From the NCBI GenBank assembly GCA_043228905.1, contig JBHGNT010000001.1:9610001-9674000 (forward strand): DNA of 64,000 nucleotides. The letters run 5' to 3'. Shown here one piece after another: positions 1 through 64,000 of this stretch (position 1 is its first letter; every line of letters starts with the position of its first letter). Under the pieces are notes generated by a model. It was not told where the DNA came from. It did not search any database and worked only from the letters and a program-made list of their open reading frames with translations. Position numbers and translations under genes: made by a program. The DNA is from Azolla caroliniana (taxonomy: Eukaryota > Plantae > Polypodiophyta).

Positions 1-14
1 GAAGAAGGACACCC

Positions 15-3000
15 ATGAAAGAAAGCAAGAAGACACCCACAAGAGAAAGGGTGATGAATTCATCAACACAGAGAAAGAAGATGTACCACTCCATCAGTCA
101 AGACACACCTCTTGGATGGAATTATTTCCTTCGAGCACGACCTGACGTTTATCCAGAGCTGAGAGAGTGGTTGTTAAAAACCAGGGGGTCAGCACATCCC
201 GACACAAGGCGAGGATTCCACATAAGTGGTTTGAAGAGGGAATACATGAATTTATTGAAGACGAGATACGAACATGTTTATGATACAAATCAAATCACTA
301 ACAATGAGGTGGGTACTATTTTTGCACGTGCTTTTGCATGTGAAGTTCAAGGTGGCATTGACGTAAATTGGGAAGATTTTAATCGGCACCGGTCAGAACA
401 TTACAAAGGGTCCTCCAGTACCAACACTGGCTTGAAGTCATCTGGAACCTCTCATGTGGATATTCTAGCTATAACACCTGTCCACCAAGTTCTAGAGGCA
501 AAGGTACGGGCCACAATGACTGAAAAGCATGAACAGATGATGGCCGGTTGCATAGCTTCTATGAGCTCAAGAATACAAACACTACTTGCTGATATGGAAG
601 CAATTAAATCAGCTGAGATACAGGCAGAAAAGAAATTTTCTTCAATAAAAACTACATATGAATGGATTGCATCGACAATCCAAAATTCAGAAAGTGAGGT
701 GTTGAAAGAGGAGTTGAAGAAAGAGCTAAACAATATGGGCACTCAATTAGGTTCACAGATGAGAGACCTTGATACTTGCAGGAATGCACATGAAGAAATA
801 GATAATAAGTTGTCAGCCTTAAAGTTGCATTCTGAGAACCTTGCATGCTTGATGCAGGATTTAAAACAAAATGGTTTTGATACTTTGTGTCCATCTGTAA
901 TTGAGCACCCAAGTGGTATAGAAAGTACCATTATTAGTATAGCTATATCACGGTATTGGCTTTAAAAGTTATTTATTTCTACTTCTCTGGTATAAATAAG
1001 TGAGCAGCTAATATATTATAACTTGTGTTTGCAATCTTCCAGGTGTATATTTTGTGGCCTCAGATTCAAGCTGGAGGCTATGGATGTTGTGATTACACCA
1101 TGCTTGCACACATATCATGTGCTATGTGCTAAGTATCATTTTGAGAAAGAGAATACATGTATGGACTGTAAAACTACAATTGCGGCTGAGTGGTACTATG
1201 CTTGGGGTTTAAAAGTACACCCGTACGATATGTGGCTCTACTATTCTATTGTTTGTATTATATGATGTCAATTAACATTTGGACTAGAACTAGTGTATGC
1301 CACAACTCATACTTCAAATTTAGCGTAATCTCTAACAACTATTATGTGGAACCCTAATTATGTGGGTTAGTATTGGTAGTACTCTTAATATATAATTGGT
1401 ATGTGTAGTTGAGGATATTTTCCATAACTAGTAGTACTAAAAGGGAACCAGGTACAACATCGTCCAATCTATATTGCAACTTGCCTAGTATTAGTTTAGT
1501 AAACACTATACTTATAGTACACTGTTGACTGTTAGTATTGTTTGTGTAACTTGGGAATTAGTACTAGTAATGTAATTTGGGAACAAGGTGTATAGTAAAT
1601 TGCTGAATAATAGTACAATTATTGTAATTTGGAAATGAGGTGTGTCAAACACACATCACGTTTAGTACTAATACTGTTCAAGATTAATACTGTTGGTGTA
1701 ATTAGTACAAGTTATGTAACTAGGTGTGTAGAAGACATATCATGTTTAGTATTACTTGTGTGCAAAATACCAATCTACATTTGTTGGATTAGTACTTAGT
1801 AAGTACTACATGGTTCATGATTAGTACTAGTTCTGTACTTTGTGAACTAAGTTACTAGTACATTGCTCATGATTAATACTAGTTTTGTAATTTGGGAACT
1901 GAGTAGTACTTTGTTCCTTATTAGTACTAGTTTTGTACCTTATTAGTACTAGATCAGTAATCTAGAAAATAAGTGAGGAGTACATTTTGTAGGATTAGTA
2001 CTAATTGTGTAATTTGACTAAGTCAGTGGTACATTGTTGAGTAGTACATTGTTCAGGATTAGTACTAATTGTGTAATTTGACTAAGTCAGTGGTACATTG
2101 TTCGGGATTAGTACTCCTTGTGTAATTTGCTAACTAAGTGAGTAGTATATTGTGCATGATTAGTACTACTTGTGTAAATTGGGAACTAAGTGAGCATTAC
2201 ATTGTTCGGGATTAGTACTCCTTGTGTAATTTGCTAACTAAGTGAGTAGTATATTGTGCATGATTAGTACTACTTGTCTAAATTGGGAACTAAGTGAGCA
2301 GTACATTGTTCGGGATTAGTACTCCTTGTGTAATTTGGTAACTAAGTGAGTAGTATATTGTGCATGATTAGTACTACTTGTGTATATTGTGCATGATTAG
2401 TACTAATCGTGTAAATTGGGAACTAAGTGAGCAGTACAGTGTTCCTTATTAGTACTAGTTCAGTAATTTAGGAACTATGTGAGTAGTACATTGTTCATGA
2501 TTGGTACATTGTGTAAAATGGGAAGCAGCTATTGTGACCTACATTATATATTTTAGATGATGGTACTAACATTCAAGGTTTTTTTGTTTCTTGCAATGAA
2601 TGTTGTAGTGTCAAGCAACTCCACGCCAGGGAAGGTAATGGAACAACCAGCCCCTGTGCCTAAACCCTCAATATCTGCTGCACATTCCAAGGTTCAGGGA
2701 CCATCATTACCAATAGCCTATGATTTTTATGATGAGGATGAATGTATGAGAAGGGCCATTGGAGCAGTGGAACATATGCTTCTACAAACAAATTCCCCAA
2801 GCTCCGGTCAACATCAAGAAATAGAGCCCACTAAGAAGAGAAATGCAGTTTCTTTACAAATAGAGCCCAGTAAGAAGAGAAATGCTGCAAGAATGTTGTA
2901 TGGAAACGGCAAGAAAGGCAAAGTTGAATGCAATGGTGAGTCATATAAGTTCTCACCTGTCTGGAGCATTGTCAACCTAATCCATTGTCTAATACCATGT

Positions 3001-4389
3001 ACTTGTGTTACTAGCTGATGATGAAATGATATTTGGTGACGGAGATACGAGTCCAAAACCTGATCATGAAGACGAATTTATCACACTCCCAGGTACACGT
3101 CAAAAGCCAGACTTTGAAAACAATGATTTAGCTCATAACAACCCTATTTTTGTTGTTATTATAGATCATAACAACACTGTTGAGCACCTAGATGTTGTGG
3201 AGAAGATGACCGAGCCCACCACTTGCAATGGGGTATCTACGGCTGTACAGTATGACGATGTAACATTAGGTAAAAATGTGGCCCTAAACCCTATGTTCAT
3301 TGTTTGCAAACTTTTGAGTATGTGAGTTCATACCAATATTCTTTGGAATCCCATTAATTAGGTTTACAAGAGCAGTCTGATTCCCAACTGCAATCAAATG
3401 AATCGGGAACTTCATGGAGCACAAGTGCAGAATTAGATTCCCATCAGAGTCAGAATCAAATTAACCTTTGCAAGGAGGCAGACTCTGGAAGCACATCTTC
3501 CACACATGAGGATTGTGAGAAAAACGAAGCATTCATATGTGAAGAGCAGTTGGCGTGTACAAACAACACTATGTCTAAAGAAGCCTATGAGTGTGGAAAG
3601 AATATGGCAAGTACTGAAGAGAAGATTGAAGCCCATGAAGAGTGTGGAAAGAATATGGCAAGTACTGAAGAGAAGACTGATTGTACTGATAATGTGGCAA
3701 GTGCTGAAGAGAAGACTGATTGTACTGATAATGTGCTAGTACTATCTAAAGATTCCCATGAGGATCATGGAAAGAACATTGCTAGTAATGAAGAGGAGCT
3801 TGATTGTACTGAGAATGTGCTAGTAGTGTCTTGTGAAGCCCATGAGGATCGTGGAAAGAACATCGCTTTCCCTGAAGATAAGCCTGATTGTACAGAATCC
3901 CATGAGGAGTGTAGAGCGAACAACGTTACTAATGAAGGTGGGCCTGATTGTACTCAGAGCGAACAACGTTGTCTTAAGAATGAGGTGACATCCACCATAC
4001 AAGAGGAGTTGACCATGACTACTGCCACGGTCCACATACAAGAGTCTAATAAGAACGAGTGTATAGGCATCGGTGATGATGATAGGGCAATAAAGATCGC
4101 TAGGAGTACAAGCATTCAGGAGATGAGTGATAATTTATCTATCGACGACACCTTTGTGGATTTGTGTACAAGCATTGCAGTTGCAGAAAACATAGTTGCT
4201 CTCTCAAGCTTACCACCAGTACAAGGTGCCCGCGCATCCACGCTTGTCTCTGATGCCTCTGATGATGAAGTGCCACTTAGTCAGCTCATACCTAAAGGCT
4301 TTAAGATAAAGAAGAATGTAAAATCAGAAAAATCTGGCACCAACAACAAGCGCATTACAAGATCGGCCAAGTTACCCTCTAGTGCCTGA
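15..4389 (+). CDS. Transposon-borne multi-exon protein (~920 aa or more): N-terminal domain, coiled-coil-like region, RING-H2 finger, long acidic low-complexity tail
   Basis: Phase-consistent GT-AG exons: 15-952, 1043-1214, 1409-1451 (tentative), 2609-2935, 3015-3269 and 3362-4389, totalling 2763 nt with no stops. The RING-H2 reads CIFC-x14-CLHTYHVLC-x10-CMDC. The N-terminus may start upstream of the window. Confidence 0.7.
1460..2510. repeat. TAGTAC-rich minisatellite in the RING-gene intron (~52-bp monomers, 104-bp dimers)
   Basis: TTCGGGATTAGTACTCC recurs at 2101, 2205 and 2309. GATTAGTACT recurs about every 52 bp, with degenerate copies upstream. Confidence 0.9.
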
Positions 4390-4689
4390 TTGTCTTTCAA
4401 TTGTACTTGAACTTTAGTTGTTAGTGATGTCTGAAATTGAACTATTTGGATACCAAAATACTGTTTCAATTGCCAATGTAAAAAATCCAGTTCATGAATC
4501 TGAAATAGTTATACCAGTGTGAAATCAAGTTCATGTTTAAGGATTGCTTCTATATTTTGCTCATCAACATATATCAAAAACAATGGGAATATACTTTTTG
4601 ATCTAAGTATTCTTATTTTACAACGTTTTGTTTCTTTTTTGAGATCATCTCCTAATCCTCGCAAAGTCTTTTCGTCTATTGTAGATAAA

Positions 4690-5351
4690 ATGCTTGAAAG
4701 TCTTCTTAGCTTGCTAGGAAAATTTAGGTTTTTAGGTGTTGATGATGAGAAACAGAAAATATCGGGTGTTATTGAAGATATACTGAAGTATAGACTGTTT
4801 CATCAATCCCATTTGGAGGGTAACCAGAATGTGTGCAAATTGTTGAAGCAATGTGGGCCATATTTTGATGATATCATCCCAAAGGATGAATCATCCACTA
4901 ACAGTAGTAAGGAAACACTTACCTTTTTGAGCTATCACAAATTATTGTTTCAGAAGTTGGATTATTTTGTTAAGGAAAGGAAGGTCTGTACTTTAAAATC
5001 CATAGCCTGGATATTCAGGACTTATATACAAGAAGTAAAAACTCAGATGGCTTCACAGGACATATCATGAAACAAAAAAGGATTCTGAGAGAATAATTTT
5101 CATTGTTGTCTTCACAGAATTCATCGCCCCCTTTGAAGAATGAACTTACAGTAGAAAATCTTACAATATTAAAGTCTTTAATGAAATCAACTAACAATCT
5201 TCTCTTGGTAGCAAAAGAAGAGCAGATTTATGTGCCAACAGAGGACACACCAACTCTGCAAAACTCCTATGCTCAAATAACATCAGGAAACATGAGCAAT
5301 ATCGGCAATGAAGAAATCCAAGTCCTGTTGACAACAGCTAATATATTATGA
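4690..5351 (+). other. Orphan ORF pair (4690-5070, 5103-5351) between the RING gene and the transposase; possible third transposon gene, disrupted
   Basis: Two adjacent ORFs with protein-like composition inside the element. I recognise no domain. Confidence 0.3.
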
Positions 5352-5496
5352 AAGATAAGTACAAGTGGTTGAGAGGCATAAACCCTTTGGAAGAAAGACG
5401 AAATATATCAATTCATTTGTCAATCATCAAAATTAATAGTGAACTCCAAGTGGATGTTTTTCAGTTTTCTGGTACAATGTATTGATAGGGTGACTT

Positions 5497-8400
5497 TCAA
5501 GCATTAAATAGAGAGACCTCCCCTAATATGTGCTCATGAACCTCTTGGGGGACCTTGTAGACAGTGTTGTATCCCTTAACCTTGTGCTTTGCTTGAGTCA
5601 TATTGAATTTGATCGCAAGAATGGCATCAGCGTAGATTATTGCGATGGGTGCTTCTTTTAGTAATGCATATGTGTTCTTGCACTGCGGCAACTTTGCATA
5701 ATAGTTTCCATACACGACAGACTCACCAACGTTGAAATTGTTGCCCCAACCATCCCTCACCACTTCTTTCAATATGGTCTTTCCTTGCTTGCACACCACA
5801 ATGTAGTAGTCTTCTAAATCTTCATTCTGAGAATATTTGAGCACTGCAAAATGATCTCCAACTTCCAATAAAACTGCCAAGTCTTGATTTTGGTTGTAGT
5901 ATACAATATCGTTTGAATGCACATCCTCTTCAATATCATCTTGTCGTTCAGGCTCAAGCTTCTGCAGCTTCCAGGGCTCCACGATTGATAGGTTGATGCA
6001 TTTATCCCAAGCTTCATCTAGACACATGGAACAAAAGCATGATAAACTATGGAGTAACAATTGGGTTGTGTCCTTGCGGCTAAACCCTAACACACAATGG
6101 GTGTTGCGTGTGCCTTTCACGGTTTTACAACCATATGATTTAGTTCTATCGACCTCATCAGCGCGAACTTCAACAAACAATCTGTTCTTACCATCATTTG
6201 ACATCTTCCATGTTAGCCACTGCACAACATCATGTGCATTTTGTAACTTAGCACCGTTATTATCCAACTGCTCACTTGTAAGGGCACGTTTGATCACAAC
6301 CCCCGCGCCATCATGCTCTCCTTTTCCATGTCCAGACCCGAAGTAATTCCATTGCATACAAATATTGAATAAGGAGAAATACCTGCTTTGGTATCTCAGG
6401 TTTCCAACAAAATTAGTACTATGTTGTCAATTGAGAGTACTACACTTCCATTAATACTGATTTAGTACAAATACAAAACAAAGCATAGCACAACGTATCC
6501 ATTGAGAACACTCTACACTTATTAAAAGATAAATAGTACTATGTTGTCGACCAACAGTACCTGGCATCCATTTAATACTAACTTAGTATGGATATAGCAC
6601 AAAGTATAGTACAATGAGTTCATGGAAAGCACTCTACATGTATTAACAGATAAATAGTACAAAATGTTCAATATCGGATAGTACAATACAATGTGTCCAC
6701 GGAGAACACAACCCTCCTTAGAAGATCATTAGTACTACAAGACATGTACTTTACATCCCCCAATAAACACTGATTTAGTATAGATACGCAGAACATTGAT
6801 TAATAGATAATCAGTACCACACAGTGTGTTTAAAAGATGAGTACAAGATTAGTACAATACTATGAGTACAACATGAGTAAATACTGATTTAGTACAATTC
6901 TCTTAAGGACGGACAATACTATGAGTACAAGATGAGTACTTTACATCCTTTTGTAAACACAACATAGTACAAAACCAACACACAACATAGTACAATGTGT
7001 CTATAGATAACCCTTCACATGGATTAATCGATACTTAGTACAATTCTCTTAAGGACGGACAATACTATGAGTACAAGATGAGTACTTTACATCCTTTTGT
7101 AAACACAACATAGTACAGAACCAACACACAACATAGTACAATGTGTCTATGGAGAACCCTTCACATGGATTAATCGATACTTAGTACAATTCTCTTAAGG
7201 ACGGACAATACTATGAGTACAAGATGAGTACTTTACATCCTCCTGTAAACACAACATAGTACAGATACAACACACAACATAGTACAATGTGTCTATGGAG
7301 AACCCTTCACATGGATTAAAACATAATTAGTACAATTCTCTTAAGGACGGACAATACTATAAGTACAAGATGAGTACTTTACATCCTTTTGTAAACACAA
7401 CATAGTACAAAACCAACACACAACATAGTACAATGTGTCTATGGAGAACCCTTCACATGGATTAATCGATACTTAGTACAATTCTCTTAAGGACAGACAA
7501 TACTATGAATACAAGATGAGTACTTTACATCCTTTTGTAAACACAACATAGTACAGAACCAACACACAACATAGTACAATGTATATATGGAGAACCCTTC
7601 ACATGGATTAAAACATAATTAGTACAATTCTCTTAAGGACGGACAATACTCTAAGTACAAGATGAGTACTTTACATCCTTCTATACACACAACATAGTAC
7701 AATGTGTCTATGGAGAACACTTCACATGGATAAAAAGATCATTAGTACAATTCTCTTAAGGACGGACAATACTATGAGTACAAGATGAGTACTTTACATC
7801 CTTCTGTAAACACAACATAGTACAATGTGTCTATGGAGAACACTTCACATGGATTAAAAGTTACTTAGTACAACATAATACAAACAAAATTAGTATGCAT
7901 GCATCCATTCACAAGTGCAAGATTCGAATAGTTACAAACATAATTAGTATGCATCCATGTGACTAGTACTGTTTGTTAATAGTTACAAACATAATTAGTA
8001 TGCATCCACTAACACAAGAATTACTTCCTTACACATTGCATGATAAGTACTAAACATATGGATTAAAAATTACCTGGCGATAAAGTAGAACGATCGTGCC
8101 GCCTTAAACTGCGAGGCAGCACCATCAGACCAAACCCAATGACGGTTAAAGGTTAACCCTAGAGAAAATAAATCTACATGGTGAAGCTTAAAACAATGTT
8201 GAACAAATAGTGTATCATGCTTTTTATCATCTGAAATGTAAAATATTGATTTCTTATGTAACTCACCGTCTTGCCTCCAATAGCAAATATGTACAAGTAT
8301 TGTACATTGATCATTGTACCAATGCATTGATTGAACCTCATTTTGAACTTGAAATGTATAGTTTTCTGCAAAATCAATAACAGATACAATGACACCCGTT

Positions 8401-9713
8401 GGTAAGTTATTAATACATTCCTTGAACTGTGAATTTTGCCAATAACTCCAGAAGTTATGTGGAATAAACTCCCGAAGTTGTTTCTTAAATTCTGAGACAA
8501 GGGTAGCAGCACATGTCTCCTTATATACTTCCTTGATACGCTTAGTTACAACTCCCTTGCCAATATTTTCAGTCACATACTCCAAATATTTCCATTTCAC
8601 GATATGACTATTTCCCATATCAAGCTCCTGCCTACAAAATAATGGTAGCGGACAAACCTTACATGTTCTTAATAGACATGTACGACGATGCCACTCACAT
8701 GATGGTTCTTTTTCACAAACACAAGACCTCCATAGCTCAGAAACGGATGCATAAGTCATGTTCCGTGCATTACACCTATTATCATCCCCATTTGGTCTAC
8801 AAATCTCACAAGTGCAAACACATAATTCCCCATGTATACCCTTAGAATCAGTACGCATTGCATTCACTGCTAGCCTTAACATGTCCATCTTCACATGGTA
8901 CACACAACAACATGTATTCCTCTCATTTAATTTTCTATGGTTTCAAACCTTGGAACTTGCGGAATCCGACAGTCAAGCTTGGATGTTGGTCTTTAAAGTT
9001 CATGTACAATTCAGCTTACATCAACCAATATATATAGCAAACATTAATATACACTTGGTCAAAACACAAAGTTATGGAATGTGAATTGATATAAAAAAAT
9101 GGAATACCTCTGTCATCTCCAAGAAGTGTCTAGGGTGAATCTGGTACTTACCCTGACTTATTCGTTGTCTACACACGTCCTTCTTATTTGGTGAGACACG
9201 CGTATTTTTGGCCCAAAATGAATCCACTTTCTCAATAATCTCTTGAGATAAGGCATCACATCGTCGTCTACGTCCCGATCCCAGCCACTTGAATTTGCTT
9301 GAGTGTATATTTCGGCGATGTTTCCTCAAGTTCCTTCTTTGAATACCTAGGGCTAAGGCAACTTTAGTATCACTATATTTTTCTTCTCTCGCACCGTTCA
9401 CAACCATGTGTAGGGCTACCCTCTTTGCAGCAAGTTTGTCTAAGCTCTCTACACCTTTCACTAAGTCTAGGGATGACTTCATAGACTCCACAATCTCTTC
9501 TGAAACACATTGGTCCCTAAATTTTATTCTCTCCATGTCTTCATTCAAACTTTGATGGTGTAACACTCTACAGATAATATCCCTACGATCCTCTTCACTA
9601 AATCTCTTCGTTATTTCTACCAAATAACGGACTATGTGAAGAACCACTCATCTCTTAGTCCTTTCAGATATGCATGAGTTACTTGACAACTCACTCTCGT
9701 TAGGAACCCCCAT
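5497..9713 (-). pseudogene. Sola2-like DDD transposase, three exons, disrupted
   Basis: Exons ~9713-9108, ~9015-8074 and 6382-5497; the GT-AG intron 8073-6383 is phase-consistent (FIAR|YFSLF). Putative catalytic Asp residues lie in DFAENY, WSDG and EHDG. There is an in-frame TGA at ~9650 and a stop/frameshift near 8935. Confidence 0.75.
6410..8050. repeat. TAGTAC-rich satellite in the transposase intron: five 146-bp units, two 123-bp units, degenerate flanks
   Basis: TTAGTACAATTCTCTTAAGGAC starts at 6889, 7035, 7181, 7327, 7473, 7619 and 7742. Confidence 0.95.
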
Positions 9714-9768
9714 TCGGTCACTAGATTTATCCACAAAAATTAAGTGTCTTGCGAAAGTAGTTAATGTT

Positions 9769-10350
9769 ATATAGACTCAACCAAGAAAACACAATCAAAT
9801 GTTTTTAAATGTGGCCTGCAAAGTGAGAAATATTTTGTTTCAAATATTAGAATTACATATCAAATATGACAAATGTCAATTCTAAAAATTTAGTACTGAA
9901 ATATGAAGAAATGAAACATTTTAGTACTGAAAATAAAAAAATGGATGGAAGGAACCTCCAATGGTGGAGGGAGCGTGGATATATAGACTCAACCAAGAAA
10001 ACACAATCAAATGTTTTTAAATGTGGCCTGCAAAGTGAGAAATATTTTGTTTCAAACATTAGAATTACATATCAAATATGGCAAATGTCAATTCTAAAAA
10101 TTTAGTACTAAAATATGAAGAAATGAAACATTTTAGTACTGAAAATAAAAAAATGGATGGAAGGAACCTCCAATGGTGGAGAGAGCGTTGGATATGCCGC
10201 CTCGATTTGGTGGAAGCAACCTCCAATGGTGGAGGGAGCGTGGATATGCAGCCTCGATTTGGTGGAAGGAACCTCCAATGGTGGAGGGAGCATTGGATAT
10301 GCCGCCTCGATTTGGTGGAAGGAACCTCCAATGCCGCCTCAATTTGGTGG
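9769..10350. repeat. Subterminal repeats: a 212-bp direct duplication and ~53-bp units containing the hairpin CCTCCA-ATGG-TGGAGG
   Basis: ATAGACTCAACCAAG occurs at 9771 and 9983. GGAAG(G/C)AACCTCCAATG occurs at ~9947, 10159, 10212, 10264 and 10317. Confidence 0.9.
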
Positions 10351-10875
10351 AAAAAGCCCCAAATCACCACGACATCAACTGCAATCGGTGGAAGTACGAA
10401 AGTCGTTGTCAAAGAAGTGACTATTGGCTGCTACCTAAACCCTCAAAACAGTCTCTGTACCTCAACCGAAACCTAACAAAAACAGAAACCCTAACAAAAT
10501 CAGAAATCCTCAACTCAAACTCTCCAACCAGACATGGATGTCTGAGATTTAGATTGAAGGAAAATCAGATACGTGACATGGATGTGTGTGATGAAAAGCT
10601 CAGAGGGATAGAGGAAGAACAGTATGAGGGGAAGCGCCAAAATCGACGTGAGGGGAAAATAGCCCCCAAAATGGAAGAACATCTCCTCACGTGTTCCCCC
10701 CACTCCTTCTAGAGTAAATGACACTTGTACTACAGTCACCCCACTCTCCAAAATCGATTTTCTTTTTCTCTAATTTTTTTTCTGAATTATTCAGTACTAA
10801 CAGTATTGAAAGTACTGACAATTTTTGTGGCCAAAAACAATACTTTTTTTGGTACACCGTAGCGTGCTTCGACCC

Positions 10876-13800
10876 TGTCACACAAAGTCAAATTTCAAGA
10901 GTTATCAACCATGGACGTATGTACGAGCCCATCTTGTTGAAGAAGAGATGGATGATGAAAAAGTCATAGGAGATGGATATCAAAATGTCGACAAGTATGA
11001 CAACATCCTTCAAGCAGTCATTGCCGAATCACTTTCCGCAACGATTCCAAACCCAAGTAAAGTAAATGATCTATGGTATCTCGACACTGGTGCTACAAAC
11101 CACTTAACTAATAGAAAAGATCGGTTATGTAACTATAAGGATGTTGAACCTCCCATCATTGTAAGATTTGGAAATAATGGGACTAAACAAGCTATTGGCA
11201 AGGGTGATATTACTTCTGAAGTCATAAGAGGAGGACATTTCACAATCAATGAAGTTCTCTATGTCCCAGGCATCACCAAACATTTGCTATCGGTTAGTCA
11301 AGCAACGGAAAATGGTACTATCATTGAATTTCATCCTAAACATGTTATTATTAAACATAATGCCTCAAATGGAGAACTTATTAGAACATGTTGTAAACAA
11401 GAAGGAGGCTTATATCCCATAAAATGTATTCCTACATCTCTTATTTTAGAAGCACATCATACTACCCCAATACAATCCTCCATATCTTTAACCAATCTTC
11501 ATTCTCCTTCTTCTGTTTGTCACTTTCGTCTAGGTCATATGCATTTCAATGCTCTAAAAACAATACAATGTAATAATCTAGTCCATGGATTGCCAAAAGA
11601 ACCTTTCAAGCCCATCTCTTTGTGTGAAAGTTGTATCCTTGGGAAAATGCCCCAACAACCATTCCCAAAGCATAGACCTAGAGCCACTACCCCTCTTGCA
11701 TTAGTACATAGTGATCTATGTGGACCTTTTCCAACCCCTTCTCCTAGTGGAGCCAAATATTTCATTAGCTTTATAGATGACTTTAGTCAATTTACAATCT
11801 TGCATTTTCTCAAGTACAAAAGTCAAGCTTATCAAGCATTCAAAGAATACAAGGCTCGAGTCAAAGTGCAAACATCATCAAAGATTAAAAGTCTTCAAAT
11901 CAATGGTGCTGGTCAGTATATGCCTCATGAATTTCAAAGTTTATATCAAATTGAAGGTATACATGATAGAATATCAACGCCACACACACCACAACAAAAT
12001 GGTGTATCTGAAAGAAAGAATAGATCACTCCTCAATATGGCTCGAAGTATGTTACAATTTGCTCACTTATCGCCTCAATTTTGGGAGGAAGCGGTTGGCA
12101 CCGCTTGCTATATTCAAAATCGAGGATTTCATACATCTTTGGGGCTCCAAACCCCTTATGAACTATGGCATGGTCACAAACCTAACTTAAGTAACCTTCG
12201 TATTTTTGGTTGTGATGCTTATGCTTTTGTGCCAAATGTTCAAAGAAATAAGCTAGATCCAAGGGCTACAAAATCAATTTTCATCGGATATGGAGAAGCT
12301 TCCAGATACAAGGCGTACAAGCTCTACGATCCACAAAAACGAAGAATATTCTTTAGTCGTAATGTGATATTCCAAGAAAATGGGCTTTCTACAAAGGTTT
12401 CTTCTTCACTCTCTTCTAATCTACCTCCCTTATTACCTACCCCTACCCACTTACAACTATCTTCCTCAACCATTTCTAATATTAATAGCTCTCATATTGA
12501 AGGAGCCAACATTAGCTCATCCTCTACTTCCACTATTTGTGTTGCTCTTCCATCTATTCACAAGGCAAAGATCAATCCTACTCAACCAACTAATTCTTCT
12601 TCTCATCTTCCCTCATTCCAATCTCTAGATGATTCTCTTCCTCATACTGCTTTAAATACACATTGTTTGACTCCCTCAAATAATACAAATAATGTTATCT
12701 TCTCCACTCCCTCTCGTAATCCTTCATTCCAAGAGTCATCACCAACTTCTCCAACTCCAAAGTATAGATATCTAAGTAGTATTTATGAACAACTTGATCA
12801 GATTGAAGCACATTTCGTGGACTTGGACCATGAAGCTTATATACAAGAAGAATATATTCCAACCCTTAGTGATGACACAAATCTATCGGCCAAAGATACA
12901 CTTTCCGGATCGGATTCTATCAAATGGAGAAAGGCTATGGAAGAAGAAATGAAGGCTTTACTTAAAAATGGTGCGTGGACCCTCGTTGAGCCTCCAAAAG
13001 ATCGACAAATAATTGGTTCTAAATTGGTCTTACGCATAAAGCGAGATAGTAATGGCAATCCAATTTGCTTCAAGGCTCGTGTAGTTGCTTGAGGATTTTC
13101 AAGATACATTTAGTCCAACGCTAAAAATATGTGGTTTTCGAATGCTCGTTGCTCTTGCCGCGTAGCATGATCTAGAATTCCATCACTTGGATGTACAAAC
13201 GGCTTTTCTTCATGGAGATTTAGATGAAGAACTTTATCTACAATAACCACAATTTTATGAAGATCCAAGTCATCCGACACATGTTTATCGGCTTCGTAAA
13301 TCTATGTACGGCCTTAAGCAATCTCCACGCATATGGTATCACAAACTACACTCTTATCTTATAAAAGTTGGATATCATCGTCTAAACAATGAGCCAAATA
13401 TCTATGTTAGAAAAGCCAACTCCAATTTTGTTATCATAGGTGTCTATGTCGATGATTTGCCCTTGATCTCTAACTCTAAATCTTATCTAACTATTGCAAA
13501 GAAGGAACTTGCATGTCTTTCCTATCACTAATTTAGGCCCTATGACCCATTTTCTAGGCATCAAAATAACGCAAAATAGAACAAATCATACTATCTCATT
13601 ATCACAATCAAATTATATTAATTCTATCCTCCAAAGATTTGATATGCTCCATAGTAAGCCTATTAGTACACCTCTTACCTCTCCATGTAAACTTTCAAAT
13701 GATGATTCTCCCAAAAATGAACGAGAAATTTCCAAAATGAAGGATGTACCCTATAAACAAATCCTTGGGTGTATAAGATATCTAGTAAGTTGCACACCTC

Positions 13801-14010
13801 TTTTGCTTTGCCGCCGGTTTTCTTTCTCGTTTCATGGTTAATCCAGGACCAAAGCATTGGATCGCGCTCAAAAGATTACTACGATACGTGAAGCGTACTC
13901 AACATTATGCGTTGACTTACTCCGCCACAGAATCTGAGTCAACCACACTTGTGCAAGGATGGAAAAATCCCTCTAGCCAACTAATTGGTTGGTCAGACTC
14001 GGATTGGGAG
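10876..14010 (+). mobile_element. Ty1/Copia pol remnant (protease, GAG-pre-integrase, integrase, RT; RNase H largely deleted)
   Basis: Motifs WYLDTGATNH, HFRLGH..CESC, HSDLCGP, TPQQNGVSERKNR, KARVVA, YGLKQSPR, YVDD and WSDSDW. Stops and frameshifts follow 13092. Confidence 0.95.
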
Positions 14011-14611
14011 TATATTTGAGCTTGCATACAGATTTGGTTGCTGGATCGCTAATATCGGATTCGAACGCTCTGTCGTTGTAATTGTATACTCTGTGCGTTA
14101 TTTGGACAAATCTTATTTCGCAAATGTTGTTTCTTTTATAATTTTGCTGCATAGCACTGCAGCCCATTTCTGTAGTCTTTACATGGTTCCAGCACAAACA
14201 AACAAAAAGAAAAAGAAAAAAAGAAACTGACACAAATTAATGGCTCACGACACAGGCTTAAACTGTACACAGCACGTGAATTTTCTTAATTAGTAATGAT
14301 GGTATGTATAAAATACAGTGGAAAAACCATTGTTCCGATATTCTTAATGATCTCTGGGAAGGGGTAAATCAAGGCTATTATTATTGAAATCACGACGGGT
14401 GGGTATATGTGCGATATGGACAGTGCAACTTATTGATCCTGACCATATACATACATACATACATACATGTATGTATTATGTACTACTACTACTCAATCCA
14501 CCATTATTCTTCATTCATAACAGCCAACGAAATGCCGGCTCAACAGTATATAGTGCAAGAAACACAGACAGTATTCATAATAATGGTGATGATGGAAAGG
14601 ACTAAATCTGA

Positions 14612-17600
14612 CTACAGGCTGAAGCTCACAGAGTGGAAGTGCAGGAGGGCCCCCCTGTGGCCTTCCGAAGATTTGGATGTGTCAGGGGCGGCATAGAAGG
14701 GGCGGAAAGGCGAGCATCTCTTGCATTCTCTGGCAATGTCCTCTTGCATGCTCTCCGATGCCGACACCAGAACTCCCACACATTCCCCACGGTGTTGCTC
14801 CACCAAGCCCTCGAAGACATCTGCCAATATTTTGGACCATCAAATTTAGAAGAACTACACATTCATTGCTTGACATGCTTCATTCTCAGGGGTAATTCAT
14901 TCATGCATCAATTCAGTGCCATATATAATCGCAAGTCCACTACAGTATAGCATACATAGCACATTCCTGAGTAGATGGTTTGAAATAGCTATGGCATGAT
15001 ATTTGAATTAACTAGTACTTTATTCAGCCAGAGGATGAGATCATTGAGCTAGAAAATTCTGCACAAATAGTACTATATATTCGTATATAGTGACTGCAGC
15101 TTGAATAGAAGGGATTAAAATTTCAGAATTGGGGTAATCTACCTGTACTCATATATTCACAAACTTGTATATGTACTACTACTACTCTTCCCAGGTTAAA
15201 GAAGATACCACATATATTCACAAATGCTTATGTTATGAAAACATACTTAACTTTCTTGGCGTAACGAATGCTTATGTTTTTTCTTTAACGTTTTTAACCT
15301 TTAAAACTTTTTTGCCGTAATAAAAAGTTTAGGGTTTAGGGTTTAGGGTTAGATGTGGACCCTATGATGCCAACCTACCTTTCCAGTTTGGCCGTGACAA
15401 AATGTGGACATCCCCATCCCACTGAGATGCGCCATCTTCGATTCCGTTGTAAGTTGCTCCCAAATCTTCGTTACTTCCGGATGGAGAAGAAGTCGGACTC
15501 TGTTTCCTCGGCTGCACCGATGCCGAGCTTATACTCGATTGTCGTCGCAACATATGGAACCATAGCAGAACCACGAGGCCGCCACAAATGAGAATCCCCA
15601 AGATCATGCACGCCACCACGACATGCGCGCGATTGTAATTGGTGAAGGTGTGATGGGCATAGGACCTCACAATAAAAGTGTTTGCCAAGCCTGAAAGCAC
15701 AAAGTATCCTGCAAAGGATGCAATGGTGGTTAATGCTACCCATGAGGTGCTCCCTGTGCTGCCAATGCTCGAGATTCTTCCATCGGATTGTGGGTGTTGT
15801 GCCGCCGGATAAGAGGAATCAAATATCAATGGTTGTGATGTAGGGTGTTCACGGTTAAACTTGGATAGGTCCAAGGATTGGCCTATTCTATATGAATTAT
15901 GAGCCGTGTTGCCACCGGGTAGTGGCACTCCCTCATAATCTTGTATGTTCTTCGAGGTTATGTATACATGTACTCGGATGCGCAGTCCTAATGTCTCATA
16001 GCCAGGGAGAATTTGGTTAGGATATAGGGTATTTAGCACACATAACTCCTCTGGCTTTCTTATGCAGTGGTAGAGTGTGATGGAGGTCGGAAGAGTAGTC
16101 GATGCCGGTGAGGATCTAACGTCTTTGTATCGATACAAGATATCGCGGATTATAGCGAGGGCAGGGGTGAGGCCTATGCCCCCGGCCACGATGACTAGGG
16201 TTTTATACCTGCGAAATATTAATCATATACATTACATTAAGTAATGGAAGCAACTCATTAATGTGAAGGCTAGTTATATCAATGAGGAACGACAGACATG
16301 AGCTTTGGGAACGGAATCGAGAACAGGAATTACGACAAATAATTAGAGAGATCCCCATACTTTAGGTAGAAATCGGACTCATCGCCGTAAGGACCTTCGA
16401 CTCTAGCCTTAAACGAGAAAGGGCAGGAACCCCCAGTTTTCTTGGCACTTGAGAATTGATCGCGCAAACTATTCGTCCATTCGCCGAGAGGCTTGATTAC
16501 GATGGAGAGCTCCTGCGTGTTATCGAGAGGGGACGATGCGCCACTGAAGAAGTGCCACTGTAGTTTGGAGATACCAGGAATCTGGATGCACCATGTGGAG
16601 AGTGCATTATAGAGTGGGGTCCCTGACATAAGTAATGATCACATTATTGCCTGTTATTAGTAAAGGTTAGAAGAGCTCACTGACTGAATTTAGTCAGAGA
16701 GATTCTGGAATATTAATTAATATGTGGATCCGAACAAGCACACATACATGAAAGAGAATCCATTTATGTTACCTTTGGTGGCATTGGTGTTAAGAGGCAG
16801 CAAGAGCTCGACTGTGCCATTCTGGAGGAGCTTGGCCGAGGATACGCGGACAACACTGGACGATTGGATCATGCGAAGGAAGCGATCGATGAAGAAGAGC
16901 ATGAGAGGGACGATGAAGAAATGATAATTCCAGACCGCGTGATACAGCCAAAAGAGGGAGAAGAGGAGATACAGGTGGTGGACCGAGAAGAATATGTCGT
17001 AGAAGCGGCGACGCACGAAGGAGAGGGAAGTGGCCCACATGACTAGACCGAACACCCATGCCACCAGCCCGGCCACTACCGCACAGTTTTCTTGCTTCGT
17101 GACCCACCCAAAGATCTAACAACAAGAAGCGAAAAACAAATTATGTCCCTATCAAGATATGATCAAACACACTCAAGTACAATGAATGCATCATGATGGA
17201 GAAACCACATGAGCCCTAGCATAGGTTGGCCCTTGGGACATCATCGGCGTTAAGCCTTGTAACATTATGGTAATATTGGGCGAGACAGTGAGCGCGAAAT
17301 ACTGCATGATTTGAACCTACCAAGTGCGTACGGTTGGTGTTGGCATAGAGAATGATGTAGCCGAGGCTATGGAGGCTGACGAGAACAAGCATGGAGACGG
17401 CGAGCCAGATGTGGTAGCGCACGGCGCGCTCGAATGGGATGCCTACGAGCCGAAGAAACGGCGAGCCACGCGACACGGGGATCCAGAGCAACGAGAATGG
17501 CACGACGGCCACGCGTCCGAAGTAGAAGGATACGTTATTCAATTTCTGCCATGGCCTGCAATATCAATGGAAAACATGAGTGCTTATTATGTACACTCTT

Positions 17601-17693
17601 GTCACATCTTGTCGAGCTCACGAAAGCCTCCTCGTATATGTGATTGGGAATTTAACAAACAATGTGAGCTTGGCGATGGTGTTCAAAGCATGA

Positions 17694-17730
<37 letters not shown>

Positions 17731-18495
17731 TGTTGGAGAGAGAGAGAGAGAGAGAGATATGGTTATGTCATGATCGTAGTAGGACGTACTTGGCGGGGGG
17801 CGGGCCGGAGCCGTGGTGGTGCTGGGTGTTGTTGTCGATGCGGGTGAAAGCAATGTTGACGATTCTGCTGAAGTGGTAGATCATCAACAAAGTTATGGCC
17901 AGAATTCCGAGAAGCTCCGAGGCCGTGAGGATGCCGAAGGGGCTCTTGTCCACCCACACCGGGTACGTACTCATCTGCCATTGGTTTTTCCAGCCGTTTG
18001 CACCCGCGGGCACCACAACACGGAGCTGTGCAGTCTTTGCTTTGATGAATGCGCGGAGCCGGATCACGACGAAGCTCAGAATGGTGACGACGAAGAAAGG
18101 CATGGTTTGGTATATGAATGTCGAACCTAATGGATGGATGCCATAGATATATATATCAGTTTTAAGTAGGAGGGAGCTGATCACTTGACAAACCATATAT
18201 ATGCATACACATATATATGCATTATGTGATCACTAATTATATTATATTACTGGTAGGAGGTGTACTGTAACGATTCATCTGGGTGAGATTGATAATGAGG
18301 GGCTTAGTTACCTTCGCGACCGTCGGTCCGAAAGAAGCGAGAGTGGGATTTGTTGCCGATCCACGACTCCACGTATTTCTTGTCTCCTTCTGGATCGGGC
18401 GCGACGAACCACCATAATACCCAAAACACGCACGCGGCCACGATTACCGCTTCCGTGACCGCTTTTGCCACCTTCGCCCGCCGAATTGCCCCCAT
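14612..18495 (-). CDS. FRO: Ferric reduction oxidase (ferric/cupric-chelate reductase), copy 1, 7 exons, ~799 aa
   Basis: Exons 18495-18312, 18126-17790, 17555-17321, 17115-16773, 16622-16361, 16208-15379 and 14820-14612 total 2400 nt; all junctions are GT-AG and in phase. Heme His pairs YHIWL..SLHS and VHHLY..LYHA are present, as are VEGPYG, VAGGIGLTP and C-terminal HFHSVSFSL. An alternative in-frame ATG lies at 18621. Confidence 0.93.
15328..15348 (+). repeat. (TTTAGGG)3 plant telomere-type repeat in the last FRO intron (also 48079-48099)
   Basis: Direct reading: tttagggtttagggtttaggg. Confidence 0.9.
17695..17758. repeat. Compound (GT)n/(GA)n microsatellite in FRO intron 2 (same length in copy 2)
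   Basis: Direct reading. Confidence 0.95.
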
Positions 18496-18836
18496 CAATC
18501 TCTCATCATCCTCATCTAGGCCATGGACGACCGCCGCAGCCTCCCTACCTGCATCAATCCTTGCGTTAATGCCTCGGAATATCAAACTCGGTAGCCACAA
18601 GGCAAGGAGGCCAAAATTCATCCATAGGAGGCACAAACAACAACAACTACTGCTACTTCTCCAACATACTCATCGCGGATTAATCGAGAAGTTAACTGCC
18701 GAAAGATGTGCGAAACTCAATCGCTTCTATGTACGGCAATGTTGTTGATCATTAGGGAGAAGAATGAGGAGGGTAATGATGCTCGACCAGACAAGCCTTA
18801 AACCACACAGATCCTGTTAAGGACAAAGTGGAGTGT

Positions 18837-18932
18837 TATATATATATATACTTGCATGATATGGTTGGGTTGACTCTAGAGAACAGCTACCCACTAGGTA
18901 GTAGTACAACACTGGTACCGCATGGGTTGTAC
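18837..18932 (-). promoter_or_regulatory. Putative FRO core promoter: (TA)n TATA tract plus three GTAC motifs (SBP/SPL core, copper-response-element-like)
   Basis: TATATA tract at 18837-18850. GTAC at 18904, 18915 and 18929, plus CCGTAC on the minus strand near 18732. The same motifs occur in copy 2 (+32751). Confidence 0.45.
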
Positions 18933-18989
18933 TAATGTGTTAAGTCAACTGGTATTTGCGAAGGACCTCTCATGTCCCCATAAAGACAA

Positions 18990-21190
18990 TGCTAAGCACG
19001 AAAAATAGATTCAACAAAATATGTCTATAAATTCGTTTGTGTGCCGCGCGCCGGCCGGGTCGACCCTTACACGTTCTTCCCTTTGTGTAAATTACATAAT
19101 CACAAGAATTGCACCATATTTGTTGGGTATGGAAAACCTCATGGCTACAAGGGTTATCAATTTTACATTGACCCAAATGTCAAACGATTTTTATTTAGTC
19201 AATCACCGATGTGCAATGAAGATAGCCTAATATCTCATACATGAAAAGACACAAGCTACAACTACCATACCAAACCCCTCAAACATCAAATCCAACAAAC
19301 AATATCATCAACTAGTACTTTTAAATAGGCTCCGCTAGCTTCCTAAAAACTCGAAGTCATAATTGACAAAATGCTCATCGAACATCTTCTGTGAATATTC
19401 ACATCACTAGACGCTCAACCACATATTTCCCCTTTAACTAATGACTCATCTCTAATAAAAAAACAATCATTACAAGGAGAGCCATATGCTCCAATTACAA
19501 ATAATAGTAATCTTACCCAAACTAGAAAGATATCTAGTCATGATCTAAATATTCATTATGACAAGGGAAAGGAAGTTCGTGAGGAGATCATCAATAAGCC
19601 TGGATTGCACTTGAAAAACATGTTGTATTGTACTTAGCCATGCTTTGGTAGATATGTATGCAAAATGTGGTGCAGTAATGAATGTCTGTGGCAACCTAAG
19701 AGCCGTTGAGAAAAAGTAAAAATCCATGATGAATATTTGGAAGTGTCCATCATTGTATCATTTAAATCACTTTAGACATAATATACACCATTGTTGGAAT
19801 AAAAAACATTCAAAATGGCAAACCGTTGGGCACAATACACCTAACTCACCTTGATTATTCATGTTTCCATTCTCGCAAAAGCTCCTTTATCCCATTAACA
19901 AGATCGTCACGAGTTTATGGAATAGACAATGACATCAATAACAAAGGATACCAAAATAATCAAATTACTAGGGTGTACAAATGCCTCTTCTCCCCTCTAA
20001 TGGAGAATGCATGAAACATACCAATAATTTTCACATTTTAGCACTAAGAAATTAGATGATCTTTAGCTCGCTTTCTTTGCAATTAGCTCCCCCTCACTTA
20101 TATCGACCATTCTTGATGATTCAGTACCTATCAACGAGGCAATACAATGTGGAAAGGAAAACCATTAAGGAAAAAGAACTTGAAACTCTCTCTTTGTCAA
20201 CAAAAATGGATTCTAGTACTACTCCTTATAGGCCACTTGCCTATCTCATGCAAATAAAAAATTATGTAACCCTAATGGTACAATAGTATGCTATCAAGCT
20301 CGGCTAATGGCTTATGGTTTTTCTCAAGTCGAAGGGCTTGACTATTATGAGACAGTTTCACCTGTTCTCCCTATAGCATCATTCTGACTCCTATTGTTCT
20401 AGACACCATTCTTGACCTTGAGGTACATCATTTGGATGTACAAACAACATTTCTACCAAAAGAAATCTACATGTCACACCCTCCTGGATTTGAAGCAAGT
20501 TCTCAACCAAACTATATTTGCTGGCTCCATCAATGCGTCTAGACTTAAACAATTTCCTTCAAGTTGAATTTTATGCTCTCACAAGATTACTCTAGATTGT
20601 TACTTGAACCAAATATATACATTGGACATAATCATACATTCAATTGCCCATTAGTGTTAACATTATATGTGAACGACAAATTCGTGTAGTTAGAACACCA
20701 TCTCAAATCACATAATCAAAGATAGAGCTTCCTAAAACATTATCAATTACAAACTTAGGCCCTCTACCTTATTTCCTAGTGATGCAAATTACTCGTAATC
20801 ATAGTCTACCAACTTTGACTATTCGCTAAAAGAAAATCATTAATGAAATTTTGAAATCAGTTGGAATGTTAATTATTAAACCTTGTATTACTTACTATGT
20901 GTAAATTGTGTGAATAAATGGCCTAATAATGACAAAAAATATAGATTTTATGAAGCAATTTCCTTTTATATGATTAATAAGGAAGCATTGATATTGATTT
21001 AAAATAACTCAGAATCTTGATCTTTGTTTTGCAATTAACCATCTCTCACGCTTTATTTATAGCCCTGATCTTATGCATTGGAAATCACTTGGAGGGTTAT
21101 GTACTATCTAAAACACACCTCTAATTATGGCTTATCATATAAATAGATCCAATTCAAAAGACCAATCAAATCACTAGTTCATTGGTCTAA
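18990..21190 (+). mobile_element. Highly degenerate Copia remnant upstream of FRO (duplicated at +32751)
   Basis: Integrase C-terminal-like CTIFVGYGKPHGYKGY. RT-like fragments ARL.A.GFSQ, HHLDVQT.FL and LGPL.YFL lie in broken frames. Confidence 0.75.
19552..19680 (+). pseudogene. Short PLS-class PPR gene fragment inside the Copia remnant (also ~52303-52431)
   Basis: Frameshifted translation DKGKEVREEIINK...HALVDMYAKCGAV, matching the PPR signature ALVDMYAKCG. Confidence 0.7.
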
Positions 21191-22691
21191 TTGAGAGGGT
21201 GCAACATTTCTATGCATATAACCACCATAACTTAAATTCAGATGTTCTTGGTTGTATCAGATCTATAATTCAAATATCCACTCGATTTAGTCTTTCTCTT
21301 CTATAATTTTACATATGGTAGAAAGAATGAGCACATCCTTACTTCAACTTTGTGTGGTTTTTAACAGGGTATTGATGTGCAAATTTTCAAGTAGGACCAC
21401 CATCTCCACCCTGCAACCGTTGAAAAGACTGTTGGTTCAATGTGCATCACACGTTAGACGATTCGTCCGTCATGGTCTAGATGGTGTTCATCCCTAATTT
21501 TGAATTTTCCATCGTCACACGGAGTGGTCCTCATCTCTTGAGCATCTCAAGAATTCCAAGAGCTATGAGAATTCCCTTGTGAGGAGTTGGCTCCCCTCAT
21601 TTCAACATTCCATTAATTTGGTCTTCAAGATTTGCCCGAGGTTGCACAACCATTCCCCTTGTTGTTCCTCATCAACAATAGTTTGTTATTCAATGCACAA
21701 TCCTTTCCGTTGTACACACAATTGAGGCGTTTGGACGTTCTTCACTGTAATAGAGATTATGGGTATATATATTCTCATGGAGAGGTATAAAGAATAATAA
21801 TACATTGTGTGGTGTAACCATCTTTAAGAAAGGTTATCTTGTTAAGTGTTTACTCATTATTACAATTACCATTAAAGTAGCTTCAAATTATTTATACATA
21901 TACATACATATGCACAAATATTATTTTAATTTTCTCACCGTTATTTTCAATGCAGCAATTTTTTCAGTAATTCGACACTATCACGTGCTGACATCATCAC
22001 ATGATGGTTCAATGTTCATGTTGCTAGAAACTATATGATGCATGATTTAATTAGAGATATTATAAATTTAGAATGAGATGCAAAAAATCAAAGGAACTAT
22101 AGGAATCTATTTGTACACCAATGGTTAGTGATGCTAGAAAGTAACTAAAGTTATTCTTTAACATCAATCTATATGAAATGCATGCACCAACTACATGTAG
22201 CCTTGTAGGCCCAACTGCTTCAAACACCACTTATCGTAGAAGCTTCAATTTAATAATGAAAACTTCAAACTCTACACCCAACAAAAGCTAGTTAGCATGT
22301 ATGTTATAAAAGCAAAATCTACTTTTTAATTAAAAGCTCATTCCATTGTTTACAATAATGTTATTAACATCTATCTTAATACTTAAATGTTCTTATGCCA
22401 CTTCAACATCTTAATGGTTTTAGATTATTAAACACCCCTAATAATCTTTTCTATTTGTGTTAGCAATGGACACATTGAATAATACTCGCAAAAACAACAA
22501 TTATAGCCCCAAATGCTAGTATGTCTATCTAGGGCTTCGTATTACATTCATGTTGGTGCATCATATTGATTGCATAAGGATCACATATGGCTCCACATCA
22601 TAATAACTAAGGCTATTTGAGATAATGGGACTTGGTGGCGTGTGTATGGCTTTGTGTATAGACATGTTTTTGAGCCTACCACTATCTTGAT

Positions 22692-23021
22692 AGTATTGAC
22701 TTCTAATTGTCAAGAATGTATGTGATCGAAACACACACATACACACAATATAAAGATTCATTTCAAGAGGCCATGCCATAAAAATGATTTTCCTTGCTTC
22801 TTTTTTGTTTAAGGTCATGGTTTTGTGATTTAATTAAAGTTATTCATAGTTCTAGTGTCAGATCAAGGCAAATAACATATACTAGTCACATTTTTTAAGT
22901 TGGAGATAGTAGATCTCAACATTAATATGGCCACATACATTAAAAATATGAATCTTTGTATTGTGTATGCTTGGATCACACATATCATGCTCAACCTTGA
23001 TAAAAGCTAGGAGTCGATACT
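22692..23021. repeat. Imperfect inverted repeat (MITE-like) whose right arm is cut by the transposon at 23022
   Basis: 22692-22780 (gtattgacttct...cacaatataaagattcat) is the approximate reverse complement of 22925-23021 (atgaatctttgtattgtg...gagtcgatact). Confidence 0.6.
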
Positions 23022-23359
23022 GGGTGAAAGCACACTACAGTGTACCAACTTTTGGCCAAAACTGTAGAACTAATTCCATGTGGAGGAAAAACTTTAAAAT
23101 GTAAAAGTAAATCCAATATTTGGGTTTAAAAAGTTGACCACTTGTTTTGAAATTAAAAGTCACATTCAATGAAAATAGATTTCAAATATGAATAAACATC
23201 AATTGTGTTAAAATTCAAGGTAATGTTGTAAGGAGGTCTTAACTATATAAGATCTTGAGTCGTTAGTCAATCATGAAGATAATCAGCCTATCTTTCTCTC
23301 ACTCTGTCTCTCATGGAAAATAATAGGTTTATCTCGAACTGTCAGTTAGTTAGTTAGTT

Positions 23360-23400
<41 letters not shown>

Positions 23401-24771
23401 ACACTTGGTAATTCCTTAGGTTCGTACCTCCTCTCTCTCGCACTCTTTCCTTCCCCCTTCTACTCATTTATTCACTACATTTGTACCCGCTCCCTCCTTC
23501 CCTCCCTCCCTCCCTCCCTCTCTCTCTCTCTCTCTTCCAACTTGTGCATAGGTTTCTCCACGTTCTCTGCTCACCCTGCAAACCGTAAACCCACTCCCTG
23601 CTTGTCGTGTCCTCTTTGCAACAACAATACACTCAGGTGTTGTACCGTGTCCTCACTGCATGGACATCAGATCTTCAACTGTGTCCTCGTCGTGTCCTCT
23701 CTCTGAGGTATTCTCTCTCTCAACCGTTGTACTGTGTCCTCGTTACATCAAGCTTTCCTCTACTAGTCACGTTCTCTCTCTCAAGCGTTTTCTGAAGTGT
23801 GTGGTATGCACACCTTATCCTCTTCACATCGGTCTCTGCTCTGCTGGTCGTGTTACCTCTACCTCCAAGTGCTCCCTCTACCCGGTGTGTTTCAAATGTG
23901 TCCCCTCTTCAAAGACTTCAACAATGACATTTGGTACTTGTTTTACTATATTTTTGTATGTTTAATTCTATCTGTTTTTGTCATTTTCTATCTGTTTCTT
24001 TACATCTGCAACCATAACGATGTTTGGGACATGTTTATCTATATGTTTGATTCTATCTATTTTTGTCATTTTCTATCTGTTTTTTTACATCTGCAACCAT
24101 AACGATGTTTGGGACATGTTTATCTGTATGTTTGATTCTATCTGTTATTATCGTTTAGGTTTTTGTTGTTGTTGTTCTCCCTTGACCATTTGAGAGCTTT
24201 GTACATGCATATGCTTGAATTTGAGAGTCGGTCAACATGTGTATATGTTAAGTATCGGGAGTTAACATTATGTTTCATATCCGATATCTCCTTGAATTGT
24301 ATATTATTTAATATTGTTTACTATTGTTGTGCATGATTTACTATTATTTACTATTGTTGTGCATGTGAGGCGAAGAAGAGAGATAGGATTCACATGACAA
24401 GGAAGCCCACAAAGAAGAAAATGGTGACCGAAAATGTCATCACACCATGCAAGGAAAGAAAAAGGACCCCCATCAAAGAAAGTAAGATGACCCCCACCAG
24501 AGGGAGGTCTAAGTTTTTAGCAACTCAGGGCCAAAAGGTTCACACAAACATTGGGGTTATTTCCTTTGTGCACGACCTGACATTTATGAAGACCTAGACA
24601 TGTGGATGATGAAAACCTGGGGCTCATCACAACCCGAGACACGGAGAGGTTTCCACCTCACTCGATTGAAGAAGGATTATATCACTGAACTAAAGTCACA
24701 ATATGAACAAGTTTATGATACGAAACATATCCTAAACAATGGGGTAGGATTTGTATTTGCACGTGCATTTG
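23022..24771 (+). mobile_element. Left end of a second, diverged Sola2-like element with a 5' remnant of the accessory gene, truncated by a Copia LTR
   Basis: Terminus GGGTGAAAGCACACTACAGTGTACCAA. Region 24394-24771 encodes TPIKESKMTPTR and TRRGFHLTRLKKDY...YEQVYDT...VGFVFARAF, homologous to ORF 15-965. Confidence 0.8.
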
Positions 24772-26908
24772 TGTTGAGCGGCAAGCTCAACTAGATCCAG
24801 ATCGTCTGAATAAGCCTGAGCCAGATCGGCATCCCGAAGGATGAGCCGGATCGGCGAGCGGGTGAGTTGGGGAGTCAGTTAGCCGGATCAAGCAGTAACC
24901 AGAAGCCTAGTAGCAGCCTAGACTACTAGGTAGTTAATGTCTCGTAGTTAGAGTCAGACACTCGTGTGAGCATTGAAGTACATTGTACCTCTGTCAGTCC
25001 TCTTAGGACTTGTATAAATAGTGATGTTGAGCACATTGTATGTACAGAGAATTTTTACAGAGTTGTTGATAATAGATTTAAGTTGTTCTGCTCTTTCTCT
25101 GTCTCTCCTGCGTACCTTTTGTGTGTTCATCTCTCTCTCTCTCTCTCTGTTGCTATCCGGCTAAGCCAATTGTGTAACGCTTATGCAATTTCTATTTTTC
25201 ATGTTATCAGAGCGCGAGGGTTGAGAACCTTTGCAGCCGACATCAGCATCTGAAGACAAACCCTAAGACCCGGTTAGAACAGAAAGAGAAGTGATGGACA
25301 ATGGAAAGACTAGCTCGCTCCTGGTGGAGAAGCTCGACAGATCCAACTACGCATCTTGGTCATACAAGATGCACCAGTACCTGCTTGGCCATGGTTACTG
25401 GAGCTATGTCGACGGAGCTAACGACACAACACCTGATGTGGGACACAAGGACTTCCCAATGTGGGAACAAGTGGCAAGCAGAGTGATGTATTGCTTTGCG
25501 TCTAGTGTCAGAGACCAACTGCTGAGCCATGTCCGAGATGCCAAGACGCGAAAAGAAGCTTGAGGAAACCTGAAGAAGGTTTTCGCGGCGAGCACTACGT
25601 ATCGGAAGTTGCAACTCCGACATGAGTTGAGCAATGTCCGACAGAAGGACATGTCGGTAGCCGATTACACAGTCGGAATCAAAGAGATCTATGACTCACT
25701 TGCCTCTATGAACGTCACTGTAGAGGAAGATGAGATGGTGCAGATTTGTCTTGGGGGCCTAGCATCTAAGTTCAAAGCGTTCCGAACGGTGGTATGTACA
25801 AGGAGGAATACGCCGTCATTTTTCGACTTACAGTCGATGCTCCTTGTAGAGGAGAACCACGCCGGTGCGTCAACAAGTGCACCCACCGACAGCCGAATGT
25901 TGTACATGGAGGCGGATCAGCCCGGTGGGCGTGGTGGACGAGGCGGGTCGGCAAGAACAGGACTGAAGGCATAGAGAACATGCTGACAATAGTTCCGGAC
26001 CCTCCACAAGCAAGCGGAGTCAAGGCGGCGTCAGAGGCTGGCAAGCAAAGGCCGACACGGAATGCTGGTACTCTGGTAAAAAGGGCCACAGAGAAAGCGA
26101 GTGCTGGAAGAAGCGCATTGATTTGGACAAATCCGGATCCGGCATGGCCGGTAGAGAGATCCGACAATACTCACACTATGTAGAAGGATTGGGAGGATCC
26201 AAAACCGGAAAAGCCAGTAAAGGGCCAGGCTTGGTGATGAAACACGAGGCTAACTCGATGAAGAAGACCATTTCCAAATCGGAGTTGAAACCGAAACCGA
26301 TAGATCGAACCCGACCTGGAAGGGGGCCGACTCGGTTGAAACCGATCAACCGAGTTCGATTTGGCCGAATACGAATCTGATTGGAAGCCAATCCAACCGA
26401 AAGACAATCGGACAAGACCGATCAGGAAAGAAGTCGAGATTGATGAAGACGAGGAAAAGGCCAAGCATGCACACTACCATAGACAACAAGGGCCAAGTGG
26501 ATTTGAAGGGTGTTACCGAGGATGAGATCTCAACAAAGAAGGAGGGCTCTAACATGAAGATTGTCAACTCTAATGTGAGATTATACAACGAAGATGGACG
26601 AAGTGCAGAGTGTATTGACCAAGGAGACGGTCAGAACAAAGGTGGCCATGCACGAGACAAGAAAGGTTAAGCTAAAGAAGAGCACAAGGAGTCATGACAA
26701 CCGGTCATGGCCATGCAAAGAGTGAACGAAGAATATGGTGGATCGAATGGAGACAATGGTTCGGGTGGAAAGAATGGATGTGTTCAAAATGGAGAGACAA
26801 AGTCGACATAGCAAGAGAAATAGAGGGTACTACAAGTAAAGGAGAATTACGAGCACCGGCAATTTCGGCACATACCGGAGGATATGCGGGTTCGGAGGGG
26901 GCAAGTGT
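24772..26908 (+). mobile_element. Copia LTR (24772-25201), PBS and disrupted gag; pol absent (deletion derivative)
   Basis: TGTTG...TTCA LTR and tRNA-iMet-type PBS TGTTATCAGAGC at 25202. Gag reads KLDRSNYASW..LLGHGYW with a knuckle remnant CWYSGKKGHRESEC. A PPT-like GGAGGGGGCAAG is followed by TGT at 26906. Confidence 0.85.
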
Positions 26909-27507
26909 TGTAGTGTATTTTGTACACTACGTGAAAAAATGTATAAAGTAACCGATTTAATAAATATGAAGAAAACGACAAAAATATCAAAATATATATT
27001 ACATGTATAGGGCAAGATTCGAACCTTGCACCTCCATATTAATAATGTGAAGCCTTACGATTACACTAACATATCATTAGTGTTAAAAAGTAGATGTCCC
27101 ACATAGAAAGGTAAGTTCACACTAGGATAAACTTTAGGAAAACGCATGATAAAAGAAAAAGCTACACATGCACATCTAGCGTGCATGAACACTATAGTCG
27201 ATAAAAAACACATGACTTTAGAAAAAGCATGTTAGAGAAAGCATATTGTCTATTGATAGAGAAAACATGGAGGGCATAATTAGAGAAAAAAACATGGATT
27301 GCCAAGACTCTCTCATCACTATATAAGGATGGGGAGCACAATGTAATAAGTGTAAAATCTTTTGGAAATTGGATATATCTCTAAAAACACCAATTAATAA
27401 ATTATATTCGTGGGATTCACGAGGTTTCTATATTCTTCTCTTTCAATCCAAATTCATATTCTTATCTTAATATTGATTAATCTAATAAAATACATTGTAC
27501 TCGCGGG

Positions 27508-30500
27508 TGAAAAGAGAGATGATGATAGAAAAGAGAGAGAAGGAAGATATAGAAACCCAAATCTACAAAGATATATTAATAAGGAGTGATGATCATAGAA
27601 ACAAGAGAAAGAAGATACATAAACTCAAGCCTACAAGGATGAATTGATCACTAGAAAAACGCACTACATGAATAGGCAAGAAAAACACCACAAGAAAAAA
27701 GCTCCTCCTCACCACCTCACTCTTCTTGCTTTATATGAAGTTCTCCTCTAGTAGATAAGTTTCGCTTGCTTTCTTTTCCACGCTTTTTTTTACAGCTTTT
27801 CCATCTCCTATTCTTAGCTATGATACAACGATCTTCTAATCGTCATATCTCCCTCATCCATGCTCCAAATTTAGAGTTTTAAAAAGCTACGGATAACTCT
27901 CGTCATAAGCTTTCTAACCCATATTTACACGTGATATTTGGGTTCCAAACGAATGAGTTATGGGCGTTCGTTGTAGACTGTATTTTGGTGCCCGCTTTTT
28001 TCTTCTTTTACTTTTCTCCACGTGACTTGCTTTTTGTTTGACTTATCCTCAAGACCTTAGCTCGTGATCTTGCCCTCCGGATGTGAACGCACCATACCTT
28101 ATATTCTTGTAGACTTCAATACCTTGAATTCTAAAAACACTTTCACATTTAGCCCTCCCCCTTGCTTTTTTGTGAACCATTTATGGTGAACCCTAAGCTA
28201 CTAATAAAACTAAAGGTTCTCCTTCGCCTTATTCATGGCTATAGACAAAGAAGGAGAAAATAAATAGAAAAGAAACAAACTATGTGAGTAAAACCCCCGC
28301 TAGTCGATAGGAAAAACCTCACACTTCTAAACACACACACATACACTGACAATTGCCATCACCATCTTTCTCCTTGTCAACACAAAGAAAGAGGTTACAA
28401 CAATTAGTATATCTTCATCAACTTTCCAAACAGAAGTAGGTCTATGTGATACATAACTCTTGATAGAAGTAAGCATGTTAACATATGAATAAATCTTTCG
28501 AGCGAGCGAACCTTTTGTACAAATACCTTCAAAGCTTCGAGACTTGTCAGAATTGTCATATTTTGAATTATGTCAATCTTTGCTTCATCAACATGACTTT
28601 CTTCTTGGCACACCACATTCTCCACATTACCTTGTTTTTTATGTATGACCATTTCATCTAGAATCTCATCTCGAAAAGGAAGCAAAAATAAATCTCGTTT
28701 GGTTGAATCATTCAAGGATTGGAAGTTGACGTCTTTCTCCTTTGGAACAACCACAATAAGTGAGACAAACTTCAAATTCTCTAACTTGATGTGGTGCTTG
28801 ATGCCTTCTACTCTTATCTGTGAATACTCATTTATGAATAACTTTGCAAACTTAAAAAAGAGAGAAATAAACCTTAGATCCTCTTCTCCTTGGACATCAT
28901 TTGAAATCATCTTCTTTTTCCCCTTTAGGGTGATAATACTTTTCTCTTCAATGACTTCTTCTTCCTCCTTAGACACCATGTGGAATGATTTGTTTTCCCT
29001 ATCCCACGAATATTCATCAATTGTTATGCTTTCCTCTTCTTGCTTGCCAATGTCGATAGATGATTCCTTCTCCTTTATACATTTGATTAGTTGTGGTGGA
29101 TCCTTTGATGGTGATAAGTTAATGATACTCCAATCATGCATTACAAGTAAATCTCTTGGCTCTTGGTCAAATTGTTGTTGAAGAGTTGATGCCCACATAA
29201 CTTTGTTGCTACTCAATGCAAATCCAAAACACAAATCTTGCACAAACACCTTCATACACTGCAACTTGGCACTTACCAATGCTTCCTTACACGCATTGAT
29301 CTCCAAAAGCCAATCTCCAGCTATCACTTCTAGGTTACCTTCTTCATCTTGCAACTTCGTTGTGGGTACTTCACCATCAACAACTTCTTTTGTCATATCT
29401 TCCATTTCATCTTGCACATATTCATCATCAACCACCATATCACTTGTTGTATCAATAATGTCCTCAACATGATGTACATTGGCATCACCATCCATAACAT
29501 CGCTTCTCATAACTATCTCCTTAGATTCGTCTTTCACATCATCATTCTTTATATCATGGTTGTCCTCATGAACTAGATGGGGGAACTCCACATTCATCAC
29601 CTCTTCTTCATTGTCTCTGGAATCACCTTCATAGACATCATTATAACTCCAAAAATTAGAATAATGATATGAGGGAACCTGTTGAATCGGACATTGCAAG
29701 TAGGCTGGTTGTTGGCTCATGACCGATCCATAATTATTATAGCTTGAATTTATGGTATATGACGCCGATACTCCATATGCTTCACCGAATAACAACTTCT
29801 TCAATTGTTGATCATAACTTTGACATACTCGAATCAAATCATGGAAAGACCTTGGGTACTTCATATGCACTTCATATTGAAAATATGGATCTAGCCCTGC
29901 TTTGAATCTTTCCATCTTGAAGTATACATCTTCAACGCCTCCAACAAGTCCAATCCAAGTGGACCATATATCCAAAAACGTCTTCTCATACTCGAGGTAG
30001 CACATTGGTGAAACCATACGCAATTGGAAAAGTTCTCTTCGTAGATTTGTCGCATCGCGAATTCCATATCTTGCCATTAGTTTGATGATGAATCGGTAGA
30101 TACAACCATCAATTAGTGGACAACCGTTCCTCCCGTTATACGGAAAGGATCGACCCTCCCTGGAGCGCCAAAAATGAAAAGAGAGATGATGATAGAAAAG
30201 AGAGAGAAGGAAGATATAGAAACCCAAATCTACAAAGATATATTAATAAGGAGTGATGATCATAGAAACAAGAGAAAGAAGATACATAAACTCAAGCCTA
30301 CAAGGATGAATTGATCACTAGAAAAACGCACTACATGAATAGGCAAGAAAAACACCACAAGAAAAAAGCTCCTCCTCACCACCTCACTCTTCTTGCTTTA
30401 TATGAAGTTCTCCTCTAGTAGATAAGTTTCGCTTGCTTTCTTTTCCACGCTTTTTTTTACAGCTTTTCCATCTCCTATTCTTAGCTATGATACAACGATC

Positions 30501-30814
30501 TTCTAATCGTCATATCTCCCTCATCCATGCTCCAAATTTAGAGTTTTAAAAAGCTACGGATAACTCTCGTCATAAGCTTTCTAACCCATATTTACACGTG
30601 ATATTTGGGTTCCAAACGAATGAGTTATGGGCGTTCGTTGTAGACTGTATTTTGGTGCCCGCTTTTTTCTTCTTTTACTTTTCTCCACGTGACTTGCTTT
30701 TTGTTTGACTTATCCTCAAGACCTTAGCTCGTGATCTTGCCCTCCGGATGTGAACGCACCATACCTTATATTCTTGTAGACTTCAATACCTTGAATTCTA
30801 AAAACACTTTCACA
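27508..30814 (-). mobile_element. Complete 3.3-kb non-autonomous Ty3/Gypsy-type LTR element
   Basis: 640-bp LTRs (27508-28147, 30175-30814) that look identical by eye, TG..CA ends and a 5-bp TSD GCGGG (27503-27507, 30815-30819). PBS TGGCGCTCCAGGGAGGG (tRNA-Arg-like) and PPT AAGGGGGAGGG. Confidence 0.95.
28404..30227 (-). CDS. Single open ORF: gag-like domain, acidic linker, collapsed RT remnants without YxDD
   Basis: 607-aa ORF. Gag-like MERFKAGLDPYFQYEV..PRSF is followed by RT pieces IKHHIKL, SLIVVVPK, VNFQSLNDSTKRDLFLLPFRDEILD and VDEAKIDII. Confidence 0.7.
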   Translation of the reverse strand: MGFYIFLLSLFYHHLSFHFWRSREGRSFPYNGRNGCPLIDGCIYRFIIKLMARYGIRDATNLRRELFQLRMVSPMCYLEYEKTFLDIWSTWIGLVGGVEDVYFKMERFKAGLDPYFQYEVHMKYPRSFHDLIRVCQSYDQQLKKLLFGEAYGVSASYTINSSYNNYGSVMSQQPAYLQCPIQQVPSYHYSNFWSYNDVYEGDSRDNEEEVMNVEFPHLVHEDNHDIKNDDVKDESKEIVMRSDVMDGDANVHHVEDIIDTTSDMVVDDEYVQDEMEDMTKEVVDGEVPTTKLQDEEGNLEVIAGDWLLEINACKEALVSAKLQCMKVFVQDLCFGFALSSNKVMWASTLQQQFDQEPRDLLVMHDWSIINLSPSKDPPQLIKCIKEKESSIDIGKQEEESITIDEYSWDRENKSFHMVSKEEEEVIEEKSIITLKGKKKMISNDVQGEEDLRFISLFFKFAKLFINEYSQIRVEGIKHHIKLENLKFVSLIVVVPKEKDVNFQSLNDSTKRDLFLLPFRDEILDEMVIHKKQGNVENVVCQEESHVDEAKIDIIQNMTILTSLEALKVFVQKVRSLERFIHMLTCLLLSRVMYHIDLLLFGKLMKIY

Positions 30815-31236
30815 GCGGGATTCACGAGGTTTTTATATCTCTTTCTTAAAATCTATTCATAACTAGGTTCATCTCAAATTCTTCCTCCTCCTATTCCAAA
30901 ACCGCGGCGGTTCCCACCCGACTCATGCAACAATCCAAAGCCGAAAGGCACGACAATGTTTTTTATTGGGGAGGAATCTTCAATTTAACAGATGGGACCT
31001 TTTGTCGTGATTCACTGAAAAAAACAAGTAATAACACAATGATATGTCAATAATCTTTAAAATATACAACATAAACCTGAAAACTAAGGTAAACTTTCGC
31101 AAAAGTAGGCGAAAATCACCCATTTTTAAATGTAATGTTACACAAAAAACATTGAGAAAAATGCAAAAAAATAGCAAGAAAGTGACCAATTCTAGTATAT
31201 TGATCATGAAAGTCACCCCTGTCAACGAGAAGTCGA

Positions 31237-32945
31237 TGTAGTGCATCGAGGTCCCGTTGAAAGAAACACTCTTTCAACGGAAACTTGGTACACTCCATCG
31301 AGTTCCCGTGGAAAGCAAAACCCTTTCGACGGTGTCGCGTTGTTACGCGCGTTGTCGTGAAGAAAACCATCCCCAGGCGCAAACTGTGTATAGTGTGTGT
31401 GAACCGGCCCTTACACGTGGGCACGTCCCTTGTCGTATAGTAGATAGGTAGGCACAAAGGTTAAATCCTAGGTAGCAATATTCTGTAAGGGAAATCGAGG
31501 AGTATCTCTGTCCGAAAGGACAGAGAATTAATGTGATGTAAACGGGTGAAACGGCCTCCCTCCTTGAGCTATAAAAGAGAGGGAGACGGGAGAGAGAAGG
31601 GATCGCGCACTAGAAGGAACGAAGTGCTGTCGGACTGGGACCGAGCTTTTCTTCTCTGTCATTCTCCATAGCTTTCTTTTGCGAGGTTCTCAGGAGGCTG
31701 ATTCTGCTCCGTGGAACGCCCGTGTGCTTCCGGCAGAATCTCCATCTTGCTCTCCTGTGTGCGTGGGTGATCAGGCGTCGACACCCACTTCGCCGACCTG
31801 GTCGGCTATAACCGTTCGAGTCGTCTGCATACATACAAATACATGCCTATATTTACACACACTCTAGTGTTCTCAACTCGCGTCTCCTGTGTTGTTGTGA
31901 CGCGTCCCCGTGCGCTTCTTTGTCTATACGTGAGTGAGCGTCTCTCTCTCTCTCTCTCTCTCTCTTGTTTTTCCTCACCTATTCCTCGGTCCAAGACCCC
32001 AGTGGTCCCGCCTTGTTCTCCACGCACGCCCGTAACAACGCGACATATTTGGTGAACCCGACATTAACAGGCGGCAGAGGAGTAGAAGATGAGGGGGTCG
32101 GACCTTGCAGAAGCCATGGCTTCGGCTATAGACCGTATAGTAAGTGTGCGCGAAGGCACCGACTCCCTTGATAGGCCTATCGAGGCGGTTGTCGGTACGA
32201 TCGGCCGGTTTAGTGGGAAGGATGCCACGAGCTACTTGGCGTCCTACCGGGCTCAGATGGTAATGAGGGACATTCCGGAAGAGAGGCGTCTAGCCGGATT
32301 CCCTCGAGTGGCGATGCCGGGTATCCATACGGAGGTGCTCGAGGTACGGGCCGAGAGCCGGACCTGGGAGGAGTTCGAAGGTCGGCTCCTCGAAAGATAC
32401 GGGCTTGAAGATGTGGTTCGACTTTCGAAGCGGGACTTCATGGAGTGGGTGGAGACCCCCGACAAAGGAAGGAACGCGTCAGTGCTCCTTCGGGAGTTTG
32501 AGGAACGCTTCGCGTGCCTCTCGGTGCTTGACCGGACCGTTCTAGACACAACCCGTGTCCTATTGTTTGTTAAGTCGGTTGACGAGCGGGATTGGGAGTA
32601 GGTAGGCCTCCTATTGGAGACTGATGACGGGCTGACGGCCGACTGGGCCGTGGTGAAAAGGGTCTGTGGCCGTTTCGATAAACGGCGGGAATGGGTTGAC
32701 AAAGGATCGACAGGGGCGGGCTCTGTCACAGCAAAGAAGCTCGAGCCAACACCACCAACGCGAAGGGAAGAGACCCGAGATTGGCTGAAAACAGGTGCAT
32801 GTGGTGTGACACGGTTGGGCACATTCGGAAGGATTGCGGGGACTTCGCCGAGGCGATGAGAAGAAACGTGGTGTACCTGTGGAACGGTCGGGTGCACGCC
32901 AGCAGATGCAATGAAGATGTTGGGGCAGTGCCTGCAACAAAGTCA
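31237..32945 (+). mobile_element. Gypsy-type 5' LTR (31237-32045), tRNA-Trp-type PBS and disrupted gag, truncated at a LINE tail
   Basis: TGTAGTG...CGCGACA ends and TATA ctataaaag. PBS TGGTGAACCCGAC at 32050. Gag reads GRFSGKDATSYL with the knuckle CMWCDTVGHIRKDC. Confidence 0.85.
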
Positions 32946-32950
32946 CGGGG

Positions 32951-35625
32951 GGAGAGAGAGAGAGAGAGAGAGAATGAAGAAAGAAAGAAAGAAGAAAGAA
33001 AGAAAGAAAGATATATTAAAGTCTTCTTAAGGCCAAAATTGGCCCATGAGACAGTTGGTTTACAACAACATGGTTATTTATCCAATCATCAGAACTAAAA
33101 TAAAATAAAGTAAAAAATTAATAGAACTTAAACTAAAAGAGTTCTAGTAGTGTACAAAACTTGGTATGCTCGATAAAAGGAAGCGACTTTGCACTAAGCC
33201 TAATTTCATTTCCACCCAAGCCTCTCGAAAAGAAGTGGGAGGTCAAAGGGTTTTGGTGTGGGTGTGACCCATGGTCTCAGTGTATAGAGTGCCCCAACCA
33301 TGGGTTGTAGGTGGTGTAGCTCTACACCACGTTGAGGTGCTTTGAAACCCAGCATCCAAGGGTGTTTGGTTCTTCTTTCGTTTTCTGCTCCATCCAGGAA
33401 AATGCCGAGTGGTGGAGGTGTATCGACATTCGTTGTCTCCCCCTGTTCTTGAAAAACTTCATTTCTTACATGTTGGTGAACAGTAGCAACATTACTGTCG
33501 GCATTTTGTATGTTATTCTCTCTGTGTTGTTTTAGCTCTAGGATGTAACTGCCTAATTTCTTTATATCTAGAGTACCTAATAGTTTGGGGAGGGTAGGAG
33601 TGGAACCAAGTATGTCTTGGTATTTTGCCCTTATCTCAACGTAGGTGGGACACTTACATGTAAAGTGGTACTCATCCTCTATCTCTATTTGGCATAACCT
33701 ACATATCATTTCCTCCCTAGGGACTTCATTAGTATGACCATTCTGAATCTCAAGTTAGTGAGATGATATTCTAAGTTGTCCAATGGCAACCCTTAGTGCA
33801 TGTGGTAAGAATATATCTAGATATTTTGGCTGCGTAATAAAACCTAACTTAGAGAAGTGCATGAAGTGTTTCTTATAGTACAACATTTTAGATGGGAGTT
33901 GCTCTAGTGAGGTGATCTATTTATACCGAGTGTAAATTTGCCATATTTCTTGGTGTATTACTTTATTGTGGTTCTCATGATAGATTAAAGTGTTATCAAT
34001 CGCGTGGTTGTAGGTAAGGGGAGGGAGGTTATTAATGTCTAGACCATTCGCAAGAAGCCAACTTACCATTATGCCATACCATGAGCTAGTATAACTGGAC
34101 ACATACAGTCATCGAGAGGCCTTAAAGACTTGATGGGATATTCTATCATGTGGTTGACTATGTATCCTGTGGATAAAGACTACAAGTTGAAAAAGTCCCT
34201 GTACTAGCATCGGGGGTAAAGTGAACTCAGCTCTAATAATGTCATGTGGTACTGTCGATTTGTTTCGGAGTTGGCGTGATAACATTATCACCAATGGTCC
34301 CTCTAATTGCGTCCACATGAAGGATGGTAGTCCTAGAGCCCAAACCACTGATGCATACATGCGGGAGGGAGTCACTAATGAGTCAAAGAGCCACCCTTTA
34401 GTCCGTGGCTCTTGAAAGTATGCTTGATGGCATTGTCTCTCAAGGAGTGAGAGGGATGCATGTCCTCTCGTAAGTCTATCCCCCACGGCTTGTGTCATCA
34501 AAAATTTCCCTGAGATAGACATATGATCCAACCACCTCCACTAGGCTATGGGAGATAGTTAGGTGACACTTAGCTCTACCTTGGCCCGATGTGTGGAAGA
34601 TAAAGACTTTAGTTTTCCCTACATTCATTGCCAATTCTCGTTGTGTGCAAAAGTCATCTAACGCATTAAGGTGCCTTTGTAGGTCGTGTTCGGATTCAGA
34701 GAGCAAAATTAGGTCGTCTGCATAGAGCAAGATACGAACTTGCGTATTGCCAAGGACTACATCATTGCCTCCCTTACGAGCAATAAAATATGTAATCTCA
34801 TCAATGTAGATCCCAAAAAGAGAGTCAGAGATAGGGGGAACCTTGTTTTACACCAATAGTACTAGTGAAACAATTGGATAAGCCACCTGGGCATCGAACT
34901 CACATGGACACTTGTTCATATAGTGCATAGATGGCCCAAACCATGTCATCTCGTATCCTCAAGATTTTAAGCCTATCAAACAAACGTTCTGTAGGGACCG
35001 TGTCAAAGGCTTTGCGGAAGTCCACAAAACAGCAATATAATTTCTTCTTGCGAGCCTTAGTTTGGTCAATTAAGCATCTAAGTGTGAAGATATGACCAAT
35101 AGTGGAGAAGGCTCGTAATCCTGTGTGGTCCATGGAATTCCTATGTTGTAATTTATTTATGACCTTCGCGACCCTAGAGGTTGTGAAAAGTGTCCCCACA
35201 GTAGGTCAGCGTGTAGAAGGCATTGGAATGGGTGGTTGGTTTGGGATTTGGTAAAGTCTATTTGTATATGTGTGCCAAGATTCAAGATCTTTGATGGGTG
35301 TTTCTGGTCTTGGTTCCCATAATCTCTTCCTTGCAGTGCCGCAATCGCTACTCATGAGCATATGGTAGAGTTCTCAATATTGGGAGGCCTCCCATTCTAC
35401 GCCGTGTCATCTTGCGCATTTCTTTGCGAGCTTGTACTGAAGTAATACTACCACTTAGTTGCCATATTGTAAGTTGTCTATGTAAGTTCCTACAATCCTC
35501 ATCCTACCATCTATTTTGTGGCATAGATCCTAATCTACCTTGATTGGAGTGTTTCGTATATGGGAAACTGTTAACTATTGCGTAGTGAAGGATGTGTATG
35601 AGTTTCGTTCTAAGGCTCTCTCAAG

Positions 35626-35627
<2 letters not shown>
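32951..35627 (-). mobile_element. RTE-like LINE (B), 5'-truncated and degenerate, with a (TTTC)n/(TC)n tail
   Basis: CFVDFRKAFD, LYADD, LSLLERQC and C-terminal CRLC..EDEYHF.CKCPTY. The tail is at 32951-33010. About 275 bp is deleted at 35113 relative to the copy at 40859-41133. Confidence 0.9.
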
Positions 35628-35669
<42 letters not shown>

Positions 35670-36970
35670 TTTATTATCGTCTTTGGAAGTCAAATATGAC
35701 CTATGAGACCAAAAATATTACATTTCACGTGATACGTGTGAAAGTGAGTAGCAACTCTCGATGTTCAAGAACTCTACCAATGAATGTTACAATCAAGAGT
35801 GCACATTGTGGTTGTGAGAGAAATTCGTGCAAGGATTGGGCTTGGTCGAAAATGTGTGGAAAGGATGGTCGAATATGATCATAGGCAGAGCATTGTATCA
35901 AAGTTTGATTCGTAAGAAAGCTGACAAAGAGAGCTTTCTTGTATTAAAATTTGGGATAACAAAGCAAACATAGTGATATAATAAAACACCTCACATAATA
36001 ATATGACCTATGAGACCAAAAATATTACATTTCACGTGATACGTGTGAAAGTGAGTAGCAACTCTCAATGTTCAAGAACTCTACCAATGAATGTTACAAT
36101 CAAGACTGCACATTGTGGTTGTGAGAGAAATTCGTGCAAGGATTGGGCTTGGTCGAAAATGTGTGGAAAGGATGGTCGAATATGATCATAGGCAGAGCAT
36201 TGTATCAAAGTTTGATTCGTAAGAAAGCTGACAAAGAGAGCTTTCTTGTATTAAAAATTGGGATAACAAAGCAAACATAGTGATATAATAAAACACCTCA
36301 CATAATAATATGACCTATGAGACCAAAAATATTACATTTCACGTGATACGCGTGAAAGTGAGTAGCAACTCTCGATGTTCAAGAACTCTACCAATGGATG
36401 TTACAATCAAGAGTGCACATTGTGGTTGTGAGAGAAATTCGTGCAAGGATTGGGCTTGGTCGAAAATGTGTGGAAAGGATGGTCGAATATGATCATAGGC
36501 AGAGCATTGTATCAAAGTTTGATTCGTAAGAAAGCTGACAAAGAGAGCTTTCTTGTATTAAAATTTGGGATAACAAAGCAAACATTGTGATATAATAAAA
36601 TTAGTGTCATTGAGATTAAGGTAGTTCTTTGGGGTTGTTACTTTTGGAGTCGAAGAAGATGGTATTGTTTTCCTAATAGTGTATTAAAGTATTCCTTTCT
36701 CTTCCTCTTCTTTTCTCTATCTTTTTCTATATCTCTCCATCGCACACTATGGACTATTTACAAATATGACCAGTCATAGGCACTCCACCATGGGAGGTTG
36801 TGCTACCAATTCAACTCGGATAGCTAGTGTGCATGGGGAGGCTTTAGGACCATATGGTTGCACCATACATGAGGGCAAAAGGGACCACAATGTCAAATAA
36901 CCATGCTTTGGCACAGGGTCTCTTGGAAGACTGCTTTGTGGCACAATCATATGAGTCCATGTAAATCCTC
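35628..36970 (-). mobile_element. Second RTE-like LINE fragment (C) with AATAAA and a (TC)n tail; 3' end triplicated
   Basis: AKAWLFDIVVPFALMYGATIW is homologous to LINE B. The repeat unit translates as TLIQCSAYDHIRPSFPHIF...RVLEHRE, a LINE C-terminus. The minus strand reads AATAAACTA(TC)n at ~35675-35628. Confidence 0.8.
35693..36600 (-). repeat. 307-bp tandem repeat x3 (x2 at 41707-42307)
   Basis: AATATGACCTATGAGACC starts at 35693, 36000 and 36307, and at 41707 and 42014. Confidence 0.97.
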
Positions 36971-36971
36971 G

Positions 36972-39481
36972 AATGGATGGAAGGAATGAAACATTTTAGT
37001 ACTGAAAATAAAAAAATGGATGGAAGGAACCTCCAATGGTGGAGGGAGCATTGGATATGCCGCCTCGATTTGGTGGAAGGAGGCTCGATTTGATGGAAGG
37101 AACCTCCAATGGCAATCCAATTTCCTTCAAGGCTCGTGTAGTTGCTTGAGGATTTTCTCAAGTAACATGTATTGATTTTCAAGATACATTTAGTCCAACG
37201 ATAAAAATATGTGGGTTTGGAATGCTCGTTGCTCTTGCCGTGCAACATGATCTAGAATTCCATCACTTGGATGTACAAACGGCTTTTCTTCATGGAGATT
37301 TAGATGAAGAACTTTATCTACAATAACCACAATGTTATGAAGATCCAAGTCATCCGACACATGTTTGTCGGCTTCGTAAATCTATGTACGGCCTTAAGCA
37401 ATCTCCACGCATATGGTATCACAAACTACACTCTTTTCTTATAAAAGTTGGATATCATCTTCTAAACAATGAGCCAAATATCTATGTTAGAAAAGCCAAC
37501 TCCAATTTTGTTATCATAGGTGTCTATGTCGATGATTTGCCCTTGATCTCTAACTCTAAATCTTATCTAACTATTGCAAAGAAGGAACTTGCATGTCTTT
37601 CCTATCACTAATTTAGGCCCTATGACCCATTTTCTAGGCATCAAAATAACGCAAAATACTATCTCATTATCACAATCAAATTATATTAATTCTATCCTCC
37701 AAAGATTTGATATGCTCCATAGTAAGCCTATTAGTACACCTCTTACCTCTCCATGTAAACTTTCAAATGATGATTCTCCCAAAAAGGAACGAGAAATTTC
37801 CAAAATGAAGGATGTACCCTATAAACAAATCCTTGGGTGTATAAGATATCTAGTAAGTTGCACACCTCTTTTGCTTTGCCGCCGGTTTTCTTTCTCGTTT
37901 TATGGCTAATCCAGGACCAAAGCATTGGATCGCGCTCAAAAGATTACTACGATACGTGAAGCGTACTCAACATTATGCGTTGGCTTACTCCGCCACAAAA
38001 TCTGAGTCAACCACACTTGTGCAAGGATGGAAAAATCCCTCTAGCCAACTAATTGGTTGGTCAGACTCGGATTGGGGGGGGGGATGTGGATGATCGCAAG
38101 TCAACAGGTGGATATGTTTACACACTAGCTGGCGTTGCAATTTCGTGGAAGTCAAGGAAACAAACTACCGTAGCATTGTCATCCACCGAAGCTGAATATG
38201 TTGCCGCGGCTTTAGCGGCTAAGGCATATGGATTAAAGCTATGCTCGAAGAATTTAAACTATTTACTATTCCAACAGTGAATTTGTTTTGCGATAATCAA
38301 TCTTGCATCAAGTTAGCCAACAATCCGAAGATGAGTAACAATATACGTCATGTGGACTTAAAACATCATTTTCTTCGCGATCTCATTGAAACAAAGAAGA
38401 TAGATTTAAAGTTTACTCCCTCTCATCAAATGTGGGATAATTTTCTAACGAAACTTCTCCAAGATTCTAAGCACATTATTTGTTGCAAGCAAGTTGGATT
38501 AATTGATGTAATCAAGAGTGGAATGAGTATATTTGAGATTGCATACAGATTTGGTTGCTGGATCGCTAATATCGGATTCGAACGATCTGTCGTTGTAATT
38601 GTATACTCTGTGCGTTATTTGGACAAATCTTATTTCGCAAATGTTGTTTCTTTTATAATTTTGGTGCATAGCACTGCATCCCATTTCTATAGTCTTTACA
38701 TGGTTCCAACACAAACAAAAAAAAGAAAACGAAAAAAAGAAACTGACACAACTTAATGGCTCATGACACAGGCTTAAACTGTACACAACATGGGAATTTT
38801 CTTAATTAGTAATGATGGTATGGATAAAATACAGTGGGAAAACCATTGTTCTGATATTCTTAATGATCTCTGGGAAGGGGTAAATCAAGGCTATTATTAT
38901 TGAAATCACGACGGGTGGGTATATGTGCGATATGGAGAGTGCAACTTATTGATCCTGACCATATACATACATACATACATGTATGTATTATGTACTACTA
39001 CTACTCAATCCATCATTATTCTTCATTCATAACAACCAACGAAATGGCGGCTCAACAGTATATAGTGCAAGAAACACAGACAGTATTCATAATAATGGTG
39101 ATGATGGAGAGGACTAAATCTGACTACAGGCTGAAGCTCACAGAGGTGAAGTGTAGGAGGGCCCCCCTGCGGCCTTCCGAAGATTTCTTTGCAATGAAGA
39201 TAGCCTAATATCTCATACATGAAAAGAAACAAGCTACAACTACCATACCAAACCCCTCAAACATCAAATCCAACAAACAATATCATCAACTAGTACTTTT
39301 AAATAGGGTCCGCTAGCTTCCTAAATACTCGAAGTCATAATTGACAAAATGCTCATCGAACATCTTCTGTGAATATTCACATCACTAGACGCTCAACCAC
39401 ATATTTCCCCTTTAACTAATGACTCATCTCTAATAAAAAAACAATCATTACAAGGAGAGCCATATGCTCCAATTACAAATA
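36972..39481. pseudogene. Serially deleted third copy of the FRO locus: Sola2 subterminal piece, Copia RT/RNase H, FRO 3' flank with the last 20 codons, FRO upstream flank
   Basis: 36972-37112 matches ~10122-10330. 37108-39186 matches 13051-14674 and retains the RNase H (KSTGGY..SSTEAEY) that copy 1 lacks. 39190-39481 matches 19212-19503. Confidence 0.9.
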
Positions 39482-41645
39482 ACCGTTCTGAATCTCAAGT
39501 TGGTGAGATGATATTCTAAGTTGTCCAATGGCAACCCTTATTGCATGTGGTAAGAATACATCTAGATATTTTGGCCGCATAATAAAACCTAACTTAGAGA
39601 AGTGCATGAAGTGTTTCTTATAGTACAACATTTTAGATGGGAGTTGCTCTAGTGAGGTGATCCATTTATACCAAGTGTAAATTTGCCATATTTCTTGGTG
39701 TATTACTTTATTGTGGTTCTCATGATAGATTAAAGTGTTATCAATCGCGTGGTTGTAGGTAAGGGGAGGGAGGTTATTAATGTCTAGACCATTCGCAAGA
39801 AGCCAACTTACCATTATGCCATACCATGAGCTAGTATAACTGGACACATACAGTCATCGAGAGGCCTTAAAGACTTGATGGGATATTCTATCATGTGGTT
39901 GACTATGTATCCTGTGGATAAAGACTACAAGTTGAAAAAGTGCATGTACTAGCATCGGGGGTAAAGTGAACTCAGCCCTAATAATGTCATGTGGTACTGT
40001 CGATTTGTTTCGGAGTTGGCGTGATAACATTATCACCAATGGTCCCTCTAATTGCGTCCACATGAAGGATGGTAGTCCTAGAGCCCAAACCACTGATGCA
40101 TACATGCAGGAGGGAGTCACTAATGAGTCAAAGAGCCACCCTTTAGTCTGTGGCTCTTGAAAGTATGCTTGATGGCATTGTCTCTCAAGGAGTGAGAGGG
40201 ATGCATGTCCTCTCGTAAGTCTATCCCCCACGGCTTGTGTCATCAAAAATTTCCCTGAGATAGACATATGATCCAACCACCTCCACTAGGCTATGGGAGA
40301 TAGTTAGGTGACACTTAGCTCTACCTTGGCCCGATGTGTGGAAGATAAAGACTTTAGTTTTCCCTACATTCATTGCCAATTCTCGTTGTGTGCAAAAGTC
40401 ATCTAACGCATTAAGGTGCCTTTGTAGGTCGTGTTCGGATTCAGAGAGCAAAATTAGGTCGTCTGCATAGAGCAAGATACGAACTTGCGTATTGCCAAGG
40501 ACTACATCATTGCCTCCCTTACGAGCAATAAAATATGTAATCTCATCAATGTAGATCCCAAAAAGAGAGTCAGAGATAGGGGGAGCCTTGTTTTACACCA
40601 ATAGTACTATTGAAACAATTGGATAAGCCACCTGGGCATCGAACACATCTGGACACTTGTTCATATAGTGCGTAGATGGCCCAAACCATGTCATCTCGTA
40701 TCCTTAAGCTTTTAAGCCTATCAAACAAACACTCTGTAGGGACCTTGTCAAAGGCTTTGCGGAAGTCCACAAAACAGCAATATAATTTCTTCTTGCGAGT
40801 GTTAGTTTGGTCAATTAAGCATCTAAGTGTGAAGATATGATCAATAGTGGAGAAGGCTTGTCTAAAGCCAGCCTGTTCAGGTGTGCGAAGATTTAGGGTG
40901 TCCATATAATGGCTAAACTCTACCTCCATTACTGCACCATATAATTTAGCAAGGGTATGACCTATCATAATGCTCCTACATGTATTTGGGTCCATGGCGT
41001 CCCCCCTGCTTTATGTATGGGGGCCATTGTGTTCATAGTCCATTGTGTTGGAAAATCCTCCGCGAGGGCACGATTGAAAATTACAGTTAGCAAGGGAGTT
41101 AGGCCTTCTCTCACATATATGATGTGTTCTGCTCGTAATCCTGTGTGGTCCATGGAATTCCTATGTTGTAATTTCTTTATGACCTTCGCGATCCTAGAGG
41201 TTGTCAAAAGTGTCCCCACAGTAGGTCGGGGTGTAGAAGGCCTTGGAATGGGTGGTTGGTTTTGGATTTGGTAAAGTCTCTTTGTATATGTGTGCCAGGT
41301 TTAAGGATCTTCGATGGGTGTTTCTGGTCTTGGTTCCCGTAATCTCTTCCTTGCAGTGCCGCAATCACTACTCATGAGCATATGGTAGAGTTCCCAATAT
41401 TGGGATGCCTCCCATTCTACGCCGTGTCATCTTATGCATTTCTTTGCGAGCTTGTACTAAAGTAATACTACCACTTAGTTGCAATATTGTAAGTTGGCTA
41501 TGTAAGTTCCTACAATCCTCATCCTACCATCTATTTTGTGGCATAGATCCTAATCTACCTTGATTGGACTGTTTCGTATATGGGAAACTGTTAACTGTTA
41601 CAGAGTGAAGGATGTGTATGAGTTTCGTTCTAAGGCTCTCTCAAG

Positions 41646-41686
<41 letters not shown>

Positions 41687-42677
41687 ATTATCGTCTTTGG
41701 AGGTCAAATATGACCTATGAGACCAAAATTATTACATTTCACGTGATACGTGTGAAAGTGAGTAGCAACTCTCGATGTTCAAAAACTCTACCAATGAATG
41801 TTACAATCAAGAGTGCACATTGTGGTTGTGAGAGAAATTCGTGCAAGGATTGGGCTTGGTCGAAAATGTGTGGAAAGGATTGTTGAATATGATCATAGGC
41901 AGAGCCTTGTATCAAAGTTTGATTCGTAAGAAAGCTGACAAAGAGATCTTTCTTGTATTAAAATTTGGGATAACAAAGCAAACATAGTGATATAATAAAA
42001 CACCTCACATAATAATATGACCTATGAGACCAAAAATATTACATTTTACGTGATACGTGTGAATGTGAGTAGCAACTCTTGATGTTCAAGAACTCTACCA
42101 ATGAATGTTACAATTAAGAGTGCACATTGTGGTTGTGAGAGAAATTCGTGCAAGGATTGGGCTTGGTCGAAAATGTGTGGAAAGGATGGTCGAATATGAT
42201 CATAGGCAGAGCATTGTATCAAAGTTTGATTCGTAAGAAAGCTGACAAAGAGAACTTTCTTGTATTAAAATTTGGGATAAGAAAGCAAACATTGTGATAT
42301 AATAAAATTAGTGTCATTGAGATTAAGGTAGTTCTTTGGGGTTGTTACTTTTGGAGTCGAAGAAGATGGTATTGTTTTCCTAATAGTGTATTAAAGTATT
42401 CCTTTCTCTTCCTCTTCTTTTCTCTATCTTTTTCTATATCTCTCCATCGCATACTATGGACTATTTACAAATATGACCAGTGATAGGCACTCCACCATGG
42501 AAGGTTGTGCTACCAATTCAACTCGGATAGCTAGTGTGCATGGGGAGGCTTTAGGACCATATGGTTGCACCATACATGAGGGCAAAAAGGACCACAATGT
42601 CAAATAACCATGCTTTGGCACAGGGTCTCTTGGAAGACTTCTTTGTAGCACAATCATATGAGTCCATGTAAATCCTC
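39482..42677 (-). mobile_element. Diverged duplicate of the LINE B + LINE C block (33737-36970)
   Basis: Near-identical ORFs (39854-40276 vs 34109-34531; 40221-40475 vs 34476-34730). It keeps the EQAGFR region deleted in the first copy. Confidence 0.93.
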
Positions 42678-42967
42678 ATGGTCTCTTAGTCAATAATAAA
42701 TGAGCGCATATGGATACTCACGGTCTCTTGGTCTTGAGTTCTTTGTAGTTTCCTTTTTGTGTTTTCAAAAAAAACAGAGATGATAATGTAATCTTACAAT
42801 GATTATGCTTTTATAATCCTCTCTGTCCAATCAATCATGGTTATGCATTAACCATAATTTCTTACATGATTACAACATGGAAGCTCCCTACACCTTAGAG
42901 TTTTCTAAAATAAGTATATACTAATGTACTTCAGTTGTAAACATTCTATAGGGTATAACGTATACAT

Positions 42968-44400
42968 TGACGAGAACTGCACGCTCCCTATACGCAACGC
43001 TCGGCCACAACCGAGCTTAGAATCATACACAGAAAATGGGAAACGGAAAACTCACGACACAAAGGAGAGGAAAATGTACACAGGGTGTTTAACGTGGAAA
43101 ACCCAAACTAAGGGAAAAAAACCACGGCAGCCCACAGGCTGCAAACTATCACTATGTTAGAATGTACAATAGTGAGTTCACGGAGGCAACGACCTCGTGC
43201 TCACGATCTTCGCCACAGGCGGCGGTTACAATCAGAGGCAACGACCTCTTTCTCTCTCACTCTCACTCTCTGTACATTGTTACGCACTTTTGGTCTCGCA
43301 TAGACAAGAATAACAACAACCACAACAACTATAACAAAAGGTTTGCCCTAAGTCATATTTATACTAATATGACTTTTCGGCTATTTACTGATATAGCCTC
43401 GATGGACTCCCAGAAACATATTTACGAATATGTCTCTTCATCCGGTGAGCATTCCTCATCAGGTTTGCACCATCCGGCTCTCCGTAGCCGGGTACTCCTC
43501 AGCCGGTTCTCACCGGGTCTGCACCATTCGGCTCTCCGTAGCCGGGTACTCCTCATCCGGTTCTCATCGGGTCTGCACCATCCGGCTCTCCGAAGCCGGG
43601 TGCTCCTCATCTGGTTCTCACCGGGTTTGCACCATCCGGCTCTCCGTAGCCGGGTACTCCTCATCCGGTTCTCACCGGGTCTGCACCATCCGGCTCTCCG
43701 AAGCCGGGTGCTCCTCATCCGGTTCTCACCGGGTCTGCACCATCCAGCTCTCCGTAGCCGGGTACTCCTCATCCGGTTCTCGGCCTCGACCGAGTTTGTT
43801 CATTGGCATTGTTCTTCTCTCTTCCCATCCGGAGGGACCTGTCTCTCAACAAACTCGCCCTTCACTCCGGCATGGGGTGTCTCACTAGTCTGATCCGCTT
43901 CCAGCATGCATCCAGCTTGTCGGGTATCAACACTTTGGTCAGCATATCTGACCCGTTCTCGGCCGTGTGGATCTTCGTCAGCGCGAACTCCTGGTCATCT
44001 ATTCTTTCCCGGATCCAGTGATACCTTCGCTAGATATGCTTCGTCCGGGAATGGTAGGCCGCATTCTTAGCAAGGTGGATGGCACTTTGACTGTCACAAT
44101 AGAGTCGGTATTCATCTTGCCGAATACCGAGCTCTCCGATGAAGTCCTTCATCCATAATATTTCCTTGCCGGCTTCCACAACCGCCATGTACTCCGCCTC
44201 CGTGGTTGACAATGCAACCGTCTTCTGCAGCGACGACTGCCACGAAACAGCTCCCCCTGCATATGTCATTACATACCCGGATGTAGACCGGCTGGTATCC
44301 ACATCAGCCGACATGTCAGAATCGGTGAAACCGTCAAGTTGAGGTTTTCCGGAGCCGAATCGGAGACACATATTTGAAGTGCCCTTCAAATACCGAATCA
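42968..44400 (-). mobile_element. Copia (Tnt1-like) 3' part: RNase H, PPT and 3' LTR (42968-43851) containing a 54-bp tandem repeat
   Basis: FTDSDM..RSTSGY..WQS..ALSTTEAEY..CDSQSAIHLAKN..HSRTKHI. PPT TGAAGGGCGAG on the minus strand and TG..CA LTR ends. About six 54-bp units at 43462-43781. Confidence 0.9.
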
Positions 44401-44814
44401 TTTTCTTCGTGATCTCATTGAAACAAAGAAGATAGAGTTAAAGTTTACTCCCTCTCATCAAATGTGGGCTAATTTTCTAACGAAACCTCTTCAACATTCT
44501 AAGCACATTATTTGTTGCAAGCAAGTTGGATTAATTGATGTAATCAAGAGTGGAATGAGTATATTTGAGCTTGCATACAGATTTGCTTGCTGGATCGCTA
44601 ATATCGGATTCGAATGCTCTATCGTTGTAATTGTATACTCTGTGCTTTATTTGAACAAATTGTATTTCGCAAATGTTGTTTCTTTTATAATTTTGTTGCA
44701 TAGCACTGCAGCCCATTTCTGTAGTCTTTACATGGTTCCAGCACAACTGACACAACTTAATGGCTCACGACACAGGCTTAAACTGTACACAGCACGTGAA
44801 TTTTCTTAATTAGT
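44399..44814 (+). repeat. Fourth fragment of the Copia RNase H end / FRO 3' flank segment
   Basis: Matches 38366-38810 and 14011-14293 with scattered substitutions. Confidence 0.9.
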
Positions 44815-46145
44815 TCTGGTTAGAGTTGAAGTTTTTGTGTGATTGTGTCGATGGATAAAATGTTTCGTGAGGTTCTTCCATGCCCCGTTTTATTATCTTC
44901 ACATCTGTGACATAGCCAATCATATGGTCATAGTATACTTTACATGGCTCACTAGACCATATGATGTAGCATATGGTCTAGTATACATTATGTGGCTCCC
45001 AAGCATATGGTCTAGCAAGGCAACGCATTAGATGGATCACTCCTTGCTTCCATTCACAATTATATGTATTGATAATGGCAAACATGTTTTGACGATCATC
45101 TTCAGTATATCCCCAATATCCTTGCCCCAAAAGGTATCGATGGATCTTGTATATCCATGATGCAAAAGTGTTGTGGTATGGAAACTTCTATCCTTGAAGA
45201 AAGCTACCCATTTGTTGATTCGTGCAATTCTTTTAGTGTGATAGTGGTTTCTTCTTCTCTTCTTGTTGGCTTCTTCCTTGTTTCACAACACGCGAACAAT
45301 AGAGCACTAGCTCTTCCACGCACAAGCGACAATGGCATGCTATGATTGCAATAGTCAACTGTAGGAGTGCATGTGAGCCAAATTCTTTCCATGAAAACCA
45401 CAAAAGACCGAGCAGTGTTGTGTCGCCCATTACACACATCGTGAATTCCATGTAAACCAAGGATAGATTTCAAATGCAAATGAGTCGCCAAGTCATGTAA
45501 GCGTTCAAGCAATAGTTGATTGTAGGTTAATTACCTAATTATTAACAAATGGCTTCATGAAAACCACAAAAGACCGAGTGGTGTTGTGTTGCCCATGACA
45601 CACATTGTGAATTGCATGTAAACCAAGGATAGATTTCAAGTGTGAATGAGCGGCCAAGTCATGTAAGTGTTGGCATGTGTTGAAGACTTATTTCAATGCT
45701 TTGAGGCTAGTGTTCATGCTAAGACAACTGGACCAAGGGAATTTGAACATATTACGGTTGTCGAGGATGAATGTGTGACCAAGTATACAAAGGAACCACT
45801 CCTTGCAAACTCAAGATTGGGATAATTTTTGCCTTGGTTAGTAACTATTTTTTTTGCATGTTCAAGGCATTGATAGTGAAGAGTTTGGAGGTTGGAAGGT
45901 CATTGGTTTGACACAACATCAATGTGACATATTGTTCTACAGAAGTGACATATTATGATTCCGAGAAAGTTGTAATGTGAGATTAAAATTTGAAACTGTG
46001 ACCATGGGTATGATGTGGAGTATATAACTAACTGAGAGTACGAGGGCAAAGAAAGACTTACCACAAAGCCGATATAGGTAGCTCTAATACGAGAGAGATT
46101 TTAGATATAGATGGTCATTAGGTTTCACATGAGTTTCATGTGAGT

Positions 46146-46750
46146 GTGGTGTCCCTAAAGAGTCCCAACCAGACCATGGTTCCGAAGTGAGTCAAGACGG
46201 ACTCAAGAAGCCCCAAAACGTATTGGGACAAGGCGTCAGGATCGAGGTTGGCATGAACATGAGGAGTTGGGAAACAAGAAGGGAACCACTCCCAATGGTG
46301 GTCCCAGTCCCAATACTAAAGAAGGGGTTCGACCCTTGGGTTGGGACTTAGAAAATACCCAGTCCTAGACCTTGCCACAAAAACAACAACGTCGCAGTGA
46401 CCAACCACAGGGGAGCCTAAAAGCCACCTCTTGGCCTAATGGTCAAGGCAGCCCAAAAAGCCATCTCTTGGCCTAACACTAAGGGACTCCACCAGCCACC
46501 CCTTGGTCTATATATGGAGGAGTTTCTCCTCATTTTTGATAATTCCCTTCCAATTAATTTTAGACTCCTCTTCCGAGTCTCTCACTCTGTAATCCTCGTT
46601 CCCTTGCAATTAATTACTTTAGTTTGAGTGTTTTTATGAGTGAGCATAGCAATGGAGCAGAACATTAGGGTTAGGGTATGGTTGTGGAATTGACATGTAA
46701 AGTGAAGGGAGGTATGCTGGAAAGTAGTGGAATGCTGTAACATATTGAGT
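46146..46750 (+). mobile_element. Possible truncated LTR fragment
   Basis: TGTGGTG start, a TATA motif (ctatatatgg, ~46508) and a pyrimidine-rich U5-like stretch. No partner LTR, PBS or TSD seen. Confidence 0.3.
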
Positions 46751-46751
46751 T

Positions 46752-49700
46752 GTGGAATGAATATATTTGAGCTTGCATACAGATTTGGTTGCTGGATCGC
46801 TAATATCGGATTCGAACGCTCTGTCGTTGTAATTGTATACTCTGTGCGTTATTTGGACAAATCTTATTTCGCAAATGTTGTTTCTTTTATAATTTTGCTG
46901 CATAGCACTGCAGCCCATTTCTGTAGTCTTTACATGGTTCCAGCACAAACAAACAAAAAGAAAAAGAAAAAAAGAAACTGACACAAATTAATGGCTCACG
47001 ACACAGGCTTAAACTGTACACAGCACGTGAATTTTCTTAATTAGTAATGATGGTATGTATAAAATACAGTGGAAAAACCATTGTTCCGATATTCTTAATG
47101 ATCTCTGGGAAGGGGTAAATCAAGGCTATTATTATTGAAATCACGACGGGTGGGTATATGTGCGATATGGACAGTGCAACTTATTGATCCTGACCATATA
47201 CATACATACATACATACATGTATGTATTATGTACTACTACTACTCAATCCACCATTATTCTTCATTCATAACAGCCAACGAAATGCCGGCTCAACAGTAT
47301 ATAGTGCAAGAAACACAGACAGTATTCATAATAATGGTGATGATGGAAAGGACTAAATCTGACTACAGGCTGAAGCTCACAGAGTGGAAGTGCAGGAGGG
47401 CCCCCCTGTGGCCTTCCGAAGATTTGGATGTGTCAGGGGCGGCATAGAAGGGGCGGAAAGGCGAGCATCTCTTGCATTCTCTGGCAATGTCCTCTTGCAT
47501 GCTCTCCGATGCCGACACCAGAACTCCCACACATTCCCCACGGTGTTGCTCCACCAAGCCCTCGAAGACATCTGCCAATATTTTGGACCATCAAATTTAG
47601 AAGAACTACACATTCATTGCTTGACATGCTTCATTCTCAGGGGTAATTCATTCATGCATCAATTCAGTGCCATATATAATCGCAAGTCCACTACAGTATA
47701 GCATACATAGCACATTCCTGAGTAGATGGTTTGAAATAGCTATGGCATGATATTTGAATTAACTAGTACTTTATTCAGCCAGAGGATGAGATCATTGAGC
47801 TAGAAAATTCTGCACAAATAGTACTATATATTCGTATATAGTGACTGCAGCTTGAATAGAAGGGATTAAAATTTCAGAATTGGGGTAATCTACCTGTACT
47901 CATATATTCACAAACTTGTATATGTACTACTACTACTCTTCCCAGGTTAAAGAAGATACCACATATATTCACAAATGCTTATGTTATGAAAACATACTTA
48001 ACTTTCTTGGCGTAACGAATGCTTATGTTTTTTCTTTAACGTTTTTAACCTTTAAAACTTTTTTGCCGTAATAAAAAGTTTAGGGTTTAGGGTTTAGGGT
48101 TAGATGTGGACCCTATGATGCCAACCTACCTTTCCAGTTTGGCCGTGACAAAATGTGGACATCCCCATCCCACTGAGATGCGCCATCTTCGATTCCGTTG
48201 TAAGTTGCTCCCAAATCTTCGTTACTTCCGGATGGAGAAGAAGTCGGACTCTGTTTCCTCGGCTGCACCGATGCCGAGCTTATACTCGATTGTCGTCGCA
48301 ACATATGGAACCATAGCAGAACCACGAGGCCGCCACAAATGAGAATCCCCAAGATCATGCACGCCACCACGACATGCGCGCGATTGTAATTGGTGAAGGT
48401 GTGATGGGCATAGGACCTCACAATAAAAGTGTTTGCCAAGCCTGAAAGCACAAAGTATCCTGCAAAGGATGCAATGGTGGTTAATGCTACCCATGAGGTG
48501 CTCCCTGTGCTGCCAATGCTCGAGATTCTTCCATCGGATTGTGGGTGTTGTGCCGCCGGATAAGAGGAATCAAATATCAATGGTTGTGATGTAGGGTGTT
48601 CACGGTTAAACTTGGATAGGTCCAAGGATTGGCCTATTCTATATGAATTATGAGCCGTGTTGCCACCGGGTAGTGGCACTCCCTCATAATCTTGTATGTT
48701 CTTCGAGGTTATGTATACATGTACTCGGATGCGCAGTCCTAATGTCTCATAGCCAGGGAGAATTTGGTTAGGATATAGGGTATTTAGCACACATAACTCC
48801 TCTGGCTTTCTTATGCAGTGGTAGAGTGTGATGGAGGTCGGAAGAGTAGTCGATGCCGGTGAGGATCTAACGTCTTTGTATCGATACAAGATATCGCGGA
48901 TTATAGCGAGGGCAGGGGTGAGGCCTATGCCCCCGGCCACGATGACTAGGGTTTTATACCTGCGAAATATTAATCATATACATTACATTAAGTAATGGAA
49001 GCAACTCATTAATGTGAAGGCTAGTTATATCAATGAGGAACGACAGACATGAGCTTTGGGAACGGAATCGAGAACAGGAATTACGACAAATAATTAGAGA
49101 GATCCCCATACTTTAGGTAGAAATCGGACTCATCGCCGTAAGGACCTTCGACTCTAGCCTTAAACGAGAAAGGGCAGGAACCCCCAGTTTTCTTGGCACT
49201 TGAGAATTGATCGCGCAAACTATTCGTCCATTCGCCGAGAGGCTTGATTACGATGGAGAGCTCCTGCGTGTTATCGAGAGGGGACGATGCGCCACTGAAG
49301 AAGTGCCACTGTAGTTTGGAGATACCAGGAATCTGGATGCACCATGTGGAGAGTGCATTATAGAGTGGGGTCCCTGACATAAGTAATGATCACATTATTG
49401 CCTGTTATTAGTAAAGGTTAGAAGAGCTCACTGACTGAATTTAGTCAGAGAGATTCTGGAATATTAATTAATATGTGGATCCGAACAAGCACACATACAT
49501 GAAAGAGAATCCATTTATGTTACCTTTGGTGGCATTGGTGTTAAGAGGCAGCAAGAGCTCGACTGTGCCATTCTGGAGGAGCTTGGCCGAGGATACGCGG
49601 ACAACACTGGACGATTGGATCATGCGAAGGAAGCGATCGATGAAGAAGAGCATGAGAGGGACGATGAAGAAATGATAATTCCAGACCGCGTGATACAGCC

Positions 49701-50444
49701 AAAAGAGGGAGAAGAGGAGATACAGGTGGTGGACCGAGAAGAATATGTCGTAGAAGCGGCGACGCACGAAGGAGAGGGAAGTGGCCCACATGACTAGACC
49801 GAACACCCATGCCACCAGCCCGGCCACTACCGCACAGTTTTCTTGCTTCGTGACCCACCCAAAGATCTAACAACAAGAAGCGAAAAACAAATTATGTCCC
49901 TATCAAGATATGATCAAACACACTCAAGTACAATGAATGCATCATGATGGAGAAACCACATGAGCCCTAGCATAGGTTGGCCCTTGGGACATCATCGGCG
50001 TTAAGCCTTGTAACATTATGGTAATATTGGGCGAGACAGTGAGCGCGAAATACTGCATGATTTGAACCTACCAAGTGCGTACGGTTGGTGTTGGCATAGA
50101 GAATGATGTAGCCGAGGCTATGGAGGCTGACGAGAACAAGCATGGAGACGGCGAGCCAGATGTGGTAGCGCACGGCGCGCTCGAATGGGATGCCTACGAG
50201 CCGAAGAAACGGCGAGCCACGCGACACGGGGATCCAGAGCAACGAGAATGGCACGACGGCCACGCGTCCGAAGTAGAAGGATACGTTATTCAATTTCTGC
50301 CATGGCCTGCAATATCAATGGAAAACATGAGTGCTTATTATGTACACTCTTGTCACATCTTGTCGAGCTCACGAAAGCCTCCTCGTATATGTGATTGGGA
50401 ATTTAACAAACAATGTGAGCTTGGCGATGGTGTTCAAAGCATGA

Positions 50445-50481
<37 letters not shown>

Positions 50482-53400
50482 TGTTGGAGAGAGAGAGAGA
50501 GAGAGAGATATGGTTATGTCATGATCGTAGTAGGACGTACTTGGCGGGGGGCGGGCCGGAGCCGTGGTGGTGCTGGGTGTTGTTGTCGATGCGGGTGAAA
50601 GCAATGTTGACGATTCTGCTGAAGTGGTAGATCATCAACAAAGTTATGGCCAGAATTCCGAGAAGCTCCGAGGCCGTGAGGATGCCGAAGGGGCTCTTGT
50701 CCACCCACACCGGGTACGTACTCATCTGCCATTGGTTTTTCCAGCCGTTTGCACCCGCGGGCACCACAACACGGAGCTGTGCAGTCTTTGCTTTGATGAA
50801 TGCGCGGAGCCGGATCACGACGAAGCTCAGAATGGTGACGACGAAGAAAGGCATGGTTTGGTATATGAATGTCGAACCTAATGGATGGATGCCATAGATA
50901 TATATATCAGTTTTAAGTAGGAGGGAGCTGATCACTTGACAAACCATATATATGCATACACATATATATGCATTATGTGATCACTAATTATATTATATTA
51001 CTGGTAGGAGGTGTACTGTAACGATTCATCTGGGTGAGATTGATAATGAGGGGCTTAGTTACCTTCGCGACCGTCGGTCCGAAAGAAGCGAGAGTGGGAT
51101 TTGTTGCCGATCCACGACTCCACGTATTTCTTGTCTCCTTCTGGATCGGGCGCGACGAACCACCATAATACCCAAAACACGCACGCGGCCACGATTACCG
51201 CTTCCGTGACCGCTTTTGCCACCTTCGCCCGCCGAATTGCCCCCATCAATCTCTCATCATCCTCATCTAGGCCATGGACGACCGCCGCAGCCTCCCTACC
51301 TGCATCAATCCTTGCGTTAATGCCTCGGAATATCAAACTCGGTAGCCACAAGGCAAGGAGGCCAAAATTCATCCATAGGAGGCACAAACAACAACAACTA
51401 CTGCTACTTCTCCAACATACTCATCGCGGATTAATCGAGAAGTTAACTGCCGAAAGATGTGCGAAACTCAATCGCTTCTATGTACGGCAATGTTGTTGAT
51501 CATTAGGGAGAAGAATGAGGAGGGTAATGATGCTCGACCAGACAAGCCTTAAACCACACAGATCCTGTTAAGGACAAAGTGGAGTGTTATATATATATAT
51601 ACTTGCATGATATGGTTGGGTTGACTCTAGAGAACAGCTACCCACTAGGTAGTAGTACAACACTGGTACCGCATGGGTTGTACTAATGTGTTAAGTCAAC
51701 TGGTATTTGCGAAGGACCTCTCATGTCCCCATAAAGACAATGCTAAGCACGAAAAATAGATTCAACAAAATATGTCTATAAATTCGTTTGTGTGCCGCGC
51801 GCCGGCCGGGTCGACCCTTACACGTTCTTCCCTTTGTGTAAATTACATAATCACAAGAATTGCACCATATTTGTTGGGTATGGAAAACCTCATGGCTACA
51901 AGGGTTATCAATTTTACATTGACCCAAATGTCAAACGATTTTTATTTAGTCAATCACCGATGTGCAATGAAGATAGCCTAATATCTCATACATGAAAAGA
52001 CACAAGCTACAACTACCATACCAAACCCCTCAAACATCAAATCCAACAAACAATATCATCAACTAGTACTTTTAAATAGGCTCCGCTAGCTTCCTAAAAA
52101 CTCGAAGTCATAATTGACAAAATGCTCATCGAACATCTTCTGTGAATATTCACATCACTAGACGCTCAACCACATATTTCCCCTTTAACTAATGACTCAT
52201 CTCTAATAAAAAAACAATCATTACAAGGAGAGCCATATGCTCCAATTACAAATAATAGTAATCTTACCCAAACTAGAAAGATATCTAGTCATGATCTAAA
52301 TATTCATTATGACAAGGGAAAGGAAGTTCGTGAGGAGATCATCAATAAGCTTGGATTGCACTTGAAAAACATGTTGTATTGTACTTAGCCATGCTTTGGT
52401 AGATATGTATGCAAAATGTGGTGCAGTAATGAATGTCTGTGGCAACCTAAGAGCCGTTGAGAAAAAGTAAAAATCCATGATGAATATTTGGAAGTGTCCA
52501 TCATTGTATCATTTAAATCACTTTAGACATAATATACACCATTGTTGGAATAAAAAACATTCAAAATGGCAAACCGTTGGGCACAATACACCTAACTCAC
52601 CTTGATTATTCATGTTTCCATTCTCGCAAAAGCTCCTTTATCCCATTAACAAGATCGTCACGAGTTTATGGAATAGACAATGACATCAATAACAAAGGAT
52701 ACCAAAATAATCAAATTACTAGGGTGTACAAATGCCTCTTCTCCCCTCTAATGGAGAATGCATGAAACATACCAATAATTTTCACATTTTAGCACTAAGA
52801 AATTAGATGATCTTTAGCTCGCTTTCTTTGCAATTAGCTCCCCCTCACTTATATCGACCATTCTTGATGATTCAGTACCTATCAACGAGGCAATACAATG
52901 TGGAAAGGAAAACCATTAAGGAAAAAGAACTTGAAACTCTCTCTTTGTCAACAAAAATGGATTCTAGTACTACTCCTTATAGGCCACTTGCCTATCTCAT
53001 GCAAATAAAAAATTATGTAACCCTAATGGTACAATAGTATGCTATCAAGCTCGGCTAATGGCTTATGGTTTTTCTCAAGTCGAAGGGCTTGACTATTATG
53101 AGACAGTTTCACCTGTTCTCCCTATAGCATCATTCTGACTCCTATTGTTCTAGACACCATTCTTGACCTTGAGGTACATCATTTGGATGTACAAACAACA
53201 TTTCTACCAAAAGAAATCTACATGTCACACCCTCCTGGATTTGAAGCAAGTTCTCAACCAAACTATATTTGCTGGCTCCATCAATGCGTCTAGACTTAAA
53301 CAATTTCCTTCAAGTTGAATTTTATGCTCTCACAAGATTACTCTAGATTGTTACTTGAACCAAATATATACATTGGACATAATCATACATTCAATTGCCC

Positions 53401-54662
53401 ATTAGTGTTAACATTATATGTGAACGACAAATTCGTGTAGTTAGAACACCATCTCAAATCACATAATCAAAGATAGAGCTTCCTAAAACATTATCAATTA
53501 CAAACTTAGGCCCTCTACCTTATTTCCTAGTGATGCAAATTACTCGTAATCATAGTCTACCAACTTTGACTATTCGCTAAAAGAAAATCATTAATGAAAT
53601 TTTGAAATCAGTTGGAATGTTAATTATTAAACCTTGTATTACTTACTATGTGTAAATTGTGTGAATAAATGGCCTAATAATGACAAAAAATATAGATTTT
53701 ATGAAGCAATTTCCTTTTATATGATTAATAAGGAAGCATTGATATTGATTTAAAATAACTCGGAATCTTGATCTTTGTTTTGCAATTAACCATCTCTCAC
53801 GCTTTATTTATAGCCCTGATCTTAGGCATTGGAAATCACTTGGAGGGTTATGTACTATCTAAAACACACGTCTAATTATGGCTTATCATATAAATAGATC
53901 CAATTCAAAAGACCAATCAAATCACTAGTTCATTGGTCTAATTGAGAGGGTGCAACATTTCTATGCATATAACCACCATAACTTAAATTCAGATGTTCTT
54001 GGTTGTATCAGATCTATAATTCAAATATCCACTCGATTTAGTCTTTCTCTTCTATAATTTTACATATGGTGGAAAGAATGAGCACATCCTTACTTCAACT
54101 TTGTGTGGTTTTTAACAGGGTATTGATGTGCAAATTTTCAAGTAGGACCACCATCTCCACCCTGCAACCGTTGAAAACACTGTTGGTTCAATGTGCATCA
54201 CACGTTAGACGATTCGTCCGTCATGGTCTAGATGGTGTTCATCCCTAATTTTGAAACTTTCCATCTTCACACGGAGTGGTTGTCATCTCTTGAGCATCTC
54301 AAGAATTCCAAGAGCTATGAGAATTCCCTTGTGAGGAGTTGGCTCCCCTCATTTCAACATTCCATTAATTTGGTCTTCAAGATTTGCCCGAGGTTGCACA
54401 ACCATTCCCCTTGTTGCTCCTCATCAACAATAGTTTGTTATTCAATGCACAATCCTTTCTGTAGTACACACACTTGAGGTGTTGGGATGTTCTTCATTGT
54501 AATAGAGGTTATGGGTATATATATTCTCATGGAGAGGTGTAAAGAATAATAATACATGGTGTGGTGTAACCATCTTTAAGAAAGGTTATCATGTTAAGTG
54601 TTTACTCATTATTACAATTACCATTAAAGTAGCTTCAAATTATTTATACATATACATACATA
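46752..54662. repeat. ~7.9-kb segmental duplication of 14011-21910 (offset 32751)
   Basis: Identical ORF track at a constant offset. Substitutions appear only from ~19600/52351 onward. Confidence 0.97.
47363..51246 (-). CDS. FRO: Ferric reduction oxidase, copy 2 (no difference from copy 1 seen)
   Basis: Exons 51246-51063, 50877-50541, 50306-50072, 49866-49524, 49373-49112, 48959-48130 and 47571-47363; translations identical to copy 1. Confidence 0.93.
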
Positions 54663-54793
54663 TATACAAATATTTCCCAAATTTTGATACATATACATAC
54701 ATATATACCCAAAATTTGATTATTACTCCTACTAAAAAACAAATAATAATAAATAAATACATAAAAAAAAGGAAAAAAGAAAAGAGAGGGAAA

Positions 54794-57700
54794 ATGGAAA
54801 AAAGAGTGAGAGCCCCCTTCCCCCAAACACAACATTGGAAGATTTCGTCAATCATGGAAACACCATACATCGGCACTACCGAACACGTATCTCAAACAGG
54901 CCCCTCGATCGATAAAGACCAAATGCAAGATCAAAACAATCCAAATACCGGGTGTCCTGTTGAGATTAGTTTCAATAGCGACGAAATCCTTCTACTTGAG
55001 CAGGAGATAGATCGACTCGAGCGCATAGCAATCATATGCCGCGTGGTGGGATCACAGCCAAATAGAGGACTATTGCGAGATATGTTGCAAGGCAAATTTC
55101 ATTCACAAGTAGGTGGAATAAAAGAAGTCCAACCGCTTGGTAAAGGCTTCTATCAAATCGTTCTAGAGGACAAGGAGTCCGTAGCGAACCTCATAACCAT
55201 GTCTCCCTGTCAGGTCCGAAATACTTGGTTATTCATGCGTAAATGGACACATGGTTTTAACCCAGAGAAGGCAGCGCAACATGAGGATTCCATGAAAAAG
55301 GTAACAATGTTATTTCCTGGATTATTCTTAGAATACAACATGTTACTTCCTACTATTGGCAACTCCTTTGGTATGATGTTGGACGAGGAACTAATGCTAG
55401 CGGACAAGCTAAAGAAGCACCTAGGCCCTCCCTCTATCTGCCTATTGGTGCATGACATCAACAAACTTCCTTCCAAGATCCTCATTCCCGGGAAAAACGG
55501 AATGCGGATTGAACAACACATAGAAGTGATTGGCGCACCGGGGCAATGTTTTGCATGCAAAAAACTTGGTCATTTCAAAAAGCACTGCCCCACAAGACGT
55601 ATTAAAGATCCTATGAAGGAGACTCTGAAAGGTCGGGACAACATAGGAGATCAGAAGCCTCCCCCACCACGACCTGATAAGGTTGTGATGGAATGGCGAG
55701 TGGTGGGAAAAACCCATGTCCTTCGGAAAACTCCACAGGCACAAAATCCTCCATCACCAATGAGCCCCAATCGATTTGATCTACTACAAGAGCTCCCCCC
55801 CACGGACGAGCATTCCCCTAGTTCTTTCTTAAGCCCCAAGGAATGGCCTAAGGTGATACCAAGCACACAAGATAAAGTTCTCGTTAAAGCTTACAAAACA
55901 TGGAAGCGAAGAAGGATAAGTCATATTAAGACCTTAATACGGAGCTTGAGTGGAACGGCACCCAATGCAAAAGCAACAAACCAAGGTAGAAGTTTGAATG
56001 TCACGCCTCATATCATAGTCTTCCCGGACACAAATGAGTGTGATTCCTCTAGCCAAGACTTTGAACCACACCCACAAAACGCCTTGAAATGGCTAGGTAT
56101 TGGGCACAAGACAGTGGAAAAAATAAGGGTACATGTATTAGCTGTACACAATAACGGAGTTCCGACGACCTCAATCTCCTTTCCACTCTTGCTTCCGACA
56201 TAGGAAGATTGGTCGAAATCCAAGATTAAAGATATGATATGCAGCCAAGCAGCATGCTTTGTAGCAAAAATAAGTGATGAAGACCTCATGAACGAACTAA
56301 AGCAGCATGGGCATAACACTGAATTCTGGTGCACCATGGATGAAGAGGAACCTCATCTATGTCACATCCACCTGCGGACTATCATAAACACCCAACTAAC
56401 TCCAAGATTTTTCTATTTCTATGAGAAGCATGAAGGGGCGATTGAAGCTCACAAGATAGCCCACAAACTCCACTCATGGATGTGGACCATCATTCCATCA
56501 ATGGAAATGATTGGCTGTCAAAATGGTGAGTGCTCCCCACTCACAACATGTTGTGCAAAGCATCAGGCACAAATCTCCCACTCCATTCCATGATTACGAA
56601 GATTGTAACATGGAATATGCAAGGGCTCAGGAGTCAACTAGACCAGCAAAACTGATGGAAACTGAGAAGAGATCTTAAGGAATATATATTAGGGGGTGTT
56701 GCTGACATCATCATGTTTCAGGAACATCACCTTGATAGTACTCATTTAAAGGAAGTCAAAGATCTTTTACCAGGATCATGGCGAACAATTTGGTAGCTAG
56801 CAGTAGGGGAGGATGGAAATCATGGTGGTATTTGCACTCTAATTCGGGAACATCTAGCCCAAGGCCTCATACATCAAGAATCGCATATTTTTGCACATTG
56901 ACCATCCAAGGGCAACACTGGAATTTCATGAATGTTTATGCTCCAAAAAGCAGAATAGAAAGGGCAACATTCTGGGAACGCATCTGCCTACAAGTAGCGG
57001 GTGCAGAAGAGTGGTGCATTGGAAGGGATTTTAATATGATCGAATCCATTCACGATAGCTCCAACAACAACCCCATAGTTCAACAAGGAAGGGAACGTAA
57101 ACAATGGGAGAAATTTTGTGTACACCTTAACTTGCGAGACATCTAGCATTTTGACAACTTCTAATGAAAAAGGGACTCTCTCTTATTCTCCCGATCAGAC
57201 GAGCGGAATAGTGAACCCACCCTTTCCCGCATTGACCGCATTTATGTGGGTGAGGCTCTAGAAGCAAAGGGAGGGTGGTGTCGTATAACTCTAGGCACGA
57301 CTTTCTCTGACCATTACCCGGTAGTCAATCATTTCCAATTGCATCGAAAATGGGGCCCTTTCCAGCCTCGCATCCCGCACACTATCTACATAGTTATAGA
57401 GGTGAAGGAACACCTCTCCAACCAATGGTCATTACTCGTCAATGTCTCATCAGCATCTGACAAACTTCTAGCTAAATTAACAAGAGCTTCAACTCTCCTA
57501 CATGAGTTTGTCAAAACCAGAAGCAAGGATGCTCAGGAAACGTGACAGAGGACAAAATGGGGACTAATAGCCTTACAACGACTCCAACAGAGATACCAGT
57601 CATGTAGTTGGATTGCAGGACAAGTTGCCATGGCCAAACATGAACTCAGCATGGCGGAAAAGGAAATATACAACATGGAGTTTCATGGAAGCATGGTGCG

Positions 57701-59372
57701 ATGGATTAGAGTAGGGGACAAAACCACGAAGGAATTCTTCCGCTCCAAAGGCCCGAGGCAAGCTAGAACAATGATGCGCAGCTTCAACCGAGCGGATGGA
57801 ACAACCACTGAGGATGGCGACGAAATGAGGAATATTGCCATAGGTTACGGTAAGCACCTACTTACTGAAGATACTATGGCCACTGGGGAAGACATAAGAG
57901 AAGATATTATCCTCCAAAGCATACCCAAGAAAGTCACGACGAAAATGAATACATGGCTTGTGCGTCCCCTATCAACCATCGAGATATGGGAGGCCCTCTC
58001 TGATTTAGATGTAGATAGTTGCCCCGAAATCAACGGCCTCACCCGTCACTTTTTCACATGCCTTTGGGATACTATTAAAGAAGACCTCCTCCAAGAATAT
58101 GAGGAGATCATCACGTTTGGAAACATGCCGGAGGAATTTGGACAAGGGATGATACATCTCATTCCTAAAAGTGGTGGTAGTGCCAACGACATTAGCAAGT
58201 GGCAGCCCATAACTCTTCTCAATATTGTCTATAAGTTGCTTGCAAAAATCGTCTCACACCAGTTAACACCTCTTCTCCCTCAACTCATTCATCCATCCCA
58301 GACAGGTTTCGTTAGAAATCGGAGCATCCTAGACAACCTCTTCTCATTCTGGGAAGCAGTAGCCCTTGCCAAGCATACCAACAACACGGTAGCAGTGGTG
58401 CTACTAGATTTTGAGAAAGCATATGACAGGGTTTGCTAGAACTTTCTTGAAAGTGTGATGAGGAAACTCAGCTTTCAAGAGACATGGATCAAAGGCAATG
58501 CAAGACTTTATAGTAATGGCAACAGTTGCGTTTCACTGGCAGGTGAAAGCGGCCCCTTTTTCCGAATTTCCCGATCTGTACAACAGGGATGCCCACTAGC
58601 TCCATCCATATTTCTATTATAAGCCGAAGCACTCTCTTGCTTTCTCAACTCACGGCATCTCAACTTAACGTGGTCTTCCTGTGCCTCATTCTCATCAAAG
58701 CATCCTGGATATAGAATTTGCTAATGATACAGCGGTTTACCTGCAAGGGGACTTGGAAAACCTACAAAAGCTCGAAAGTGGGTTAGCCGTATTTTGCAAG
58801 AGATCCAATGCCATGATCAATGGGCACAAATCATGTGCAATATGGCTTTCTCATGAAACACATCCTGCGTGGCACCCACATCCCGATTTCAAATGGATCA
58901 ATCAAGGAGCGAGCACCAAATATTTGGGGTTCCAAATTGGTTTCAACATACCGTCGGAGACTATGATTGCACCCGTTATCCATTCCATTCAACAAAAGTT
59001 GATACATTGGAGTTCAAAAAAATTGTCGCTAGCGGGTAGCATCATAGTGGCAAACCAGGTACTACTCGCAACAGCATGGTACAGTCTATCATGTTGGACA
59101 ATCTCCAAGGACAGTATACATCACATTCAATGACTGGTACGCAACTACATTTGGTCTGGTAAGGAAGATCATGTAACTCGCGCCTAGGTGGCATGGCCTA
59201 TAATCACAACTCCACCATTGGTAATGTCCACTCAACTCCTCTTAATGACAAATCTCAAGTTGTGTTGGAATTGGTCAGCCCAATAACTCTTTGGATTCTA
59301 TGGAAACAATGGTGTGGACGGGTCTTCTCCAACCAAACCGCGCATCCCACAATGTTATTGCAAGAGATATGG
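54794..59372 (+). mobile_element. L1-clade LINE: ORF1 (DUF4283-like, CCHC) and degenerate ORF2 (APE endonuclease, RT)
   Basis: ORF1 has LGKGFYQIV and CFACKKLGHFKKHC. ORF2 has KIVTWN, QEH, NVYAP, DFN, RIDR, SDHYPV, LDFEKAYDRV, QQGCPL and FAND (from FADD), with multiple stops. Confidence 0.93.
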
Positions 59373-62300
59373 TGTCAGAACCAAGAGAGAAGGTAAAGTG
59401 ATAGAAGAAAGATATAAAGAGATCACAAGAAGAGGAATGAAATTATAAGAGAAGAATGAATGTATTAAAGTAGAATAAGAATCGATACAAGATAGGCGAT
59501 GAGAGCTTAAGACTGGTGTTGATTTGAATTGGTTTTGAGAAGAATTGTATGTCCATATTTATAGGTTCCTATAGATTAACCTAGTGATTTCTATAATGTT
59601 CTAGAATGTTCTAGACCTAGAATATTCTAAGATGTTCTAGGATATTCTAGAATGTTCTAGGATGTTTTAGAACATTTACAATATCAGTCTATTACAAGAA
59701 GTAGCTTTTATTATTTCATATAATCATATGCTATCTTAATGGTTAGGTTCTTGATTATGTATTACAAGGTCTTGGGTTCAAGCCCAAGTGAAGCCACATA
59801 ATGTTCACGGATTCATGACATTATCCCTCCTCTTAAAACGACGAGTGGAAGGAGTTGTTAACAATGCAGGGCCAGGTTTGTTGGGATAGTGACGATGGAA
59901 GTTGTCAATAAGAGCTTGAGCATTACAAACATTATCGACGGGTTCCCATGTGCGATCGCTCAGAGTATAGCCTAGCCAATCAACTAGATAATACAACTTA
60001 TTGCGCACAATCTTTGAATCAAGAATGGAGGCTACCTCATACTCTGGGCCATCAGCAAGTTGGAGAGGAGGCAGTGGTGGCACGACACGATTGGGAATCG
60101 AGCTGGTGTGGTAAGGTTTCAAAAGAGAGCTGTGAAAGACTAGTTGAAGCCGCAAACTTGCAGGAAGATCAAGACGGAATGCTGCATCATTAATCCGCTT
60201 CGTTATGACAAAAGGACCCGAGCGTTTATAATCTAGTTTATCACACGGTCGAGTAGTCTTTATGTGATGGCGTAACAACCATACCCGATCACCAACCTTG
60301 AATGGAGACGGAAGACGATGTCAATCTGCATGGGCCTTATGTTGGGCTTGAGCTTTCTGAAGATGTGAAGACAACTCAGACTGAAGATGTTGTAGGTTGC
60401 ACTACACTAGGGTTTGGTGAGATCACTGGAATGTTCAAGAGACTCTATCGAGGATGGTTGCCAGTATAGGCATAGAAAGGTGTGACCTTGGTAGAAGAGT
60501 GGATGGTGTTATTGTATGAAAACTCTCCAAGATGCAATATATGACTCCAATCATCTTGTTGATAACTGATGAAACATCGAAGATACTGCTCAAGTGTTTG
60601 ATTTGTGCGCTCTGTTTGGTCATCAGGTTCAGGATGATATGTTGAAGAGAGTTTGCAAGAGATTTGGAGCCCATCACATAGGTGCTTCCAAAAGTGAGAG
60701 ATAAATTGCGGTCCACGATCACTAATTATGTCGTTTGGAAGACCATGATGGCGAATTACTTCACGCATAATGATATCTGTTGTTTCTTGACTACTAATGC
60801 TTTTTACACAGGGTAGAAAATGTGCCATCTTGGTAAACCGATCCACTACGGTTAAAATAGCATCAAAACCTTGTGAAAGTGGCAGATCTGTAATGAAATC
60901 CATAGTAATTGACTGCCATGGCTTGCTCGGAGTCAACAATGGTTGTAACAACCCATAATGATGATGCCTAGGCATTTTAGTTCGACAACATGTCTCACAT
61001 GTGCGAACATAATCTTCAACGGATTGTTGTAAATGAGGCCACCAAAATGATCGCTTCACTAGCTCCATGGTCTTGGCAATACCAAAGTGTCCGGCCATAT
61101 GGGCATCATGACAGTGCTCCAACACTCGAAGGCGTGGTGATCCATCAGGGACATAAAGTAGATTCTTGTAGAAAAGTAAGTTATCTTGCCACTTGAACTC
61201 CTTATATCGTCGAGATGTCCCTAGCAATGTGGAGCAAAATGCATGATTTGGACCAAGGTGGGTGAGGACATCCTTAGCAAAATCATCAGAGTTAAGTTGT
61301 TGTTGAATAGTATCAAGAAGACTTGAATCCAATGGCGTGGCACAAACCATGGTTGCTTGTAGCTTTGTTGGACCAAGGAGAACTTGCTTTTGATTGTCAA
61401 AAGTTGGATCTTCAGGGCGAAGTGCCAAATATGAGCGGCGAGATAGAGCATCTGCTTGCCCTTGTTGGTTCCCTGGGCGGAAAATGATCTTGAAATCAAA
61501 ATGAGTTAAAAATTGTGCCCACCGAGCTTGTCGCCTATTTAGCACTCGAGCCATCTGAAAATATGTAAGATTTTTGTGGTCACTATAAATGATGATTTGA
61601 TGAGGCGAACCTTCTAGGAAATGTCGCCATTGCGCAAAAGAGTCAACCATAGCTAGTAACTCTTTGTCATGCACCTCGTAGTTGATCTCCGCAACATTAA
61701 ACTTTCTTGAGTGAAACGCGACTAGATGTAAGTGCCCATCTTCACCTGGTTGTGATAGGATGCTCCCCAATGCAAAGTCGGATGCATCTGCCTCAATGAT
61801 AAATGGCTTTTCTGGATCAACATGAGCTAAGATAGGAGCTAATGTGAATGCCTCTTTCAACTGAGTAAAGGCTTTGTCTACTTCAGGAGTCCAAACAAAT
61901 GCTTGATTTTTCTTGGTGAGTTGAGTAAGTCGCAATACAATCTTCGAATAATTCCATATGAATTTGCGATAGAAGTTGGAAAATCCAAGGAAACACTGGA
62001 CATCGCGAACGGAACTTGGAGTATGCCATTCCAATATTGTTCGAACTTTCGCTAGATCCATGAAGATACCTTTGGATGGATAGGTATAACCCAAGAACTC
62101 AACTTCTTTGCAATCAAAACTGCACTTCTCTAGTTTGGCATAAAGACCATACTCTCTTAAGTGTTGGAGTACCTTCTGGACATGTATATCATGCTCCGCT
62201 TGTGTTCTAGAGTAAATCAATAGATCATCTAAATAGATGATAAGAAAGGTATCTAGAAAATCTCGGAAAATGTCATTTGCCATATGTTGAAACACGGTAG

Positions 62301-63428
62301 GAGCAATTGTGAGCCCAAAAGGCATAACTGTATACTCGAAATGGCCATATCGAGTGCGAAATGCAGTCTTCCACTCGTCTCCCGGTCGAATACGGACAAG
62401 ATTATATGCACCCCTTACATCAATCTTGGTAAAATGCTTTGCCCCACCAATGCGGTCTAAAAGACTGGAAATTAAAGGTAGAGCATACCTATTTCTTATT
62501 GTCACTTTATTTAATCCCCAATAATCCACGACCAAACGAAGTGAGCCATCCTTTTTCTTCACAAAAAAGATAGGAGCACCAACTGGTGACTTTGAATGTC
62601 GAATAAATCCACTTGCAAGATTCTCATCAATGTATGCTCGAAGAACCTCAAGTTCTGTTGGTGACAGATTGTAGATCGGACCCCATGGTGGCTCTTTTCC
62701 TGGCTGTAGATCAATGGGACAATCGTATGGCCGATGCTTTGGAAGTACATTAGCTTTGACTTTGTCAAAGACATCAGCATATTCTTGGTACTTTTTAGGA
62801 ATGTAGACCTCTGACGTCCCTTGAGTGTCACTAGAAGGTGCAGCTAATATGGCAAATAAGAATAAATCTTCTTTTGCTCCTTCTTGGCATAATTGTTCTA
62901 GGGTGATGGTTAAAATTTGATGAAGAGGAACAACATGTTTGGTAGAGGGTGAATTGGTAACACTATGTTTTTCAAGGGGAGGATCCTAGGTTCGACCCTT
63001 GACTACTATGTTTCCTTTTGAAGGGCACCTAATTTCTCGTCGTCTCCAATCAATTATTGGGTTGTGTAGCTCGAACCATGGCAAACCAAGGACTATTGGA
63101 TGCGCAGGGCTAAGGATTATGTTAAAGGAGACCGCACATCCTAAATCACCTAAGAGTATGTGTATCGGCTAAGACTCCTCAAATATCTTTCCAGAAGCTA
63201 TGGGACGTCCATCAATCACTACTACGGAAACTGGGCAAGGAAGTTTATGCAAGGCTATTTGATGTTTTCGGGCAAAATCTCTATCCATGAAACAAGAATT
63301 GGCTCCGGTATCTAAGAGAGCTAGGACATGAAGTTGACAACTTGGTGTCCTAACTTGTACTTGGCTTGAGAAAACTCTACTAACATGCTTGAAAGAGATG
63401 GAACCCACACTAGGCTGTACAGATCTAG
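59373..63428 (-). mobile_element. Ty3/Gypsy chromovirus (Tcn1/Tf-like): protease, RT, RNase H, integrase, chromodomain and 3' LTR (59373-59820)
   Basis: LLDTGA, YLDD, EADASD, H..GH..C..C, SDRGPQF and chromodomain EYEVASILDSK..YLVDWLGY. PPT AAGAGGAGGG and LTR TGTCATG..CTGACA on the minus strand. Confidence 0.96.
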
Positions 63429-63855
63429 TGTCATGATATGGCAAGACTCGAACCCATGACCTTATGCTACATGGGTCGAGCTCTTGACCATTAGCCTATA
63501 CATTGTAATACGTAGTTTATTTTCATTTATGTTTTATTATAGAAAATTGATGTATATTCCAGAGAAACCTGGAACATTCTAGAAACTTCAGGAGTATTCC
63601 GTAGAACACTATAAAAGGAGGCACAAGGCATTATTTCGAACCAAATCGGTTCAACGCCAGTCTTAAGCCTCCTAGCTATTGTACATTTTCTTCATATAAT
63701 ATATATCTCTTCTTATCATCACTCTCTCTCGATCTCGATCTCTCTCTCCCTCCCTCTCACTCACTCTTTCCTTCTCTCGAGATTTCTTCACCTCTCTTAG
63801 TACTAATACTTCTTTTAGTACTAATTCCTTCTCTGTCTTCGTACTGTTCCTGACA
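63429..63855 (+). mobile_element. LTR of a related chromovirus family, in opposite orientation
   Basis: TGTCATGA...GTTCCTGACA ends resemble the 59820-59373 LTR, and both share TTCTAGAA motifs and a TATA. The flanks (TCTAG/GTTTG) do not form a TSD. Confidence 0.8.
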
Positions 63856-64000
63856 GTTTGAACCGATTTTCCTACCTTCTGTCTCTCTCATTTCCTACTA
63901 ATCTCTTATTCCTCTTTTCTTTCATCCCATGGCCACTGTTAGCACTGAAGAATATCAATCTGTTTTCTCAGAATTTCAATGCTTGAAAGAGAAGTTCCAT

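Follow-up and report, generated by a model that had tools for sequence, protein, structure and literature searches.

A dead Sola2-type transposon copy in Azolla caroliniana with a RING-H2 accessory gene and TAGTAC-dense introns as a candidate anti-silencing system

Introduction

Why should a plant DNA transposon carry, facing its broken transposase gene, a second gene for a RING-H2 protein, and why should the long introns of both genes be filled with tandem arrays that have little in common besides one six-letter word? This question is raised by the element at the beginning of the window analysed here, a stretch of 64,000 nt from Azolla caroliniana (GCA_043228905.1, contig JBHGNT010000001.1, 9,610,001-9,674,000, forward strand). 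A preliminary description had interpreted the locus as a candidate anti-silencing system encoded by the transposon itself. We confirm that the underlying observation is real and that the layout is not peculiar to the window copy, and we find the interpretation partly supported.

Results

The window element is a dead member of a repeated, multi-copy family of plant DNA transposons with Sola2-type transposase motifs. ORFs and exon chains confirm the earlier statement that its transposase gene and a facing accessory gene converge inside one element (Table 1). The left end of the element lies beyond the window edge. At the transposase-side end, the terminus named in the preliminary description is present, and it recurs at 23022-23046 (+), with 0 copies expected by chance in the window terminus search. 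There it marks the left end of a second, related element, whose terminal repeat is identical to that of the window element's right end at 21/25 positions and whose broken accessory-gene start (~24394-24775) is interrupted by an LTR element; TAGTAC is absent from its left subterminal 1.37 kb. Both terminal repeats were found in locus L073, a decayed relative in which transposase, N-domain, RING and array all lie between them. According to the definitions of Sola terminal repeats and target-site duplications in PMC3627910 and PMC10741241, Sola2 elements have a 4-bp target-site duplication. No duplication was seen in L073, the sole relative with both ends, and a search across 29 loci found none.

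Table 1. Features of the window element and of the second, related element (window positions)
Feature	Position	Strand	Evidence and remarks
Accessory exon 1: basic tail, N-domain (~90-410), predicted coiled coil; start beyond window	1-952	+	ORF, homologs, model pLDDT 82, stranded RNA of relatives
RING-H2 exon (C3H2C3)	1043-1214	+	Profile match, exon chain, alignments; 3' end uncertain, 1189-1254
Accessory long intron, TAGTAC-dense, ends approximate	1215-2608	+	TRF, motif count, RNA depth; tandem arrays 1797-2515 (52/104 bp)
Accessory exons 3-6, predicted: acidic low-complexity tail, basic stretch at end	2609-4389	+	GT-AG sites, open frame
Transcribed 3' region between both genes' stops	4390-5496	+	+ strand RNA
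Transposase exon 3 (third catalytic Asp, HGKGEHDG motif)	5497-6382	-	ORF, motif alignment
Transposase intron 2, TAGTAC-dense, 146/123-bp array at 6889-7873	6383-8073	-	TRF, motif count
Transposase exon 2 (DFAENY, SDGAASQFK)	8074-9015	-	Comparison with relatives
Transposase exon 1, predicted start	9108-9713	-	Exon-chain prediction; intron 1 splice in RNA
Subterminal DNA: 212-bp x2 and 53-bp x3.3 repeats, 7 TAGTAC	9714-10850		Repeat finding, motif count
Terminal inverted repeat, transposase-side end	10851-10875	-	Terminus search; same end in L003-L005
Second related element, left end: terminal repeat and accessory-gene start	23022-24775	+	Terminus search, sequence comparison

The transposase contains the motifs NxCxCxxH, DF[AS]ENY, QDE[IV]QSxHW, ISDDxxHD, SDGAASQ[FY]K and W.[FY]F..[SG]HGK as in Sola2, a match that was judged by eye against the published Sola2 alignment (PMC3627910, Additional file 10). 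Our transposase tree was made by a quick method and contains no Repbase reference proteins, and no relatives were found in the viral contigs searched. The splice of intron 1 is supported by 7 RNA reads. That the gene is broken was borne out by three lesions of the window copy, none of which is present in the transposases of close relatives: exon 1 has a premature stop (9648-9650), the acceptor of intron 1 is altered close to 9016, and 8 bp have been deleted around 8937.

The accessory gene encodes, in this order, a basic tail, an N-domain of ~105 aa, a predicted coiled coil, the RING-H2 finger and an acidic tail; judged from P0097, it starts ~23 codons upstream of base 1. Of the open six-exon gene described earlier, the open chain does exist, with predicted exons 3-6 at about 2609-2935, 3015-3092, 3165-3269 and 3362-4389 (+), but the RING exon begins at 1043 and the splice sites of the array intron are ambiguous because 20 donor/acceptor pairs all keep the frame open. 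RNA evidence consists of raw reads: depth was zero in bins 1461-2555 of the long intron in three raw-read runs, no junctions of exons 3-6 were seen, and stranded RNA from a related species shows that relatives of the accessory gene are transcribed. A search with exon 1 among longer proteins gave no match. A third gene considered at 4504-5351 was rejected; ORF 4504-5070 appears to be non-coding, with 1/13 differences synonymous and a model pLDDT of 46.5.

The RING-H2 assignment holds in that all zinc ligands (C3H2C3, 8/8) are present in the window copy, though the finger scores below the Pfam cut-off (zf-RING_2, E 1.8e-4); it weakly matches RNF4, synoviolin and Arkadia (best E 0.0015). Typical E3 RING fingers are marked by a helix Trp, the Pro of CPxC and the following Arg for E2 binding. 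In our alignments, the accessory RING carries His, Met and Lys instead; these positions vary within the family, and it is uncertain whether the finger acts as an E3. For the N-domain there is no Pfam match, nothing in it points to a known DNA-binding fold, and with 15 K+R versus 14 D+E it is not net basic. Fold searches with it produced no significant match: the best VIA hit had Z 3.4, and Foldseek found none at E≤0.001 in either the PDB or the viral set. This does not prove a new fold. An Atlas search returned no usable N-domain match and, for P0094, only generic RING clusters under 0.9. VANC proteins have the conserved domains DUF1985/DUF287, for which scanned exons and homologs gave no Pfam match.

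The earlier interpretation depends on a RING gene that belongs to the family, and it does accompany both the family and distant relatives. Among distinct distant elements with at least 5 kb of flank, 8/15 have an ORF for the RING or the N-domain on the downstream side of the transposase, and one is also present in L017 and L050; no accessory ORF was found in the other 7/15 long loci with such flanks. RING matches occur at 10 loci in 238 kb downstream of transposases versus none in 211 kb upstream. P0094 retains the order of N-domain, coiled coil and RING at 25% identity, and in far homologs (2 proteins) the N-domain is the best-kept part (56% vs 28-31%). In small and biased samples, dN/dS was 0.21 (59 codons) and 0.49 (103 codons), and the accessory gene appears to be under purifying selection rather than neutral.

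Each long intron indeed contains a different tandem array, as detected by TRF (52/104 bp vs 146/123 bp), with the former array at 2038-2389 inside its repeat zone. On both strands, TAGTAC occurs 40 times in 1386 bp and 34 times in 1691 bp of the two introns, whereas shuffle controls gave means of 4.9 and 3.1 and maxima of 11 and 8. The other 53 kb hold 46 copies (0.87/kb vs 20-29/kb in both introns); within the 64-kb window, the word is 20-30 times rarer outside the introns. Aligned with each other, the two introns match at best over 17 bp (E 0.024), in agreement with the claim that the arrays share little else. Of the seven subterminal copies, three are on the minus strand (10105, 10727 and 10794), and the others are located at 9891, 9922, 10103 and 10134; from the shorter list given before, 9891 and 9922 stand, and 10811 is AGTACT only. 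Non-palindromic copies of the motif run one way, 38 on the plus strand vs 4 on the minus strand, across two oppositely transcribed genes, which points to a role at the level of DNA.

Neutral growth could produce such arrays if they were minisatellites expanded by slippage round a short near-palindrome, with the accessory gene as useful cargo that has no tie to them. Words inside a tandem array are always multiplied along with it, and since short matches of 17 bp and 44 bp connect the arrays, the common word could go back to a single seed unit. In addition, the top word of the transposase intron is strongly enriched elsewhere in the same element in only 2/15 elements (p 0.04 overall), and such sharing is weak in the other 13/15. 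However, TAGTAC is frequent as well where the two introns are not tandem (19-24/kb, above shuffle maxima) and in the subterminal DNA, and the word is retained where alignment is lost: the transposase intron of a sister subfamily does not align to the window intron at E<0.01, and yet both are AGTACTA-rich. Arrays moreover recur at the same gene positions across many families, and we regard a purely neutral origin as unlikely.

If the arrays are bound, the accessory protein has two serious rivals as candidate binder, the transposase and host SPL factors. As the transposase's own binding sites, the arrays would serve self-activation or end pairing, and the RING protein would do other work, for example in transposase turnover or on host DNA-repair factors. 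In L016 and L018 (2/7 tested pairs; shuffle p about 0.017 each, uncorrected), the terminal repeat of the element itself contains the array word, which favours the transposase as binder; in the window family, the word clusters just inside the transposase-side end. According to a preprint, a Mutator transposase on its own is enough to activate cognate copies (10.64898/2026.08.24.746577). Against this, terminus and array word are unmatched in the window family and in 4 other pairs, distant elements have similar termini but differ in their array words, and in 5/9 relatives with a RING the array adjoins the RING exon, starting within ~0.6 kb after the RING ORF. Overall, binding by the transposase seems to us rather unlikely as the explanation of the arrays.

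The host could also be involved through SBP-box (SPL) factors, for which the arrays would be selected as clustered sites; a host programme, e.g. that of copper shortage, would then switch the element on, and the RING gene would be independent. SPL factors bind a GTAC core, and the SPL7 motifs GTACTRC and AGTACA/TGTACT (PMC9516184) overlap the window motif. The two long introns contain 87 GTAC, 77 of them flanked by A/T, as well as 44 AGTACA/TGTACT and 13 GTACTRC, and GTAC is enriched about 1.6- to 4-fold in 12/24 array regions of relatives. The remaining 12/24 regions lack this enrichment, their words being unrelated, and the top words of other families are AGTACCA, AGTCCAT, TAGCATA, AGGTGAA and TCAGGAA. 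Family-specific word turnover is not predicted by a fixed host factor, and the constant TA ahead of GTAC exceeds the SPL core; we consider this alternative quite unlikely.

Discussion

Our comparisons establish that the two-gene layout exists and extends to distant relatives, that both genes are under selection and that relatives are transcribed, as well as the density, orientation and turnover of the motif. By analogy, the density and one-way orientation of the motif and its retention through intron turnover fit the VANDAL pattern. From these sequence features we tentatively favour a reading that appears possible, if somewhat short of probable: in the Sola2-type family of which the window holds a dead copy, the conserved second protein would dock on the motif arrays, and its RING would keep the family transcribed against silencing by the host. 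The N-domain, perhaps as a dimer held by the coiled coil, would read clustered TAGTAC words, the RING would recruit a ubiquitin E2 or a chromatin partner, and methylation of the element would fall. Copies with a dead transposase and an open accessory gene, including the window copy, would act in trans. It is not very likely, but conceivable from the same comparisons, that land-plant Sola2 elements have carried their own sequence-specific anti-silencing ubiquitin ligase since before the fern/moss split, with a DNA-reading domain that lacks any solved relative tethering the RING to arrays that co-evolve family by family, so that the VANC strategy would have been reinvented via ubiquitin.

Transposon-encoded sequence-specific anti-silencing has so far been shown in Mutator and Spm of flowering plants. 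If our reading is true, a second conserved example, from a different superfamily and from seed-free plants, would turn it into a strategy of general use, ubiquitin would join the chemistry of anti-silencing, and an uncharacterised domain would gain a candidate six-letter target. Family-specific pairs of word and protein (TAGTAC, AGTACC, AGTCCA, AGGTGA, TAGCAT) render the co-evolution claim testable. Even if anti-silencing fails, the conserved RING gene marks a set of unnamed RING 'hypothetical proteins' of fern and moss as likely transposon cargo.

The window element shares its transposase motifs and short terminal repeats with Sola2 as described in PMC3627910, and a passenger gene is already known in Sola2, namely Fanzor1 in amoebae (PMC3627910). 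Unlike in known Sola2, the passenger here is an N-domain/coiled-coil/RING-H2 protein that is conserved across a plant clade and accompanied by intronic motif arrays. Our literature search, which had Repbase reports and subscription papers outside its scope, found no report of a RING accessory gene in Sola elements. Sola1-1_Ec32 of Ectocarpus likewise belongs to the Sola superfamily and has an opposite-strand accessory gene with a proposed action on its own DNA, but it is a Sola1 rather than a Sola2 element, and its gene encodes a ParB-methyltransferase (a DNA methyltransferase) and not a RING protein (PMC12477816).

Spm/CACTA TnpA is similar in being a second element-encoded protein that acts on clustered family-specific motifs, but it is reportedly transposase-derived and binds termini (10.64898/2026.08.24.746577), whereas the window motif is mostly intronic and the accessory protein has no likeness to the transposase. 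Further parallels concern VANDAL elements with VANC and KAONASHI/KIU, which are described as having an accessory gene, a short motif multiplied by intronic and terminal tandem repeats, and high-density motif clusters of the same orientation with words that differ between families (PMC5735166, PMC10398659, PMC13317346). VANC targets show the same family-specific word turnover (PMC5735166), and some VANCs contain an Ulp1 domain, an enzyme domain of a ubiquitin-like pathway (PMC13317346), where the window element has a RING. The window element differs further by its transposase superfamily (Sola2 motifs, not Mutator-type) and by the presence of terminal repeats, VANDALs being non-TIR elements. 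By analogy, its anatomy is that of a VANDAL/VANC-like element in another superfamily.

Results

Sequence search identified the right-hand part of a transposon whose terminus word also starts a second element in the window, with 21 of the first 25 letters identical. There a broken start of the same + strand accessory gene follows, before an LTR element interrupts it. Because this copy joins the left terminus to the accessory-gene start, the accessory gene follows the left end in the family order, and the transposase, which converges on it, lies next to the right end. The convergence of a transposase (- strand) and a RING gene (+ strand) within one element, claimed in the preliminary description, was borne out, as was the broken state of the transposase: the window copy carries a premature stop (missing from all four related loci examined), an altered splice acceptor (normal in three of three) and an 8-bp deletion (bases retained in six of six). 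The claimed open six-exon RING gene stood in part: an open chain exists and all eight zinc ligands of the RING-H2 are present, but the exact splice sites of the array intron are not unique, 20 pairs being compatible. The decayed Copia pol abutting the transposon end suggests insertion into a Copia copy.

The transposase matched no Pfam model, and its motifs agree by eye with the published Sola2 alignment (PMC3627910, Additional file 10, in part). No 4-bp target-site duplication came up in the 29 loci searched; by its motifs and termini we class the element as Sola2-like. The transposase dN/dS between the window copy and the loci used for lesion comparison was 0.12–0.31. Among 61 proteins, named relatives belong to Klebsormidium, Ceratodon, Calypogeia and Cryptomeria, with weaker animal matches. 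P0031, a Klebsormidium relative annotated as a single protein, joins N-terminal leucine-rich repeats to the transposase and may be a gene-model fusion.

Features of the window and of related loci
Sequence	Position	Observation
Window	1-10,875	right-hand part of transposon
Window	953-1042	intron between accessory exon 1 and RING-H2
Window	~1215-2608	accessory-gene intron, 52/104-bp array
Window	3652-3893	exon 6, coding tandem repeats of 39 bp and 84 bp
Window	4260-4389	end of last exon, acidic DDxPL-like patch then basic tail
Window	6383-8073	transposase intron 2, 146/123-bp array
Window	10851-10875	terminus
Window	10876-14008	decayed Copia pol, starts exactly at transposon end
Window	14008-21922, 46759-54674	7.9-kb segment twice, 99.7% identical, apparent ferric reductase oxidase (FRO) gene
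Window	23022 (+)	left end of second element
Window	35693-36600, 41707-42307	tandem repeats of 307 bp next to AG microsatellites, inside duplicated LINE-like blocks
Window	36980-37101	120-bp piece of element's subterminal repeats, 97% identical, fused directly to Copia fragment resembling 13051-14008; junction within block of rearranged repeats
L015	7110-7601 (-)	ORF whose end resembles window 4260-4389 (also in P0083)
L050	3658-4917	420-residue coiled-coil/RING-H2 ORF after transposase, same strand
L016; L018; L042; L073	659; 39; 1538/5492; 1458/9501	first ~12 letters of terminus kept, transposases only 35–46% identical

The product of accessory exon 1 comprises a basic tail, a ~105-residue domain (N-domain) and a predicted coiled coil. 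The N-domain is charge-neutral, was modeled with a pLDDT of 82 from an 8-row alignment, and gave no match in searches of Pfam, PDB and viral structures. Exon-1 homologues fall into subfamilies at ~95%, 61% and 60% identity, with clusters of 31, 37 and 12 members; among the members listed, 32 of 42 cover at least 290 of the 316 residues. Named homologues were found only in Adiantum nelumboides (two of ten clusters looked up), which makes a fern the probable host. The database protein P0094, at 25% identity, unites all three parts (N-domain, coiled coil, RING) within a single ORF of 405 residues. Accessory dN/dS was 0.49 over 103 codons between the window copy and the second, broken copy. The comparison with RNA reads, covering 59 codons, gave 0.21, a rough value from the 40 best-supported differences. 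Certain residues of E3 RINGs usually contact the E2; as several of these are missing in the alignment, the accessory RING may act as a scaffold and not as a ligase. The acidic patch and basic tail of the last exon are possibly a short interaction motif plus nuclear signal. Besides the repeats coded by exon 6, repeated peptides also occur in variable regions of VANC proteins, the anti-silencing accessory proteins of VANDAL Mutator-like elements (PMC5735166, in part).

In four DNA runs from three related organisms, contig depth was 23–163 times that of the neighbouring ferric-reductase gene over accessory exons and 39–210 times over transposase exons (accessory/transposase ratio 0.59–0.78); such ratios do not equal copy number and are read only as both genes being repeated together. 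In a related species, three poly(A) runs of ~12 million reads each contributed 126, 67 and 157 mapped reads; these point to + strand RNA over 1–5475 and - strand RNA over 5476–9855, with zero depth in bins 1461–2555 and 6571–8030. Seven reads spliced transposase intron 1, and the junctions listed for these runs included none of the accessory gene. The reads stem mostly from diverged relatives (exon-1 differences fit subfamily P0062 by eye) and indicate transcription of relatives of the window element in that species.

Both tandem arrays were confirmed. Counted on both strands, the two long introns hold TAGTAC at 28.9 and 20.1 per kb; the density is 6.0 for subterminal DNA, 0–2 for the five exons included in the count and 0.87 for the other 53 kb. 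The longest match between these introns is at most 27 bp (best E 0.024); the preliminary description had the arrays sharing little beyond dense TAGTAC. The word is also dense in their non-tandem parts, and its non-palindromic copies (38 on +, 4 on -) span two oppositely transcribed genes. In a sister subfamily (85% identity in coding DNA) the transposase intron is unalignable with that of the window, yet the word is abundant there too; array words differ in other families. Many relatives also carry tandem arrays in transposase introns, and in five of nine RING-bearing relatives an array starts within ~0.6 kb after the RING ORF. With regions set by hand, only 2 of 15 elements showed strong enrichment of the top transposase-intron word in their remaining sequence (overall p 0.04; 44 against 3.6 expected in the window element, 10 against 0.5 in the relative L011), and TAGTAC is absent from the second element's left subterminal DNA. 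That the arrays are neutral seems unlikely to us. In the distant L010, L015, L017 and L031, intron 2 is missing, leaving one ORF of 600+ residues, and arrays fill intron 1, only ~92 bp long in the window; the array site has shifted to a newer intron.

A metagenome scan for transposase relatives gave 331 confirmed loci; among the best 80, 17 had at least 5 kb 3' of the match and represent 15 distinct elements. A RING profile (window copy, three database proteins and L050; E<1e-4) matched L039/40, L051, L055, L062, L078 and the shorter L017, and a second round including these matches gained L073 and L042. The N-domain was detected in L031 (E 0.002) and weakly in L073 (E 0.09). Either domain lay downstream of the transposase in 8 of the 15 elements; neither was found in the downstream flanks of L037, L044/45, L046, L065, L067, L079 and L080. 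Every accessory match lies 3' of the transposase and is oriented towards it, apart from those of L073 and L050, which share its strand, and 211 kb scanned upstream held no RING match. L073 is a whole decayed element of 8.0 kb with the terminal repeat at both ends. In a quick tree, accessory-bearing elements on metagenome contigs scatter through a transposase clade in which the Ceratodon protein also falls. L050, from a separate clade, has no N-domain match in its ORF and no array; it is possibly an independent or rearranged version.

Discussion

The most likely reading, which we hold tentatively, is a loop like that of VANC, in which the accessory protein would bind the clustered word of its own family, its RING would change chromatin or remove a silencing factor, and it would act in trans on copies such as the window element. 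We infer every functional step. Herpesvirus ICP0 is a viral precedent for a RING ligase countering silencing. Binding of the arrays by the transposase itself is rather doubtful. In its favour, the array word occurs in the element's own terminal repeat in two of seven pairs; in the window family, terminal repeat and array word do not match. Host SPL factors are the least likely binders; in their favour, GTACTRC and AGTACA are SPL7 motifs (PMC9516184, in part). Excerpts of the same source describe Arabidopsis FRO4/5 as SPL7-dependent. The FRO-like gene and the GTAC-rich element are ~4 kb apart, probably by coincidence, and the 7.9-kb segment pair that holds this gene is either a recent duplication or an assembly doubling.

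Sola elements with other passengers are already known, namely Fanzor1 and ParB-methyltransferase (PMC12477816, in part). In our searches of openly accessible papers no Sola element with a RING accessory gene came up, in agreement with the preliminary description. Its proposal of a VANC-analogous system in another superfamily holds for the anatomy and the Sola2-like transposase, but the top transposase-intron word is strongly shared with the rest of its own element in only 2 of 15 cases. According to excerpts of PMC5735166, VANC21 binds a short motif that is densely arrayed in one orientation within introns and terminal DNA, with different motifs serving related VANCs; KIU-type VANCs contain an Ulp1 domain (PMC13317346, in part). 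The window family is not a VANDAL member, its transposase and accessory domains being different, and the likeness to VANDAL/VANC lies in anatomy.
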